A DNA stretch of 64,000 nt from Candidatus Ozemobacteraceae bacterium (GCA_035373905.1 DAOSOK010000004.1:33271-97270); one strand, 5' to 3'. Counted from the stretch's first letter, positions 1 through 64,000 are shown. The notes: generated from the letters alone by a model not told the origin. Made by a program: numbers and translations.

Positions 1-758
1 TGCTGATTCTGTTGAGCCAGGGCGCGAGTTCGGGGGTTCTGCGGGAGAAGCCGACCCGCATGGCGCGCGGTATCATCGGCCTGAAGGACACGCGGCTGTG
101 CGAGATCATGATCCCGAGGCCCAGGCTCGTCGCCCTCGACGTGAGCACTCCGATAGAAAAGGCCCGGAAGCTGGTGATGGAAGGCGGGTATTCCCGCATT
201 CCCGTCTACGAGGGCCGGATCGACCAGGTGATCGGCTTCCTGTATTTCAAGGACCTGTTCCTGCGCCCTCGGCAGCCCGCGTCTCTCAGAGAACTCCTGT
301 CGCCGGCCGTCTTCTCGCCCGAGATGAAAAACGCATTCGAGCAGCTCCGGGAAATGCGCCGAGACAACTTCCACGCGGTGATCATCCTCGACGAGTTCGG
401 CTCGGTGTCTGGCCTCGTCACGCTCGAAGACCTGCTCGAGGAGGTGTTCGGCGAGATCCAGGACGAGCTCGACGAGCCCGTCACCAGCCTGAAGGCGAAT
501 AACGACGGCACGCTGACCGCCCCGGCCGATATGAGCCTCGCGGATTTCCGGAGGGAAACTGGGATAGAATTTATCGAAACCGAAGGCGCATCGACCCTGA
601 ATGGGCTTATACTGGCAACGGCGGGTCGCATTCCCCAGACCGGGGAAAAACTCGGGATCGCCCGCTGCACCTTCGAAATTCTCCAGGCCGACAGCAGGCG
701 GGTGCTGAAGGTCCGGATCGACCCGGGTGACGGAAAACGCGGAGAGAAGAAAACATGA
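1..758 (+). CDS. C-terminal part of a HlyC/CorC-family protein (CBS pair + CorC/HlyC transporter-associated domain); 5' end lies outside the window
   Basis: ORF 12..758 runs to the window edge. Tandem CBS-like segments are followed by the conserved C-terminal CorC_HlyC-like region (GTLTAP...LKVRIDP). Confidence 0.65.
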   Translation, partial: LILLSQGASSGVLREKPTRMARGIIGLKDTRLCEIMIPRPRLVALDVSTPIEKARKLVMEGGYSRIPVYEGRIDQVIGFLYFKDLFLRPRQPASLRELLSPAVFSPEMKNAFEQLREMRRDNFHAVIILDEFGSVSGLVTLEDLLEEVFGEIQDELDEPVTSLKANNDGTLTAPADMSLADFRRETGIEFIETEGASTLNGLILATAGRIPQTGEKLGIARCTFEILQADSRRVLKVRIDPGDGKRGEKKT

Positions 759-1462
759 TCGGTCACGGCAGGGATCGCTTCAAGGACGGTCTGAAGCTCG
801 TTCTCAACGGGTTGAAGACGCTCCACGACATCCTGCGGAGCTATTTTATCACGGGCGTTATATTGGTCGTTCCGGCCTTCGTGACGCTGTTCATCATCTA
901 TCAGCTGTTCATTTTCGCCGACGGCATCCTTGGAAATGCCGTGAGCGGAGCGATCGGCCTGCGGATTCCCGGCTTCGGCCTCATCGCGACGGCGCTGTTG
1001 TTCGTCGTCGCCGGCCGGATCGCTCAGAACGTGATCGGGCAGCGGGTTCTCACCTGGGTCGACCGGTCCCTCGAGTCGTTGCCGGTCGTCCGGTCGCTGT
1101 ATGTCGGCGTCAAGCAGGTTTCCGACGTCGTCCTGCAACAGCACAAGGGCGAGTTCAAGCGCGTCGTGCTTGTCGAGTATCCGAAGGAGGACAGCTGGGT
1201 CGTCGGGTTCGTGACGGGAGATTTTCCGGCGGAGGTCACCGATGGATTCAAAGGGCGGAGCATGCTGTGCGTGTTCGTTCCGACGACGCCGAATCCGACC
1301 TCGGGCTTCCTGCTGATCGTCGACCGGACGAAGATCATCGAAATGAACCTCAGCATCGAGGAGGCGATGAAACTCGTCATCTCGGGCGGCCTCGTGAAAC
1401 CAACCGCGCAGGAGACCCTCCGGCCGGCCCAAACCGACGAAGAGTTTACGATTCCCCACTGA
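755..1462 (+). CDS. DUF502-family membrane protein
   Basis: 235 aa with two N-terminal TM helices and a conserved DUF502-like core (LVEYPKEDSWVVGFVTG ... FVPTTPNPTSGF). The ATG overlaps the upstream stop (ATGA), suggesting translational coupling. Confidence 0.6.
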   Translation: MIGHGRDRFKDGLKLVLNGLKTLHDILRSYFITGVILVVPAFVTLFIIYQLFIFADGILGNAVSGAIGLRIPGFGLIATALLFVVAGRIAQNVIGQRVLTWVDRSLESLPVVRSLYVGVKQVSDVVLQQHKGEFKRVVLVEYPKEDSWVVGFVTGDFPAEVTDGFKGRSMLCVFVPTTPNPTSGFLLIVDRTKIIEMNLSIEEAMKLVISGGLVKPTAQETLRPAQTDEEFTIPH

Positions 1463-1484
1463 CGGGACGAAGGAAAAAGAGCGT

Positions 1485-3389
1485 ATGATATATATAAAGA
1501 ACCGGTCATGGCGATCCCTGGCGGCGATGCTGCCGGCGTTTCTCTGGAACCTGGCGGGAGCGCCCGTTTCGGCCCAGGGATTCGACGACATGAAACAGTA
1601 TCTCGACGTGCGCGACGCCGCTGCGGCCGTGAAGGTGGAGCTGGAACGCGCGGCGGACGGGGCTTCCGGCTCCGTCCTGCTTGCCAATCCGAAAGCCGAG
1701 CAGGAAGTGATGGACATGCTGAACTGGCTCGACGCGCGGGCGAAGGAGTTCGAGAAGCAGGCGAGTCCCCTCTCGATCTATTACAGCGATCGACTGTCGC
1801 GCATTCTGGCCGACTGTCACAGGCTGTATCCGCATTTCATCAAGCGGCGCGCCCTCGCCGCCCGGGCGGGCGTCATGCTCATGCCCCTGAGCCCGTCGAA
1901 AGGCGATCTCGAGGTCATGCAGACCCCGGCCCCCGCCCCGAACCCCGCGTCGGCGATCGCCCCCGCCGTGCATGCGCCTTCCGCGCCGATATCCCCGCAT
2001 GCGGCCGTCGCCGCTGGCGAGCCGCTGCCTGTGGCTTCCGGGCCGAGCGGCCCGAGAACAGCCGTGCTGGACGCTCCCCCGTCTCCCGAAGACGTTGTCG
2101 CCCGGCGGCGCGCGTTCTTTCACCCGATTGGGGTGCGCACCCTCCTGCCGCAGGCGACCGTCGCAGGAATCGCCGCGCAGCCCGTTCCTCCAGCTGCGGG
2201 TGTCGTGCCGGCAAGCGGCGCGGTCGCCGTCACGCCGCCGCCTGCTTCGTTTCCCGAGCTTCCGAGTCCGGTCGCGCAGGCGCCGGCCGCGTTCACCCCG
2301 CTGGAACCCTGGACCGGCGGTTCCGATCCGCAGGTGCGCGAGACGCCCGGCATGCGGCCCCTCGCGATCATGATCGAGAATCACAACCAGGCCCGCCCCC
2401 AGACCGCGATGCACGAGGCCGAGGTGGTCTACGAGATCCCGGTCGAGGGCGGCATCACCAGGTTCATGGCGCTGTATTATCACGTGCCCGAGATCGTCGG
2501 GCCGGTACGCAGTTGCCGGGAATACTTCGTGGACCGGGCGCTCGAAGTGAACGCCCTCTACGTGCATTGCGGGGGCAGTCCGAACGGCTACAAATACATC
2601 GGCGAGCAGAAGGTGTTCTCGATCGACGAGATCAGCAACGGCACGCCCTTCTTCCGCGACAATTCCCGCAAGGCCCCGCACAATCTCTACACAAAGCCGC
2701 AGAAGCTGATCGAGGTGATGAACCAGAAATACCCGATGCAGCTTCCCTATCAGAAACTGCCCCTGCCGTACGGCGAGAATCCCACGGCCGGAAACATCGC
2801 CTGCAACGGCGTTTCGATCCGGTATCACGGGAACTATACCGCTTCATATAAATTCAACCCGCGCACCGGCCGCTACGATCGGTACATGAACGGGGCGCAG
2901 CAGCTCGACCGCGTGACTCTCAAGCCGGTGTCCCCCGGGACCGTCGTCATCCAGATGGCCAACATGCGCGTCATCGACGACAAGGGGCGCCAGGAGATCA
3001 GCTTCATCGGCGAAGGCCGCGGGCTGGTGCTGTACGGCGGAACGGCGCGGCAAATCGTCTGGAAGAAGACCGCGCCGCGCGAGTTCACGCGGTTCTTCGA
3101 CGAGACCGGGAAGCCGTTCTTCTTTTCGAACAAGAGCCCCGTCTGGATCCAGGTTGTGTCACCGATCAACCGGCTCGCGTTCGATCCTCCGGTTCCCCAG
3201 AACATCATCGCCTTCCTGGGCGTTCAGCAGCCCGCAGGAAAGACAGCCGCCGCCGCGCCCGCGAATCGGACATCGACCGCGCCTGCCTCCGCGACGGCGC
3301 CGGTGACACCCCAGCCTGCGGCGCCCCCCGCCCCGGCCTCCGCATCGGCCGGTCTCCCTGCCGTTGCCAACCCGTCCGGCGCCCTCTGA
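1485..3389 (+). CDS. DUF3048-domain secreted protein with long Pro/Ala-rich linkers
   Basis: 634 aa. An N-terminal hydrophobic signal is followed by an extended low-complexity P/A/S/V linker, then a block resembling the DUF3048 N- and C-terminal domains (MIENHNQARPQ ... YYHVPEIVGPVRSCREY ... NLYTKPQ). Confidence 0.55.
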   Translation: MIYIKNRSWRSLAAMLPAFLWNLAGAPVSAQGFDDMKQYLDVRDAAAAVKVELERAADGASGSVLLANPKAEQEVMDMLNWLDARAKEFEKQASPLSIYYSDRLSRILADCHRLYPHFIKRRALAARAGVMLMPLSPSKGDLEVMQTPAPAPNPASAIAPAVHAPSAPISPHAAVAAGEPLPVASGPSGPRTAVLDAPPSPEDVVARRRAFFHPIGVRTLLPQATVAGIAAQPVPPAAGVVPASGAVAVTPPPASFPELPSPVAQAPAAFTPLEPWTGGSDPQVRETPGMRPLAIMIENHNQARPQTAMHEAEVVYEIPVEGGITRFMALYYHVPEIVGPVRSCREYFVDRALEVNALYVHCGGSPNGYKYIGEQKVFSIDEISNGTPFFRDNSRKAPHNLYTKPQKLIEVMNQKYPMQLPYQKLPLPYGENPTAGNIACNGVSIRYHGNYTASYKFNPRTGRYDRYMNGAQQLDRVTLKPVSPGTVVIQMANMRVIDDKGRQEISFIGEGRGLVLYGGTARQIVWKKTAPREFTRFFDETGKPFFFSNKSPVWIQVVSPINRLAFDPPVPQNIIAFLGVQQPAGKTAAAAPANRTSTAPASATAPVTPQPAAPPAPASASAGLPAVANPSGAL

Positions 3390-3407
3390 CCGCCGAAGGA
3401 GACGACC

Positions 3408-4322
3408 ATGAGCGAAGGAAACAAGGAAACCAGATTCGGCGCCGTCGGCGTCTTCGGCCGGGCGAACGCCGGCAAGTCGACGCTGGTGAACGCCCTCGTG
3501 GGCGAGAAAGTGTCGATCGTCTCGAAACGCCCGCAGACCACGCGGCGCAGGATCCTCGGCATCCTTACGGAAGGGGTCTCGCAGGTCGTCTTCTGCGACA
3601 CGCCGGGCCTTCACGCGATCAAAAATCGCCTCGACGCCTTCATGGCGCGCGAGATCGAGGCGACCGCCGAGGGGCTCCAGGGTGCGTTGTATCTGGTCGA
3701 TCTGACGGACATCAGCCCCGAAGAGGATGCGGCCCATCTGAAGGATCTCCTTGCCTGGCTCGGGAGCGATGTGCCGCTGTATCTGGTCCTGACGAAACTC
3801 GACGAGCGGAAAAAAGCCGATCCCGACGGCGTCGCCAAAGAATACGCGGCGTTCGCGTCGTTCGCAGGCACGTTCAGCGTATCGGCGGAAAAAGGCACCG
3901 GTCTCGGCCGGCTGAAGAAAGCCGTGTTCGACGTGCTCGTGCCGAGCCCGCACGCCTACGACGGCGAACTTTTCACGTCCCAGACCGAGCGGGAGATCGC
4001 CGAGGAGACGATCCGCGAGGTCATTCTCGAGAAGTATTATCACGAGGTTCCTCACTCGGTTGCCGTGCTGGTCGAGCAGTTCAAGGAGCGGGAGAACGGA
4101 AAGACGTTCATCGAGGCCCATCTCGTCATCGAACGGGAAAGTCACCGCAAGATCCTTCTCGGTCACGAGGGAGAAGGAATCAAGGCGATCGGTTCTCTCG
4201 CCCGCGAACGGTTGAACGGGATTCTCGGGCGTGATATTTATTTACAGCTTTGGATCAAGGTGCGCCCGAACTGGCGCAAGCAGGATGCCTGGGTCCGGAA
4301 CCTGGGTTATCGCGACCGGTGA
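3408..4322 (+). CDS. era: GTPase Era
   Basis: G1 motif GRANAGKST, G3 DTPG, (T)KLD, and a C-terminal KH domain; 304 aa, typical for Era. Confidence 0.9.
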   Translation: MSEGNKETRFGAVGVFGRANAGKSTLVNALVGEKVSIVSKRPQTTRRRILGILTEGVSQVVFCDTPGLHAIKNRLDAFMAREIEATAEGLQGALYLVDLTDISPEEDAAHLKDLLAWLGSDVPLYLVLTKLDERKKADPDGVAKEYAAFASFAGTFSVSAEKGTGLGRLKKAVFDVLVPSPHAYDGELFTSQTEREIAEETIREVILEKYYHEVPHSVAVLVEQFKERENGKTFIEAHLVIERESHRKILLGHEGEGIKAIGSLARERLNGILGRDIYLQLWIKVRPNWRKQDAWVRNLGYRDR

Positions 4323-4338
4323 CGGGAAAGGAACGCAG

Positions 4339-6021
4339 ATGAACTCGATTCTCATGGTGGTTGTCGCCGTTATCGTTATTCTGCTGGTCTTTGTCATGTT
4401 TTCCCTTGACGACCAGGAAGAGTATACGGTCGACGAGAATCCGGCCCGGCCCGAATCCGAAGACGCCGGCGCGATGAACGCCGCATCGGCGGCGGCTGGA
4501 CAGGCAGGAGGGGCGCCGAACGAACCGCCGGGCGTGTCCCGGGAGGCGGGTGTCGACGTTCCCCCGCAGGCCGTTTCGGCCGCGGCGCGACAACGCCGGT
4601 TCAAGGCGGAACAGGCCGGGGACGCACGTTCCCTGGCCGATATCGACAGCGTCCAGGTCGGCTCGGAAGAGGATCTGAGATATCGTCTCCTCCTCGATGA
4701 CCAGGTGCCGCCGCCCACCGAGGTTTCCGTGAAACAGGGCGTGGCCGTCATCGTCCAGATCCGGCTTCCGGAGGAGCTCCAGACCGACCAGGAAACCTGG
4801 GCCCAGACCTTGGCGAGCGTCGAGGCGATCCTGTCGCCCGAGAAGGCGCCGTTCCCCTACAGCGTCTACCTGACCAGTCAATTCGACCACCTGTGGCTGT
4901 TCGGCATCGACGAGGAGCGTGACGACCCGGTGTTCGAAGCGATCGTCTGCGCGTTCGATGCCGTACGTCGGTTCAAGAAGGCTCTCGAGTCCCAGCCCGC
5001 CCTCCAGGCGGCCAGAGCCAGACTCTCCGTCGGCATTTCCAGCGGAAAAATCGCCCGCATCAAGCGCGGCCCGCTCGGTCCCGTTTCCCATGCGGGAAAG
5101 GCGGTCTATACGGCCGAGGCGCTTTCCGAGGTCGCCGGCGATTTCATGATCTACGTGGATGACGACGTCCACCGCCTCGCCATTCCGCTGTTCGACTTCC
5201 GCGAGTGGAAACCGATCAAACTGCGGCCGGCGCTTCCGCCGATCCCGTTCTACGAAGTCATGGGCTGGAACAAGAAGGAAGAGATGTTCGCCTTCGCCTC
5301 GCACAAGGAATCCTACGCGCGCCGAGCCGTCGCCGTGGCGTTCCGATATCTCGAGTTCGACGATATGGGACCGCTGATCAACCTGATGAACGACGCCGAC
5401 GAGAAGGTTGTTCTCGAGACCCTCGCAACCCTCGCCGAGATCGGCGACCCCCGCGGCATGGGGATGCTCAAGAAGATCCTTCCCGAAGCCCGCGACCCGA
5501 TGGTGCGGAGCGGCATTCTCAAAGCGTTCGGCGGGATCGGCAGTTCCGAGGTGATCCCCTTGCTGAAGGCGTCGATGAAGGATGCCCACTGGCTGGTGCG
5601 CTACCAGGCGGTGCTCTCGATGGCCCGTCTCGGCGGTAGCGATGCGCTCAAGCACATCGAGGAACTGGCGAGTGACGACGACGGCGCCGTCCGGGCCGCG
5701 GTCCATCAGGTGAAATACCTGGAAACCCAGAACAAGGCCGATCTCGATGCCCTCAACGAGCTGCTGGGCGATCTTTCGGGCCGGGCGCGCAAGGCCGCCG
5801 CCGAAGCTCTGATCAAGATCGGCACCCGCGAAGCCCTCTCGATGGTCGCGCGGTCCTTCCATCAGCAGGAACCGGGCCTGTGCAGGCACATCCTCCGGCT
5901 TCTCATGGAATGCCGCTCGCAGAGCCTCTACCAGACGTTCCTCACGCTCTTCCAGCACTCGGGCGAGAAACTGCGGCCCGAAATCGTCGCGGCCGTGCGT
6001 CGCGCGCGGCTCGTGGGCTGA
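4339..6021 (+). CDS. membrane-anchored HEAT/PBS-lyase-repeat protein with a degenerate nucleotide-cyclase-like (CHD-like) middle region
   Basis: The internal ATG at 4339 has an RBS-like GGGAAAGGAACG upstream; the upstream part of ORF 4231 overlaps era. One N-terminal TM helix is followed by an acidic linker. The middle region (LSVGISSGKIARIKRGPLGPVSHAGKAVYTAEAL) resembles a class III cyclase fold without obvious catalytic residues. C-terminal HEAT-like repeats are present (DPMVRSGILKAFGGIG, WLVRYQAVLSMARLGG, DGAVRAAV). Confidence 0.5.
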   Translation: MNSILMVVVAVIVILLVFVMFSLDDQEEYTVDENPARPESEDAGAMNAASAAAGQAGGAPNEPPGVSREAGVDVPPQAVSAAARQRRFKAEQAGDARSLADIDSVQVGSEEDLRYRLLLDDQVPPPTEVSVKQGVAVIVQIRLPEELQTDQETWAQTLASVEAILSPEKAPFPYSVYLTSQFDHLWLFGIDEERDDPVFEAIVCAFDAVRRFKKALESQPALQAARARLSVGISSGKIARIKRGPLGPVSHAGKAVYTAEALSEVAGDFMIYVDDDVHRLAIPLFDFREWKPIKLRPALPPIPFYEVMGWNKKEEMFAFASHKESYARRAVAVAFRYLEFDDMGPLINLMNDADEKVVLETLATLAEIGDPRGMGMLKKILPEARDPMVRSGILKAFGGIGSSEVIPLLKASMKDAHWLVRYQAVLSMARLGGSDALKHIEELASDDDGAVRAAVHQVKYLETQNKADLDALNELLGDLSGRARKAAAEALIKIGTREALSMVARSFHQQEPGLCRHILRLLMECRSQSLYQTFLTLFQHSGEKLRPEIVAAVRRARLVG

Positions 6022-6024
6022 TTC

Positions 6025-7419
6025 ATGGCCATTGAGATTCTCGTTGTCGACGATGAGGACATGATCCGGTGGACCCTCCGGGAGTCCCTGGAAGCCGAGG
6101 GCTACAAGATTTTCGATTTCCCGAACGGCCGGGATTTCATCCGCTACTTCTCTGAAAAAGGCGGAGATATTATATTGCTTGATGTTCGATTGCCGGACGC
6201 GAACGGCCTCGATCTCCTGCTGGAAATCAAGCAGCTCGATCCGAACGTTCCCGTCGTCGTGATGACGGCGTTCGGCGACGTCGAGACGGCCGTGACCGCG
6301 ATGAAACGCGGGGCATACGATTATCTCTCCAAGCCCTACAACCTGGCGGAAGTGAATCTTCTCATCAGGAAGATCGTCGAGACGTCGCTGCTGAAAAATC
6401 AGCTGCAGTACATTCGCGAGCGTGTCGAAAACAACTTCGCGCAGATTCTCGGCGACAACCTGAAAATCAAGCAGCTGCGCGACCACATCGCGATGGCGGC
6501 CCAGAGCGACCGGACGACGGTGCTGATCCGGGGCGAGTCCGGAACCGGCAAGGAGCTGGTCGCCCGCCAGATCCACCAGCAGAGCACCCGGGCCGGCCAG
6601 CCTTTCATCGACGTGAACGCCGCCGCCGTTACAGGCACCCTGCTCGAATCCGAGTTGTTCGGTCACGAAAAAGGCGCGTTCACAGACGCCCAGCGGCAGA
6701 AAAAAGGCTTCTTCGAGCTGGCCGACAGGGGAACCCTCTTCCTCGACGAGATCGGCGATCTCGATCCGAATCTGCAGGCCAAGCTGCTGCGCGTCCTCCA
6801 GGAAAAACGCTTCCGGCGCGTTGGCGGCTCGACCGACATCTCGGTCGATGTCCGCATCATCGCCGCCACCAACGCCGATCTCGAGCGGGCCATGGAAGAC
6901 GGTCGCCTGCGCCGCGACCTGTTCTACCGGCTGAACGTCTTCACCGTCTTCCTGCCTCCCCTTCGGGAACGCCAGGACGACATCCTGCTGCTCGCCCGCG
7001 CATTTCTCGACCAGTTCCGCCGCGAATTTTCGAAGGATATCTCCGGCTTTTCACCGGAGGCCTGCGAGATCCTTCAGAAATACGCGTTCCCGGGCAACGT
7101 GCGCGAGTTGAAGAACATCATCGAGCGTGCGACCCTTCTCGAAACGACGAACAAGATCAGACCCGTCAGCCTTCCCGAGGAAATGCGGAGCTGGCGTGGG
7201 CCCGCCATGACCCAGGCGCCTGTGTTGCCGTCCGACCGGCCCTGGAAAACCCCCGGGTTCAATCTCAAGGAATACGTGGATTCCGTTGAGAAACGGATCG
7301 TGCAGGACGTGATCAGGGAGTGCGAAGGCAAAAAAGGTGAGGCGGCCAAACTCCTCGGCTTGACCAGGTTCGCCCTGCGACACCAGTTGAAAAAGCACGG
7401 TCTCGATGAAGAGGGCTGA
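6025..7419 (+). CDS. sigma54-dependent response regulator (NtrC/Fis family): receiver + AAA+ sigma54-interaction + HTH
   Basis: A receiver domain (DDE..D..K pattern, LLDVRLPDANG) is followed by Walker A GESGTGKE, the sigma54-contact GAFTDA motif, GTLFLDEIGDL, and a C-terminal Fis-type HTH. Confidence 0.9.
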   Translation: MAIEILVVDDEDMIRWTLRESLEAEGYKIFDFPNGRDFIRYFSEKGGDIILLDVRLPDANGLDLLLEIKQLDPNVPVVVMTAFGDVETAVTAMKRGAYDYLSKPYNLAEVNLLIRKIVETSLLKNQLQYIRERVENNFAQILGDNLKIKQLRDHIAMAAQSDRTTVLIRGESGTGKELVARQIHQQSTRAGQPFIDVNAAAVTGTLLESELFGHEKGAFTDAQRQKKGFFELADRGTLFLDEIGDLDPNLQAKLLRVLQEKRFRRVGGSTDISVDVRIIAATNADLERAMEDGRLRRDLFYRLNVFTVFLPPLRERQDDILLLARAFLDQFRREFSKDISGFSPEACEILQKYAFPGNVRELKNIIERATLLETTNKIRPVSLPEEMRSWRGPAMTQAPVLPSDRPWKTPGFNLKEYVDSVEKRIVQDVIRECEGKKGEAAKLLGLTRFALRHQLKKHGLDEEG

Positions 7420-7501
7420 AAACGCATTGAATCGCGATGGGCGCAAGGCCGCTCCTCTGTATGCGGCGTTCCGGGATGGTACGTTTTCCGGAAAGAGGAT
7501 G

Positions 7502-7575
7502 TGTGAAAAAAACACGAGAGAGGAGGGATGTGAAAAAAATACACGTATCCGGCGTGAAAAAGATTGTACATCACG
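7502..7575 (+). promoter_or_regulatory. three tandem GTG-(A-rich)-CAC inverted-repeat motifs, candidate enhancer (UAS) sites for the adjacent sigma54 activator
   Basis: tGTGaaaaaaaCACg at 7502-7516, tGTGaaaaaaataCACg at 7529-7545, and cGTGaaaaagattgtacatCACg at 7553-7575. They lie 10-85 bp upstream of the -24 element. Confidence 0.4.
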
Positions 7576-7585
7576 TATTCCAAAC

Positions 7586-7603
7586 TTGGCATGAATCCTG
7601 CTT
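7586..7603 (+). promoter_or_regulatory. sigma54 (-24/-12) promoter
   Basis: tTGGCATgaatccTGCTt has GG and GC separated by exactly 10 nt, matching TGGCAC-N5-TTGCA. It lies about 40 nt upstream of the 7644 start. Confidence 0.55.
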
Positions 7604-7643
7604 GAACAAAGACAGCAATCGAGCCTACGCAGGAGAAAAAAAG

Positions 7644-8093
7644 ATGATATCGGAACTGCTCCAGGAAAACTTCATCAATCTCGATCTCGACGCCGGTTCC
7701 AAGAACGATGCGATCGCGAGCCTCTCGACGATGCTTTCGTCATCGGGCAAGGTCGTAGATAGCACCTCCTTCGTTCGGGCCGTTCTCGACCGCGAGAAGC
7801 TCGGAAGTACCGCGATCGGTTCCGGGATCGCCATTCCTCACGCCCGTGCCAACACGGTCAACGAAGTGTCCATCGCTTTTGCCCGCTGTGGAAAAGGCGT
7901 CGACTTCAACTCCGTAGACGGTGACCCCGTTCATCTGATCTTCCTGCTTGCCGCACCCATCGAGTCCGGCAGCCTGTATCTCAAACTTCTGGCGCGCATC
8001 TCTCGCCTTCTTCGCTACCAGGATCTCATCGAAGAACTGAAGAAGGCTCAGACGAAAGAAGACGTCATCCGCATCATCGCGTCGAAGGAATGA
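7644..8093 (+). CDS. ptsN: PTS EIIA type-2 domain protein (PtsN / EIIA-Ntr-like regulator)
   Basis: The internal ATG at 7644 is preceded by AGGAGAAAAAAAG. The EIIA-2 fold carries an active-site His in GSGIAIPHAR. The upstream part of ORF 7437 covers the promoter region and is rejected. Confidence 0.75.
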   Translation: MISELLQENFINLDLDAGSKNDAIASLSTMLSSSGKVVDSTSFVRAVLDREKLGSTAIGSGIAIPHARANTVNEVSIAFARCGKGVDFNSVDGDPVHLIFLLAAPIESGSLYLKLLARISRLLRYQDLIEELKKAQTKEDVIRIIASKE

Positions 8094-8587
8094 TCCGGCG
8101 AAGCCGGAGGGGTACGGGTATGACGCTCGTTCAGGCATACGAAGCCGGCGAAAGCAGCACGGTCAGCATGTCCCCGGAGGGCCTGTCTGTTCACATGCGC
8201 ATCCCTGCCGAACGGATGTACATGGCGAACGCGGTGCTGACGCTTCGCGAAATCTGCGACCATCTCTGCCTTTCCCCAGAACGCACCAACCGGGTCGTTC
8301 TGGTACTCGAAGAGGCGCTGATGAACTCGATCGAGCATGCCTACAACGGTGACGGCGGCTTCATCGATCTGCAGTTTTCGATCGAGGGTCCGGAATTCGT
8401 GATTGTCGTCGAAGACTTCGGCAACGGTATGGTCCATGACGTCGACATCGATTCGCTCGAGGCTTCCGATCTGCTGTTCGAGCGCGGGCGCGGACTGTGC
8501 ATCATGAAAGGCATCTCCGACAGGGCCGTCGTCCAGTCGAGTTCCCGCGGCACGCGGGCCACGATGCTTTTTCAGCTCCACAACTGA
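8090..8587 (+). CDS. anti-sigma regulatory factor / Ser-Thr kinase-like GHKL ATPase (HATPase_c_2, RsbW/SpoIIAB-like)
   Basis: About 165 aa with N-box-like EALMNSIEHAY and G-box-like motifs (EDFGNGM, GRGL). The ATG overlaps the ptsN-like stop (ATGA). Confidence 0.6.
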   Translation: MIRRSRRGTGMTLVQAYEAGESSTVSMSPEGLSVHMRIPAERMYMANAVLTLREICDHLCLSPERTNRVVLVLEEALMNSIEHAYNGDGGFIDLQFSIEGPEFVIVVEDFGNGMVHDVDIDSLEASDLLFERGRGLCIMKGISDRAVVQSSSRGTRATMLFQLHN

Positions 8588-8596
8588 GAGGAAGAA

Positions 8597-9066
8597 TGAC
8601 CACAGACAACATCAGGGAACGAACCTTCGTTCTTATCAAGCCTGACGGCATCCAGCGCGGCAAAGCGGGAGAGATCATCTCCCGCTTTGAGTCTAAAGGG
8701 CTGAAAATCGTCGGCATGAAAATGGTTCGCATCACCGGCGAACAGGCCGAGCGCCAGTATGCCTGCCACAAGGGAAAGGCGTTCTACGAGTCGCTCGTCG
8801 CCTTCATGCTTTCCGGGCCGTGCCTGGCGCTTGTGCTCGAAGGCCGAAACGCCATCGATATTGTCCGCAAGCTGATGGGAGCGACCAATCCGCTCGCGGC
8901 CGAACCCGGCACCATCCGGGGCGATATGGCCCTGGACACCAAGCACAACCTCGTCCACGGTTCCGATTCGCAGGCCAGTGTCGACCTCGAAACGCCGATC
9001 TACTTCGCGCCGAGCGAACTCTTCGAATACGATCTCGCGACCAGGGACTGGCTGTATTACACCTGA
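8597..9066 (+). CDS. ndk: nucleoside diphosphate kinase
   Basis: ERTFVLIKPDG, the NxxHGSD active-site His motif (NLVHGSDS), and 156 aa; RBS GAGGAAG before the ATG at 8597. Confidence 0.9.
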
Positions 9067-9093
9067 ATCCGCCCTGACAATCTGATCCACCAC

Positions 9094-9128
9094 GCGGGAG
9101 GGGCTGACCTGCCTCTCCCGTTTTTTCT
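9094..9128 (+). terminator. rho-independent terminator after ndk
   Basis: A GC-rich stem (gcgggaggggctgacctgcctctcccg) is followed by TTTTTTCTT. Confidence 0.5.
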
Positions 9129-9510
9129 TCCCCGAGCGCTTTACGAAGCGCCCGAAAATGCGTTTTTTCCTCCGTGTCTGGTATGTGTGTTTCACTTTGA
9201 GAACCAATCCGCAGATGACGCTGATGAAGCAGATTTCGCAGATGAAACCCTGAAAACCTTCTTGCCCCGGCGTTTCCCATCCCTGGCGAAAAAAAGCTCG
9301 CTTCAGACGTTCGCTCTTATCTGCTCTTCATCAGGTTTTACATCTGCCCTCCATCTATGGGTACATTCCTGAAAACCTCGTTTTTACAACGGAGTGTCTC
9401 CATGACTCTGTGATTCGTTGTTGTTTCAACATACCGGGCATGAGGGGAAACTCATGCGCTCGTTCTGGTAGGGCCTTGCATTGAAGGCGGCGATCAGGCA
9501 TCATGCGGAC

Positions 9511-11115
9511 ATGCGCCTGTTCCGCCTCATGCTCGGATTGGTTCTCGTCGTTCTGTTCGCCGCTCTTGGCGCATGGGGCGCGCTGTCGTCGGCCGCCGGG
9601 AACGAGTATGTCGTGCGCTGGGGGGCGATGATGGCCGCTCAGAACCTCGATGCCGACATGCAGCTCGGACGGGTGACCGGAACGGTGCTGGAAGCCCTGC
9701 GCATCGACGGCGTCCAGGGAATGGTGCGTCGCTCGCGGACGGGATTCGTGGCGGGGCCGGTCGAAATCTCGTTCAACCTGCGCCAGGCCCCACGGCGCGG
9801 TCTCGTCATCGGGACGCTCGATTGCCCCTGGCTCAAACTGTGGGGAGGAGTGCCGGTGCCGCCCTGGTTTGGCGCTTTGCCGGAACTGCCGCCGCCGACG
9901 TGCCAGGCCGATCTGAAACTTCCGGTCGGCATCGACCGTGTCCGCCTCGGCCGCATCGACTGGATGCCGGCGGCATCGGGGCCGGTCGAGGTCACGATCG
10001 CATCGTTCGCGATCGACCCGGCATCACGGACGAACGGTCTCCAGCCCGTCTCGTTCTCACTGTCGGTCCGATTCAAAGGCGCCGAGTTCGCCGCCGCGGC
10101 CTTCGATGGACACCTGGCTTCGACCAGGGCGGCTCTGTCTGGAAAAATAGAAGGAAATATATTTGGCTTTCCCGTCGATAGCGGACTGAAGGTATCGGTG
10201 AAACGGGACGGCGTCTTCGCCGAGGGGACGCTTGCCGAAATGCGGGTCGATCTGACGGTGCTGTCGAAATGGCTCAGTCCGCTCTGGCGGGACACCGTGC
10301 CGCTCTTCGTGAACGGACGGGTCACCGCGGGAGGGACTTGGATGGTCCAGCCGAAGATCGGCTTCGCGGGCCGGTTCCAGGGACGATTCGACCGCGTCGT
10401 GTTCGTGCTGACAGGGTTCAATCTGCCGCTCGCCGAGCTGAACGCCCCCTGGAAATTCTTCGACGACAAACTGCACATCGAGAATGAAAACAGCCGGTTC
10501 ATCGGGTTCCCCGCCTCCTTCAGCGGAGCCGTCGCGCTTGCGGCCGGGCTGAAACCCGACTGGGGCATCGAAGCCCGGGTTGCCGATCTTCCCCTGGCCG
10601 AACTCATCGCAACCCTGCCGTGGGCGGTGCGGTATGGATACGGCGTTCCCTACCTGGCCGGCCTGGCAAGCATGACCGCCCGCTTCGACGGAACCGCGCC
10701 CGGCATCCTCGTCAACGCGACGGCGCTGGTGGCCCGGCAAACCGGATCCGCCGCAACGTCGAGCGTGTCGATTCGCTACCGCCACGCGGCCGGGCAGCCG
10801 GACCGCTGGGATCTCGAATCCCGATGGACGGCTGAATCCGTTATGCCGAAAGGTTTTGCAGGACTCCCCGTGCGGACCGCCCCTTCGGGAGAACCGTTGC
10901 GGACGCCGTTCGAGTTCCGCTTCGAGGGGCACGGGACGCATGTCGACAAGCTCGATGCGAGGCTGGGCATTCTCTGGAACGAATCCTCCGCCTGGGAAGC
11001 AACGGGGCTCCTCGAAGGGCATACGTGGGAGGGCGTCGTTGCCGGACCGGAAGGCACACCGGTGGCGCTCCCTCAGGGCCTCGGCCTGGTCGACTTCCTG
11101 CTGCCGGGGATGTAA
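9511..11115 (+). CDS. hypothetical membrane-anchored protein (single N-terminal TM, large periplasmic/extracytoplasmic domain)
   Basis: ATG at 9511 (MRLFRLMLGLVLVVLFAALGA); a TTG at 9481 is an alternative start. No recognisable catalytic motifs. Convergent with the FapA gene. Confidence 0.45.
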   Translation: MRLFRLMLGLVLVVLFAALGAWGALSSAAGNEYVVRWGAMMAAQNLDADMQLGRVTGTVLEALRIDGVQGMVRRSRTGFVAGPVEISFNLRQAPRRGLVIGTLDCPWLKLWGGVPVPPWFGALPELPPPTCQADLKLPVGIDRVRLGRIDWMPAASGPVEVTIASFAIDPASRTNGLQPVSFSLSVRFKGAEFAAAAFDGHLASTRAALSGKIEGNIFGFPVDSGLKVSVKRDGVFAEGTLAEMRVDLTVLSKWLSPLWRDTVPLFVNGRVTAGGTWMVQPKIGFAGRFQGRFDRVVFVLTGFNLPLAELNAPWKFFDDKLHIENENSRFIGFPASFSGAVALAAGLKPDWGIEARVADLPLAELIATLPWAVRYGYGVPYLAGLASMTARFDGTAPGILVNATALVARQTGSAATSSVSIRYRHAAGQPDRWDLESRWTAESVMPKGFAGLPVRTAPSGEPLRTPFEFRFEGHGTHVDKLDARLGILWNESSAWEATGLLEGHTWEGVVAGPEGTPVALPQGLGLVDFLLPGM

Positions 11116-12575
11116 GGCGTGAATTCGATCCGCTCCTCCGGGATTTTCTGGTAAAACGTCAGGAGTGAACGGTCCGAATCGATGGTCATGCGCGATGCCC
11201 GGATCGAGAGAATGACGCCCTGCCGGAACACGCCGGCCGAGATCGTCGAGCGGGTTTCCTCGAGCAGGACGAGGGCGAGGTCGGCTTTTTTCAGTTCGAG
11301 CTTGGTGATCTGGTCGCTCAGGCTGGCGACCTTGTGTTCGAGGCTGGTCCGAAGCGGCTCCGCCTTGCCAGGCGGCAGTTTTTCCGGAAAGTTCTTCACG
11401 AACAGCAGGTTCTTTTCGGCCTCGTAATGCTGGCGCCGGATGTCGTTGATGATCTTCACGACCAGGTTCAGTCGGCTGAGGGCGGTGTGCGAAACGCCGC
11501 AGGAGACGCGGGTTTCAACGCCGACGGCGTTTCCCAGCTCGCCTGCGGTGATCGAGCGGAAGGAGATGAGCTCGCCGCCGCTGAGCGACTTTTCGATCAT
11601 GACCTCGCCGTTCACGTTGATGCGCGAATTGAGGGCTGAGCGCAGGAAGAGGTCGCCCTGCACCGTGAGGCAGGCGTTTTCAGCGTACAGCGCGCGAAGG
11701 TTGCCGAACACCTTCACTTCGTTCTTGTCTTCGACCTTCCCGGCCGTGCCGAGAATGCCCTTGCCCACGTCGAGATCGCCCCCGACGGTGACGCGGGTGC
11801 CCGCCTCGATCATGCCGTCGACGCGCAGGTTCCCGGTCACGGTCACGGAAAACCCGTACCGGATCGAACCGCGCACGACGAGCGAGCCCTTGAAGCTGAT
11901 GTGGCCGGTACCGAAATCGACGTCGCCCGGAATGACCATGACAGGAGTGACATGCACCGTGACCGAGTTCATCCCGGACTCGACGGTCAGCTGGCCTTCG
12001 CAGGCCGCCCGGGCGATGTCGTTCGTTCCGTCGGACTTCAGGACGACGTTGCGCCCCGCCACGACCCGTTTGTCCTTGCCGGGAACGGCGGGAATCGGCT
12101 TGCCGAAGACCGAGTGGCCCGACTCGCCCTTCGTGGCCGGCCGCTTCACCAGGATGATCTCGTCGGTCGAGACGCTGCGGAACAGGTCGCGCGTCTTGAA
12201 GTCCAGCGTTCCGTCCGGGCGCGTCAGGTGCTCCATCGACGGCCGGGGCACGAGGATGTCGATATGCGCCGGTTCGCCGTCGAGCGGTTGTATTCCTGTT
12301 GCTATTTTTCTCGGCGGAAACGTGATGCGCCGTGCGATGAGGCGCGGAAGCTCGTTCGTGACGAAACCCCGATCGAGCCCGAACAGGATGCGCTCGTTGA
12401 GGGCGTTCTGGATGGTCAGACAGGCGGCTTTGTCATCGAACGAATCGGGAAACGACTCGATAGAGAGGTAGGCTTCCGTCTCGAGCCGGTTCGTCGTCAG
12501 GGAAAGGGAAAAACCGGGAAGTTCCCGTGCGAGGAAGGTTCCCGGTTCCATGCGGTGGGGGATGCCTGCCGGCAA
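11073..12575 (-). CDS. FapA-family protein (DUF342; beta-helix plus C-terminal coiled coil)
   Basis: Repetitive beta-helix-like segment (GDVDFGTGHISFKGSLVVRGSI..VTVTGNLRVDG..VTVGGDLDVGKG) followed by a coiled-coil region, about 500 aa. Start ambiguous between 12575 and 12551. Confidence 0.65.
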   Translation of the reverse strand: MPAGIPHRMEPGTFLARELPGFSLSLTTNRLETEAYLSIESFPDSFDDKAACLTIQNALNERILFGLDRGFVTNELPRLIARRITFPPRKIATGIQPLDGEPAHIDILVPRPSMEHLTRPDGTLDFKTRDLFRSVSTDEIILVKRPATKGESGHSVFGKPIPAVPGKDKRVVAGRNVVLKSDGTNDIARAACEGQLTVESGMNSVTVHVTPVMVIPGDVDFGTGHISFKGSLVVRGSIRYGFSVTVTGNLRVDGMIEAGTRVTVGGDLDVGKGILGTAGKVEDKNEVKVFGNLRALYAENACLTVQGDLFLRSALNSRINVNGEVMIEKSLSGGELISFRSITAGELGNAVGVETRVSCGVSHTALSRLNLVVKIINDIRRQHYEAEKNLLFVKNFPEKLPPGKAEPLRTSLEHKVASLSDQITKLELKKADLALVLLEETRSTISAGVFRQGVILSIRASRMTIDSDRSLLTFYQKIPEERIEFTPYIPGSRKSTRPRP

Positions 12576-12582
12576 AGCCGGA

Positions 12583-14978
12583 TCAGCCGGCCCGCGAGCC
12601 GTTGTTCAGGCCGACCCGCCGTTCGACGTCGGCGATGCTGACGCCCTGGCTGGACAGGAAGTTCTCGAACCAGGCCGTATCGACGCTGAACGAGCGCAGT
12701 TCGCCGCGGAACGCGATGATCAATTGCTCGAGTTCGACCAGGTCGCCGACCCGGAGCTTGGTTTTCTGCTGGCCGCTCATGGAGCGCAGGTTGTCGAGAG
12801 CGGACCGGACGGCGCTCGCGAACTCGTACCGGGTCACCTTCGAGGCATCGTAGAACGGCATGCCGGGCAGGAGCCCCTTCGAGATCACGCGCTTGAGCGA
12901 CTTGAACACCCAGTGGTTCGCCGGCACGTAGACGAAACCGGTTCCGGCCGAGCCGGCGGACGTGGTCATACGGGCGGCGGCGGCCGACTGGGGCATCGGG
13001 GCGCGACCATCGGCCAGCGGGATGTAGAACGCCGAGTCGGCCTCGGCGGCACGGGGCCGGGCGAGAGTTGCTCTGCGGGCCTGGCGCTCGTTCTGCGTTG
13101 TGAACTGCCACGAATAGCGGGCGACGAGTTGCTCGCCCGATTGGCTCTTGATCTTGTCGCTGATGAGAACCTTGTACTGCGTATCCGCGTCGAGAGGGGC
13201 GGCGGGAATGAAGACTGCGCGTTTCTGGCGGCCGTCGTAGGACACGCGCCCTTCGACACGCTCCTGGCGGCCGAAAACCGAGATGTTGATCGGGTTCACG
13301 GTACTCTGCTGGGCGGGTTCGCTGAAGTGAATGACGATCTTGGCGTTGCGGGCGACCTGCTCGGCGTTTGCCGCCGGCAGAATCCCGGTCACCTTGAAGG
13401 TGGAGAGGGCTTCGCGGGGCGCAGCCTTGCGGGGAACGGCGGTTCTCGCCGCCTTGCGGGGAGCGGGGGCGCTCCAGTCGGCGTCCGCTTCCATGGCGGC
13501 GTTGTTCCCGGCGGGAGCCGCTTCGTCATCGAAGCCTTCCAGTTCCCTGGATTCCTGGATCGTTTCGCGCATCACCGGTTGGGCGCGGCGGGGAGCCGCC
13601 TGTTTCGCGGCGGCGGGCGCGCGGCGCACGGGCGCCGCGGCAAACGCTTCGGGCATGGCGGGAGCCGCGGCGGGCGAGGTGGTCGCGAAGGTTGCGGCGA
13701 GGGCGTTCTGCAGCGGGCGGCCGGTCATGTCGGTCACGCCCTGGGTGATGATCACGCGATACGAGCGGTTTGCGTCGAGCACGCCGACGGGGGTGAGCAC
13801 CGCGCGTTTCTGGCCGCTCAGATACTGGATCTTCGCGGGCACCGGGCCGAAATCGTCTTCGACCCGGAAGGTGAACTCGTTCAGGGTTTCAGGCCGGACT
13901 TCCTGGTTGAAAGCCACCGTCACCGGTTGGCTGAGATTGGTGACGACGGCGCCGCTTTGCGGCGACATGCCGACCAGTTTCAGGGGAATCGCCGCCTGCA
14001 TTGCGACGTCGCCGTAGGCGTCGGCCGCGGGGGCGTCGAACGATGCGGTGTTCACCAGGCCCTGGCGGCGCGCCGGAGCAGCGACCGGCAGAGCGGCGTC
14101 GCTGGGCGCTTCCTCGAGAACGTTGTCGGGAACGACCACGTCGACGCTGCCAGAACCGCTTCCGCCGATGCGGAAGGGAATGATGGTGTTCTTCGGAAGC
14201 CTGGCACCCGAGCTTCCCGCGAGCGTCTGGCTGATGGCGATGCCATACTCGTTGCCGGACTTCAGGGGCTGGCGGGGAACCAGCGTCAGGGTCTTCAGGT
14301 CGCGCGACAGGCGGTAATCGACGCCGACCGTTTCCCGGTTACACATCAGTTTCACCGGGGCGTCCTTGAGGGAAGTGATGTCAAGCGCTTCGCTGAAGCT
14401 GACTTCGAGAGGATTCTGCGGGTTGATCACGCCGCTGGACATGTTTGCGTTGGTGATCAGCAGTCTCGCCGCAGCTGCGCCGCCCATGGGGGCGGACATC
14501 GCGGCAGCCCCGGCGGCCTGCATCGGAGCGTTCACGGCATTCTGCGCGCCGGCCGAGCGCTGGCTCCCGGAGGAAGAAACGCGGAAGTTCCACATCTTCT
14601 CGGCCGTTCCGCTCACGCCGTCGCCGAAACTGAGCTGGGCGGTGTACATCTGGCCCGGCTGAAGACCTGCCTTGGGCTTGAACATCACCTGGCGGGCGGA
14701 GGGATTGTAAAACAGCTCGCCGTCGACGGGCTGGCCGTTTTTGAACAGGTTGAGATTGATCGTCTGGTAGAACGCCTGCGAAAGAGCCCCGCCGAACTCG
14801 ACCGTCAGGGGGGTGGTGGCCGAAACGTCGGAGGCCATATCTGCCGGAACGGTCTTGACGACCTGGACCGCCTGGCCTGCGTTCGCCTGCATACCGAACG
14901 CGGCTGAGGCGTGCAGAGCGGGACCGGCACCTACCAGCAGAGCTCCCAGGACGACGGCTCGAATTCCACGGTTCATGA
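12583..14978 (-). CDS. secreted surface protein with several Ig-like (Big/SbsA-type) repeats and a C-terminal SLH-like domain
   Basis: The ATG at 14978 has a GAGGAGG RBS. A signal peptide (MNRGIRAVVLGALLVGAGPALHASA) is followed by repeated about-100-aa Ig-like blocks (TVxF..A, LxxG..Y). The C-terminus (HWVFKSLKRVISKGLLPG...YDASKVTRYEFASAV) resembles an S-layer-homology domain. Confidence 0.55.
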
Positions 14979-15155
14979 ATAACCTCCTCGAAAGGTCCAG
15001 ACGATTCGGTATCATCATCGGCAAAATCGATCGCAACCTTTACCCCATTGTCCGCGTTCGGGATGATCTCCACAGTATTTCGCCATTGCGCTGTAGGAGC
15101 GGGTTTGAAACCAGCCCCTACAGACGATTGAAGAATGAAGGGACATCAAAAGTCT

Positions 15156-15304
15156 TATTGAGTCCTGCGTATCAAAAACCAGCTTCGTGTCCCCGTTCGT
15201 GCTGAGCTTGTCGAAACACGAACAACCACTTGCTGATGGTTCCTCATTTTGCCCTACGACAGGCTCAGGGCGAACGGTTGGTTTTCATTCTGCAGGACTC
15301 AATA
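15156..15304. repeat. MITE-like repeat element (~150 bp) with 13-bp terminal inverted repeats, containing a copy of the palindromic repeat family
   Basis: TIRs TTATTGAGTCCTGC at 15156-15169 and GCAGGACTCAATA at 15292-15304. The interior is about 85% identical to the reverse complement of 44034-44183. Confidence 0.6.
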
Positions 15305-15389
15305 GTCCCATAGGGATTTTGAGGCTATCGGACCCGCGGTTGCGATCGTTCGGGCACCCCCCCGGATTTGCCCTGAGAAGGGGGGGTAT

Positions 15390-15398
15390 GGTATAAAC
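15390..15398 (+). promoter_or_regulatory. candidate extended -10 element (TGgTATAAA) for the V-ATPase operon
   Basis: TGnTATAAA-like motif about 65 nt upstream of atpE; no clear -35. Confidence 0.3.
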
Positions 15399-15463
15399 CC
15401 CGAACCCGGTCATGATGTTCGCCCGGATTTCAAAGGCCGCAGGTCACCGAAGGAGTTTCCGCC

Positions 15464-16075
15464 ATGGGTATCGATGTCGCAACCTTCACCAAGCAGCTTC
15501 GCGAAGACGGAATCGAAGCCGCCCGCCGCGAGGCCGAAAAGATCCTGGCCGATGCGAGGGCGAAAGCCGACCACGAAAAAGAGCAGGCCAGGGCCGCGGC
15601 CCGTCGTATGGTCCAGAAAGGGGAGGCCGAGATCGCCCGGCACCGGCAGAAGGTCGAGGCCGAGCTCAGGCTTGCCGCCCGTGACCTGGTTCTCGACGTC
15701 AAAAAGCGCCTGGAAAACCTGACGCGTGGCCTTCTCCAGCCGGTCGTCGCCGAAAAACTGTCGGCGGCGGACGTCGTCGAGTCCTCCCTCCGGGAACTCC
15801 TGAAAACCCAGAAGACCGGCCGCGAATGGGAGGCGGCGCTCGGCCCCGTCGTCGGTGCGAAACTGACCCAAGCCGCGCTGAGCGACCTGTTCAAAACCGC
15901 GGACGGCCGAGTGAAACTTGGCGAGACGCTCAAGTCGGCCGGATTCACCCTGCGCGACACCGCTTCCGGCGAAGTCATCGAACTGACCGAAACTTCGGTC
16001 GCCGACGCCTTCGGCCGTCTGATCGCGCCCCAGCTCCGCGCTCTGCTGGACAAGTCCGAAAACGCCGGAGCCTGA
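15464..16075 (+). CDS. atpE: V/A-type ATP synthase subunit E
   Basis: About 200-aa Ala/Glu/Arg-rich coiled-coil protein typical of V-type subunit E; AAGGAG RBS; first gene of the operon. Confidence 0.7.
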   Translation: MGIDVATFTKQLREDGIEAARREAEKILADARAKADHEKEQARAAARRMVQKGEAEIARHRQKVEAELRLAARDLVLDVKKRLENLTRGLLQPVVAEKLSAADVVESSLRELLKTQKTGREWEAALGPVVGAKLTQAALSDLFKTADGRVKLGETLKSAGFTLRDTASGEVIELTETSVADAFGRLIAPQLRALLDKSENAGA

Positions 16076-16084
16076 GTCGCAACC

Positions 16085-16789
16085 GTGAGCGCGCGACTCT
16101 ACTACCTCCTTTCCGCCCTGCCGCCCCTGCCGGGGTTCGGCGAGCCGCCCCCGTGCAGCCTCGATGAGGTGCTTGCGGCCATGCGCGCCGAGGAAAACCC
16201 GGCGCTCGACATTCTCGCGGATTGCTTTTCCGTCGAACCGGCCCTGCGCGCAATGCAGAAAAGCCGCCTGGTGGGGCATCTGTCCGAGCCGCCGGCCGAT
16301 CTGATGGAGCTTCTCCCCGACTGCATCCGGGAACGGGTCGCCGTCTGGCCGTCTCGGGAGGAGGAAGTCGCCTGGCACGAAAGCGTCTGCTTCGCCTGGT
16401 TCGAGTTCATGCGCCGGACGGGCCTCGTCATCGGATCCAGGCTGCTTCAGCGCTGGAGCGCGTGGGAAATGACCCTCGCCGTGTATCTGGCGAACGCCCG
16501 TGATACTGCGGAATCCGCCCCGGCAAAGGAACGCCCGGTTCCGCCCGAGGCCCCGGCCTTCGATTACGACGGGCTCGTGGCCGAATGGCACAACGCCGCC
16601 GACCCGATGACCGGCGAGCACAAGCTCGACGAGGCCCGGTGCGCCTTTCTCGCCTCGGAATCGACCCGCTACTCGTTCGAGATCGACGAACTCGTCTTCT
16701 ACCTGTTGAAACTCAGGCTGTTGTCCCGGTATGCGGCTCTCGACCGGGCCACGGCGCTCAAGACACTCGAGGAGGTCACCGTCCTGTGA
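16085..16789 (+). CDS. DUF2764-like protein (conserved gene found between the E and A subunits of bacterial V-type ATPase operons)
   Basis: GTG start; positional equivalence with the hypothetical gene between atpE and atpA in Chlamydia/Treponema-type V-ATPase operons. Sequence-level assignment is weak. Confidence 0.45.
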   Translation: MSARLYYLLSALPPLPGFGEPPPCSLDEVLAAMRAEENPALDILADCFSVEPALRAMQKSRLVGHLSEPPADLMELLPDCIRERVAVWPSREEEVAWHESVCFAWFEFMRRTGLVIGSRLLQRWSAWEMTLAVYLANARDTAESAPAKERPVPPEAPAFDYDGLVAEWHNAADPMTGEHKLDEARCAFLASESTRYSFEIDELVFYLLKLRLLSRYAALDRATALKTLEEVTVL

Positions 16790-18525
16790 GCGTATCCGGA
16801 CGCATCGTAACGATATTTGGAAATATGGTCACCGCCGAGTTCGACGGCGCTGTCCGGCAGAACGCCGTCGCTTACTGCCACCGCGCCGACGGGGTTCGGC
16901 TGATGGCCGAAATCATCCGCATCCGCGGGAACCGGGCCGACATGCAGGTCTTCGAGTTGACCCGCGGTCTCAAAGTCGGCGACACGGTCGATGTGACGGA
17001 CGAGCTGCTCTCTCTCGAACTCGGGCCCGGGCTGCTTGGCCAGATCTACGACGGACTGCAGAACCCCCTGCCGGTGTTTGCCGAAAAGGTCGGCAAGTTC
17101 CTCGAGCCCGGCAACTACTTCAAGCCGCTGAACCGCGAGACGAGATGGGAGTTCACCCCCCTCGCGCAGGCCGGTTCGACCGTTCGCGCCGCCGACGCGC
17201 TCGGCAAAGTGCAGGAAAGCATCTTCGACCATTACATCTTCGCCCCGTTCGATCTCGAAGGCGAGTGGAAGCTCAAAAGCCTCGTCGGAGCGGGGTCCTA
17301 CACGGTCGAACAGACGATCGCCGAACTCGAGGGCGCCGACGGGAAAACAATTTCGGTCAATATGATAAACCGCTGGCCCGTCCGCATCCCGCTGACGCAC
17401 TACGCCGAGCGGCTTCTGCCCGTGACCCCCCTGGTCACGAAACAGCGCATCATCGACACCTTCTTCCCGATCACGCGCGGCGGCACCTACTGCATTCCCG
17501 GCCCGTTCGGCGCCGGCAAGACGGTGCTGCAGCAGATCACCAGCCGCCATGCCGAGGTCGACGTCGTCATCTCCGCGGCCTGCGGCGAGCGCGCCGGCGA
17601 GGTCGTCGAGACGCTGCGCGAGTTCCCGCACCTGACCGATCCGCGCACCGGCAAGACGCTGATGGAGCGCACGATCATCATCTGCAACACGTCCAGCATG
17701 CCCGTCGCGGCCCGCGAGTCCTCCGTCTACACGGCCGTGACGCTCGGCGAATACTACCGTCTCCAGGGGCTCCACGTGCTCCTGCTGGCCGATTCGACCT
17801 CCCGCTGGGCCCAGGCTCTGCGCGAGATGAGCGGCCGTCTCGAGGAGATCCCCGGCGAGGAGGCCTTCCCGGCCTATCTCGAAAGCTCCATCGCCCGCTT
17901 CTATGAACGCGGCGGCTCGGTGAAGCTGCGCGATGGTCGCGAGGCCTCGCTCACGATCGGCGGCGCCGTCAGTCCCGCCGGCGGCAACTTCGAAGAGCCG
18001 GTCACGCAGGGCACGCTCAAGGTCGTCGGCTCGTTCCTCGGTCTGTCATACGCCCGCTCCTACGCGCGCCGTTTCCCCGCGATCGACCCGCTCGAGTCCT
18101 GGTCGAAATACCATGGCATCATCGACGAGAAGAAGGTCGCCTGGGCGCGCTCGTTCCTGCGGCGCGGCCGCTCCGTTTTCGAGATGATGCAGGTCGTCGG
18201 CGAGGAAGGCACCTCGATGGACGATTACGTCGTCTACCTGAAGGGCGAGTTCCTCGATTCGGTGTATCTGCAACAGAACTCGTTTGATGAGGTTGACGCC
18301 GCCTGCCCCCCCGAGCGCCAGCAGGACCTGTTCGGCCGCGTCTGCCGCGTCCTCGGGCACGAATTCTCCTTCGCCAACAAGGACGAGGCCCGCGACACGT
18401 TCTTCACGCTCACCGAGCAGTTCCGCAACTGGAACTACGCGAAGAGCGGCTCGGATGCCATGAAGGATGCCGAAGCGAAGATCGCATCCTGCCTGCAGAC
18501 CGACAAGGAGGCTGCCCATGCGTAA
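16786..18525 (+). CDS. atpA: V/A-type ATP synthase catalytic subunit A
   Basis: GTG start overlapping the upstream stop. P-loop GPFGAGKT; Walker B region [15 protein letters not shown]; about 580 aa, with the non-homologous insert typical of A subunits. Confidence 0.9.
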
Positions 18526-19852
18526 ATACTACACCCGCATCGACCGCATCGCCGGAAACGTCGCCATGCTCAAGGCGACCAACGTCGGTTTCGAGGAACT
18601 CGCCATCATCGAGGGCCGCGTCGGCCGCTCGCTCGCCCAGGTCATCAAGGTGTCCGGCGAGGACGTTTCGCTCCAGGTCTTCTCGGGAACCCGCGGCCTG
18701 TCCACCGGCGACCGCGTGAGTTTCCTCGGCTCGGCGATGCGTTTCAGCTTCTCCGAAGACCTGTTCGGCCGCATCTTCACGGGCGGCGGCGAGCCGCGCG
18801 ACGGCCGAAGCACGCTCACCGAGAACCTGATCGAGGTCGGCGGCCCGGCCGTCAACCCGGCCGTGCGCCTCATGCCCAGCCGCATGATCGCCACGAACAT
18901 TCCGATGATCGACGTGTTCAACACCCTCGTCGAGGGCCAGAAGCTGCCGATCTTCTCGATTCCCGGCGAGCCTTACAACGAACTGCTCGCGCGCATCGCC
19001 CTCCAGGCCGAAGCCGACGTCATCGTGCTCGGCGGGATGGGCCTCAAATACGACGAATACCTGTTCTTCAAGCAGCGGCTCGAGGAGGGCGGCGCCCTCT
19101 CGCGCACCATCATGTTCGTCCACACCGCGTCCGACCCGGTCGTCGAGTGTATGCTCACTCCCGACATTGCCCTGACCGTGGCCGAACGGTTCGCCGTGCA
19201 GGGAAAGCGCGTGCTGGTGCTGCTGACCGACATGACGAACTTCGCCAACTCGCTCAAGGAGATCGCGATCACGATGGAGCAGATCCCGTCGAACCGCGGC
19301 TACCCGGGCGACCTGTATTCCCAGCTCGCCTCGCGGTACGAGAAGGCCGTCGTGTTCGACAACGGCGGCTCGCTCACGACAATGGCTGTCACCACGATGC
19401 CGGGCGACGACGTCACGCACCCGGTTCCGGATAACACCGGCTATATTACCGAGGGCCAGTTCTACCTCAAGGGCGGCTGGATCGAACCCTTCGGCTCGCT
19501 CTCGCGGCTCAAACAGCTCGTCAACGGCCGCACCCGCGACGACCACCGCGCCATCATGGACGGCTGCATCCAACTCTACTCGAAATGCCGCGAAACGCGT
19601 GAAAAGCGCGCCATGGGCTTCGAGATGTCGCCGTGGGACCTGAAACTGCTCAGATACGGCGAGCAGTTCGAGCAGCGGATGATGGATCTGTCGGTCAACA
19701 ACACCCTCACCGTCGCCCTCGATCGGTGCTGGGAGCTTCTGGCCGAGGTGTTCGAACCGCGCGAGACCGGCATCCGGTCGGCGCTGTGCGAAAAATACTG
19801 GCCGAAGAAGACCGGCGCCGGTGTCGAGACCGCCGCCCCCGCCGCCCAGTAA
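18518..19852 (+). CDS. atpB: V/A-type ATP synthase subunit B
   Basis: The ATG at 18518 overlaps the atpA stop. Regulatory-subunit B fold (no canonical P-loop; [32 protein letters not shown]); about 445 aa. Confidence 0.9.
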
Positions 19853-19870
19853 CGCCGGAGACCGTCGCAG

Positions 19871-20485
19871 ATGGCTGAAAAGATCAAGAAGACCCGTCCG
19901 GAGCTGCTGAAGCAGAGACGGTCGCTGGCCCTGTTCCAGCGATTTCTGCCGACGCTTCTCCTCAAGAAACAGCAGATCCAGATGGAGATTCTGAAGGTAC
20001 GCACGCAGCGCACGCGCATTCGGGACGAGATCGACCGCATGGTCCGCCAGATCGAGCCGTGGCTCATCCTTTTCAGCGAGGATCTGCCCGGCCGCGTCAC
20101 GGATCTGGTGCGCGTGAAAAGCCTCGAGCGCGGCGAAATCAACGTCGCAGGCATCCGTCTGCCTGTTCTGCGGCAGGTCGAATACGAGGTCGCCCCCTAC
20201 AGCCGGCTCGTGATGCCGGCCTGGGTCGACGCCGGCGTCGAGTTCGTGAAGAACCTCCTCCAGGAGCGAGAACGGCTCAGAATCCTCGTCGAGCAGGAAC
20301 GACTGCTCCAGTCCGAGCTTCGCAAGGTCACCCAGCGGGTGAACCTCTTCGAAAAAGTGATGATTCCCCGCGCGAAGGAGAACATCCGCACGATCCGGAT
20401 CAATCTCGCCGAGGAACAGACCGCGGGCGTCGGCCGCTCCAAGATCGCCAAGGGAAAATCCGCCGGCGGCGAGGAGGGCGCATGA
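19871..20485 (+). CDS. atpD: V/A-type ATP synthase subunit D
   Basis: About 200-aa basic coiled-coil protein (LLKQRRSLALFQRFLPTLLLKKQQ...) typical of subunit D. Confidence 0.8.
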   Translation: MAEKIKKTRPELLKQRRSLALFQRFLPTLLLKKQQIQMEILKVRTQRTRIRDEIDRMVRQIEPWLILFSEDLPGRVTDLVRVKSLERGEINVAGIRLPVLRQVEYEVAPYSRLVMPAWVDAGVEFVKNLLQERERLRILVEQERLLQSELRKVTQRVNLFEKVMIPRAKENIRTIRINLAEEQTAGVGRSKIAKGKSAGGEEGA

Positions 20486-22236
20486 TTCAGGAAATGCGTC
20501 GCGTGTATATCGCGGCCCGCCAAGGTGATCGCCAGGCGGTTCTTGCGGCCCTGTTCGCCGCCGGGGTCGTGCATGTCGAACCGGCTCGCCCCGATGCGGT
20601 GAAGCCGTCCGCCGAACTGGCGCATGACTTGGCGCGTGGTGAGAAGGCCCTCCAGGCCATCGACGCCGTCGAGCCGGCCGTCGACACCGTTGCGGCGCCG
20701 CCGGGAACTCCGGCCCGGCTGATCGACGAGGTGCATGCCCAGCTCGTGCTGATCGAACGCCTCCACACGGACCGCCAGGAACTCAAACGCGAACTTGCCC
20801 AGGTGAAGCCCTGGGGCCGTATCAGCCAGACCGATCTGGAAAAACTCGCCGCGGCGGGCCTTACCGTCCGTTTTTGCACCTGCCCGGCGGCGTATGTTCA
20901 AGATTCTATATTTGCAGATATTGTGCATGAGGCCGGCGTGTCGGACGGCGTGTCTGCGTTGCTTGCCGTGAGCCGCGGTCCCGTCGAGGTCAGGCCGCCC
21001 GCGCAGGCGGTTCCCGTCCCGCCGCGGGACGCCTCGGAGATCGAGGCGGCGCTCGCCACTCTCAAGGAGGAGGAACGGCGCCTGTCCGGTCAGCTCCGCG
21101 AGCTCGCCATGCGCCGAGAGGACGTGCGGAGCTACCTGGCCGAGCTGAAAGAGCGCATCTCGTTCCAGAACGTCGAGGCCGGGCTTGCGGAAGAAGGTCC
21201 CGTCTTCATCATGCAGGGGTGGGTGCCCGCAAACCGGGTCGAGGCGCTTCACGCCGCTCTCGAGGGAACCCGGCTTCCCGTCGGCGTCGTGACCCAGGCG
21301 CCGGCGGACGACGAGGCGCCGCCGACGGCGTTCGCGAACTCGCCCTGGGTGCGCCCCATCGAGTGTCTGTTCTCCCTGCTCGGCGTTACGCCGGGGTATC
21401 GCGAGGCCGACATCAGCCCGGCGTTCCTGCCGTTCCTCACGATCTTCACCGCCATGCTCGTCGCGGACGCCGGATACGGCGTCGTGGCGCTCGTCGCCCT
21501 GCTGGCGGCTCGGAAACCCCTGATTTCGAGGGGCGTGCCGGAGCAGGTCCTGACGTTGTTCACGATCCTGTTCGCGGGCGTCGCCGGGTGGGGAGTGTTG
21601 ACGAACGCCTGGTTCGGGGCGCCGCTGATGAACAAAGCGCTGATCCTGACCGGCGACCAGCAGAAGGACGAACTGTTCCTGAAGCAGCTGTGTTTTCTGA
21701 TCGGCGCCGTTCACCTGACGGTCGCGCATGTCTGGAAGATCCGGCGCGCCGCGCTCGGCCTCGCGACGATCGCGGAAGCCGGGTGGGTGCTGTTCATCTG
21801 GGCGATGTGGGCGCTGGTCGAAGTGCTTGTGAACGGGAGCCCGGCGCCGTCCTGGATGCTGCCGCTGTTCGGCGTCTCCCTGGTCATGATCGTCCTGTTC
21901 ACGGACTTTTCGTGGAACCTGTTCGCGGCGGTCGGCAAAGGACTTGGCGCCGTCGCCCTCAACGCGGCGGGCTTCCTCGGGGATATCATCAGCTATATTC
22001 GCCTCTGGGCCGTCGGGCTGGCCGGAGGCGTGCTGGCGGCGAGTTTCAACCAGATGGTGAAGCCGCTTCCCCTGCTGCTCGTGGCGGTCATCCTGGTCGC
22101 CGCCCACCTGCTGAACTTCGCGCTCGGTCTCGTCGCGATCTTCGCGCACGGGGTGCGGCTGAACCTTCTCGAGTTCTCGAATCATCTCGGTATGGAATGG
22201 ACGGGCCGCGTATACGACCCGTTCGGCAAAAAGTAA
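20482..22236 (+). CDS. atpI: V/A-type ATP synthase subunit I (membrane a-subunit)
   Basis: The ATG at 20482 overlaps the atpD stop. A soluble N-terminal coiled-coil half is followed by a polytopic membrane half with a conserved Arg (YIRLWAVGLAGGVLA); 585 aa. The upstream part of ORF 20059 is rejected. Confidence 0.8.
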   Translation: MIQEMRRVYIAARQGDRQAVLAALFAAGVVHVEPARPDAVKPSAELAHDLARGEKALQAIDAVEPAVDTVAAPPGTPARLIDEVHAQLVLIERLHTDRQELKRELAQVKPWGRISQTDLEKLAAAGLTVRFCTCPAAYVQDSIFADIVHEAGVSDGVSALLAVSRGPVEVRPPAQAVPVPPRDASEIEAALATLKEEERRLSGQLRELAMRREDVRSYLAELKERISFQNVEAGLAEEGPVFIMQGWVPANRVEALHAALEGTRLPVGVVTQAPADDEAPPTAFANSPWVRPIECLFSLLGVTPGYREADISPAFLPFLTIFTAMLVADAGYGVVALVALLAARKPLISRGVPEQVLTLFTILFAGVAGWGVLTNAWFGAPLMNKALILTGDQQKDELFLKQLCFLIGAVHLTVAHVWKIRRAALGLATIAEAGWVLFIWAMWALVEVLVNGSPAPSWMLPLFGVSLVMIVLFTDFSWNLFAAVGKGLGAVALNAAGFLGDIISYIRLWAVGLAGGVLAASFNQMVKPLPLLLVAVILVAAHLLNFALGLVAIFAHGVRLNLLEFSNHLGMEWTGRVYDPFGKK

Positions 22237-22248
22237 GGAGCTGAAACC

Positions 22249-22746
22249 ATGATTGAACTGCTTGGCAAGTTTGCGTGTGGTCTCGTTCTCGGCCTTGGCG
22301 GCATCGGAAGCTGTCTCGGCATCGTCTCTGCCGGCACGGCGGCGGCCGGCGCCTGGGCAAGCGAAGGAAAAGCGGGCAAGAACCTGTCGTTCCAGTACAT
22401 CATCATGGTTGCGGCGCCCATCAGCCAGACGCTGTATGCGATGATCGTCATGCTGACCATGATCAAAGTCGCCGGCAACCCGGAAAACGCCCTGTTGTGC
22501 CTCGGCGTCGCCCTCGGAACCGGCATCATCGAACTCTTCTCCGCCTGGTATCAGGGCCTCATCGGCGCCGCCGGCATTCGCGCGATGGTCGAGAACGGCG
22601 GCAAGGGCTTCGGTCTGCTGATCATCGCCCTCGGCATCATCGAAACCGTCGGCATCTTCGGCATGGTGTTCGGCCTCCAGATTCTCAACTCGGATCTCGC
22701 CAAAGCAGCCATCACGGCCGGGGCCGCGGCGACAGGCGCCCAGTAA
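22249..22746 (+). CDS. atpK: V/A-type ATP synthase proteolipid subunit K (c-ring)
   Basis: 165 aa consisting of two duplicated Gly/Ala-rich TM hairpins, with the essential carboxylate in GIIETVGIFGMV. Confidence 0.85.
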   Translation: MIELLGKFACGLVLGLGGIGSCLGIVSAGTAAAGAWASEGKAGKNLSFQYIIMVAAPISQTLYAMIVMLTMIKVAGNPENALLCLGVALGTGIIELFSAWYQGLIGAAGIRAMVENGGKGFGLLIIALGIIETVGIFGMVFGLQILNSDLAKAAITAGAAATGAQ

Positions 22747-22787
22747 ACTCCTTCCGGCGCAGCCGTTCCGGCTTCGCTCGATCAGAT

Positions 22788-22830
22788 GCCGGGTTTTCCG
22801 CGAAAACGGAAAACCCGGCATCGTCGTTTT
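22788..22830 (+). terminator. hairpin terminator-like structure after the V-ATPase operon
   Basis: A perfect 13-bp stem (gccgggttttccg / cggaaaacccggc) with loop cgaaaa, followed by a T-containing tail (tcgtcgttttcgg). Confidence 0.45.
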
Positions 22831-22948
22831 CGGTCGTGAAGGAAAAAAGTTGTCAAGATTGCACGAGATAGCATATAGTAGTGATTGAATGGAGCTTTTC
22901 TGCCGGTTGATCGTGCGCCGGCCGATCGGATACAACGCCACTCAAAGG

Positions 22949-24049
22949 ATGACATCTATGACCGCCACCTCCTTTGGAAAATATATTATATATATAAATA
23001 TATATTGGTTTCTTGCGGGCTTCGCTCTGCTGGGATGCGTTGCGGAAGCGAAACCGGGGGAGGGGCTGGTGCTCATGAGCGGCGACCTTTCCCACCGGTT
23101 CATGGTGAAGACCATGACCGAACCGAACGCCGGGGCCGGCAAGGAAAAACACAGTTTCGCCTCCAAGGCTCAGTTGAACCTCTTCCGGACCGACGGAGAC
23201 CGGGAGTGGCATGTGTCGCTCTCCACGCTCGACAACAGTCATCTCGCGTCGTCACTGAAGACGCTTTCCCGCGAAGGAACCCGCATCCTGACCGTCCGGG
23301 ACTTCCAGTTCGTGAATCTGTATGGCCGATGGTCGCTGCCGGATGGCACGGCCGTGAGGATCGGCCGGACGCAGGTGCCGTTTCTGAAATTCAAGAGCGA
23401 GCTACTGTGGGACAACGACATCTACTGGGACGGCTTCTGGCTCGAGCATCCGGCGCGCGGGCTCGGCAGGAAGGCCGTCTGGCACGGCGGCGCCTTCGAA
23501 ATCCACCGGGATCTCCGGTTCAGGGGCGACCGGCTGTATGTCATGGGCGCCATGGGACAGCCGAAGGCCGGCCGGACGCAGCTCGAGTGGCGGATCGACC
23601 GGTTCCAGTACGGCATCGACACGGCAGGCTGGGCCCGGACGACGGCCCCCGGATATCGGATCGTGAACGGATACGTCGCCGCCGAGTGGCCTTCTCAGGT
23701 GCGGGTGACGTTCGACTGGGCGAGAAACTTTCTGGCTGATGGTCCCGGACCCCTCCATCGGGGCGGGGACGCCTGGAACGCGACGCTGCTGCTCGGCAGG
23801 ATGAAACGCGCGGGACGCTTCCAGGTCATTTCGCAGTATTTCCAGGCCGGCGCCGATGCGGTGCCCGGAAACTTCGTCGCCTACGAAAAGCGGAACAACA
23901 TGCAGGGAATCCTGCTGACGATGAAATACAAGCTGGCTCCCCGCGTGGACATCGTCGCGAGCCACCTGGATTGGAGGCGTATCGAGGCAGCCGCCGGCGG
24001 CGACCGCCGATACCGCCGCTGGGAATGGGCGCTCAACCACTCCTTCTAG
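22949..24049 (+). CDS. putative outer-membrane beta-barrel protein (porin-like), possibly lipidated
   Basis: The signal with a lipobox-like FALLGC follows a strikingly AT-rich codon stretch; alternating amphipathic beta-strand pattern and a C-terminal ...WALNHSF ending in Phe. The alternative start at 22889 is less likely. Confidence 0.45.
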   Translation: MTSMTATSFGKYIIYINIYWFLAGFALLGCVAEAKPGEGLVLMSGDLSHRFMVKTMTEPNAGAGKEKHSFASKAQLNLFRTDGDREWHVSLSTLDNSHLASSLKTLSREGTRILTVRDFQFVNLYGRWSLPDGTAVRIGRTQVPFLKFKSELLWDNDIYWDGFWLEHPARGLGRKAVWHGGAFEIHRDLRFRGDRLYVMGAMGQPKAGRTQLEWRIDRFQYGIDTAGWARTTAPGYRIVNGYVAAEWPSQVRVTFDWARNFLADGPGPLHRGGDAWNATLLLGRMKRAGRFQVISQYFQAGADAVPGNFVAYEKRNNMQGILLTMKYKLAPRVDIVASHLDWRRIEAAAGGDRRYRRWEWALNHSF

Positions 24050-24068
24050 GTTCTTGCGATCGGGCGGT

Positions 24069-26931
24069 TCAGGCGTGGTGCTTCCGGAAATGCCGGAGCC
24101 AGGCGAGGAACTTCTCGGTCTGGGAACCGATCAGTTCGGTCAGGAGGATCGCCTCGCGGTCCTGGTAGTTCTTGAGGGCGAACTCAGACAGCAGGTTGAG
24201 GCAGCCGGGGTCGCTGAACAGCTCGAGCAGACGGTCGAAATGATGCCTGAACTCCTCGGCCTTCTTCTGCCGCTCCTCTGACGAAAGACTTGGACGACGC
24301 AGTTTGAGCCGCTCGAGGAGAGACAACGGCTGGTTGAAGAGCTGGGCGAGACAGGTCGGACCCCGCGGCTGGCGTGCCCAGATATACAGGATGTCGAGCA
24401 TCGCGGTGAGCCGCACGTCGCGATCGTGCGAGCTCAGGCGCGGGAGCAGCTCGCTGAGGTCGCGCTTGCGGATGACGATGCGCTGGCTGTATTTCCCGAA
24501 GCCCTCGATGAAGCCGCCCACGACGTCGGACCAGAGTTTCGCCTGAACGATGCTCGGAATGCCGATCAGGTTGCCGATCGGCGCGAAGGTCGTCGCGAAC
24601 GGCCAGGCGAGCACCGTGCGGAAGAAGTTCGCCCGGATGACCCGGCGGTCGAAGTTGCGCAACCGGTTATGGGTGCTGATGTAGATTCCGTTCGCCATGC
24701 AGAGGAAGAAGAACTTGGCGCCCTCGAACAAGAAGCCCGACTTCTCGAGCGGCCAGTTTTCGTCGAACGCGATTTTCACGATGCCCAGGATCGGGACGCT
24801 GAAGCCGGTCCAGAATAAGGACTGAGATATATTATCGAAGTTGACGTTGCGGAGGCTCCAGTTCCGGATGAGGATCCCGGAGCTTGCGAGCAGGTCGACC
24901 AGCATGTTCCGGGTGCCGGTGATCAGGAACCAGATCGTCGCAAACATCACCCCGGCCAGCTGGCCGAACTGGTAATTCATGAACGAGAACGCCACGATGA
25001 ATCCGATGGTGATGCGCCAGAGGCTCTTGAGGCCGGGGTTCACATACGCCCAGAACTCTCCGGGCGGGACGAGGGCGAGCGCTTCCTCGTCTCCGACCAG
25101 ATTCCGGAAGGGCTTCCCGATCTTTCCCATGCAGACGACATCCGACGCGCTTCCAATCGGCGCATCGGGGCTGTCGTTCTTCTTTCCGCCGTGGATGACG
25201 AGGTCGGCGATCGGCCGGGGCACCTTATAATGCGATTCGAGGAATTCGGGGCGCACCGACTCGGGAATGTTGCCGACCTTGATGAAGCCCATGCCCGGGA
25301 TCGTCGGGTCGCGGCCGGTCGAATCGCTGCCGCAGACGGGAACCAGCGGCCGGCGTGCGATGAGTTCCCGGGCTTTTCTGACCTGCTCGCGGGTTCCGCC
25401 CGTGATGCCGTGCTGCTCGAGGAAGTTCACGATGTCGTCATCGGTGCCGTTGTTGAGCAGGTAGACGAACTTGTTGAAGATGATCAGGTCGTTCGGGTTG
25501 CGCGACGAACTGTCGCGCAGGTTCAGGGTCTCGATGTGCGAGATGCGGGCGATATGCTTGAGCAGGTGCTGCATCGAGTCCTTGAGGCCGATTTCGAGGG
25601 GGTGAATCATCACGATCCGGCCGCCTTGGCCGATCAGCGTGTCGAGAATCGGCTCTTCTTCGGCGAACTCGCTGTCGTAATCGACGACGTCCCGGCCCTC
25701 CATGTAAGCGGCGCGCAGGCTTTCGGGCGTCATCGTCTCATACTGCTCGCGGACGGCCTCGTATTGCGACGAGATGTTCTTGAACTCCCACTCACTGTAG
25801 ATGCCCCGCGCGAGCCGGTCTTCGGCGGCCAAGACCTGTGCCTTCAGCTGGAGGACGCGGCGCTGAAGGATGTCGCGAAACTTCTGGAACAGGAGTTCGC
25901 CGATATGAACCCGGGAAATCTGGCCGCAGGCGACGATACGGTCCAGTTCCTCGAGGGTGAGGGGGGGGAACCAGCAGGGGCTGTCGGGCTCCCAGCCGGA
26001 ATTGAGCCGGGGCCGCTGGAGCGTGTTGAATCGCTCGACGGCCGCGACCATCGTCTTGTGGCGGCTCGCCGCGTTCGTGCGGAGGCCGCTTAGAAACGGC
26101 GTGAAAATCATCCGACGTTCGTCGAAGAACGCGAAGAACTCCTTGCTGTCCGCGGTCTCGGGAGGCACATACATGTAGTGCCGACGTGCGCCGCTGTGTC
26201 CGACGCTGAACTCGATGCCGATGTTGACCTTGATGCCGAGCAGGTTCCCGGCGGTGATCGCCTCGTGGATCATGCGCCGCTCGTCGAGGTTCGAATACAC
26301 GATGGTGAGGCGTGAGATGCCCTTCACAAAAGCATCCAGCAGCACCTGCGTCGGAGTTTTGCGGCCTTCCGACAGGAAGTCGTGAACGTGGTCGTCCCAG
26401 CCCATGTCGAGCTCGCGGAGCGGTTTCTCCTCTTCGGGCACCTCGACCAGGTGGAGCTTGTTGAGGAACCGGCGGACGACCGCTTCCTGTCCGAACGAGA
26501 CCAGACCGAAGTCGGCCATGGCTTCCATCTGGCGTCGGCGGTTGCTGCGGGACTTGACGACCTCTTTCATCAGGTCGATCTGGATGCGCGCCGTGTTCAG
26601 CGGCATGTTGATCGTCTTCGCGTGCAGGGACTGGTCGACCAGCATTGAGAGGGCCGCAAGCCGCTCCTCGGCGGAGTTCGGGGAAAGGTCGCGCGCGATC
26701 TTGATATAGGCGCCCGCGATGCTGAGACGCCGTTTGCCGAAGTCGCGGACGAATCCGCCGGGGTGGGAGAGGTGCCGGACGTTCAGTCGGGTCGGAGGCT
26801 CGTCGAGCTTGTGGTTGACGGCATCGACCAGCGACTCGATCTCGTTGTTGAAGCTCAACCAGTCGATCAGGCGGGACAGCAGGCCGACGGCCGTGTCGTG
26901 GGAGGTTTGCAGCAGCCAGCGGAGCATGTTC
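24069..26931 (-). CDS. large conserved hypothetical protein (~954 aa): N-terminal soluble region plus C-terminal polytopic membrane domain
   Basis: Start chosen at the ATG at 26931 (MLRWLLQTSHD...). The track ORF continues upstream to 28508, but that part is antisense to glmM. The C-terminal 250 aa contain 5-6 hydrophobic helices (ITIGFIVAFSF..., FATIWFLITG..., FWTGFSVPILGIV...). No family recognised. Confidence 0.45.
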
Positions 26932-27123
26932 GGATCCTGATCCTTTCTCGATGCCGGCCTTCGCCGGATGCCGTGATCGTGCGGTTGCTTCTTTTGCGTG
27001 TAACACAAAAAGGGAAAACCCGCCCCACCCCCGACCCGGTTTCGGACATCGGGGCGAACGCAACAGGGTTTCCCTCGGACCTCAACATTATACCCCCCCG
27101 ATCGGGAAAATTCAATCGGAAGG

Positions 27124-27134
27124 TGTGATATACT
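27124..27134 (+). promoter_or_regulatory. extended -10 promoter element (TGtgaTATACT) for glmM
   Basis: gTGaTATACT lies 34 nt upstream of the glmM ATG; the same motif recurs upstream of 33707. Confidence 0.35.
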
Positions 27135-27167
27135 CATTTCATTCATCACGTCCCCGGAGGTTTTTCC

Positions 27168-28517
27168 ATGGCACGACTGTTCGGTACCGATGGTGTTCGA
27201 GGTGTGGCCAACCAGTATCCCCTGACGGCCGACATGGCGTTCCGGATCGCCCAGGCCGGCACCCGCCACCTGCTCCTCAACCACAAGAAACACGATCGGC
27301 CGATCTTCGTCGGCAAGGACACCCGCCTGTCCGGCGACATGCTCGAGCACGCCGTGGCGGCCGGCATCGCCTCGATGGGCGCCGAAGCCCGACTGCTCGG
27401 CGTGGTTCCGACCCCCGCCGTCGCCTTCATCACGCGCGAAATGCAGGGCCTCGGAGGGATCGTCATCAGCGCTTCGCACAACCCCTTCCAGGACAACGGC
27501 ATCAAGATCTTCGCCGCCGACGGATATAAAATATCGGATGCTACAGAAGACGCCATCGAGAAGGACGTGACCGGCACCGCTTCGTTCATCCTTCCGACCG
27601 GGGAAAACCTTGGCCGCGTGACGGCTGATACGGCCTCGGTGCAGTTCTGGCTGGCCCATCTCGCGAAGATCCTCGGCGACTCTCACGGGGCGAAACGCCT
27701 CAAGGTCGGCCTGGACCTGGCGAACGGCGCCCTGGCCCCCTGGGCCGTGAAGTTCTTCACCGATCTCGGGTTCAGCGTCGACGCCATCGGCAACTCGCCC
27801 GACGGGCGCAACATCAACGCGAACTGCGGATCCACCCACGTTCAGCATCTCGTCGAGATGATGGGGCGCGAGCATTTCGACGTCGGCTTCGCGTTCGACG
27901 GCGACGCCGACCGGGTCATCGCCGTGACGAGCCAGGGCGACATCATTGACGGCGATTATATATTGGCCATTACAGCAAAATACCTCAAGCAGCAGGACAA
28001 GCTGCCGGGCAACTCGCTCGTCACGACCGTCATGAGCAATCTCGGCCTCGACCTCGCCATGAAGGGCCTCGACATCAAGGTGCTCAAGACGAAGGTCGGG
28101 GACAGGTTCGTTCTCGAGGAGATGAAGCGCACCCAGACGATCGTCGGCGGCGAACAGTCGGGTCACATCATCCTTTCCGACTACGCCACCACCGGAGACG
28201 GCCTGCTGACGGCCTGCTTCATTCTCAAGATCATCCGCGACACCGGCGCTTCGCTGAAGGAACTCAGCGAGGTGATGATGAAGCTGCCCCAGGTGCTCGT
28301 GAACATCCGGGTCAAGAACAAGAACTTCGATGCGGTCCCCCAGATCCAGGAGGAAATCCGCCTTTCCGAAAAGAAACTCGCCGGCCGTGGTCGCGTGCTG
28401 GTCCGCCCGTCCGGCACCGAGAACCTCGTGCGCGTGATGGCCGAGGGGCCTGACGAACGCGAGATTCGCCACCTCGTCGACGGGATCGCGAAGGCGATCT
28501 CGAATCATCTCTGCTGA
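27168..28517 (+). CDS. glmM: phosphoglucosamine mutase
   Basis: MARLFGTDGVRG N-terminus, active-site Ser in SASHNP, the four alpha-D-phosphohexomutase domains, and 449 aa. Confidence 0.9.
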   Translation: MARLFGTDGVRGVANQYPLTADMAFRIAQAGTRHLLLNHKKHDRPIFVGKDTRLSGDMLEHAVAAGIASMGAEARLLGVVPTPAVAFITREMQGLGGIVISASHNPFQDNGIKIFAADGYKISDATEDAIEKDVTGTASFILPTGENLGRVTADTASVQFWLAHLAKILGDSHGAKRLKVGLDLANGALAPWAVKFFTDLGFSVDAIGNSPDGRNINANCGSTHVQHLVEMMGREHFDVGFAFDGDADRVIAVTSQGDIIDGDYILAITAKYLKQQDKLPGNSLVTTVMSNLGLDLAMKGLDIKVLKTKVGDRFVLEEMKRTQTIVGGEQSGHIILSDYATTGDGLLTACFILKIIRDTGASLKELSEVMMKLPQVLVNIRVKNKNFDAVPQIQEEIRLSEKKLAGRGRVLVRPSGTENLVRVMAEGPDEREIRHLVDGIAKAISNHLC

Positions 28518-28526
28518 CGGGAAGCG

Positions 28527-29144
28527 GTGCGGGCGATGCGAGAAAACGGAACGATGAAGCCCCTTTCGAGGCGGTTCGCCGTTTTCTTTGCCGCCGCCCT
28601 GCTGCTTGCGCCCGGGTGCGGCCGCAAACCCCAGAACCCCGGCCAGAATGATCCCGGGAAGAAATCGCCGGATTCCGTCGCCGTCACCGGCCGGGCTTCC
28701 GATACGGTCTCGCCGGCAGGTGCCGGAAACGGCGCCATCTCATCGGGCGGCGCGCTCCTGCCGGGCCGCGGCGAGGCCCAGAAGGCGCCCATGACTCCCG
28801 CCGTCAGGCGCGAGTTCGAGCGCCGCTACGACAAAGGCATCGAACTCCTCGAAAAGCAGGAATACGGCGAAGCTTCCCGCATTTTCGAACAACTCCTCAC
28901 CGAAAGCTCCGATCCGCAGGATGCGAGCGTTGCCGCCTACTGTCTCGCCGAGATCTGCTTCCGGAACAAGTCGAATGCCCGGGCTCTCGAACTGTTCAAG
29001 GAAATCGTCGAGAAGTATCCCGGCACGCCGGCCGCCGACAATGCGAAGGCCGGCATCGAGTACCTCGAGAATTTCCACAAGCACGAGGCCGATTACGTTT
29101 CCCCGGACGTGGAGGATCGGAAGCGCCGGGGAGCGGGCCGATGA
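28527..29144 (+). CDS. TPR-like helical lipoprotein (YbgF/tol-pal-like fold)
   Basis: An N-terminal hydrophobic segment ends in LAPGC, then a G/S/P-rich linker, then TPR-like helices (YDKGIELLEKQEYGEASRIFEQLL ... AAYCLAEICF ... ALELFKEIVEKYPG). Start may be 28554. Confidence 0.5.
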   Translation: MRAMRENGTMKPLSRRFAVFFAAALLLAPGCGRKPQNPGQNDPGKKSPDSVAVTGRASDTVSPAGAGNGAISSGGALLPGRGEAQKAPMTPAVRREFERRYDKGIELLEKQEYGEASRIFEQLLTESSDPQDASVAAYCLAEICFRNKSNARALELFKEIVEKYPGTPAADNAKAGIEYLENFHKHEADYVSPDVEDRKRRGAGR

Positions 29145-29175
29145 TGGACCCGTGCGGCGAAAAGGGCAAAATGGC

Positions 29176-29655
29176 ATGAAACAGGCGTTCGAACGGCGAC
29201 ACGGTTTCTCGATCATCGAAGTGCTCCTGGCGATGCTCATCATCGGTGCCGGCGTCGTGCCGGTGCTGTCGCTGTTTCTGACCGGTTCCCGCACCGTCGA
29301 GAAGGGCGGGTTGCTGCTGTCGGCCACCATCGCGGCCCAGAACGTTCTCGACCGCGCGAAGAGCGACGCGTTTCTCTGGGGCAACGTCCCGCTCACCCTG
29401 GATTTTCCCGATCCCGATCATCCGCAGTTCACGCTGCCCGCCTTCTTCGCGAAGAAATACAGCGCGTCCGGGACGCTGATCATCGAGGAGGCTCCCGGCC
29501 ACACCGTCATCGGCACCGGCGAGAAGGAGACGAACCTGGTCCAGGTCAGCGTCATCATTCGCTGGATCGAAAACAAGACCGCGCGGTCGACCAGGCTCGT
29601 GACGTACCGTGCGAACACGAACTGCTTCGACCTGAAGACGTCCGCGAAATTCTGA
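29176..29655 (+). CDS. prepilin-type N-terminal cleavage/methylation domain protein (pseudopilin/type IV pilin-like)
   Basis: Internal ATG at 29176. Class III signal ...RRHG|FSIIEVLLAMLIIGAG, with Glu at +5 after the Gly. Confidence 0.7.
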   Translation: MKQAFERRHGFSIIEVLLAMLIIGAGVVPVLSLFLTGSRTVEKGGLLLSATIAAQNVLDRAKSDAFLWGNVPLTLDFPDPDHPQFTLPAFFAKKYSASGTLIIEEAPGHTVIGTGEKETNLVQVSVIIRWIENKTARSTRLVTYRANTNCFDLKTSAKF

Positions 29656-30308
29656 TGAACCGCGAGGAACGAGTGAAACGCATCTCGGTGATGGCGCGCC
29701 CGGCAAGCGGTTTTACGCTCGTCGAACTTGCAATATCCGCCGTTATCGTATCGCTGATCGGTCTCGTGCTCGTGGCCGTCTTCCGAAGCAACCTCGCCAC
29801 CTGGAAATGGGGCCAGGAACGCATGGAGTTCAACCAGAAGATTCAGCTCGCCATGAAGCAGGTATTCACCGACATCAAGCGCATCAATCCCGTCGTCCTC
29901 ACCGACACCCAAGGGAATCTCTGGTTCAAGGGGGAGCGCATCGGCGACCTGTTTCCCAACGTCATCGAAGTCGTCGACACCGACAAACAGCCGGAAAACG
30001 GAGGCGAGGAGCTGATCTTCCAGCATACGACCTATCGCAAGCCCGGCGAGCGGACGCAGGTGCGGCTGTTCCTCGAGCAGGGGGCCCTCATGCGCGAGAC
30101 GACGGACCAGAACGGGACCCGCTCCCGCGTCGTGATCTCCGACAAGGTTTCGAACCTGCATTTCGTGCGCAACACGGCCGACATCAACGAGATTTCCGTT
30201 TCGATGACGATCGCGGATGACATGAACCCGAAGCTCACCGAGGACCTCGTCTTCGCCGTCCGCCTCGACACCGATCTCGTATGCGTGAAAGCGAGGGACG
30301 GCTCATGA
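29655..30308 (+). CDS. prepilin-type N-terminal cleavage/methylation domain protein (pseudopilin-like)
   Basis: ...ASG|FTLVELAISAVIVSLIGLVLVAV; the ATG overlaps the upstream stop (TGATG). Confidence 0.7.
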   Translation: MNREERVKRISVMARPASGFTLVELAISAVIVSLIGLVLVAVFRSNLATWKWGQERMEFNQKIQLAMKQVFTDIKRINPVVLTDTQGNLWFKGERIGDLFPNVIEVVDTDKQPENGGEELIFQHTTYRKPGERTQVRLFLEQGALMRETTDQNGTRSRVVISDKVSNLHFVRNTADINEISVSMTIADDMNPKLTEDLVFAVRLDTDLVCVKARDGS

Positions 30309-30799
30309 TCGCCAGACGCGTCTCGAAGCGAGGATTCATCGCGTTCTACTCGTTCATCCTGCTGCTCATCCTGGGCATTTTCGGCATTTCCTACTGGGCC
30401 GTCTCGCGACTCTCGACGAGCGGCATCGTCCAGGAGGCCGGCCGCATTCGCGCGAGATGCCTCGCCCAGGCGGGCGTCGAGAAGGTGATGATCAACATCG
30501 TCAACCAGTATCGCCTGGGCAACCGCAACCTCGCATACCCCGGCAAATTCAGCCGGGACCGCACCGACAAGGAATACAACGTCGAGTTCGGGGACGGTTC
30601 GTACCGGGTCGAATCGGTCCAGCCCTACACGGCGCCGGGAAGCAGCAAGGTCATGACGCAGGTGCCGTATTACCAGCGCCAGACGGCCATTGGGACCTAC
30701 GACATCTGGAAGATCGTCGTCGTCGGCGAAGTGCCGGAAGGCGCACAGGCGCGGGTCGAGACGCTCGTCAAGATCATCAGGCAGTATGCCCGATACTGA
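30305..30799 (+). CDS. small membrane-anchored pseudopilin-like protein (non-canonical prepilin signal)
   Basis: The ATG at 30305 overlaps the upstream stop. KRGFIAFYSFILLLILGIFGISYW hydrophobic N-terminus; gene order is that of minor pilin sets. Confidence 0.4.
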   Translation: MIARRVSKRGFIAFYSFILLLILGIFGISYWAVSRLSTSGIVQEAGRIRARCLAQAGVEKVMINIVNQYRLGNRNLAYPGKFSRDRTDKEYNVEFGDGSYRVESVQPYTAPGSSKVMTQVPYYQRQTAIGTYDIWKIVVVGEVPEGAQARVETLVKIIRQYARY

Positions 30800-30825
30800 C
30801 GGGCGAAGTCGCGGGAGGAAAATAT

Positions 30826-32139
30826 ATGGCTACATATAAAAATGCGTTTCGGGGCGCTGCCCGTGCCGCGTTTCTCGGAGGCTTCCTACTCGCTTCCGTC
30901 GCGGGAGCGGGGGCGGCGGACGACGGGCCCCGGTTCAGCGGGTTTTCCGCCAAGGTTTCCGGCGACATCTACGGCCAGCCGCGGGTCATCGAGGACATGG
31001 ACGGGGACGGAAAGCAGGACCTGATCTTCGGCGCCACGGACGGCAAGGTGCATATCTACTCGTCGAGCGGCAAGGAGATCATCAGGCCGCCGAACTGGCC
31101 GAAACAGACGGGAGCCCCGATCCTTTCCGATGTGTCGGTCGCCGACCTCGACAACGACGGGAGCTCCGAGATCATCGTCAGCTCGCTGAACGGAAAGGTC
31201 TACTGCATGGACCGCCGGGGCGTGCAGAAATGGGAAGTCAACACCCGCGGCACGATCCGCCTCTCGTCCCCCGAGGTCGCCGACGTCGACGGGACGGGGA
31301 ACATGTCCGTCTTTATCGGATCGAAAGCGGGCACCGTGAGCCGGATCGACAAGGACGGGCGGCTGATCTGGGAGGTCCCGATGTCGACCTCCGTCTCGTC
31401 GCGCGTCGTCGCCGCCGACATCAACGGCGACGGCACCAAGGAGCTGGTCGCGAAGGACGACAACGGGAAGGTCACGGTCCTGAACATGCGCGGTTCCGCG
31501 GAGAGCGGCTGGCCCCAGTCGACGGTCCCGAACCTGACCTGGCCCTTCGAGGTCGGTGCGGGCGACATCAACGGCGACGGCATCAAGGAGATCTTCACGA
31601 CGACTCCGGAAAAAAAGTTTCTGATATGGAACAGGGACGGCAGCCTCCGGACGCAGTTCGGCCTTTCCGACGCGTCCCACTCGGCTCCCCGCCTCGCGGA
31701 CCTGAACGGGGACGGCCGCGACGAGTTCGTCATCGGCCAGGCGGACGGGGTGGTGATGGTGTGTGATCGCGACGGCAAACCGCTTCCCGGGTGGCCATTC
31801 AAGACCAGACATTCGATCTATCACACGCCGCAGGTGATCGACGTCGACGGCGACGGCCGGCTCGACGTGGTGTTCACGGCCTGGAACCCCGAAGGCGTGG
31901 GCAAACAGGCGGGATACGTGATGGCGCTGGGTCGTGACGGGACCCCGCTCCGCGGGTATCCGAAATACATCGGGAAATCCATCGCCCCGCTGACCTTTGC
32001 CGATCTCGACGACGACGGGTATCTCGAGATGATCGCCGCGGGCGGCATCAACTACACCGACGATCAGCTTCACGTCTTCCCGACCGGCGCCCGCGTGCAG
32101 ATCCGGCTGGCGATTCTCGGCAGCGAGGTATCCTTCTGA
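30826..32139 (+). CDS. FG-GAP/VCBS-like beta-propeller repeat protein, secreted
   Basis: The ATG at 30826 follows GGGAGGAAAATAT. Signal peptide, then seven repeats of D-x-D/N-G-D-G-x-x-E (DMDGDGKQD, DLDNDGSSE, DVDGTGNMS, DINGDGTKE, DINGDGIKE, DLNGDGRDE, DVDGDGRLD). Confidence 0.65.
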   Translation: MATYKNAFRGAARAAFLGGFLLASVAGAGAADDGPRFSGFSAKVSGDIYGQPRVIEDMDGDGKQDLIFGATDGKVHIYSSSGKEIIRPPNWPKQTGAPILSDVSVADLDNDGSSEIIVSSLNGKVYCMDRRGVQKWEVNTRGTIRLSSPEVADVDGTGNMSVFIGSKAGTVSRIDKDGRLIWEVPMSTSVSSRVVAADINGDGTKELVAKDDNGKVTVLNMRGSAESGWPQSTVPNLTWPFEVGAGDINGDGIKEIFTTTPEKKFLIWNRDGSLRTQFGLSDASHSAPRLADLNGDGRDEFVIGQADGVVMVCDRDGKPLPGWPFKTRHSIYHTPQVIDVDGDGRLDVVFTAWNPEGVGKQAGYVMALGRDGTPLRGYPKYIGKSIAPLTFADLDDDGYLEMIAAGGINYTDDQLHVFPTGARVQIRLAILGSEVSF

Positions 32140-33497
32140 TGCGGTTCGTCCCCTTTCCCGCTTGGCGCAGGGCTTTCCTGGCGGCGCTCTGCGCGGCTTC
32201 GGTGTGCGCCGGGGGCGCATGCGCCCAGGAAGAGGATGACGTCCGCGAGTTCCTGACCAAGGGGCAGGTTTGCTACCAGAAACGCGACCTGGCGGGTGCC
32301 GCGCTCGAGTTCGAGAACGTGCTCCTCCTCGATCCGGCGAATTTCGAGGCGTCGATCTGGCTGGCCCAGATCTATGCCGACCAGAAGAACATGTTCAAGG
32401 CCCGGCAGATGCTCCAGCAGGCGAAACGGATCATGCCGACGCACGCCCGCGTGATCGCGCTCGAGAAACTGTTCGGTGCCGACAAGCCTCGGGTCTCGAA
32501 AAAGGAAACCGACCTGGTGATGCACGAGGCGCTGACCCTGCTCGGTTCGGGAACGAACCTGCGGCCATACGGCCTCGTCGTGCCCGAGCGGAAGGTCCGG
32601 GCCGCCGGCGTCCAGTCCTCGACGATGGCCGCGTTCGAGGACGTGGAAATTGCGATCGAACCCTCGCTCGGAACGGCCCCGGCGAACGCTCCTGCCGGTA
32701 TCGACGCGTTCGCGAAGGAGGAGGGACCGCTCGCCCCCGTGTTCGAGGCGCGGACGGTCGAGGGACTGGCGAAGGCGCTCGACGTCTATTTTGAGATCGT
32801 CGGGAAGGACAAAACCCTCGTCGAACAGGATGACAAGGGCTTGCTCACCGAGGGAATCGCGTTCTACGAGCCGAAACTCCGCGCGAATGCCAGCGACACC
32901 GAGGCCGTTTTCTATTACGGCATGATCCAGTTCTACAACGGGGCGGTCGAAGAAGCGTTCAAACTCCTCGAGCCCCTGCGTGACAACGAGACGCCCTACG
33001 GCGACCGGCTCCAGGTCGTCTGGAATGAGATCGACAAACGGAGACGCGAGGAGGAAGCCCGCCGCGAAGCCCTCAGGCGCGAGGAGGAGGCCCGCGAAGC
33101 CGCCCGCATCGCCGCCGCCGAACAGGCCGCCGCCGCGTCCGCCGCGATCGCCGCCGCCGCAGGAAGCGCTCCCGCCGGAACCGTCGCCTCCGCCTCGAAC
33201 CCTGCTGACGCCCTTCACGCCGAAGGCTACGAACTGTACAAGAAGGGCCAGGTCGATGCCGCGATCGAGAGGTTCAATACCGCCATCAGCCGCAACCCGA
33301 ACGAACCGAATTACCACTACCACCTCGGCCTCGCCCTCACGGACAAGGGACTCGGGGGGCAATACGACGCATTTGACCGGGCGATCGAGTCGTTCAACCG
33401 CGTTCTGCGCCTCGCCCCGCCCGGCGAAAAACTCGCGAAAGACGCCGAAGCCATGGTTCGCGACATCACCGCCGCCAAAAACACCCTCAAACGCTGA
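32139..33497 (+). CDS. secreted TPR-repeat protein with a central Glu/Arg/Ala-rich coiled-coil region
   Basis: Signal peptide; TPR-like motifs (GAALEFENVLLLDPANFEASIWLAQIY; ...LHAEGYELYKKGQVDAAIERFNTAISRNPNEPNYHYHLGLAL). Confidence 0.6.
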   Translation: MRFVPFPAWRRAFLAALCAASVCAGGACAQEEDDVREFLTKGQVCYQKRDLAGAALEFENVLLLDPANFEASIWLAQIYADQKNMFKARQMLQQAKRIMPTHARVIALEKLFGADKPRVSKKETDLVMHEALTLLGSGTNLRPYGLVVPERKVRAAGVQSSTMAAFEDVEIAIEPSLGTAPANAPAGIDAFAKEEGPLAPVFEARTVEGLAKALDVYFEIVGKDKTLVEQDDKGLLTEGIAFYEPKLRANASDTEAVFYYGMIQFYNGAVEEAFKLLEPLRDNETPYGDRLQVVWNEIDKRRREEEARREALRREEEAREAARIAAAEQAAAASAAIAAAAGSAPAGTVASASNPADALHAEGYELYKKGQVDAAIERFNTAISRNPNEPNYHYHLGLALTDKGLGGQYDAFDRAIESFNRVLRLAPPGEKLAKDAEAMVRDITAAKNTLKR

Positions 33498-33670
33498 ACC
33501 CCGAAGATTCAGAACGCCCCCCAGGGAAACGGCCACAGACGTTTATCCCGGGGACATCCCGCGATGTATTCGTGGGAAGGAAATTCTTTCGAACTCTTCG
33601 GTTTTGCGGCACAGCGGTTCGTTGTATCATGCAAAGGCCAAAAAGATCGGTTGCGGTCGGGGATTTGTGA

Positions 33671-33676
33671 TATACT
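33671..33676 (+). promoter_or_regulatory. extended -10 promoter element (TGtgaTATACT) for the 33707 gene
   Basis: The identical gTGaTATACT decamer as upstream of glmM, 31 nt upstream of the ATG. Confidence 0.3.
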
Positions 33677-33706
33677 TTCCGCGTTTGCCACAAGGAGAGA
33701 GTCGAG

Positions 33707-34450
33707 ATGGGTGTGACAACGAAACACAATCGCGGCCAGGAAATTTCCCCTGACCTCGATGCCGGTGAAAACGGCGTCGCCGTCGAGGTGCCGGTGACCC
33801 GCCCCTTCGAAGGGTACACCTACATCCGCAAGGAATGGGTCGACCAGGAAGACGGGATCGAGAAGGTCACTTTCAACATGACGCTCGGGCCGGTCAATCT
33901 TCCCGCCGACTGGAGCCGCACCCAGACGTTCGTCATGATGCCGGAATGGGGCACGTCCCCCCTCCGCCGCACCTGGATCGTGAGACTGCCGACGCATCTC
34001 GAAGGGCACGAACAATATCTTTTCCACTATTTTTTTCAGACCTACTATGCGAACGGTGAGGAGCGCGTCAGCAGCATGTTCGCCCAGTTGATCCAGCCGC
34101 GCGAGATCGAGTATATCGATTACGGAGGCGAGCTCGTCAACGTTCGTCTCCACTGGAGCGTCGGCGACTGGGCATACGCGCAGGACACCGAACTCGAGGT
34201 AGACGGCATCGAGTGGGGAAGCGAATTTTCCGTCAGCAGCGCGCCCTATCGCGCCAAAGACCGTCTGTATCAGAATGGCCGCACCCTCGTGATGCGCCGT
34301 CTGCCCGTTCCGCGAAGGTTTCACGGCCTGATCTGGGCCCCGAAGGGCGCCGAGGTCCGCTTTTGCTTCCAGCTCGTGCGGCACCGCCCCGACGGCCAGG
34401 ACCTGCTGTGGGACAACAATTTCGGTAAAGATTACTCTCTGACCATCTAA
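33707..34450 (+). CDS. hypothetical protein (247 aa, Trp/Tyr-rich; no family recognised)
   Basis: Good RBS (AGGAGAGAG). The protein has no evident signal peptide. Confidence 0.45.
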   Translation: MGVTTKHNRGQEISPDLDAGENGVAVEVPVTRPFEGYTYIRKEWVDQEDGIEKVTFNMTLGPVNLPADWSRTQTFVMMPEWGTSPLRRTWIVRLPTHLEGHEQYLFHYFFQTYYANGEERVSSMFAQLIQPREIEYIDYGGELVNVRLHWSVGDWAYAQDTELEVDGIEWGSEFSVSSAPYRAKDRLYQNGRTLVMRRLPVPRRFHGLIWAPKGAEVRFCFQLVRHRPDGQDLLWDNNFGKDYSLTI

Positions 34451-34471
34451 TCGGCGAGGAGACCGTCACCC

Positions 34472-35038
34472 ATGAGACACCCCGACATTCTTACCCGCGA
34501 AGGCGCCGTCCTTCTCATCACCGATGTACAGAAGAAGTGCATCAAGCCCATCTACCGCAAGGAACCGATGATCAACAATATCAAGACCCTCGTTTCCTAC
34601 GCCGGCATGATCGGCCTGCCCATCCTCCTCACCGAACTGGCTCCCCAGACGTTCGGCGGAACGATCGAAGAGATCAAGAAGCTGATTCCGCGTCTCGAGC
34701 CGATCAAACGCAGCCGCTACAGCGCCTTCGGCAGCGAAGATCTGACCCTGCGACTCGAGGCGATGAACACCAATACCCTCGTCGTGGTCGGCATGGAGAC
34801 CCACGTGTCGGTCTGCCAGACCGTGCTCGATGCGCTGACCCGCGGCTTCCGCGTTCACGTCGTGCTCGACGCGTCCAGCTCGCGCCGCAAGGTCGACTGG
34901 AAAGTGTCGCTCGAGAAGATGCGCCGCGCCGGCGCCATCGTGACGACGATGGAACTCGTGATGCACGAAATGATCGAGCGCGTCGACGTGCCGCAGTTCG
35001 ACAAGTTCCAGGAGCTGCTGAGCAACATCGGCCGCTGA
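34472..35038 (+). CDS. isochorismatase-family cysteine hydrolase
   Basis: GAVLLITDVQ (catalytic Asp), ..K.., and the Cys nucleophile context TLVVVGMETHVSVCQTVLDA; GAGGAG RBS. Confidence 0.75.
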   Translation: MRHPDILTREGAVLLITDVQKKCIKPIYRKEPMINNIKTLVSYAGMIGLPILLTELAPQTFGGTIEEIKKLIPRLEPIKRSRYSAFGSEDLTLRLEAMNTNTLVVVGMETHVSVCQTVLDALTRGFRVHVVLDASSSRRKVDWKVSLEKMRRAGAIVTTMELVMHEMIERVDVPQFDKFQELLSNIGR

Positions 35039-35050
35039 CGGCATTCGGAC

Positions 35051-35821
35051 ATGACGATGCCGATCGACGATGCCGCCGTCATTTTCCTTATCGGCGGACT
35101 GGGAGCCGGAAAGACCGAGCTCGCGCTGAACCTCGCCATCCGGCGGGCGCGCAGGCTCGGTTCCGGCCGTTCCTATCTGCTCGATCTCGACATCGTCAAC
35201 CCCTTCTTCCGCGTCCGGCACCTGCGCGACGCCCTGACCCGCGAGGGCGTCAAGCTGATCGCGCCTGACGCGCAGGTGACCGCGAACGACATGCCGGCGA
35301 TTCCCGGCGCGGCGTTCGGCGTTCTCCAGAGCCCCGACACGGCCGTCGTGTGCGACGTGGGCGGGGGGGAACTCGGACTGCGCGTCCTCGGCCGGCTCGC
35401 CCAGCAGGCGGCGGCGAGAAAGGCGCGGACGTATTTCGTCATCAACCCCTTCAGGCCCGGTTTCACGAACCTCGACACGATGCGCCGCAGCTTCGAGATT
35501 CTCACCGAACTCTCGGCCCTGCAGGTGACGCATATCGTCGCAAACCCGCATCTGATCAATGAGACAACCCCCGACCTCTTCGCCGCAGGTCTCGAGAAGG
35601 TCCGGAATTTCGCATCGGGCATGAACCTGCCGATCGCGTTTTCCGTCGCGGCGCCGGCGCTCCTCAGACAGTTGCCGCACACGGCGGCGCAGCCGTCCGA
35701 CGAAGCACCCACGAATCTGGTAGAGTATGACGGACAGCCGCTCCTCGTGCTGGACCGTTACTGGGAAACACCCTGGATCATAGGAAAGGAACAGGAGGTA
35801 GCAACATGCCCAAATGGGTAA
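35051..35821 (+). CDS. P-loop NTPase with a deviant Walker A (MinD/ParA/CooC-like fold), function unknown
   Basis: IGGLGAGKTELALNLA near the N-terminus, an Asp-rich switch-like region (LLDLDIVNP), and DVGGG as a Walker B-like element. The 3' end overlaps the ferredoxin-subunit gene by 16 nt. Confidence 0.45.
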   Translation: MTMPIDDAAVIFLIGGLGAGKTELALNLAIRRARRLGSGRSYLLDLDIVNPFFRVRHLRDALTREGVKLIAPDAQVTANDMPAIPGAAFGVLQSPDTAVVCDVGGGELGLRVLGRLAQQAAARKARTYFVINPFRPGFTNLDTMRRSFEILTELSALQVTHIVANPHLINETTPDLFAAGLEKVRNFASGMNLPIAFSVAAPALLRQLPHTAAQPSDEAPTNLVEYDGQPLLVLDRYWETPWIIGKEQEVATCPNG

Positions 35822-36012
35822 TCAATGAAGACCTGTGCAAGGGTTGCGGGATCTGCATCGCCCGCTGTCCGCAGAAGGTGCTCGGCGTTTCCGACAACCT
35901 GTCTGCGAAGGGATACCACCCGACGAAAATGCTGAACGAAGAGAAGTGCACTTCGTGCGCGCTGTGCGGCCGAAGCTGTCCCGACGTGGCTATCGAAGTT
36001 TTCAAAGCCTGA
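35806..36012 (+). CDS. 2-oxoacid:ferredoxin oxidoreductase delta subunit (2x[4Fe-4S] ferredoxin)
   Basis: Two CxxCxxCxxxCP motifs (CKGCGICIARCP; CTSCALCGRSCP), 68 aa, AGGAGG RBS. Confidence 0.8.
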   Translation: MPKWVINEDLCKGCGICIARCPQKVLGVSDNLSAKGYHPTKMLNEEKCTSCALCGRSCPDVAIEVFKA

Positions 36013-36035
36013 ATCATCCAGAAACGGAGAGAACA

Positions 36036-37121
36036 ATGGCTGAAAAGATCCTGATGAAAGGCAACGAGGCGCTCGCCGAGGCCGCCGTCCTGGCCGGTTG
36101 CCGACACTATTTCGGATACCCCATCACCCCGCAGAGCGAGCTTCCCGAGTATCTCGCGAAGCGGCTTCCCGAGGTCGAAGGCGTGTTCCTTCAGGCCGAG
36201 AGCGAAATCGCGGCCATCAACATGGTCTACGGCGGCGCCAGCGCCGGCGCCCGCGTCATGACGAGCAGCAGCAGCCCCGGCATCAGCCTGAAGCAGGAAG
36301 GGATTTCCTACATCGCCGCGGCCGAGCTTCCCTGCGTCATCGTCAACGTGATGCGCGGCGGCCCGGGCCTCGGCAACATCTCGCCGGCCCAGTCCGACTA
36401 CTTCCAGGCCACCAAGGGCGGCGGCCACGGCGATTACCACCTGATCGTCCTGTCGCCCAACTCGGTCCAGGAAATGGCCGACATGACCGTCAAGGCGTTC
36501 GAGGCCGCCGACATCTTCAAGAACCCCGTCATGATCCTCAGCGACGGCGTTCTCGGCCAGATGATGGAGCCGGTCGTGCTGCCGGAGCCGACCGATTACG
36601 ACATCAACAGCAAAAAATGGGCGCTCGGCTACCGCGGCGCCGACAAGAAGGAACGCAACCTCGTCACGACGATCTTCATGAGCGTCGAGAACCTCGAGGA
36701 ACACAACTGGCACTTGTACCAGAAATATCAGTACATCCGCGACGAGTTCGAGAAAGGCTCCTGGAAAGATCTGTCGGTCGAAGAGCACGAGTGTGAAGAC
36801 GCCGACATCATCCTCGTCGGCTACGGCATCATCAGCCGCATCCTCAAAACCGTCGTCGAGAAGTGCCGCAAGCGGGGCATCAAGGCAGGCCTGCTGCGAC
36901 CCAAGTCGCTGTGGCCCTTCCCGAGCGGCCGCGTGGCCGAACTCGCGAAGAAGACGAAGCAGTTCCTCGTCGTCGAGATGTCGTGCGGCCAGATGGTCGA
37001 GGACGTCAAACTGGCGGTCGACGGAAAGAAGCCCGTCTACTTCTTCGGCCGAACCGGCGGAACCATCCCGTCAGACTTCGAGATTCTCACCGAAGTCGAC
37101 AAGATCGTGCGCCCCGACTGA
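36036..37121 (+). CDS. 2-oxoacid:ferredoxin oxidoreductase alpha subunit
   Basis: Internal ATG at 36036 with a GGAGAG RBS. POR/KOR alpha-subunit core (GNEALAEAAVLAGCRHYFGYPITPQSE ... NVMRGGPGLGNI). Confidence 0.85.
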   Translation: MAEKILMKGNEALAEAAVLAGCRHYFGYPITPQSELPEYLAKRLPEVEGVFLQAESEIAAINMVYGGASAGARVMTSSSSPGISLKQEGISYIAAAELPCVIVNVMRGGPGLGNISPAQSDYFQATKGGGHGDYHLIVLSPNSVQEMADMTVKAFEAADIFKNPVMILSDGVLGQMMEPVVLPEPTDYDINSKKWALGYRGADKKERNLVTTIFMSVENLEEHNWHLYQKYQYIRDEFEKGSWKDLSVEEHECEDADIILVGYGIISRILKTVVEKCRKRGIKAGLLRPKSLWPFPSGRVAELAKKTKQFLVVEMSCGQMVEDVKLAVDGKKPVYFFGRTGGTIPSDFEILTEVDKIVRPD

Positions 37122-37151
37122 CGGCGCCGCGCAAGAGAAGGAGCGAAGCAT

Positions 37152-37901
37152 ATGCAGAAAGTTTTCTCGCGGCCGCAGAGCCTGAGCGCGAATCCGACCC
37201 ATTACTGTCCCGGCTGCGACCACGGCGTCGTCCATCGTCTCGTGGCCGAATCCGTCGACGAACTCGGCCTGGCCGAACGCACGATCGGCGTCGCGCCGGT
37301 CGGTTGCTCGGTGTTCGCCTACGAATACTTCAACCTCGATTTCATCTCCGCCGCGCACGGCCGGGCCCCGGCCGTCGCAACCGGCATCAAGCGCTGCCGG
37401 CCCGACTCGATCGTCTTCACCTACCAGGGCGACGGCGACCTTGCCGCGATCGGCACCGCCGAGATCATTCACGCCGCCAACCGCGGCGAGAACATCTCGG
37501 TCGTGTTTATCAATAATGCCATCTATGGAATGACCGGCGGCCAGATGGCCCCGACCACCCTGATCGGCATGAAGACTGCCACCTCGCCGTACGGCCGCGA
37601 TGCGTCCCTCTCCGGCAATCCGATCAAGATGTCCGAGATGATCGCCGTTCTCGACGCGCCGGCCTATGTAACGCGGGTGACGATCAACACCCCGGCCAAC
37701 CTGATGAAGGCGAAAAAGGCGATCAAGAACGCCTTCCAGCTCCAGAAGGACGGCAAGGGCTTCTCGTTCGTCGAAGTGCTGTGCATCTGCCCCACCAACT
37801 GGGGCAAGCCGCCCGTCGAGGCGCACAAGTGGCTGGCCGAGAACATGATTCCGGTCTTCCCGCTGGGCACCTTCAAGGACAAGCACAAGATCGAGGCCTG
37901 A
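37152..37901 (+). CDS. 2-oxoacid:ferredoxin oxidoreductase beta subunit (TPP-binding)
   Basis: HYCPGCDHG Cys cluster, and GDGD...N TPP motif (FTYQGDGDLAAIGTAEIIHAANRGENISVVFINNAIYGMTGGQ). Confidence 0.85.
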   Translation: MQKVFSRPQSLSANPTHYCPGCDHGVVHRLVAESVDELGLAERTIGVAPVGCSVFAYEYFNLDFISAAHGRAPAVATGIKRCRPDSIVFTYQGDGDLAAIGTAEIIHAANRGENISVVFINNAIYGMTGGQMAPTTLIGMKTATSPYGRDASLSGNPIKMSEMIAVLDAPAYVTRVTINTPANLMKAKKAIKNAFQLQKDGKGFSFVEVLCICPTNWGKPPVEAHKWLAENMIPVFPLGTFKDKHKIEA

Positions 37902-38102
37902 GTTCCGCGGCCGGCCGCGCATGCCTCACGGCATCGCATCCCGTCATCGAGAGACATGGGCGACCCGCAAGGGTCGCCCGTTCTCATCAGGCCGGAAAAC
38001 CGCACGCCATTCCGCGGTGCATCCCGCGTTGTTCGCAGGGGCGCATCGCGATGCGACCGCTCTCCGGCAAATATAGAATATAAAATATTAACAGGAGAAT
38101 AT

Positions 38103-38657
38103 ATGAAAGCCATGCAGGGAAAGGAAGAGGTCATCATGGCCGGGTTCGGCGGCCAGGGCGTGCTGTTTCTGGGCAAGGTCGTCGCCGAGGTCGGCATGGC
38201 GGCCGGGAAGAACGTCTCGTGGCTGCCCTCCTACGGCCCCGAGATGCGCGGCGGCACCGCCAACTGCTCGGTCGTCATCTCCGAGGAGCCGATCGCGTCT
38301 CCGATCGTGAACGAGCCCGACATGCTGATCGCCATGAACCGTCCCTCCGTCACGAAGTTCCTGCCGAAGGTCAAGAAGGGCGGCGTCATGATCTACAACT
38401 CGAGCCTGATCCCCGCCGAGACATACCGCGACGACGTGACGGTCATCCCCGTGCCCGCCAGCAAAATCGCCGGCGATCTCGGCAGCGAGCGCGTCGCCAA
38501 CGTCGTCATGGCCGGCGCCTTCCTGCGCGCCTGCCCCGTCATGACCCTCGAGCAGGCCCTGAAGCAGATCGAACACCTGACCCCCGCGAAGAAGAAAGAC
38601 CTGCTCGACCTCAACAAGACCGCCTTCACGAAAGGCTACGAATACACGCATCAGTGA
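38103..38657 (+). CDS. 2-oxoacid:ferredoxin oxidoreductase gamma subunit
   Basis: Internal ATG at 38103 after AGGAGAATAT; [13 protein letters not shown]...[13 protein letters not shown] signature of the gamma subunit. Confidence 0.85.
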
Positions 38658-38725
38658 CATGCCGGCCCCACCGCCCGTGATTTCCACGGCGCGGTGGGGA
38701 TGGCCCTGACGGAACGATGCGCCTG

Positions 38726-38754
38726 TTGCTCTCTTCGCACCAGATGGGTATACT
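38726..38754 (+). promoter_or_regulatory. sigma70-like promoter (TTGCTC-17 nt-TATACT) upstream of the ABC-F gene
   Basis: The -35/-10 hexamers have a 17-nt spacer. The predicted transcript start gives a roughly 245-nt leader before the 39007 ATG. Confidence 0.4.
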
Positions 38755-39006
38755 CGAGACGATCACTGGCGAATGTGCCGGTTTCGGAGGAGGGGCTGGG
38801 GTTGAAGAACTGAGACGGAAGCGCTGAAAACGATTGGAAGCGGGCTTTTTTCAGGCTCGTTGGCGCGTTCCGTCGTGGGTGAGACGCTCGAAGTGAAGCC
38901 CCACCTTCGTTCTTGCCCCTTCACATCAGCTGGAATTCGATGGAAGTTCCCCTGATGTCCTGACAGCGATACGGACCGCTCGGCCTGCCAGGAAGATGAG
39001 GGGTCA

Positions 39007-40497
39007 ATGATCAGATTCGTTGATGTGTGTTTCACACATTCGGACGCGGGTGAGCCGCTGTTCGAGAATGTCAGCCTCCAGTTCGACGCGGGCTGGACGG
39101 GCCTCGTGGGCACGAACGGTTCGGGGAAGACGACGCTGCTGAGGCTTGCAGCCGGCGAGTTGGAGCCGGACGCGGGCCACGTTTTGCGGAAGGGCAGGGC
39201 GGCGTTCTGCAGGCAGCGGACGGACTTCCGCCCCGACGGCTGGGAGACGTTCAGTGCCGCGGTTGATGCCGATGCGGCGCTGCTCAAGGGCGTGCTCGGT
39301 ATCCGGCCGAACTGGTGGGATCGGTGGGAGACGCTGAGCCACGGAGAACGGAAGCGGGCGCAGATCGCCGTCGCTCTGTGGGAAGAGCCTGAGATACTGC
39401 TCGTCGATGAACCGACGAACCACCTGGACGGGGAGAGCGGGACGATGGTCCGCGAGGCGCTCGCATCCTTCAGGGGCATCGGCATTCTCGTCAGCCATGA
39501 TCGGCGGCTCCTCGATGATATATGTGTGAATATTGTATTCATCGAGCCTCCGGGCGTGCTTGTGATTCCCGGCAACTACTCCGATGCGGCCGAACAGAAG
39601 GCGCTTGGCGAAGAGCATCAGCGGCGCCAGCGGAGCGCCGCAAAGGACGAACTCTCGAAACTCCGGCGGGAAGCGGCCCGAAGGCAGGCGGAGGCGGCAA
39701 GGTCGGTCCATCGCCTGTCGAAGCGCCACCTGCACCGCAATGACTCGGACGGCCGGGGAAAGCTCGATCTGGCGCGTCTGACCGGCAAGGACGCGATCGC
39801 CGGCAATTTCGCCCGGCAGCTCCGCAACAGGGTCGTGAGGACGGAAGAGAAGCTCGATTCGATCGGCTTCAAGAAAGAATACGATCTCGCCTATCACATC
39901 GACGGCGAGCGATCGCACCGGGATGTGCTGCTGCGCCTCGGCCAAGGCGTTCTTCCCCTCGGGCCGACGGAAACCCTCGCGTTTCCGGGCCTCGTCGTCG
40001 GGCCTTCAGACAGGATCGGTCTCAGCGGGCCGAACGGCACGGGCAAGAGCAGCTTCGTCAGGCATTTGCTCGGCCGGCTGATTCTGCCGCCGGAGCGGGT
40101 GGTGTATCTTCCCCAGGAAATCCCGGTAGACGAGGGCGAGCGGCTGATCCGCGAAGTGCGAAGCCTGAGCGCGGACGAACTCGGCCGCGTCCTGGCCTTC
40201 GTGAGCTGCCTCGGCACCCGGCCCGAGCGCCTCCTGCGCGGCGACCTGCCCAGTCCCGGCGAGATCCGGAAGATCCTGCTCGCGCTCGGCATCGCCCGGC
40301 GGCCCCACCTGATCGTCATGGACGAGCCGACCAACCATCTCGATCTTCCCGCCATCGAGTTGCTGGAGCGTGCCCTGCGCGACTTTCCCGGCGCTCTGAT
40401 CCTCGTCAGCCACGACACCCGCTTCCTCGACGCCCTCGCGACGGCCCGATGGCGGTTCGAACGGACGGCGGGCGGGGCGCGAATGGAGAAATCATGA
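39007..40497 (+). CDS. ABC-F-type ATPase (two tandem ABC ATP-binding domains, no transmembrane domain)
   Basis: Domain 1: GLVGTNGSGKTT, LSHGERKR, LLVDEPTNHLD. Domain 2: GLSGPNGTGKSS, LSPGEIRKI, IVMDEPTNHLD. An Arg/Glu-rich interdomain linker lies between them. 496 aa. Confidence 0.8.
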   Translation: MIRFVDVCFTHSDAGEPLFENVSLQFDAGWTGLVGTNGSGKTTLLRLAAGELEPDAGHVLRKGRAAFCRQRTDFRPDGWETFSAAVDADAALLKGVLGIRPNWWDRWETLSHGERKRAQIAVALWEEPEILLVDEPTNHLDGESGTMVREALASFRGIGILVSHDRRLLDDICVNIVFIEPPGVLVIPGNYSDAAEQKALGEEHQRRQRSAAKDELSKLRREAARRQAEAARSVHRLSKRHLHRNDSDGRGKLDLARLTGKDAIAGNFARQLRNRVVRTEEKLDSIGFKKEYDLAYHIDGERSHRDVLLRLGQGVLPLGPTETLAFPGLVVGPSDRIGLSGPNGTGKSSFVRHLLGRLILPPERVVYLPQEIPVDEGERLIREVRSLSADELGRVLAFVSCLGTRPERLLRGDLPSPGEIRKILLALGIARRPHLIVMDEPTNHLDLPAIELLERALRDFPGALILVSHDTRFLDALATARWRFERTAGGARMEKS

Positions 40498-40571
40498 GCG
40501 TACTTGTGGAATTTCCATGGAATGTGATGTAAAATCACGGGGAATGACCATATCTCCGAGGAGGCTCATGC

Positions 40572-41180
40572 ATGTCTGCAGAGGTTGAACGGATCATCCT
40601 GGCCGGGTTTGGCGGCCAGGGCATTCTGTTTCTGGGGAAAGTTCTCGCCGAGGTCGGCATGCGCAACGGCAAACACGTTTCCTGGCTGCCCTCGTACGGC
40701 CCCGAAATGCGCGGCGGCACCGCGAACTGCACGGTGATCCTCTCGGAGCACGCGATCGCTTCCCCGCTCGTCACGGTGCCCGACACGGTCATCGCGATGA
40801 ACCGCCCGTCGGTGTCGAAGTTCAACCTTCGCATCAAGGCCGGCGGCATGCTGATGTACAACTCGTCGCTGATTGAGCGGCAGGAGTTCCGCGACGACAT
40901 TCGCCTGGTCGAAGTGCCGGCCAGCGAGATCGCCGAAGAGTTGGGCAACCCGCGCGTCGCCAACCTCGTGATGGCGGGCGCCTACGCGAAGTTCAGCAAG
41001 CTCATCTCCTACGAGACGATGGCCGAGAACCTCCCCAAGATCACGCCGAAGGCCAAGAAAGAGCTGATCGACACGAACCTCAAGGCCCTCGAACGCGGCT
41101 ACCAGTTCGTGACCGAGAAGAAATACATGTTCGGCCGGTACGTCTACTCGGTCTTCAGGGGAATCGGCAGCAACGCTTGA
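40572..41180 (+). CDS. second, stand-alone copy of a 2-oxoacid:ferredoxin oxidoreductase gamma subunit
   Basis: About 55% identical over 180 aa to the gamma subunit at 38103-38657 (GFGGQGILFLGKVLAEVGM...[13 protein letters not shown]). No alpha/beta/delta partners are adjacent. Confidence 0.8.
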   Translation: MSAEVERIILAGFGGQGILFLGKVLAEVGMRNGKHVSWLPSYGPEMRGGTANCTVILSEHAIASPLVTVPDTVIAMNRPSVSKFNLRIKAGGMLMYNSSLIERQEFRDDIRLVEVPASEIAEELGNPRVANLVMAGAYAKFSKLISYETMAENLPKITPKAKKELIDTNLKALERGYQFVTEKKYMFGRYVYSVFRGIGSNA

Positions 41181-41255
41181 CGATCACGCGCGGTTCCGCG
41201 TCGGACTGGCGGCCGGCCAGCCTCCGGGCGGAACCGTTTTCTTTTCACGGAGGCT

Positions 41256-41906
41256 GTGCAAGCGTCTCCTGACATTCAAAAGGCGAAGGACACCATGACG
41301 GAAACCACGAAAAAAAACACCAGGAAGACGGGCACGGCGAAGACAACGGCCAAAACGGCCGGAACGAAGAACCCGGCGGTCGCGAAAAAGCCTGCCGCTT
41401 CGAAAAAAGCCGCTTCAACGGCCGGTTCGACAGGGCCCGTCAAACGCACACGAAGCGCTGCCGTTGCGAAAGGTGTGGCCGCCATCAAGCCCCCGCGCCG
41501 GAAAGTCGCTCCGAAGTCCCGCAGCGAAGAGCGCCTCAGCACGCCTCGCAAAGCTTCGTCCCATCACCTTCCCGAACTTCTCCGGAACGTACTGAAGGCG
41601 CTTTCCGACAAGAAGGTCGTCGACCCGGTCCTGCTCGATGTCGAAGGACTGGTTTCATACGCCGACTACTTCGTCCTCGGCACCGGCAACAACACGCCCC
41701 ACGTGCAGGCCATGGCCGACGCGGTCGCCAGGCTGCTCAAGGTGCCCGGCGTGAAGGGCGCCCGCGTCGAGGGCGATTCCCAGGCCTCCTGGGTCCTGAT
41801 CGACGGCGGGGACTTTGTCGTCCACCTGTTCCAGCCCGATGCGCGCCGTTTCTACGCCCTCGACGACCTGTGGGGTGATGCGGCGAGGATTCCCGTCGAG
41901 TCATGA
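41256..41906 (+). CDS. rsfS: ribosome silencing factor RsfS (Iojap) with an about-100-aa Lys/Ala/Thr-rich histone-H1-like N-terminal extension
   Basis: C-terminal 110 aa: VVDPVLLDVEGLVSYADYFVLGTGNNTPHVQAMADAV...WVLIDGGDFVVHLFQPDARRFYALDDLW. N-terminal region: TTKKNTRKTGTAKTTAKTAGTKNPAVAKKPAASKKAAS... Start may be the Met 13 codons downstream. Confidence 0.7.
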   Translation: MQASPDIQKAKDTMTETTKKNTRKTGTAKTTAKTAGTKNPAVAKKPAASKKAASTAGSTGPVKRTRSAAVAKGVAAIKPPRRKVAPKSRSEERLSTPRKASSHHLPELLRNVLKALSDKKVVDPVLLDVEGLVSYADYFVLGTGNNTPHVQAMADAVARLLKVPGVKGARVEGDSQASWVLIDGGDFVVHLFQPDARRFYALDDLWGDAARIPVES

Positions 41907-42607
41907 GTGACCAGGTGCTCGTTCCCCACGCGCGGGTCCTCGAACCTGCGGCGGACGGGGTGCTGAGCGACGAAAACCGGCATTATCTCGAACGTGTCCT
42001 CAGGCTGCGCCCCGACGAGGCGTTCACCCTCACCGACGGCTCCGGCCGTGAAGCCGTCGCGGTTCTCGGGGAAAAGGGGGCATACCGGCTTCAGGAATGG
42101 AGCGACCCCGGCCGCGAACCCGCGTTCGAGACGACGATCTTCTGCGCCGTCTCCAAGGGAGACCGATTCGAGTGGCTGATCGAGAAAGCCGTGGAAATGG
42201 GCGTGCGGCGTATCGTGCCGCTGCTGAGCTCGCGCGTCGTCGCGCCGGTTCCCGGGCCTGCGAAGATCGAGCGATGGCGCAAGATCGCCGTCACCGCCAT
42301 GCTCCAGTGCGGCGGTTGCAGAATTCCGGACGTCACGGAGCCTCTGCCGTTCAAGCATCTGCCCAAACCGGACGAACGCGTGCTGCCGGTGCTGCTTCAC
42401 GAGATTCCGATGGCCGTCTCGCTTCACGAGCTGCCCCGCGCCGAACGACCGGCTCTCTGGCTCGCTTCCGGTCCCGAGGGCGGGTTCGATCCGAACGAGG
42501 TGAAGGCCTTCCTCGAGGCAGGCTGGCGCGCCGTCTGGCTCGGAAAACGCCTGTTCAAGACCGACACGGCCCCCGTCGTCGCGCTTGCGCGGTTGCTTTC
42601 TCATTGA
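41903..42607 (+). CDS. rsmE: 16S rRNA (uracil1498-N3)-methyltransferase
   Basis: RsmE/SPOUT signature (IFCAVSKGDRFEWLIEKAVEMGVRRIVPLLSSR ... LASGPEGGFDPNEV); the ATG overlaps the rsfS stop. Confidence 0.85.
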   Translation: MSDQVLVPHARVLEPAADGVLSDENRHYLERVLRLRPDEAFTLTDGSGREAVAVLGEKGAYRLQEWSDPGREPAFETTIFCAVSKGDRFEWLIEKAVEMGVRRIVPLLSSRVVAPVPGPAKIERWRKIAVTAMLQCGGCRIPDVTEPLPFKHLPKPDERVLPVLLHEIPMAVSLHELPRAERPALWLASGPEGGFDPNEVKAFLEAGWRAVWLGKRLFKTDTAPVVALARLLSH

Positions 42608-42700
42608 AAACATCCATATCGGCCGAGTGACCGGCGGATTTGAAACCCGCCCGGATGGCGCACCGGGATAGGCAAAAAGATACGCCTTTTATGGTGTAGT

Positions 42701-43984
42701 ATGAAATATACATTTTTACTCAAATCGCTGGGGTGCAAGGTCAGTCAGTATGACGGCATCCGCATCGCGGAGTATCTGAGCGGCTGTGGCCTGCGGCAGG
42801 CGGGCGAAGGCGAAACGCCCGATCTCTATATCCTGAACGGTTGCGCCGTCACCGGCAGGGCTTCCCAGAAGGTACGCCAGGCGTTACGGGCCATACGTCG
42901 GCGCTGGCCCAGCGTGAAGCTCGTTCTGGCCGGATGCGAGGCGCGGCTCGCCGAAAAGCGCGCACCGGAGGAGGGGGATGAGCCTGCCGTGGAGATCGAC
43001 GGGGCGCTTCCGTACGCGACGCCGCCCGCCGTTCGCGAGCTGCTCGAACATCTCGACCTTCTCCGTCCCGATATTCCCGATGCCGGCGACGAGGCCCACG
43101 TTCCCGAAGAGTTGATCGGCAGCGAACGGACCAGGGCGTTTCTGAAAATCCAGGACGGCTGCTCGCAGTTCTGCGCCTACTGTATCGTTCCCCACCTGCG
43201 CGGCCCCGAGACCTCCCGCGGGCGAGCCGAACTCGTCGACGAGGCGCGTCGGATCGTCGCGACGGGCCGTCGCGAGATCGTCGTGACCGGCATCCACGTC
43301 GGCCGGTACGCGCATGGTCTCGTCGCCCTGCTGCGTGAACTGTCGGCCATTGCCGGTCTCGACCGAATCCGGCTGAGCTCGATCGAGCCGGTCGAGGTCG
43401 AGAGCGACCTCGTCGAGTGGCTCGCGACCGATCCGAAAGCCTGCGCGCATCTGCATCTTCCCCTTCAGTCGGGGTGCGACGAGACGCTACGCGCGATGCG
43501 CCGCCCCTACGACACGGCGACCTTCGCCGCTCTCGTGGGGAGGTTGCGCGCTCGCATGCCGGACATCGGCATCAGTACCGACCTGATCGTCGGTTTTCCC
43601 GGCGAGACGGACGAGCGGTTCGCCGCGACGCTCGCCTTCGTCGAACGCCAGAGTTTTTCGCGGATACATATCTTTCGCTATTCTACGCGCGACGGTACGC
43701 CCGCCGCGACGATGCCCGGCCAGGTGCCGAACGCGGTCAAACAGACCCGCGCGAAAGCCGTCGAACGCCTCTGGAAATCTTCGGCCGCCTCGTTTCACGG
43801 CCGCTTCGTCGGCCGCTCCGTCGATGTCCTGTGGGAAACCCGGGAAAACGGCTTCTGGCATGGTCTCAGCCGCGAATACGTCCCCTGCCGCACCGCCACC
43901 GAAGCCGACCTGCACAACGTCATCACCCCAGCGACCGTCACTGCCGCCGACCCCGACGGCTGTGTCACACGCATTGATCCTTAG
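42701..43984 (+). CDS. mtaB: radical-SAM methylthiotransferase of the MiaB/MtaB/RimO family (MTTase N-domain + radical SAM + TRAM)
   Basis: N-terminal UPF0004 Cys triad (LGCKVSQYD, NGCAV, AGC), radical-SAM CSQFCAYC, and a C-terminal TRAM-like region. The mtaB assignment (rather than miaB/rimO) is tentative. Confidence 0.7.
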   Translation: MKYTFLLKSLGCKVSQYDGIRIAEYLSGCGLRQAGEGETPDLYILNGCAVTGRASQKVRQALRAIRRRWPSVKLVLAGCEARLAEKRAPEEGDEPAVEIDGALPYATPPAVRELLEHLDLLRPDIPDAGDEAHVPEELIGSERTRAFLKIQDGCSQFCAYCIVPHLRGPETSRGRAELVDEARRIVATGRREIVVTGIHVGRYAHGLVALLRELSAIAGLDRIRLSSIEPVEVESDLVEWLATDPKACAHLHLPLQSGCDETLRAMRRPYDTATFAALVGRLRARMPDIGISTDLIVGFPGETDERFAATLAFVERQSFSRIHIFRYSTRDGTPAATMPGQVPNAVKQTRAKAVERLWKSSAASFHGRFVGRSVDVLWETRENGFWHGLSREYVPCRTATEADLHNVITPATVTAADPDGCVTRIDP

Positions 43985-43993
43985 AGAAGACGA

Positions 43994-44218
43994 TCCGCAG
44001 ATGACGCAGATGGCGCGGATTGGCAGGGAAATCTATTGATTTCTGCAGAATGAAAGCCACCCGTTTGCCTTGAGTCTGTCGAAGGGCAAAATGAGGAATC
44101 ATCGGCAAGTGGCTGTCCGTGCTTCGGCAAGCTCAGCACGAACGGAGACACGAAGCTGGTTTTTGATATGCAGGACTCAATAACCAAAAAATCTGCGTCA
44201 TCTGCGAAATTTGCGGAT
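43994..44218. repeat. composite MITE-like element: outer inverted repeats (ATCCGCAGATGACGCAGAT) flanking an inner ~150-bp element homologous, in inverted orientation, to 15156-15304
   Basis: Outer arms at 43994-44012 and 44191-44218 (reverse complement, with a 9-nt insertion). The inner element at 44034-44183 has degenerate TIRs CTATTGATTTCTGCAG / GCAGGACTCAATAA and an internal copy of the palindromic repeat. Confidence 0.55.
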
Positions 44219-44267
44219 TGTTCTCCCTGTCCTGCGGTGTCGTTGTGGGCGGCAACATATCGCCCGC

Positions 44268-45773
44268 TTACTTCGTGGTGGCGAGGTTGGCTTTCGCTTC
44301 TTCGATGACGTTCAGGTTGTCGATCGCCATTTCCTTCGTGCGGAGGGTCTCGGCCTTGCTTTTCCCGAAATTGAAGACCTGCTTGTTTGCTTCGTAGGCC
44401 TTGACCTTCTTTTCGTTGGTGCCTTCGTTCATCCAGGCGAGGTTGCACTTCGCATATTCGGACTTCACCTTCTCCATCTCGGCGCACTTCTTCTCGATCA
44501 TCGCCTCGATGGCGGCCTTGTCGGTGCCGGTTTTCTCGCTCAGGCGAAGTTCCTTCGCCATGTTGGTCCGAAGCTCGTCGGTCGTCGCCGGATACTGATC
44601 GATGAGCCGGGTGAACTGCTTCATTTTTTCGGGGTTTTTCTTGTCTTCCTCGCTCAGTTTCTCTATCGCCTTCTCGATCTGCCGGTCGGCCAGCTTCATC
44701 TCGTAGGCTTTCTTCTGGGCATCGGCCATCTCTTTCTGGGACGCGTCTTTCTCATTGTATATCGATGCGAATGATTTCCTGAAAAACTCCTTCTCGTCCT
44801 CCTGGATTTTTGCATCTACCTGCTTCAGAATCTTGTCCGCCTTGTCGGAGGGGCGCTCGCCTTTTTCGGGAAGATTGCCGTCGGGACATTTGATGTCCGC
44901 AAGCTTGTTTCTCATGTCGGTGGCGAACGCGACGTCCGGGTCGGTGCCGACGATCCAGTCATACCACTTCTTGCCCGTATCGATGTCCTCGATCTGCTTG
45001 TTGAGCTCCTTCAGATCGTCTTTTGCCTGGGTGATCGTGTCTTCCTGGACCTTGCTCATGTCGTCGAGCTGCTCTTTCGTCAGGTTCTTGAGAGAGTCGG
45101 CGGACAGCTCCTTGTCGAACCAGGTGCTCTTGTCTGCTTCGTCGATCTTCTCCTTGATCGCCGATGCCGTCTGGAGATTGCTCGCATAGCTTTTGTTCGC
45201 CAGCTGGTAATAATCGTCGCGCATGATCACTGACGTGCGCTCGGTATGCCGGATTTCCTTCTTCGAGCCGGGAACCCGCATCTTGAGGGTGACGGCGACG
45301 TCCACCCGCGCCGACTGCTGGGGATTGGCTTCGGCCTCTTCGGGGGAAAGAGTTTTCTTCGCGACGGTCACGACGTCGACGTGACCCGAGAGCGTGCGCG
45401 GCCCCTTCCCGCTCAACTCGCGCCTCAGAAGCGGCTTGAGGAATGTGTATTTCACGGCGAGGGTTTTGTCCGTCGAAAGCTTTTCCTCACCCTTCGATTT
45501 CTCGTCGACGGCGAACCGTTCAAACTCCATCGAGAGGGGATCGGCCGTCGTTTTGAAGGTGTTCGCCTTGACGGCCTTCAAGTCGGCCGTCAGCATCTGG
45601 ACGATCAGGCGGCTGTCGTGCTGGAGGATCTGACGCGTGCTCGTGATGGCCATGCTTCGCTGCGCCTGGCTCCAGAGATTCATCGTGACGCCGAGGACGA
45701 GCGCGAAGAGGGCGATGCTCACCATGACTTCCGTCATGGTGAATCCCCGTCTGCGTCCAGTTTTCATCGCCAT
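44268..45773 (-). CDS. prepilin-type N-terminal domain protein with an about-400-aa Lys/Glu-rich coiled-coil C-terminal region
   Basis: Start chosen at the ATG at 45773 (MAMKTGRRRG|FTMTEVMVSIALFALVLGV). The C-terminal two thirds are highly charged heptad-like sequence (KEKIDEADKSTWFDKELSADSLKNLTKEQLDDMSKVQED...). The track ORF extends 105 codons further upstream. Confidence 0.6.
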   Translation of the reverse strand: MAMKTGRRRGFTMTEVMVSIALFALVLGVTMNLWSQAQRSMAITSTRQILQHDSRLIVQMLTADLKAVKANTFKTTADPLSMEFERFAVDEKSKGEEKLSTDKTLAVKYTFLKPLLRRELSGKGPRTLSGHVDVVTVAKKTLSPEEAEANPQQSARVDVAVTLKMRVPGSKKEIRHTERTSVIMRDDYYQLANKSYASNLQTASAIKEKIDEADKSTWFDKELSADSLKNLTKEQLDDMSKVQEDTITQAKDDLKELNKQIEDIDTGKKWYDWIVGTDPDVAFATDMRNKLADIKCPDGNLPEKGERPSDKADKILKQVDAKIQEDEKEFFRKSFASIYNEKDASQKEMADAQKKAYEMKLADRQIEKAIEKLSEEDKKNPEKMKQFTRLIDQYPATTDELRTNMAKELRLSEKTGTDKAAIEAMIEKKCAEMEKVKSEYAKCNLAWMNEGTNEKKVKAYEANKQVFNFGKSKAETLRTKEMAIDNLNVIEEAKANLATTK

Positions 45774-45808
45774 ACCTCGATTCTTCGGCCGGAACGGTCG
45801 ATCCGGTT

Positions 45809-46306
45809 TCACAGGAACTTCGTTTCGGGATTGAACACCAGGGCCGTGGCTCTGAGTCTGCGTTCGGGCTGATTGACGGCGGTCTTTCCGCCCTTGTCGC
45901 GCCATCGGATCTCGGCCTCGAAGTAAATCTCGACGAGCTGGTTCGACTCGTTTTTCGTGCCCGTCATCGAGGTCTCCACCCAGAACTCCCGGTCGCCCGT
46001 CTTCTTCTGTTCGTCGAGCGCGGCGACCGTCTCGGGATAATACTTTTCGGGAATCGCGAACTTCTTTTCCTGCAGTACGTCGGGACATTCCTTCACATAC
46101 GTCGCAAAGGGAACGTGCTTGACCTCTTCGATCAGCCGATTGAGGATGGCGGCAGCCTGCGACTGATTGCTGGTTCGCGCCGTGGCGGTGTAGTTGCCGG
46201 TTATCAAACGCAGGAGCGGCAGGAGCGCGAGGGCGATGATGGCGACCGCGACCATGATCTCGATCATGGTGATGCCGCTCCGGCGCCGGTCACGACAAGC
46301 CGTCAT
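45809..46306 (-). CDS. prepilin-type N-terminal cleavage/methylation domain protein (pseudopilin-like)
   Basis: Start at the ATG at 46306: MTACRDRRRSG|ITMIEIMVAVAIIALALLPLL, with Glu at +5. Confidence 0.65.
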   Translation of the reverse strand: MTACRDRRRSGITMIEIMVAVAIIALALLPLLRLITGNYTATARTSNQSQAAAILNRLIEEVKHVPFATYVKECPDVLQEKKFAIPEKYYPETVAALDEQKKTGDREFWVETSMTGTKNESNQLVEIYFEAEIRWRDKGGKTAVNQPERRLRATALVFNPETKFL

Positions 46307-46307
46307 G

Positions 46308-49187
46308 TCAGTCCACCTTCCAGGTCGACCATTTCGGCGACAGAACGAGGTGATACCGGCGCGGGTCGAACTTGCCGGTTTTCGGATGGAGGCTGCCGAG
46401 AGAGGCACGGACGCGCGAGGCGATGTAGTCGATCATCACGTGGCCTTGCATGCGCATCTTGTCGACGCGGTTCGTCACCCAGTTCCCCTGGATGTTCAGC
46501 GACGTGCTCGGGGAGACGTAGAGGCCGACGTTGGTGTACAGGGAGCCTTCGAACGTCAGATTTCCGGGCTTGGTGGCGATCAGGCCGCCGTTGCGCACGA
46601 TCAGGCTGAACACCGTTCGCTTGTCGGGGTTTTCTGCTGCGGCCGCGTCGTCGATGCACGCGACGTTGCAGCCGAGATAGGCGTTGCCGGAGCAGACGAT
46701 CATGCCCTTCCCGACGACGTTGAAGGTGTCTCCCTCGGCCGGGGCGAAGGGCTTTTCATCCGAGCCGAGCGAGCCTGCGATGAAGTTGACGCCGTTCAGC
46801 ATGAACGCCTTGCCCTTGGGGGTGTCGACCATGCGGTTGGGCAGGTCCTTCAGGAACGCTTCGTAGGTGGGGTAATAGTAGGTTGCCTTCTTCGCGAACT
46901 GCTCGATCGCGTAGAAATTGGCGGGACAGTTGATCATCTTGGCCGGGTCATACGCCGTCAGAGCCGTGTCGGCGGCGTTCGTCTCGACGTCGAACGGCTT
47001 GAGGAACCACAAATTATAGTCATATTTATTGATGACTTCGTCGCAGAACCATACAGGGATCGGAACCGGCGGGACGAAACACCACGGCGGCGGGAACGGC
47101 AGCAGCGGGAGCCGGTCGGCCTGCGACAGGCCGATGATCGTGACATGCCACTGGCGGTAGCGCTTCGCCACCATGCCTTCGATGTCGCGGGACAGCGTCG
47201 GATACTGGCTGTTCGTGCCGAAGAAGTGGGTCTTGTTCTGGCCCCATCCCAGTGTCGGAAGGGTATAGATGCTGTTGCGCGTGCCCATCCAGGGGAGCTC
47301 GAAATCGATGAACGCATCGTCCTCCATCATGGGGTCGCCGAACGAGATCGTGGCGTTCGGGAGGGACTTGCCGAGCCCCCGGAGGGCGAGGGATATGCCA
47401 AAATGAATGATGGTGCTGCTGACCTTTGATATGTCGGGAATGAAGTTGATCCCGTCCGGCTTGTCTTTGTCGGGAGATTCCGCCGGCGGTTCGGGGGCCC
47501 ACCATTTGCCTGCGTTCACCCGCTTGATGCTGGAACGCCATTTTTCGCGGTTCTCCTTGTATACCGGATCCTTGTTGAGGAATTTCGCTTTCCCGGAGAT
47601 ATCCGATGAAAAGGCGAAGCCGCGGTTCAGCTTCTCGAATTTCAGGCTCTTGATGCTCGGAATACCGTATTTTTCGGCGTCGAGCTTTTTCGATTTCGTG
47701 TAGAAGGTCAAATCGACGTTATAGTCCGCCTTGGACACGACCATGTCCTTGTCCCGGCCGAGCATCATCAGGCCGTCGATGCCGCCGGAGAGATTCAAAA
47801 AGGTGTTCCCGACCGCGTTCTGGGCGAACTGCGGCCCCTTCCAGTCGCCCATCATGGAGCAGTTGACCAGCAGGGGCGTGCCGGGCTCCTCGTCGCTCTT
47901 GTAATCGTCGGGCATGTAGTTGATGCGGATCTGGCCGCCGACTTCCTTGTTCTTCTCGCGGGTTTCCTTGTCCTGGATCCGGCCGCCGCTGTTGTTGACG
48001 TAGAAGCTGCCGCCGTAGTCGTTGAAATTCATCTTGTCGTTGCTGAGGTTCGCCGCGAAGAAGCTGTACAAGGGCGCCATCGGCTGGATATCGGATACTT
48101 TGAATTCCTTCGTCGCCTCGATGCGGCGTTCCGAGAAGGTGCCGTCCTTGAAATTGATGCGAGCGACCGACAGCAGCTTGATTTCGCCGTATTTCTCGAC
48201 GTGATACTCGAACCCGGTCGGGATCTCGCCTATTCCAGCGGGCCAGAGATCCGCGATCTTGGGAAAGAAGTTCTCGTCATACAGCCACTTGAAGGGGTAG
48301 ATGTTCGGCTTGCCGAACGCCTGGGCGATCATGCGCGCGATCACGTCGAGCGTGAAATAATCATTGACGCCGAGGCCGTCGGGGCGGTTGCAGTTCGACG
48401 CGAACTCGCTGCCCTTGGTGAGGGGCTTGACCGCGAGGTCGATCACCGGCGTCGGGTCGATCGTCGCGAGCGTGATCTCCTTGTTGATCAGGGGGATCCA
48501 CACCTTGATGGGAATGGCGAAGTTGAACAGCTTCAGCCAGTCAGGAAAATACAGCAGGAATGCCATTCTGCCCTTGTTTTCGAGGAAGTCGAGGATGTCC
48601 TGACGCGTCGAAAACTCGATATCTATACCAGGAACTTTATATTCTCCCTCGGCGGGCTTCTTCGGGGCGATGCGGAACGCTTTGTCGATCTCGACGGTGA
48701 CCGTGACCTCGAAGTCCTTCGCCCTGCCGTCGCCCATGTAGTCGACGAGCTTGTCCATCGTGTCTTCTCCCTGCGGCTTGAGGCGCAGGTCGGCGGTCTT
48801 GAGCTCGATCTTGTTCTTGAACGGCGTGTTGTCGAACCCCTTCACATCGAGTAGTTCGTCGGTTCCGAGGTCTCCGCCGAAGGTGTAGGGATTGTTCGCG
48901 GCGGCCTTGAGCGGGTAGCGCAGCAGGATCGCGAAGTTCTGGATCTTCGCGTCGGACTTGAACATGTCGGGATTGTTCATCGACTTGCTGAGCATGTGGA
49001 CGGCGCGGTTGAGCCCGGCCTCCGCGAGACAGGCTGCCTGGTCTCCCGTGACGGAGCGGCGCGTCTGCCTGCCCCGTTCGACGGTCGAGTTCGCCAGATG
49101 CATCGACACGAGGAAAATCAGCGACAGGAAGACGATGACGACGGAAAGGATATTCCCTTGCCGAGCGAATGCTTGCCTGTTTCGCAT
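46308..49187 (-). CDS. very large (~960 aa) N-terminally membrane-anchored secreted protein, encoded in a pseudopilin cluster
   Basis: Start at the ATG at 49187 (MRNRQAFARQGNILSVVIVFLSLIFLVSM). No enzymatic motifs recognised; Trp/Tyr/Asn-rich. Position and N-terminus resemble GspK/PilX-type large minor-pilin-like proteins. Confidence 0.45.
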   Translation of the reverse strand: MRNRQAFARQGNILSVVIVFLSLIFLVSMHLANSTVERGRQTRRSVTGDQAACLAEAGLNRAVHMLSKSMNNPDMFKSDAKIQNFAILLRYPLKAAANNPYTFGGDLGTDELLDVKGFDNTPFKNKIELKTADLRLKPQGEDTMDKLVDYMGDGRAKDFEVTVTVEIDKAFRIAPKKPAEGEYKVPGIDIEFSTRQDILDFLENKGRMAFLLYFPDWLKLFNFAIPIKVWIPLINKEITLATIDPTPVIDLAVKPLTKGSEFASNCNRPDGLGVNDYFTLDVIARMIAQAFGKPNIYPFKWLYDENFFPKIADLWPAGIGEIPTGFEYHVEKYGEIKLLSVARINFKDGTFSERRIEATKEFKVSDIQPMAPLYSFFAANLSNDKMNFNDYGGSFYVNNSGGRIQDKETREKNKEVGGQIRINYMPDDYKSDEEPGTPLLVNCSMMGDWKGPQFAQNAVGNTFLNLSGGIDGLMMLGRDKDMVVSKADYNVDLTFYTKSKKLDAEKYGIPSIKSLKFEKLNRGFAFSSDISGKAKFLNKDPVYKENREKWRSSIKRVNAGKWWAPEPPAESPDKDKPDGINFIPDISKVSSTIIHFGISLALRGLGKSLPNATISFGDPMMEDDAFIDFELPWMGTRNSIYTLPTLGWGQNKTHFFGTNSQYPTLSRDIEGMVAKRYRQWHVTIIGLSQADRLPLLPFPPPWCFVPPVPIPVWFCDEVINKYDYNLWFLKPFDVETNAADTALTAYDPAKMINCPANFYAIEQFAKKATYYYPTYEAFLKDLPNRMVDTPKGKAFMLNGVNFIAGSLGSDEKPFAPAEGDTFNVVGKGMIVCSGNAYLGCNVACIDDAAAAENPDKRTVFSLIVRNGGLIATKPGNLTFEGSLYTNVGLYVSPSTSLNIQGNWVTNRVDKMRMQGHVMIDYIASRVRASLGSLHPKTGKFDPRRYHLVLSPKWSTWKVD

Positions 49188-49228
49188 ATGCGTTTCTCCC
49201 TGTTTCGCCTTGGAGCGTGATGTCGCCA

Positions 49229-50044
49229 TCAGCCGCCCGGATTTTTCGGATAGATGGATTCGCTGTCCGGAAGGTCGGTCGGGTGGAGCTTGCGGGCCTC
49301 TTCGATCGCCTTCATGAATGTCGTCACGTCGACGTTTGTTCCCATTGCGAGATTGCCTTTGACCAGTTCCTCGCGCAGGCGGCCCGGGTCGACCTTCGCG
49401 AGCTGGGCGAACATCTCCGACGCCCTGGCGATATTGTCGGCCACCGGCCCGTAGACGTGCTTGAGCTTCTGCGCCGCGAGGGCGTAGTTTTTGAACGCCT
49501 TCACGAACTCGTCGATATTGCCGGCGCGCTTGTAAACCTCCATCAGACCGCCGTAGGCCTCGACTTCGAGAAACGCATTGTCACGCGCCTGGGAAACGGC
49601 ATTCTTGTAGAATACCTCGGCCGCCTTGAGATCGCCTCGGTCGAGGCAGGCGTTGCCTTCGATCATGTCGGGGTTGTCGGCGACCTCCGACATGCTGACG
49701 CCTTCAGGGGACATGCCCTGCGGATACGCTTGACTGCGCGGGGCGGACTGGATTTTTTCCCAGGCCTTGTCGAGTTCTTTTTCGACATGGCTCTGCCCGC
49801 TTTCGATCTGGGCCATGACCCCTCCGCCACCGGCCGACGAGCCGCCGCCCGAGCCCGAAGGCCGGGTTTGCAGGATGTCGAAGGCCGATGCGCGACTCTC
49901 GAGCGTGTGCGACGAGAACGACTGCTCTTCCGTCGATTTCTCGATGGTGACGAGGATATACACCACCGGAATGAGCAGAAGGAGACAACCGGCGAGAAAC
50001 CAGCGGATGTCGCTCAAATCGATTCTGTCGTAATACCTGCTCAT
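49229..50044 (-). CDS. membrane-anchored helical (TPR-like) protein
   Basis: N-terminal TM (IRWFLAGCLLLLIPVVYILVTI), a Gly/Ser-rich linker, and helical TPR-like repeats (GDLKAAEVFYKNAVSQARDNAFLEVEAYGGLMEVYKRAGNIDEFVKAFKNY). First gene of the minus-strand operon. Confidence 0.45.
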   Translation of the reverse strand: MSRYYDRIDLSDIRWFLAGCLLLLIPVVYILVTIEKSTEEQSFSSHTLESRASAFDILQTRPSGSGGGSSAGGGGVMAQIESGQSHVEKELDKAWEKIQSAPRSQAYPQGMSPEGVSMSEVADNPDMIEGNACLDRGDLKAAEVFYKNAVSQARDNAFLEVEAYGGLMEVYKRAGNIDEFVKAFKNYALAAQKLKHVYGPVADNIARASEMFAQLAKVDPGRLREELVKGNLAMGTNVDVTTFMKAIEEARKLHPTDLPDSESIYPKNPGG

Positions 50045-50139
50045 CGTTTGATCCCTTTTTCACTATTATACTCGGTGTACCTGAGGAGTGGGCAGATTCA
50101 GATTTCAAGCCGGTTGCGCCGATAGAGAAGAGAAGACAT

Positions 50140-51321
50140 GTGAAGTCGCATCGGAGAGTAAACGGAACACCCCACGCCCGGTGGGCGGCAATCGCGCTGC
50201 TCATCGGTATTTTGGCATGCGGTACATCCCTCTTCGGGCTTCCTGTGCCGATGCAACTGGCGCCCCCCTGCTCGCTCGAACGAACCGAGCGGAACGTCAC
50301 CACCCCGTTCGGACCCTGGCGCGAACGGTCGGAACAACGAATTACCTACGGCCATTTCACGCCGTATCTCTCGAGCGAATTCCAGTTCCGGCACGCGATC
50401 TTCAAGCATGAGTGGGGCACCAGGACAGGCCGCGACTTCCTCACGCAGGCGTCGTTTTCCGGCAGAAACATGAACTCCCCCATGAGCTTCAAGGTGGGGC
50501 GCATCTGGAGCGGTAACGCCCTGTTCCGGCCGGTCGACGGCGGCTCCTGGACGTATCCGTGGGGCAGGCGGCTGAGTACGACCCTCGAAGCCGGCCGGCT
50601 CGCGACGCACGATCTCAAGGACGACACGAACAAGCCGGGATATTTCGAAGGCCGCCTCAACTACCGGTTCAACGAGCAGACGACGTTCGCGATCCTCTCG
50701 GAACAGGAATGGCACGACCGGTATAGCGCCGCGCAGCTGGGATACGTGATCGACGCGCTCCGGCTGATCGGGGAATACCGCTCGAGCGGAGCGACCGACA
50801 CGTGGCGCATGGGCATGCAGTATTACGACGGGAAGTGCGTCGATCTGACCGCCGATTACCGGCTCAACTACAACGATGCCACCAACTCGGGGGTCGGCCG
50901 TGCGACCGCCGGGTTCGAATCGGGCCAGATGTATTTCGAAAGCTCGGTTGGAGGTCGATTCTTCTTCGAGAAGGAGAAAATTCCGGACAGCACGTTTTAC
51001 GAGGGGAACGTCACCTGGGGAAACACGCGACTCGGCGAAAGCACCGCGGGGCTTGGTTACACGGTCGAGTCGGGGGTGGCTTCGGTGAGCCGCACGATTT
51101 CCGGCACGGTCGAGCGCGTCGTCACGAAACGCACCCGGATCGGCCTGACGCTCGCCGAAACCCGTTTCGATCAGGGCAAAACGAACGTGCAGAACATGGA
51201 AAGCCGGCTCCATCGGCGCGTCGACTGGGGATTTTACGAACTCAGGTTCGCGCTGATTTCCGGCGGCGCTGACTCGGATCTCGAAAAGGACATCGCTCTC
51301 AGAGCCGGCTACGAATTCTGA
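50140..51321 (+). CDS. putative outer-membrane beta-barrel protein
   Basis: GTG start and signal peptide; alternating Tyr/Gly-rich amphipathic strands; C-terminus ...LRAGYEF ends in aromatic-x-Phe, as is typical for OMP targeting. Confidence 0.5.
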   Translation: MKSHRRVNGTPHARWAAIALLIGILACGTSLFGLPVPMQLAPPCSLERTERNVTTPFGPWRERSEQRITYGHFTPYLSSEFQFRHAIFKHEWGTRTGRDFLTQASFSGRNMNSPMSFKVGRIWSGNALFRPVDGGSWTYPWGRRLSTTLEAGRLATHDLKDDTNKPGYFEGRLNYRFNEQTTFAILSEQEWHDRYSAAQLGYVIDALRLIGEYRSSGATDTWRMGMQYYDGKCVDLTADYRLNYNDATNSGVGRATAGFESGQMYFESSVGGRFFFEKEKIPDSTFYEGNVTWGNTRLGESTAGLGYTVESGVASVSRTISGTVERVVTKRTRIGLTLAETRFDQGKTNVQNMESRLHRRVDWGFYELRFALISGGADSDLEKDIALRAGYEF

Positions 51322-51411
51322 TTCGCACGATGTGCCCTGATCTGACAAGTTCCTGTGCGCATTTCCAGCTTCCCGTCCCTGACGTATCTGCATCCTGACA
51401 CGATGAAAGGT

Positions 51412-51465
51412 ACCCGTTCGCCCTGAGATTGGCGAGAGGCAAGTGTTTCGACAGACTCCGAACGG
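51412..51465. repeat. degenerate copy of the hairpin-forming palindromic repeat family
   Basis: cccgttcgccctgagattggcgagaggcaagtgtttcgacagactccgaacggg; the arms are related to CCGTTCGCCCTGAGCCTGTCGAAG / CTTCGACAGGCTCAGCACGAACGG. Confidence 0.5.
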
Positions 51466-51635
51466 GCGGCAACGCGGAGCTGGCTTTTGCAATGCAGAAA
51501 TCAAATGAATATCGAACCTCCGCAGTTTCGTTCTGGCCTCGGAATGCTCGTTGATTCCTGTTGCCGGGGCATCTTCGTTCGCGTAGACTTGGATGCATAC
51601 CGTTTTGACCAGCGATTCCCGCCAGGAGGTCCCCC

Positions 51636-54600
51636 TTGCTTTTCGAGAAGATCCTGAGGATTGAACAACTGCCGTTCGATGCCGGCCGCATTGCCGTTTC
51701 CTGCGATGTCGGCGAGGGCCGTTGGGTCGACATGACCTACGGGGAGCTCGTCGAGATCGTGGGCGAGGTGGGCCGCATTCTCGGCGAGAGCGGCGTCAGA
51801 AAGGGCGAGCGCATTCTCCTCGTCGGCGAGAATCACTACAAGTGGCTGCCGGTGTTCCTCGGCATCACGGGATACGGCGCCGTCGCCGTGCCGGTCGACG
51901 GGATGCTCGCGGACAAGCGCCTGCTCGGCATCATCGAGAACTGCAACCCCCGGGTCATCATCACGTCGAAAAAGTTCCAGGACAAGACGGCCGCCCTGGT
52001 CGATCAGCTCGGTGCAACATGTGGTGTCGTCAATTTCCACTTCGACCTGGTGCGGGTTCATGGCGAAAAGGAAACGGCACGCCTCGCTCCGGCGACGATC
52101 GAGCCTGAAGACACCGCCGCGATCATCTACACGTCGGGAACAACCGGCCGTCCGAAGGGAACGATCCTGAGCCATCGTGCTCTCGTCGCGGCCGCAGCGA
52201 TGGGTCTGTCTCTCGGAAATTATCGGCAGACCGACGTGATGCTGGCTCTTCTTCCGTTCACGCACGTGTACGGCCTCGTGAACACCGGCCTCTGCCCGCT
52301 GATGGTCGGGTCGAAGATCGTCATGACGGCTTCCTACAATCCGATCGAGATCCTGCAGGCGATCGTGCGGTTCCGCGTCAGTTTCCTGCTCGTCGTTCCG
52401 CGTCTCGCTGAAATCTTCGTGATGGCGCTCCGGCAGATGGCCCAGCCCATGCCGATCCCGAGCATGACGATGATCATCGGCGGCGCCTCGGTCGCGCCGA
52501 AGGTCATCGAAGCGCTCCGGGCGTGCGGCGTCAGGGCGTTCCAGGGCTACGGCATGACCGAGACGTCGGGCGGCATCGTCGCGTCGATGGATGGTCCGGT
52601 CAGTTCCGTCGGAAGGGCGCCCGAGGGCGTCGAGTTCAAGCTCGAGAATGCGAAGAACGGCGTCGGCGAGCTGCTGGTTTCCTCGCCGACCCTGTGCAGC
52701 GGCATCTTCGGCAGCGCCGAGGACACGAACGCGCTGTTTTCGGGAGCGTTTCTGCGGACCGGCGACCTGTGTGAGATAGATAGCGATGGCTATATATACG
52801 TGCGCGGCAGGGAAAAGGACGTCATCATCCCGCCCGGCGGCGTGAACGTCTACCCCGACGAACTCGAAATGCGGCTCGGGGCGCTGCCCTTCGCCGAGGA
52901 ATACGCCGCGCTGGGCTTTTCCGAAAACGGAAGCGAGTATCCGGCGCTGGTCGTCAAGCCGTCGAAGGCGATCCTGCAGACGAAACCGCCGGCTGAAGCC
53001 GCCGCCTTCATCGAAGAGGAGATCCGACGCATCACCGCCGACTGGCCGGAATGGGAGCGGTTCCGCAGGATTCACGTCGTTTCCGCGCCGCTGCCCCGCT
53101 CCGCGAGCCAGAAGGTGCAGCGGAACCGGCTTCTCGAAACCCTGGGGGGCGGCGCGGCTCCTGCCGCAGCGGAGCAGCCTCGGAAGAAGGCGCCCGTTTC
53201 GTGCGGCGTCGAAGCTGACCGGCAGTTCGAGATTTTCCGGAAAATCACGGGTCGGTTTCTCAACGTCGCACCCGAGGCCATCACACGCGGGAAGCGGTTT
53301 GCGGAGTTCCTGCAGCTCGATTCGCTCGGCATGGTGGCGCTCGTTTCGCAACTCTGCGAAGAGTTCCGGATCCCGATGCGCGAGCTCCAGATCGAGACGG
53401 TGCAGGATTTCGGCGGACTGTTCGACCTGCTGATCGCCGGCGGCGGCGTCGCGGCCGGAGAAGCGGTGTTCGACGAGGCCGAGCTCGAAGGACGTCTGCC
53501 GCCGCTTCTCGATTACAGCCCCGACGCCGTGAAGGCGCGCCAGCGGTTCCTGCAGAAGCGCACGGGGGCGAACGTGAAGTGCATTCCGCGCCCCGAGGAC
53601 GCGCGCTTCCTGAGCGGTAACGTCGAGGGCTTCATCGGCTTCGGCGAGATTCCGCTGGGGCTGATCGGCCCCCTCAAAGTGGCGGGCGATCACGCCCGCG
53701 GCGATTTCTACATCCCGCTGGCGACGACCGAGGGCGCGCTCGTCTCGTCCGTCGCGCGCGGGGCGCAGGTCATCACCCTCTCGGGCGGCGCGCGCGTCAA
53801 GGTCATCGCCGACAGCCTCGTCCGGGCGCCGATCTTCGTCTTCGAGACGCTGTTCGACATGATGTCCTTCAACCAGTGGATCGAGAACCATTACGACGAT
53901 CTGAAGGCCGCGGCCGAGTCGACCACGCGGCACGGCCGGCTGGAAGCGATCGAGCCGTTCCCGATGGGGTCGACCCTCTGCCTTCGGTTCGTGTATTCGA
54001 CGGGCGACGCGTCGGGCCAGAACATGACCACGATCGCGACCCACGCGGCCATCAAATGGATCGCCGCCCATTACCGGGGGCCGATGACCGACTGGTTCCT
54101 CGAGTCGAATCTGTCGGGCGACAAGAAGATCAACGGCGTCAACTTCACGCGCAATCGCGGGAAGCGCGTGATCGCCGAGGCCGAGATTCCCCTGGCGATC
54201 GTCGAGAAGCATCTCCATACCTCGGCCGATCGCATGGTGCGGCTGGGCCAGCTCTCGATGATGACCTCGCTGCACGCCCACGCGTTCGGCTCCCAGGCGC
54301 ACTACGCGAACATCCTGGCCGCTATGTTCATCGCGGCCGGCCAGGACCCCGCCTGCGTGGCCGAGTCGGCGACAGGCGTCACGAGCCTCGAACTGCGCCG
54401 CGACCGGCTTGCCGTCTCGGTCACGCTGCCGGGCCTGATGGTCGGCACCGTCGGCGGCGGCACGCGGCTTCCGACCCAGCAGGCCTGCCTGCAGATCCTC
54501 GAATGCGACGGCCCGCGCCGCGCGCGCAAGCTCGCCGAGATCGTGGCGGCCGCGGTGCTGGCCGGCGAGATCTCGCTGATCGCGGCGATGGCCGCCGACG

Positions 54601-54650
54601 AGTTCGCCGGCGCCCATGCCCGGTACGGGCGGAGCGGCGGCCATGGCTGA
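51636..54650 (+). CDS. tri-domain fusion protein: acyl-AMP ligase (adenylation) domain + phosphopantetheine carrier (ACP/PCP) domain + class-I HMG-CoA-reductase-like reductase domain
   Basis: TTG start with an AGGAGG RBS. A domain: IIYTSGTTGRPKG, GYGMTETSG, TGDL..D.DGY..RGR.KD. Carrier domain: FLQLDSLGMVAL (Ser attachment motif). C-terminal 370 aa align motif-by-motif with the HMGR catalytic domain: EGFIGFGEIPLGLIGPL~ENVIGYMPIPVGVAGPL, LATTEGALVSS~MATTEGCLVAS, TGDASGQNM~SGDAMGMNM, GDKKING~TDKKPAA, AGQDPA~CGQDAA, GTVGGGTRLPTQQACLQIL~GTVGGGTNLLPQQACLQML. Catalytic Glu/Lys/Asp and the C-terminal His are present. Confidence 0.8.
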   Translation: MLFEKILRIEQLPFDAGRIAVSCDVGEGRWVDMTYGELVEIVGEVGRILGESGVRKGERILLVGENHYKWLPVFLGITGYGAVAVPVDGMLADKRLLGIIENCNPRVIITSKKFQDKTAALVDQLGATCGVVNFHFDLVRVHGEKETARLAPATIEPEDTAAIIYTSGTTGRPKGTILSHRALVAAAAMGLSLGNYRQTDVMLALLPFTHVYGLVNTGLCPLMVGSKIVMTASYNPIEILQAIVRFRVSFLLVVPRLAEIFVMALRQMAQPMPIPSMTMIIGGASVAPKVIEALRACGVRAFQGYGMTETSGGIVASMDGPVSSVGRAPEGVEFKLENAKNGVGELLVSSPTLCSGIFGSAEDTNALFSGAFLRTGDLCEIDSDGYIYVRGREKDVIIPPGGVNVYPDELEMRLGALPFAEEYAALGFSENGSEYPALVVKPSKAILQTKPPAEAAAFIEEEIRRITADWPEWERFRRIHVVSAPLPRSASQKVQRNRLLETLGGGAAPAAAEQPRKKAPVSCGVEADRQFEIFRKITGRFLNVAPEAITRGKRFAEFLQLDSLGMVALVSQLCEEFRIPMRELQIETVQDFGGLFDLLIAGGGVAAGEAVFDEAELEGRLPPLLDYSPDAVKARQRFLQKRTGANVKCIPRPEDARFLSGNVEGFIGFGEIPLGLIGPLKVAGDHARGDFYIPLATTEGALVSSVARGAQVITLSGGARVKVIADSLVRAPIFVFETLFDMMSFNQWIENHYDDLKAAAESTTRHGRLEAIEPFPMGSTLCLRFVYSTGDASGQNMTTIATHAAIKWIAAHYRGPMTDWFLESNLSGDKKINGVNFTRNRGKRVIAEAEIPLAIVEKHLHTSADRMVRLGQLSMMTSLHAHAFGSQAHYANILAAMFIAAGQDPACVAESATGVTSLELRRDRLAVSVTLPGLMVGTVGGGTRLPTQQACLQILECDGPRRARKLAEIVAAAVLAGEISLIAAMAADEFAGAHARYGRSGGHG

Positions 54651-55413
54651 GCCCATGCGGGTGGTGTTCGTCACCTCGGATGTCACCTACGTCCGGGACA
54701 ACTACCATTCCCTCGTCCGGCGCGTCTGCGACAGGAACGCTCTGCCCGAAGGCGTCGAGCCGGTCGGCCTGGTGCTGCTGCACGTCAGCAGGGCCGTGCT
54801 CCTGAAGAACATCCTCGGGCTGCCGCTCGTCGGGGCGCCGCAGTTCGCCTTCACGCTCGCCCGCAACCTGATGCGGGCCTCCCTGCGGGACCCCCGCCCC
54901 GAGGCCGCCGAACGGGCGGGCGTTCCCGTTTTCCGGTGCGACAGCGTGAACCGGCCCGAAGCGGTGGAGTGGCTTCGCGGTCGCCGGCCAGACCTGATCG
55001 TGAACATGCGTACTAGAAATATATATAAAGATATCGTTCTTGGCCTGCCGACGATCGGGTGCATAAATATACATCACGGTATACTTCCCGAAAACCGCGG
55101 GACGATGTGCGATCTGTGGGCCTGGGCCGAGGGACGCCCCGTCGGCTTCACCATCCACTGGATGAACGCGAAAATCGACGACGGCGACATCCTCGTCCGG
55201 CGCGAGGTCGATGTGAAGGGGTTGCGCTGCTACCTCGACATTCCCCAGGCCTCGAGCCGGGTCGAGGCGCAGGCGCTGCTCGACGTGCTCGGCAGGATCC
55301 GGCGCGAAGGACGGTGGGTCGGCATACCCAACCGCACCGACGCCGTCGATTACAGGCGGAATCCAACGCCGGCGCAGATCGGCATGCTTCGACGGAAGGG
55401 ATTGAGCCTCTGA
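54643..55413 (+). CDS. stand-alone formyltransferase-fold protein (Fmt/PurN N-domain-like), without a tRNA-binding C-terminal domain
   Basis: Catalytic-loop motif GCINIHHGILPENRG (~INxHxSLLPxxRG) and downstream DDGDI (~DTGDI); the ATG overlaps the upstream gene end. Confidence 0.65.
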   Translation: MAEPMRVVFVTSDVTYVRDNYHSLVRRVCDRNALPEGVEPVGLVLLHVSRAVLLKNILGLPLVGAPQFAFTLARNLMRASLRDPRPEAAERAGVPVFRCDSVNRPEAVEWLRGRRPDLIVNMRTRNIYKDIVLGLPTIGCINIHHGILPENRGTMCDLWAWAEGRPVGFTIHWMNAKIDDGDILVRREVDVKGLRCYLDIPQASSRVEAQALLDVLGRIRREGRWVGIPNRTDAVDYRRNPTPAQIGMLRRKGLSL

Positions 55414-55430
55414 CGGAAGGGGAGGGCAAC

Positions 55431-56261
55431 ATGGGTGTTTTCAGCGAGGGAAGCATCAGGCTTCCGGGGCGGGAGGTTCTCGCGTTCGGCGAATGCGGAA
55501 AAGGCACGCCGGTACTGATGCTTCACGGGAATCCCGGCGACCGGGACGACTGGGCCGGGCCGGCGAAACTTCTCGCCGAGCGCGGGTTCCGGTGCCTGGC
55601 CGTCGACCGGCCGGGGCACGGCCTGAGCAGCCCCCTGCCCGCCGAGCCTGGCCAGGCAGCCGACGCCTGTGCGGCGCTTCTCCGTTCGAACGCGGGCGGC
55701 AAGGCGATCGTCGCGGGGTACTCGATGGGGGCGCACGTTGCACTCGATCTCGCGCAGCGGCATCGGGACCTCGTTTCCGGGGTTTGTCTTGTCGCACCCT
55801 ATCTGATGCCGCGCGACGAGAACGAGCAGCCGTCCGGCCTCCCGGGACTGCTTGACATCCCTCTGCTGAGAGCGGTCCTCGGGTTGCTCCTTCCCATGCT
55901 TGGCGGAGGGAAAATCCGCCGGCACCTCGAAACGACGTTCAAACCGGCTGCCGCCGATCCGGCTCTCGTGGACGAGCTTGCCGGCAGATTCTCCACGTTC
56001 GCTTCGCTCGAGGCGACGCTCAGGGATAAAAATCTGTTTCTCGATACATACAAAAAGGTTCTGGAAGGCACGGCGACGCTCACCTGCCCCGTGCTGATGA
56101 TCACCGGCGCGGAAGATGCCGTTTCGGGAACCGCCAGCGCCGAAGCGATCAGAAAGGCGATTCCGGGCGTTCTTTCCACGGTCGTCGACGGCGGTGGCCA
56201 CGCCCTCCCCTGGACCCACGCGTCGCTCGTCGCCGACCGCATCTCCGGACGATCGGCGTGA
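55431..56261 (+). CDS. alpha/beta-hydrolase-fold protein
   Basis: Nucleophile elbow GYSMGAH, HGNPGD oxyanion region, and a C-terminal ...DGGGHALPW with His. RBS GGAAGGGGAGGG. Confidence 0.75.
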   Translation: MGVFSEGSIRLPGREVLAFGECGKGTPVLMLHGNPGDRDDWAGPAKLLAERGFRCLAVDRPGHGLSSPLPAEPGQAADACAALLRSNAGGKAIVAGYSMGAHVALDLAQRHRDLVSGVCLVAPYLMPRDENEQPSGLPGLLDIPLLRAVLGLLLPMLGGGKIRRHLETTFKPAAADPALVDELAGRFSTFASLEATLRDKNLFLDTYKKVLEGTATLTCPVLMITGAEDAVSGTASAEAIRKAIPGVLSTVVDGGGHALPWTHASLVADRISGRSA

Positions 56262-56374
56262 TGGCTGGCGCTCAACGATTCGTGCGATTGTGAAAACTTT
56301 ATGAAACTCTCGAGGTAATATCTGGGAAGATCGCCAGAAGCAGGTCTTTGTGAATCCCGCAAAGGGGAAACCCT

Positions 56375-56439
56375 CCGTTCGCCCTGAGCCTGTCGAAGGG
56401 CGAGAGCCTCTCGTGCTTCGACAGGCTCGGCACGAACGG
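56375..56439. repeat. hairpin-forming palindromic repeat (near-perfect copy)
   Basis: ccgttcgccctgagcctgtcgaagggcgagagcctctcgtgcttcgacaggctcggcacgaacgg; a 25-bp inverted arm on each side. Confidence 0.6.
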
Positions 56440-56538
56440 GAACGACACATTGGCTATTGTACTGGTATGCAGGAACCAATACCGGGCAGCGTCTGGAAAT
56501 TCATGGGCCTTGAAAACGATGAAAGGATGGATGAAAAC

Positions 56539-57417
56539 ATGATCGAATTGAGAGGGATGTCGGGAATACGGTCGTGGCGGAAGTTTCAACTCTCGACTGC
56601 GATCGTTTGTCTTGCGTTGACCCTGTCCGTGGTATTCATGCCGGGATGTGGCAAGGAGGCTCCGCCGGCTTCAACCCCGCAGGCGGGCGTCGCCGCCCCT
56701 GCCGCGTCGCAGGCTCTCGCTTCCGCGCCCGTGCCGGCTCCGGTCGCCGTGGCTTGGGCAGCCGTTTCCGGCCAGGGCGGGGCGATCGGTCTGCCCGACG
56801 GTTCGAAACGGCAGATCACCGCCGAGGCGACGATCGTTCCCTCCGGCGGCATCGTCGAACTCACCGACGCTTCGTCCGCCGTTCGGCTTGCCTACGACGG
56901 CGGCGGCACGATCGACGTGACGGGCAAAGGCGTCATCCAGAGCCGTTCCGACGGGTTCGAGACGAAGAATGCCGCGTTCACCGCCGCTTTCAAACGCGGC
57001 AGGAAAGGCTTCTCGGTGCGCGTTCCGGGCGCGGTGCTCGGCGTCCGGGGAACGACGATCGGTTTCAACCTGAATGACGGCATCGGCTCCGTCACCCTGG
57101 TCGAAGGCCAGGTCGCCGTCCAGCCCGAGCAGCAGGGCATGGCCGAGTTCGAGTGGCGGGTGGGCCAGACGCTCGCCCTGGCCGCCGGAAAGATCGACAA
57201 GGTCATTCCCGCGAAGGAAGAAGCAACGCCTGTCGTCGAACCCGACACACAGCCTCAGCCTGACAAGCCTGCCGATAAGCCTGCCGACAAGCCGAAGCCC
57301 GAAACCGGCAAGCAGACGACGGAGCCGAAGAGCCCCTTCGAAAACAAGCCCGAATCCGTCTTCCAGCAGCCCGACACGATGACCGGCGACGGCGGCGACG
57401 GCTTCGGCGGCAACTGA
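56539..57417 (+). CDS. FecR-domain protein with a C-terminal Pro/Lys/Asp-rich tail, likely periplasmic
   Basis: Start chosen at the ATG at 56539 (MIELRGMSG...) after AAAGGATGG; the track ORF begins inside the palindromic repeat. FecR-like block VRVPGAVLGVRGTTIGFNLNDGIGSVTLVEGQVAV. Tail PDKPADKPADKPKPE. Confidence 0.5.
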   Translation: MIELRGMSGIRSWRKFQLSTAIVCLALTLSVVFMPGCGKEAPPASTPQAGVAAPAASQALASAPVPAPVAVAWAAVSGQGGAIGLPDGSKRQITAEATIVPSGGIVELTDASSAVRLAYDGGGTIDVTGKGVIQSRSDGFETKNAAFTAAFKRGRKGFSVRVPGAVLGVRGTTIGFNLNDGIGSVTLVEGQVAVQPEQQGMAEFEWRVGQTLALAAGKIDKVIPAKEEATPVVEPDTQPQPDKPADKPADKPKPETGKQTTEPKSPFENKPESVFQQPDTMTGDGGDGFGGN

Positions 57418-57615
57418 CAAAAGAAGACTTCGTCGCGGGAACGCCGAGATATCTTTTCTTGATTCTGTCTCGTCTTTGGGTTGTCTCTGCGTTTCTGCGC
57501 CTCCGCGGATGAATCACTGCGGCGCAGGCGTGATACATTCCCGGTATCGCCGTGGTATCATGAGGGGGGACCGGCTCTTCTTCTGCCGGTCCCTCGCAAA
57601 TTTGACGGAGATTCG

Positions 57616-59724
57616 ATGCCAGAACCGATGACCGGCCCCACGTGGAATACGCAGCGACCGGCGGCCCTCGCCGCGCGTCGCGGCTTTCTCCTGCCGGCCA
57701 TCGTTCTCATCGCGCTCGTACTAGCCCTGATGTTCGGCGCCCTCAGCTACATGACGAGAGGCCAGGTGCATAGTGCCGCATATTTTATCGACGCCAGTCG
57801 GGCGCTCGGGCTTGCCGAAGCGGGGGCGGGGTGGGCGATCGCCGCCCTTGCCAGCGGATCGTACACCGAGTCGCCGCCGTTCGTCCGTCGCGCTTTCTAC
57901 GACGCCATGTTCAGCGATGGCGGAACCGACTACGAGGGCGACGTCGAGCCGTGCGACGAGTTGAAGCAGTATATCAACAAACTGGGCGGCGATCTGTCGC
58001 TTCGGGTGCGGCTTTCCCGGTGGCAGCCGCTCGTCGCGGGAGCGCCGGGCTTCAAGAACGATCCGGTCGAGAAGATGGGCCGCATCGACGTGGAGGCCGT
58101 CGCCGAGGTGGGAAACGCCCGCCGGAAGGTCCGCATGAGCCGCGGGGTCAAGGTGTATCTCGCGGTGCATCCGGTGATCGGGAAGTTCACCTGCTTCATC
58201 CGGAAGAAGCCCGCTTCCGACGATCTGGTGAACGCCCTCGAACGCACGACGAACGGCGCCGGCTTCACGAACGGCACCCCGCTGGTGCTGAACAATCGCG
58301 GCGCCGGCAACGGATTCAACGTGGTGACTCCGGCTCTCGACCTTGGTGCTCTTCCGGACCTCAACGAACTGTCCAAATCATCCGGGTGGGTGTTCCTCAA
58401 TTCCGACACCGCTCCTTGGACGCTGAACCTCGCAGGTTCCGCCAATGACACCGATTACGACGACCGGTCGATGCTCCGGTTCGGGGCCTACAGCAACGAT
58501 GCTCTGCTGACGGCGGTCAACACCCCCCCGCAGGCCGGCGGGACGACGGTGACGCAGGTCAACGAGAAGTTCCAGGGCCTGAAACGCGATTACACGATCA
58601 GCAAGGGCGGCTCCGTCGTCGTCGCATCCGACTTCCTGAGCGTTCGGCATCTGTTCCCGTCCCTGCCCAAGGCCAGCATCATCCGGCCGTTCGGTACGAA
58701 CGGCGACCTGTCGCCGACCCTGCTGTTCGGGCCCGTTCTCAGGCGGTATCTTCGGGTGCGGTCGGTGGATTGCAAGATCAACATTTCCGGAGTGGACAAG
58801 ACGTTCAAGGAAGTCGGCGTTCCCGGTTTCCCCGACGAGTCGAGCTTCAAGCAGGCCTTCCTTCACCCCCCGACCTCGCCGCGGGACTACGCCGACGATT
58901 TTGTTCTATACGCACAATTATGGAACATGATCGCCGACGCGCCGGGTCTCGCCGCCGGCTGGAACAAGTGGCGGAGTTCCCAGACGACGCTGGTGTCGGA
59001 GCCGTTCATCGAGGGGCTGAACTATCTGGCTGTCGCCGAACGGGAAACCGGGACGGTGCAAAACCCCGTGTCGAAGGCATACACCGACCCGCCACCCGAC
59101 GTCGTCACCGGCCTCGACCTCTGGGCGGGAGGGTCGGAAGGGCTTCGAAAGGCGGAAGGCATCTTCGGCGCTTCCGGAAAACCCCTGTTCGAAGGGGGGC
59201 TGGGCGAGATCGAGGGGATACGGGAATTCGGACCGAAGATCACCGCCATGTATGCCGCGCCGAAGGCGTATCTCGACAGGCATCTCGACCAGTCCGGCAA
59301 CATTGCGGTGGCCGGGGTCGTGTATCTCGGGCCTGAAGACCTGCTCATCGACAGGAAGTGGAACGTGACGGCAGGCGGCGTGCTCGTCGTCGGCGGAAAC
59401 ATCGACATTCGGGCCGGCATCCGGTCCGCAGAGCCCCTGACGCTGGTCAGCACTGAAAATATAACGATAGATACATCCGAGCCGGTCGAAGCGCAGTTGA
59501 TCTGCCTGCGCGGAAAATTCACGCCCCGTAACGCCTTCACGATCAGAGGCGGCGTCGCGGCGGGAGAGATCGATCTGACCAATATGGTCAACTCTCAGAA
59601 GAAGCAGATCAACTGGGACTCCAGGTTCGATCCGTACGCCGTTTCCTCGGCCATGTCGGTCGGCTCCCCCTATCGGTACAGGGTGTCCGAAGAGGAGGAA
59701 TATGTCGTCGAACCCGGCAAGTAA
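57616..59724 (+). CDS. large (~700 aa) N-terminally membrane-anchored hypothetical protein opening the third pseudopilin cluster
   Basis: ATG at 57616 (MPEPMTG...RRGFLLPAIVLIALVLALMFGALSYM). No catalytic motifs. The C-terminal part is Gly/Val-rich and beta-helix-like (VAGVVYLGPEDLLIDRKWNVTAGGVLVVGGNIDIRAGIRS). Confidence 0.45.
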   Translation: MPEPMTGPTWNTQRPAALAARRGFLLPAIVLIALVLALMFGALSYMTRGQVHSAAYFIDASRALGLAEAGAGWAIAALASGSYTESPPFVRRAFYDAMFSDGGTDYEGDVEPCDELKQYINKLGGDLSLRVRLSRWQPLVAGAPGFKNDPVEKMGRIDVEAVAEVGNARRKVRMSRGVKVYLAVHPVIGKFTCFIRKKPASDDLVNALERTTNGAGFTNGTPLVLNNRGAGNGFNVVTPALDLGALPDLNELSKSSGWVFLNSDTAPWTLNLAGSANDTDYDDRSMLRFGAYSNDALLTAVNTPPQAGGTTVTQVNEKFQGLKRDYTISKGGSVVVASDFLSVRHLFPSLPKASIIRPFGTNGDLSPTLLFGPVLRRYLRVRSVDCKINISGVDKTFKEVGVPGFPDESSFKQAFLHPPTSPRDYADDFVLYAQLWNMIADAPGLAAGWNKWRSSQTTLVSEPFIEGLNYLAVAERETGTVQNPVSKAYTDPPPDVVTGLDLWAGGSEGLRKAEGIFGASGKPLFEGGLGEIEGIREFGPKITAMYAAPKAYLDRHLDQSGNIAVAGVVYLGPEDLLIDRKWNVTAGGVLVVGGNIDIRAGIRSAEPLTLVSTENITIDTSEPVEAQLICLRGKFTPRNAFTIRGGVAAGEIDLTNMVNSQKKQINWDSRFDPYAVSSAMSVGSPYRYRVSEEEEYVVEPGK

Positions 59725-60139
59725 CCGCATTCCAGACATCCGCACGCCGATCCCGAAGGGGGGGCGTGGTTTCACGATGATCGAACTCGTGGTCGTGGTG
59801 CTGGTTCTGACGTTGGTCGCCGGGGCGTATTTCTACGTCTGGCGCCAGCAGGGGCGTCTCTCGGCGAGCGACCAGGATGTCGCCGCGTATTACATGGCGG
59901 CGGCATCGTTCATGGACGTGTTCTACAGCGACACCAGAATGGCCCGCAGGATCGAGCCGACAACGGACGGCTGCATCATGGAAGTCATGACGTCCGGCGG
60001 CCTCCAGCAGGTGACGTACACCCTGCGAGACAACGGCATCGAGCGACTCATGAGCGGCAAGACGAAAGTGTACACGTTCGGGAAGCCGTTGCGCGAAAAT
60101 GCGAAGGTGCTCTTCCGTGTCCGGGAATTGGCTCCCTGA
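59702..60139 (+). CDS. prepilin-type N-terminal cleavage/methylation domain protein (pseudopilin-like)
   Basis: ...KGGRG|FTMIELVVVVLVLTLVAG; overlaps the upstream gene end. Confidence 0.65.
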   Translation: MSSNPASNRIPDIRTPIPKGGRGFTMIELVVVVLVLTLVAGAYFYVWRQQGRLSASDQDVAAYYMAAASFMDVFYSDTRMARRIEPTTDGCIMEVMTSGGLQQVTYTLRDNGIERLMSGKTKVYTFGKPLRENAKVLFRVRELAP

Positions 60140-60193
60140 CCGTGCGTGAAAGCGAGATTGGCCCGTGAACCATCCAACAAGGAGGTCGTTGCC

Positions 60194-60952
60194 GTGAATC
60201 GGTCTTTCGACAATGTCGTGTTCCGAGGCGCGTGTGCCCTTGCCCTGGCGTTCTGGCTGGCTGGCGCCGCGCTGGCGGTCGCCGCAGAGCCGAAGCCGCG
60301 GTATGGCGTCACCTTCGGACAGGAAGGGAACGAAGTCGAGATGCAGGTCGTTCCCGCCCGCCTGGGGGTCGCCTCGAACGCGATGCCGGCCCCGGCCGAC
60401 CCGTCGGTGCAGGGCATCGTCGCTGCCCCTTCGAAACGGCCGACGGCGCCCCTTTCCACGAGCGCTCCGGCAACTCCCGTCGAATTGAAATCCGAGTCGG
60501 TTGCGGACTACAAGGAGGACGGATTCGACGTCAGCGTCGATGATGTGGCGGGCGAGGCCGTCGCGAATGACCTGGACGCCTCCGGCAAACTTTCACTCGC
60601 GATCCTGTTCAACAACGATTCCCATGAGGTCGACCTGTCGGATGCGAAGACGATGAAAACCCTCAACAGCATCCTGAAGATGATGAAATGCCGGGCGACC
60701 CTCAAGATTCTCATCGAGGGATATGTCGATTATACGGGCACCATGGAATGGCATGCGCTGGGCAAGGCGCCCGACTTTGGCCAGGCCACATCGGAAGCCC
60801 GTGCCTATGCCGTGAAAAAATGGCTTGTCGACAACGGAATCTCCTCGCTCAGAATATCCTGCGTCGGAAAAGGGATGCGAGGCGCAGAGGGCGATTCCGA
60901 GGCGCAGCAGAAGCTGAACCGGCGCGTCGATATCGTGAAACTGTCCGAATGA
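60194..60952 (+). CDS. OmpA-family peptidoglycan-binding-domain protein (copy 1 of a tandem pair)
   Basis: GTG at 60194 with a perfect AAGGAGG RBS and signal peptide. C-terminal OmpA-like domain (IEGYVDYTG...ARAYAVKKWLVDNGIS...NRRVDIVKL). Confidence 0.7.
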   Translation: MNRSFDNVVFRGACALALAFWLAGAALAVAAEPKPRYGVTFGQEGNEVEMQVVPARLGVASNAMPAPADPSVQGIVAAPSKRPTAPLSTSAPATPVELKSESVADYKEDGFDVSVDDVAGEAVANDLDASGKLSLAILFNNDSHEVDLSDAKTMKTLNSILKMMKCRATLKILIEGYVDYTGTMEWHALGKAPDFGQATSEARAYAVKKWLVDNGISSLRISCVGKGMRGAEGDSEAQQKLNRRVDIVKLSE

Positions 60953-61007
60953 GTCCTCAGGCGCGGAACGGCGGATCCGTCGCCGGGTGGCATACGGGAG
61001 GGAAAGG

Positions 61008-61721
61008 ATGCGGAAGATGGCTGATGACGTGTGGTGCCGGACGGCGTTCGTCTCGCTCGGCACGGCCGTGTTCATGATCGTTGCCGCCTCTGCCGGCGCC
61101 CAGCCCCACCGATATGGGGTTGTGTTCGGCCAGCAGGGAAACGAGGTCGAGATGCAGGTGGTGCCGGCCCGCTCCGGGATCGCCACGAGCCCCATGCCGT
61201 ATCCGGGGGACACTGCCGTGACGGCGATCGTCGGCGCCCCCGTGAAACGACCGACCGGCGCCCTCCCTCCGAAACCCGCTGAAATGCCGGTTCCCCTCAA
61301 ATCCCAGTCGGTGTCGGAATACAAGGAGGACGGGTTCGACGTCAGCATCGACGGGGTCTCCGGAGAAGCGTTCGCGCAGAAGCTCGACGCGGCGGGAAAG
61401 GTGTCCGTCGACATCCTGTTCGATTTCGATCAGGCGACGATCAAGGCCGAATCCGTTCCGGCGCTCAACGCGATTCGCTGCATGCTGAAAAACAACCCGG
61501 AGCAGAGAATCCGGGTTGAAGGGTATACGGACTACCGGGGTCCGGTCGATTACAATTTCGAACTGTCCGTGCAGCGGGCGTATGCCGTCAAGCGGTGGCT
61601 CGTCGAGCGAGGCATCGAATCGACCCGGATCGATTACGTGGGAAAGGGACAGCGCGGCGAGGCCGGCGACTCCGAGGCCCAGCAGGCCCTGAACAGACGC
61701 GTCGACATCGTTAAACTGTAG
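61008..61721 (+). CDS. OmpA-family peptidoglycan-binding-domain protein (copy 2, paralog of 60194-60952)
   Basis: RBS GGGAGGGAAAGG. The N-terminal mature region is about 55-60% identical to copy 1 (RYGV.FGQ.GNEVEMQVVPAR.G.A...P.P.D). OmpA-like C-terminus (VEGYTDYRGPVDYNFELSVQRAYAVKRWLVERGIES...NRRVDIVKL). Confidence 0.7.
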   Translation: MRKMADDVWCRTAFVSLGTAVFMIVAASAGAQPHRYGVVFGQQGNEVEMQVVPARSGIATSPMPYPGDTAVTAIVGAPVKRPTGALPPKPAEMPVPLKSQSVSEYKEDGFDVSIDGVSGEAFAQKLDAAGKVSVDILFDFDQATIKAESVPALNAIRCMLKNNPEQRIRVEGYTDYRGPVDYNFELSVQRAYAVKRWLVERGIESTRIDYVGKGQRGEAGDSEAQQALNRRVDIVKL

Positions 61722-61722
61722 T

Positions 61723-62205
61723 GTGTATAACGTGAAATATATAATATTCGAAGACAGCTATTGCCGAAGGGGACGAAACGGCCGGGGCATCCGCGGCCGC
61801 GGCTTCACGCTCGTGGAGCTCGTCGTCGCGATGATCGTGCTGGCGGTGCTGCTGCTGCCCCTCGTCAGGCACTTCGTCAGCACGCGACGCGTCTCGATCG
61901 CGGCGCGCGACGCCGTCGTGGCGAACTCGCAGCTCCTCTCCTGCCTCGCCGACTTCCAGGCGATGAGGTTCGATGAGATTGCGAACGCCACGAACGCGAC
62001 GTTCACGAGGGTGTTCCAGCGCTGGGACGGCGACCGGACGGTCGGCAGCGTGACGTATCACATGTCGGTCAACGTGAGCGCCGGGGCCGACCCGCGTTAC
62101 AGGCTCATCGACGTCGAGACGCAGTTTCGCATGCCCGGGGCTCCCGCCAATGCGCCGAAACGCAAGATGAGCATCAAGGGGTTCGCCTATGCGCCGCCGA
62201 ACTGA
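61723..62205 (+). CDS. prepilin-type N-terminal cleavage/methylation domain protein (pseudopilin-like)
   Basis: ...RGRG|FTLVELVVAMIVLAVLLLPL; GTG start, exact start uncertain. Confidence 0.6.
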   Translation: MYNVKYIIFEDSYCRRGRNGRGIRGRGFTLVELVVAMIVLAVLLLPLVRHFVSTRRVSIAARDAVVANSQLLSCLADFQAMRFDEIANATNATFTRVFQRWDGDRTVGSVTYHMSVNVSAGADPRYRLIDVETQFRMPGAPANAPKRKMSIKGFAYAPPN

Positions 62206-62743
62206 ACCCCGTTCCAGGGGCGGCTTCACCATGACCGAACTCCTGGCCTACATCTTCGGAGCGGCGATCCTGCTGACCCTCGTCATGGGAATCTTCTCGA
62301 AACTCGGCCGCCAGAGCCATACGGGATCGCAGCAAGCGCACGTCCAGACCGTCTTCCTGGCGCTCGGAAACCGGCTCGAGAAAGACCTCGCCGGTTGTCT
62401 CGACTGGCGCACAGACTTTCACCTCGGCGGCGAAATGTCGCTGATCGTCGTCCGGCCCGAGGGAACGATAACGTATGATACATATCCGTCCCGAAGCGAG
62501 GTCGAGCGCGGGTCGAAAGCCGGGACCGAGGTATTCCGGTTCTGGACCGGCGCGCCGATGAAATGCGAGACGCTCGAACTGAACAGCGGCGCGAAGAAGA
62601 ACAAGTCCGTCAAAATGGGCATCAGCATGCCGGGGTCGCCTCCCATCGTGATCGAACGGTCCCTGCCCATCCATCCTTCGACGACGAAGACGGGAAACGC
62701 CGAGACCGCCGAAGGCTTTTTCCCCGTCGCCAGCATGCCGTAA
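62189..62743 (+). CDS. prepilin-type N-terminal cleavage/methylation domain protein (pseudopilin-like)
   Basis: MRRRTEPRSRGG|FTMTELLAYIFGAAILLTLVMG; overlaps the upstream gene end. Confidence 0.65.
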   Translation: MRRRTEPRSRGGFTMTELLAYIFGAAILLTLVMGIFSKLGRQSHTGSQQAHVQTVFLALGNRLEKDLAGCLDWRTDFHLGGEMSLIVVRPEGTITYDTYPSRSEVERGSKAGTEVFRFWTGAPMKCETLELNSGAKKNKSVKMGISMPGSPPIVIERSLPIHPSTTKTGNAETAEGFFPVASMP

Positions 62744-62757
62744 CGGGCCGGGCACTT

Positions 62758-62825
62758 CCGTTCGCCCTGAGCCTGCCGAAGGGGGCGAGATTCCGTTCGT
62801 GGTTCGACGGGCTCACCACGAACGG
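62758..62825. repeat. palindromic repeat copy (diverged)
   Basis: ccgttcgccctgagcctgccgaagggggcgagattccgttcgtggttcgacgggctcaccacgaacgg. Confidence 0.55.
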
Positions 62826-62916
62826 GATCGGGGACTGAACGCCCAGAACGTATTACTGCTCGTCTCATATGTTAGACGACGGGTATCATGAGTGAAATGA
62901 GTGCGTCCGGACCGAC

Positions 62917-62980
62917 ATGATACATCCGTTCGCCCTGAGCTTGTCGAAGGGCGAGAGCATTCGTGCTTCGACAGGCTCAG
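62917..62980. repeat. palindromic repeat copy (near-perfect)
   Basis: ccgttcgccctgagcttgtcgaagggcgagagcattcgtgcttcgacaggctcagcgcgaacgg; two copies lie within 230 bp here. Confidence 0.6.
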
Positions 62981-63103
62981 CGCGAACGGTACCGAAAGTG
63001 CATGTGGTTGTCGTGTTCCTTTTGAGACAAGGAGGAGAATGTATATATACGATGACCGGCCCCGGGAGATGCTTTCGGGGCCGGTCGTGTCATCCGGATT
63101 CCG

Positions 63104-64000
63104 TCAGGAGCCCTTGATGTGCGTGAGGGCCCGTTCGGCCTCCTCGCGGCTCTCGTAGATGTAGGGCGAAACGCCCCGCTCGCTCAGCGCCTCGCCGAGT
63201 TTCACCCGCAGGAAGGCGCTGGTCGTGTATCGCGTGACGCCGCTGTAATACGTCTTGACGAGCCGCTCGACCATGGACGTGTAGCTGTCCACGAGATCGG
63301 GCGAGATCGTGAAATGGTCGTAGTTGACGATCGCGCCGACCTTTTTGCCGAGCGGCTTGATGAGCGCGGCCACAGCCTCCTCGATCTGGGTGATCTGCGT
63401 TTCGGACTTGATGTTGTAGCCCTCGAAGTTCACGAACAGCACGCCCTGCTGCGCGTTCAGCGTCAGGCGGGCCGAGAGCGGCACGGTGAGCAGCGCGTCG
63501 CGAAGGCCCATCGGGCCGTCCTGGAAGATGCGCGGATCCATCAGCTTCGGCGGGCTCTTGATGACGGGCTGGAACTCCATCTGGGCGAGGATGTCGCGCT
63601 CGAGATCGATGCCCGGTGCGATCTCGACCAGCTCCATGCCTTCGGGGGTGAGGCGGAACACGGCGCGCTCGGTGATGTACAACACCGGCTGCTGGCGCAG
63701 CACGGCGTGTTTTCCGCTGAACGTGACGTGCTCGACGTGCTGGATGAACTTCTTCGCCTTGCCTTCGCTCTTCACGGTCAGCTTGCCGTCGACGATTCCG
63801 AGCTCGAGCTTGCCCGCGGTGAACGTTCCGACGAAGACGACCTTCTTTGCATTCTGACTGATATTGATGAAGCCGCCGGCGCCGGCGAGGCGCGGGCCGA
63901 ACTTGCTGACGTTCAGGTTGCCCTCTCGGTCGGTCTGGGCGAGGCCCAGGAACGCCACGTCGAGGCCGCCCCCGTCGTAGAAGTCGAACTGATACGGCTG
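63104..64000 (-). CDS. C-terminal part of an acyl-CoA:acetate/3-ketoacid CoA-transferase family protein (propionate CoA-transferase-like); 5' end lies beyond the window
   Basis: The reading frame continues without a stop to the window edge. Conserved block [25 protein letters not shown]..., typical of the C-terminal domain of family-I CoA-transferases. Confidence 0.65.

Follow-up and report, generated by a model that had tools for sequence, protein, structure and literature searches.

Genomic locus of the fusion gene

The window, i.e. the whole 64-kb stretch of DNA that was analysed, carries on its plus strand a gene in which a FadD-like adenylation domain, a carrier (ACP) domain and a reductase domain of predicted FcrA type are fused. 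A conserved hypothetical gene (gene U) is located upstream, and a formyltransferase-like and an alpha/beta-hydrolase gene are located downstream. The following features are referred to throughout:

50140..51321, + strand: gene U, conserved hypothetical outer-membrane beta-barrel protein, upstream of the fusion; 393 aa if started at the GTG at 50140, 356 aa in the gene call, which begins at 50251
51624..51629, + strand: Shine-Dalgarno-like AGGAGG, read from the sequence, 6 nt 5' of the TTG of the fusion
51636..54650, + strand: FadD-ACP-FcrA fusion gene; 1004 aa, TTG start, TGA stop, uninterrupted ORF
51684..53150, + strand: adenylation (acyl-AMP-forming, FadD-like) domain, residues 17-505; PF00501 at residues 17-357 (1.2e-65)
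53208..53438, + strand: carrier (phosphopantetheine-binding) domain, residues 525-601; Ser563 codon at 53322-53324
53520..54632, + strand: FcrA-type (class-I-HMGR-fold) thioester reductase domain, residues 629-999; predicted function
54655..55413, + strand: formyltransferase-like gene, 252 aa, ATG at 54655 (54616 in the ORF lister), 4 nt past the fusion stop; PF00551 (3.1e-14)
55431..56261, + strand: alpha/beta-hydrolase gene, 276 aa, 17 nt past the formyltransferase-like gene; matches to Abhydrolase_1/6 and Hydrolase_4, weak match to Thioesterase

The first-pass annotation had described a single uninterrupted frame of 1004 codons at 51636-54650, which is confirmed as a plus-strand ORF. The motifs it quoted, namely IIYTSGTTGRPKG, GYGMTETSG, LQLDSLGM, TTEG, DKK, GQD, GTVGGGT and a C-terminal His, are all present in the translation. 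The Pfam domains are found in the order it had anticipated, with AMP-binding (PF00501, 1.2e-65) followed by PP-binding (PF00550, 3.4e-5) and a full-length HMG-CoA_red domain (PF00368, 2.6e-111). The GC3 of the fusion gene is 0.86, like that of the remaining genes in the window. A minus-strand ORF of 1061 aa that overlaps the fusion has no Pfam match and was rejected as a high-GC shadow ORF.

Five independently assembled contigs encode exactly this 1004-aa protein, including a 194-kb contig of the NCBI MAG GCA_029547365.1 and one from an independent assembly of SRR4236788 in Logan, which excludes the assembly artefact considered at the outset. Full-length homologues form about 64 clusters (40-93% identical) and, together with the exact copies, indicate that the fusion is real and under selection. 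The AF2 model (pLDDT 81.8) consists of three confident domains, and the linkers between them (residues 506-523 and 607-617) are of low confidence. In one split variant (L059) the adenylation domain is encoded by a separate gene, while the carrier domain remains fused to the reductase.

Adenylation and carrier domains

The top matches of the adenylation (A) domain are the long-chain-fatty-acid--CoA ligase PRK06187 in NCBIfam and FadD13 of M. tuberculosis in the PDB (2.5e-43), and the domain resembles such CoA ligases more than dedicated acyl-AMP ligases. Among the 64 full-length homologues, 61-64 share its motifs A3 (P-loop, residues 163-175), A5 (304-312), A7 (TGD, 375-377) and A10 (Lys493), with the A10 Lys present in all 64; the A8 motif is likewise kept.

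The PF00550 match of the carrier (T) domain spans residues 535-593 and scores 24.4 bits (cut-off 20.8). Ser563, the candidate phosphopantetheine attachment site, lies in a D-S-L motif that is conserved in 63/64 homologues, and helix 563-577 of the AF2 model starts at this residue, as in carrier proteins. Outside their own family, the closest relatives of the A-T half are ElbD-like A-T-FAR-AGPAT ether-lipid enzymes (27-31% identity). A PPTase gene was not found in the 64-kb window.

Reductase domain

The PF00368 match at residues 631-999 covers profile positions 1-368 of 368, and AF2 models residues 629-995 with confidence. The catalytic residues of HMG-CoA reductase (HMGR) are retained, as proposed from the first reading of the sequence: E699, K830, D904 and H994 correspond to human E559, K691, D767 and H866 and are kept in 63-64 of 64 homologues. 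Despite this intact tetrad, three residues of the HMG-binding pocket are altered, namely E823 (human S684), L873 (K735) and F990 (L862). Position 823 is Glu in 64/65 fusions and Ser in all 15 sequences of the true HMGR type, each of which carries S-K-L at the three positions. Position 873 is Leu, Met, Val, Ile, Thr or Ala in 63/65 fusions (one of the hydrophobic residues Leu, Met, Val and Ile in 60) and Lys in none of them, compared with Lys in all S-K-L sequences. Position 990 is Phe in each of the 64 aligned full-length fusions and Phe or Trp in every non-S-K-L sequence. In HMGR, K735 is said to form a salt bridge with the HMG carboxylate, a role attributed to work by Istvan and Deisenhofer.

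Substitutions at these three positions are also found in FcrA, a class-I-HMGR homologue that forms fatty alcohols from long-chain acyl-CoA (Grossi et al. 2025, ISME J 19:wraf035; PMC11948995). Pb-FcrA converts acyl-CoA of C14 and longer to the alcohol with NADPH but does not reduce HMG-CoA or free C16:1 aldehyde and is not inhibited by simvastatin; in N. pharaonis, the equivalent of Leu862 is Trp (PMC11948995). A further mark of FcrA is a hydrophobic, elongated pocket for the substrate.

A neighbour-joining tree was calculated from 62 sequences and 386 columns with 100 bootstraps, after removal of the signature columns. The split between sequences with the FcrA signature and S-K-L HMGRs was recovered in 99/100 bootstraps, and the Riflebacteria fusions were monophyletic, also in 99/100. 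By raw distance, the reductase domain is about equally far from archaeal HMGRs (0.53) and from other FcrA-like proteins (0.54). The Lys795 printed in the FcrA paper was presumably meant as Lys735, since residue 795 of the human sequence is Cys. Judged by the signature residues and by the separation from S-K-L HMGRs, in a tree that was built without the characterised FcrA sequences (P. breve, N. pharaonis), the reductase domain is of the FcrA type and not a mevalonate enzyme.

Genomic context in the window and in relatives

Gene U has no Pfam or NCBIfam match. Its AF2 model (pLDDT 78) comprises a signal helix and about 22 beta strands, the protein ends in ...RAGYEF, and Foldseek against the PDB returned porins and ushers only (TM-scores 0.3-0.4). 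Homologues are encoded upstream of the fusion in 19 of the 48 genome loci; those in L001, L004, L006, L007 and L010 are 40-78% identical. The family comprises only 19 protein clusters, of which the named ones are mostly from Riflebacteria/Ozemobacteraceae.

The formyltransferase-like gene directly follows the fusion gene in 43/48 genome loci; in Riflebacteria and Wallbacteria, a fusion gene nearly always has such a neighbour behind it. Its product has distant NCBIfam matches to ArnA, Fmt and sugar N-formyltransferases, all far below the equivalog cut-offs, and PDB matches to the same enzymes and to the LgrA F domain. The Asn/His/Asp triad of N10-formyl-THF-dependent formyltransferases ('NxH...SLLPxxRG' and 'D' motifs) is present: N151 and H153 (CINIHHGILPENRG) and D188/D189 (KIDDGD) align with Fmt and ArnA and are invariant in six orthologues, and the stretches NIHHGxLPxxRG and IDDG are invariant in the orthologues as well. 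The alpha/beta-hydrolase gene follows the formyltransferase-like gene in 12/48 loci, Wallbacteria and the lineage of the window itself among them. The encoded hydrolase carries a GYSMG nucleophile elbow, and its NCBIfam matches to several alpha/beta-hydrolase models, including BioH and MenH, are weak and far below cut-off.

UbiA-like, PEP-synthase-like, BtaA-like and lipid-export genes are often found near the fusion in Riflebacteria/Wallbacteria loci, the export-type neighbours in sister lineages being HAE3/MMPL RND transporter and LolA-like genes. The gene of a distant fusion homologue (P0066) overlaps the start of a gene for a full-length alkyl-DHAP synthase homologue (4bby, 4.8e-168), and an SDR, a GPAT-like acyltransferase and a PPTase gene are encoded further downstream. 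Because alkyl-DHAP synthase needs a fatty alcohol, the position of P0066 upstream of it in a predicted ether-lipid operon supports fatty alcohol as the product.

Fusions of FcrA with an APH/EcKL kinase account for 45 of the best 144 representatives examined. FcrA-DUF3419 and DUF3419-FcrA-kinase proteins exist too.

Proposed function and alternative explanations

The gene probably encodes a self-contained FadD-ACP-FcrA reductase that converts a fatty acid to a fatty alcohol, which would feed a lipid pathway. The FadD-like domain would adenylate a long-chain fatty acid and load it on the internal carrier, where the phosphopantetheine thiol at Ser563 would hold the acyl chain as a thioester. The arm would then present this thioester to the FcrA domain at the C-terminus, which is predicted to have a class-I HMGR fold with the HMG pocket remodelled for an unbranched alkyl chain. 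Two hydride transfers from NADPH, both catalysed by the HMGR-type Glu/Lys/Asp/His, would convert the thioester via a bound hemithioacetal/aldehyde to the primary alcohol, which would be released with regeneration of the free thiol.

The locus had initially been read as an A-T-HMGR enzyme that reduces a thioester to an alcohol by possibly undescribed chemistry. The mechanistic part of this reading is supported by the FcrA-diagnostic residues, the grouping with FcrA-signature sequences, the assayed activity of FcrA and the alkyl-DHAP synthase operon of P0066. The claim of undescribed chemistry falls, because FcrA was characterised in 2025 and the legend of Fig. S11 in that paper names two types of N-terminal domain found fused to it, 'FadD+ACP' being one of them (PMC11948995). 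Both the chemistry of an HMGR-fold fatty acyl reductase and the FadD+ACP-FcrA fusion are thus already reported; the characterisation itself covers FcrA of the Lad type, and the fusion is known from the listing (PMC11948995).

In the distant relative P0066, the alcohol would enter classical alkyl-DHAP ether-lipid synthesis. In Riflebacteria, it may be used for a putative envelope lipid, together with the presumably co-transcribed formyltransferase-like protein and alpha/beta hydrolase and, in sister lineages, with the UbiA-like, PEP-synthase-like, BtaA-like and RND/LolA-like export genes as well. A plain fatty alcohol would not account for the formyltransferase-like partner, since enzymes of this kind normally have an amine acceptor. 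More tentatively, the fusion could stand at the entry to an undescribed pathway towards fatty-alcohol-derived envelope lipids in Riflebacteria/Wallbacteria, in which conserved partners elaborate the alcohol before export. A BtaA-like SAM:alcohol 3-amino-3-carboxypropyl transferase might form an O-alkyl-homoserine whose amine is N-formylated by the formyltransferase-like enzyme, and/or a kinase or PEP-synthase-like phosphotransferase and a UbiA-family transferase might act on an alkyl phosphate. Export could involve the HAE3/MMPL RND pump, the LolA-like carrier and gene U as a lineage-specific outer-membrane barrel. If true, conversion of a fatty alcohol to a polar head-group lipid would be a common, uncharacterised bacterial route, given the FcrA fusions with kinases and BtaA-like domains.

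A rather unlikely alternative is that the A domain is an ordinary FadD making free acyl-CoA, which FcrA reduces as the stand-alone enzyme does, and that the carrier-like domain is a non-covalent lipid shuttle or scaffold. The FadD13-like A domain may be compatible with such an acyl-CoA route, as its best structural relatives are CoA ligases (FadD13, malonyl-CoA synthetase). The residues equivalent to those contacting the pantetheine of CoA (S565, R568) are identical in fusions and stand-alone proteins, and the PP-binding match is weak and missing from the precomputed Pfam matches of most homologues. The sole assayed FcrA uses acyl-CoA, and a 'role similar to Lad' was put forward for the carrier-like domain (PMC11948995). 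Covalent tethering is nevertheless favoured by the serine of the D-S-L motif, which is kept in all but one of the 64 fusions although the carrier domain is only about 38% identical overall, and which caps helix 2 in the AF2 model like that of true carrier proteins. The retention of the carrier with the reductase in the split variant, the PPTase gene in the P0066 cluster and the ElbD-like A-T-reductase multidomain proteins as nearest A-T relatives point in the same direction.

It is quite improbable that the substrate is another carboxylic acid (e.g. a hydroxy-, amino- or dicarboxylic acid) and that the protein supplies a natural product with a specialised diol or amino alcohol. The Riflebacteria clade does have residues of its own at several positions close to the active site (A694N, G744H, A768P, I/E801M and G860D, human numbering), and smaller pockets are found in 12 of 59 modelled FcrA-like proteins (PMC11948995). 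The formyltransferase partner, too, points to an amine. The A domain, however, matches best to long-chain fatty acyl ligases, the residue equivalent to K735 is hydrophobic in most fusions, and the neighbouring genes (UbiA, HAE3/MMPL RND transporter, LolA-like, BtaA-like) are lipid-related.

The same partner would fit a two-electron, CAR-like reduction in which the aldehyde is released, aminated and then N-formylated, since every characterised Formyl_trans_N enzyme among the PDB/NCBIfam matches formylates amines or hydrolyses formyl-THF and in most loci the gene comes immediately after the fusion. This is very improbable, as HMGR-fold enzymes including FcrA carry the aldehyde through to the second reduction without letting it go, and free aldehyde is not reduced by FcrA (PMC11948995). 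No aminotransferase was seen in any cluster examined, and the BtaA-like (DUF3419) gene in many clusters offers an alternative source of the amine.

It is hardly credible that the protein is a true HMG-thioester reductase which forms mevalonate from HMG channelled by the A-T domains: the HMG-CoA_red profile is matched in full, the top PDB match is an archaeal HMGR (1e-90) and a prenyltransferase-like UbiA-family gene lies near the fusion in many relatives, but the TIGR00533 score of 352.9 bits is below the cut-off of 441.8 bits, the three pocket residues are changed as in FcrA, which cannot reduce HMG-CoA (PMC11948995), and neither the window nor the gene tables of Riflebacteria loci L001-L007, L010 and L059 showed a gene of the mevalonate pathway. 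Among the papers searched, none treats Riflebacteria together with mevalonate.

Comparison with known systems

The FadD-ACP-FcrA protein shares with FcrA the fold, the catalytic Glu/Lys/Asp/His and the exchanges of S684 to Glu, K735 to a non-basic and L862 to a bulky aromatic residue, and it is assigned with FcrA to one group of sequences, distinct from canonical HMGRs. Its architecture is that of the FadD+ACP fusions in the legend of Fig. S11 (PMC11948995). The assayed enzyme of Ca. Promineifilum breve, in contrast, has a Lad beta-sheet N-terminal domain and uses free acyl-CoA. The Riflebacteria fusions form a clade of their own, with a few clade-specific changes near the active site, and share an operon with the formyltransferase-like gene. 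For FcrA, a role in ether-lipid synthesis was proposed beside AGPS or PlsC-like genes (PMC11948995); in the flanking DNA of the Riflebacteria fusions, no AGPS gene was detected by tblastn over 48 genome loci and no wax synthase gene was noticed in the part examined.

With canonical class I HMGRs (human 1DQ8/1DQ9 and archaeal 6HR7, the top PDB match of the reductase), the fusion has in common the full-length PF00368 fold, the catalytic residues and the NADPH-binding motifs. It differs in the replaced ligands of the HMG carboxylate, the fused A-T domains and a genomic context in which, over the window and the Riflebacteria gene tables read, no mevalonate-pathway gene was seen.

Carboxylic acid reductases (CARs; A-T-R, e.g. 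of Nocardia/Mycobacterium) and NRPS/PKS lines with terminal R domains adenylate their substrate, load it on phosphopantetheine and release it reductively with NADPH. Their R domains are of the SDR fold, and the reduction by CARs ends with the aldehyde after two electrons. The predicted logic of the fusion (adenylation, loading, reductive release) is the same, whereas its reductase has an HMGR fold and is expected to proceed to the alcohol.

ElbD of Myxococcus xanthus, as far as it is described in PMC11948995 (citing Lorenzen et al. 2014), likewise combines FadD-like and carrier domains with a four-electron fatty-acyl reductase for ether lipids. According to the same account, its reductase is an SDR-type FAR (NAD_binding_4 and Sterile) followed by a C-terminal acyltransferase, while the fusion has an HMGR fold and no acyltransferase domain; Pfam gave no NAD_binding_4, Sterile or Epimerase match in the protein. 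Because its C-terminal domain is PF00368 rather than SDR-type, the fusion, as judged from its domains, works like a CAR or ElbD but belongs to neither family.

The FadD-ACP-FcrA gene and its domain architecture

As proposed in the first-pass annotation, the adenylation, carrier and HMG-CoA-reductase-like domains are encoded in a single uninterrupted frame of 1004 codons that opens with TTG and closes with TGA. The gene and its direct neighbors are as follows.

Fusion gene and adjoining genes in the window
50140-51321, +: gene for an outer-membrane-barrel-like protein (gene U)
6 nt 5' of the fusion start: AGGAGG
51636-54650, +: fusion gene (stop codon at 54648-54650)
54655-55413: formyltransferase-like gene, 252 aa, ATG 4 nt past the fusion stop (54616-55413 according to the ORF lister)
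55431-56261: alpha/beta hydrolase gene, 17 nt after the formyltransferase-like gene

The third-position GC of the fusion gene (0.86) matches that of the adjoining genes. An antisense ORF of 1061 aa (51501-54686, -) spans the whole gene, has no family match and is most readily taken for a high-GC shadow ORF. An assembly artefact is excluded because the very same protein recurs on five contigs, one of them 194 kb long and from NCBI MAG GCA_029547365.1, another from an independent Logan assembly of SRR4236788. Every motif that had been cited from the sequence is found in the translated protein, and Pfam returned the domains in the predicted order.

Pfam domains of the fusion protein
Residues 17-357: AMP-binding, E = 1.2e-65
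Residues 535-593: PP-binding, 24.4 bits (cut-off 20.8)
Residues 631-999: HMG-CoA_red, profile positions 1-368 of 368, E = 2.6e-111

Full-length homologues of the fusion form about 64 clusters (40-93% identity), and nearly all that bear a name are assigned to Candidatus Riflebacteria, Rifleibacteriota or Ozemobacteraceae. Adenylation motifs A3, A5, A7 and A8 are kept across 64 aligned full-length fusion proteins; the A10 lysine (Lys493) is present in all 64, the carrier serine (Ser563) in 63 and the reductase residues in 63-64, with both interdomain linkers just 13-28% identical. An AlphaFold2 model built from this alignment (mean pLDDT 81.8) consists of confident domains at residues 1-505, 525-601 and 629-995, and low-confidence linkers at 506-523 and 607-617. 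Ser563 is placed at the exact start of a helix, which is the classical phosphopantetheine attachment site.

The reductase domain is of the FcrA type

Among solved structures, the reductase domain is closest to 6HR7, an archaeal HMG-CoA reductase (E = 1e-90). The expectation that the catalytic residues are all kept holds, human E559/K691/D767/H866 corresponding to E699/K830/D904/H994. Grossi et al. (2025, ISME J 19:wraf035, PMC11948995) characterised FcrA, a class-I-HMGR homologue that uses NADPH to convert fatty acyl-CoA substrates with chains from C14 upwards into fatty alcohols, does not reduce HMG-CoA, is not inhibited by simvastatin and is not active on free aldehyde. FcrA retains the catalytic tetrad and has Glu in place of Ser684 and a bulky residue in place of Leu862 (same source).

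The HMG pocket of the window protein is changed at three positions: S684 to Glu (E823), K735 to Leu (L873) and L862 to Phe (F990). In human HMGR, K735 is the lysine that forms a salt bridge with HMG, and residue 795 is a cysteine. The salt-bridging lysine that is printed as 'Lys795' in PMC11948995, and that is replaced by varied, generally small residues in FcrA, is therefore taken as Lys735. Most of the closest 'stand-alone HMGR' matches carry the same three pocket residues, so that the changes looked uninformative at first; S684 to Glu and K735 to Leu were dropped as a fusion-specific sign of a new substrate, most of these matches sharing both. Read with the published description of FcrA, the stand-alone matches that share these residues are FcrA-like, and the residues are a family signature.

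The canonical residues S-K-L (human S684, K735, L862) are found in human, Arabidopsis and 6HR7 as well as in 12 stand-alone proteins. The signature Glu/non-basic/Phe is present in the window protein and in 63 of 65 fusions, the exceptions being the distant fusion P0066 (Q-N-F) and one sequence gapped at the third position. Nearly all other stand-alone matches have Glu or Asp, a non-basic residue, and Phe or Trp. A neighbour-joining tree, computed without the three signature columns and without experimentally characterised FcrA sequences, in 99 of 100 bootstraps fully separates the non-S-K-L from the S-K-L sequences and, again in 99 of 100, groups the Riflebacteria fusions as a separate clade; about ten positions are specific to the fusion clade. 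All sequence-level characters of FcrA occur in the window protein, and its HMG-binding residues differ from those of canonical HMGR. Signature and tree separation together argue for a reductase domain of the FcrA type rather than a mevalonate enzyme.

Proposed reaction and evidence from relatives

The FadD-like domain would adenylate a long-chain fatty acid and load the acyl group covalently on the phosphopantetheine of Ser563. The FcrA domain would then reduce the thioester twice with NADPH by HMGR chemistry, a full four-electron reduction, and a fatty alcohol would be set free for lipid synthesis. This conversion of a tethered acid to the alcohol is the most likely reading overall and is held with fair confidence.

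The main alternative is that a free acyl-CoA is formed as intermediate, with the carrier acting as a passive shuttle. It can draw on the assayed FcrA of Ca. Promineifilum breve, which has a Lad domain and takes acyl-CoA as substrate (PMC11948995). Bearing on the same point is a locus with a split variant, in which the carrier has stayed on the reductase; this fits a carrier-tethered substrate, and a free intermediate is considered rather unlikely. The split could be real or a frameshift in that assembly.

Locus with the split variant
L059, 6427-10182: A domain (506 aa) and carrier-FcrA (472 aa), genes 54 nt apart, then a formyltransferase-like gene

A substrate other than a fatty acid is very unlikely. 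Among solved structures, the A domain is closest to FadD13, a fatty acyl-CoA synthetase of M. tuberculosis, and the nearest relatives of the A-T half outside its own family are ElbD-like A-T-FAR-AGPAT proteins of myxobacteria and Acidobacteria (27-31% identity). ElbD of Myxococcus xanthus is cited as the ether-lipid enzyme of Myxococcales in PMC11948995.

The most telling context for the product is that of P0066, which is 32% identical to the window protein. The P0066 gene runs into the start of a full-length alkyl-DHAP synthase homologue (4BBY, E = 4.8e-168), which is followed 3' by SDR, GPAT-like acyltransferase and holo-ACP synthase genes; genes for a PlsC-like acyltransferase and GpsA lie upstream.

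Locus with the distant fusion P0066
L009, 2803-12798: PlsC-like, GpsA, (S2 ribosomal protein, opposite strand), fusion, alkyl-DHAP synthase homologue, SDR, GPAT-like, holo-ACP synthase

This locus is a candidate for a complete ether-lipid operon of the eukaryote/myxobacterial type. A fatty alcohol is the required substrate of alkyl-DHAP synthase, and the P0066 fusion occupies the place of the fatty acyl reductase in the operon. At another locus (L008, 13327-13548), the distant fusion P0065 has its stop codon overlapped by a gene that starts with an SDR/NAD_binding_4-like 'FLTGATGFLGSYL' motif and is interrupted by the contig end; an SDR-type reductase would there adjoin the HMGR-type one.

The operon in Riflebacteria

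GTDB species genomes were scanned with the formyltransferase-like protein, which gave 48 loci. The named loci are mostly from Riflebacteria/Ozemobacteraceae, with two from Ca. Wallbacteria and a few MAGs under other taxa, possibly due to misbinning. The FcrA fusion is located directly upstream in 43 of the 48.

Genes further downstream at the 48 loci
UbiA-family gene: 24
PEP-synthase/PigC-like phosphotransferase: 17
DUF3419: 14
alpha/beta hydrolase: 12
LolA-like protein: 9
HAE3/MMPL RND transporter: 5

BtaA, the SAM:diacylglycerol 3-amino-3-carboxypropyl transferase for betaine lipids, is matched by the Pfam family DUF3419 (PMC6642084). The lineage of the window (L011-L016) has the hydrolase; the UbiA, PEP-synthase-like, DUF3419, LolA-like and HAE3/MMPL genes are absent within 10 kb. 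Many Riflebacteria carry genes of this set 3' of the fusion and the formyltransferase-like gene, as at one locus.

Locus with extended downstream genes
L026, 10001-20726: UbiA-like, PEP-synthase/PigC-like, HAE3/MMPL RND, DUF3419 (BtaA-like), LolA-like

Such genes also occur at L017, L022, L027-L029, L036, L039 and L052, and together they look like a cluster for lipid synthesis and export. Three loci (L033, L051, L056) lack the fusion; there a stand-alone fatty-acid ligase comes after the formyltransferase-like gene, with UbiA, PEP-synthase-like, DUF3419, radical-SAM or kinase genes nearby in varied combinations. An NCBIfam scan gave no specific names for the cluster partners (DUF3419, LolA-like, kinase, 438-aa and 449-aa proteins), and promoter and terminator scans round the operon did no better than on shuffled sequence.

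The formyltransferase-like protein retains the Asn/His/Asp catalytic motif. Its known relatives, as matched in PDB and NCBIfam, either formylate amines or act as formyl-THF hydrolases; a plain fatty alcohol leaves the presence of this gene unexplained. Release of the aldehyde, followed by amination and formylation, would employ it; set beside the inactivity of FcrA on free aldehyde, that route is a poor candidate. In Riflebacteria and Wallbacteria, both this almost constant partner of the fusion and the associated cluster of lipid genes are of moderate interest.

Gene U has homologues in only 19 protein clusters, the named ones mostly from Riflebacteria/Ozemobacteraceae, and is conserved upstream of the fusion gene. 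Its product is probably an outer-membrane barrel, given a signal peptide, about 22 beta strands following the signal helix in the structure model, and a C-terminal ...YEF. The resemblance to porins is merely generic; a FadL-type fatty-acid channel is unsupported by the generic barrel model and its low TM-scores to porins and ushers.

A scan of the rest of the 64-kb window revealed no lipid, PPTase or mevalonate genes. The public records label these genes 'hydroxymethylglutaryl-CoA reductase' or 'AMP-binding protein', and annotators should note that such labels could falsely imply a mevalonate pathway. A genuine HMGR forming mevalonate, to which the match to 6HR7 might point, is hardly credible in view of the pocket signature and the tree.

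Other genes in the window
44268-46088 (-), 59702-60139, 61723-62205, 60146-61721: operon flanks, genes carrying a prepilin-type N-terminal methylation motif, plus two genes of the OmpA family
46308-49229 (973 aa), 57481-59724 (747 aa): large ORFs near the operon without Pfam match
20197-22941 (-), 24069-28508 (-): predicted proteins of 914 aa and 1479 aa, coding-like GC3, no Pfam family at E ≤ 1e-4
16585-19852, 35835-41180: genes for subunits A and B of a V/A-type ATPase, and a 2-oxoacid:ferredoxin oxidoreductase set (POR_N, TPP_enzyme_C, two POR gamma genes)

The ATPase and oxidoreductase genes fit an anaerobic fermenter. The POR-RsfS-methyltransferase-radical SAM stretch 5' of the fusion is syntenic with Ca. 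Ozemobacter sibiricus (L001).

Distribution and other FcrA fusions

The fused A-T-FcrA type is rare, as an exhaustive HMMER scan across 1.84 billion cluster representatives shows. At 50% identity the Riflebacteria type is reduced to three full-length representatives; the domain order recurs in a handful of others (P0260, P0261, P0263), and two carry an additional C-terminal kinase (P0268, P0269). FcrA-like domains are frequently joined to other domains. An APH/EcKL-type kinase is found C-terminal to the FcrA-like domain in 45 of the top 144 representatives checked, these two included. BtaA-like domains occur as FcrA-DUF3419 (P0272) and DUF3419-FcrA-kinase (P0359). PilZ-FcrA fusions are represented by P0275, P0288 and P0304, and P0282 is also named among the proteins with an FcrA-like domain fused to other domains. 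The available text of PMC11948995 makes no mention of C-terminal FcrA fusions. The kinase and BtaA-like fusions suggest that fatty alcohols are commonly turned into undescribed polar lipids; fusions or co-location of this kind, like the formyltransferase-like link, point to undescribed lipids downstream.

Comparison with known systems

Undescribed chemistry had been considered for the window protein. This view is not upheld, since the chemistry of FcrA and its N-terminal FadD+ACP fusions, the latter listed in a supplementary figure legend, were both published in 2025 (PMC11948995). A literature search found no FcrA papers after that publication and nothing useful on A-T-HMGR fusions, HMG-CoA reductase-like domains, Riflebacteria mevalonate or Ozemobacter. 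The fused form is probably CoA-independent and of moderate interest. The candidate phylum Riflebacteria and Wallbacteria are placed among the users of a recently discovered HMGR-fold route to fatty alcohols, and the window protein is a concrete, expressible example of the FadD-ACP-FcrA subtype.

The working principle of A-T-reductase is common to carboxylic acid reductases (CARs), ElbD and the window protein. The reductase of CARs and ElbD is an SDR, whereas that of the window protein is not, which places it outside both families. As a single protein, the FadD-ACP-FcrA subtype would take an acid to the alcohol in a CoA-independent four-electron reduction, a practical attraction given that CARs go no further than the aldehyde.
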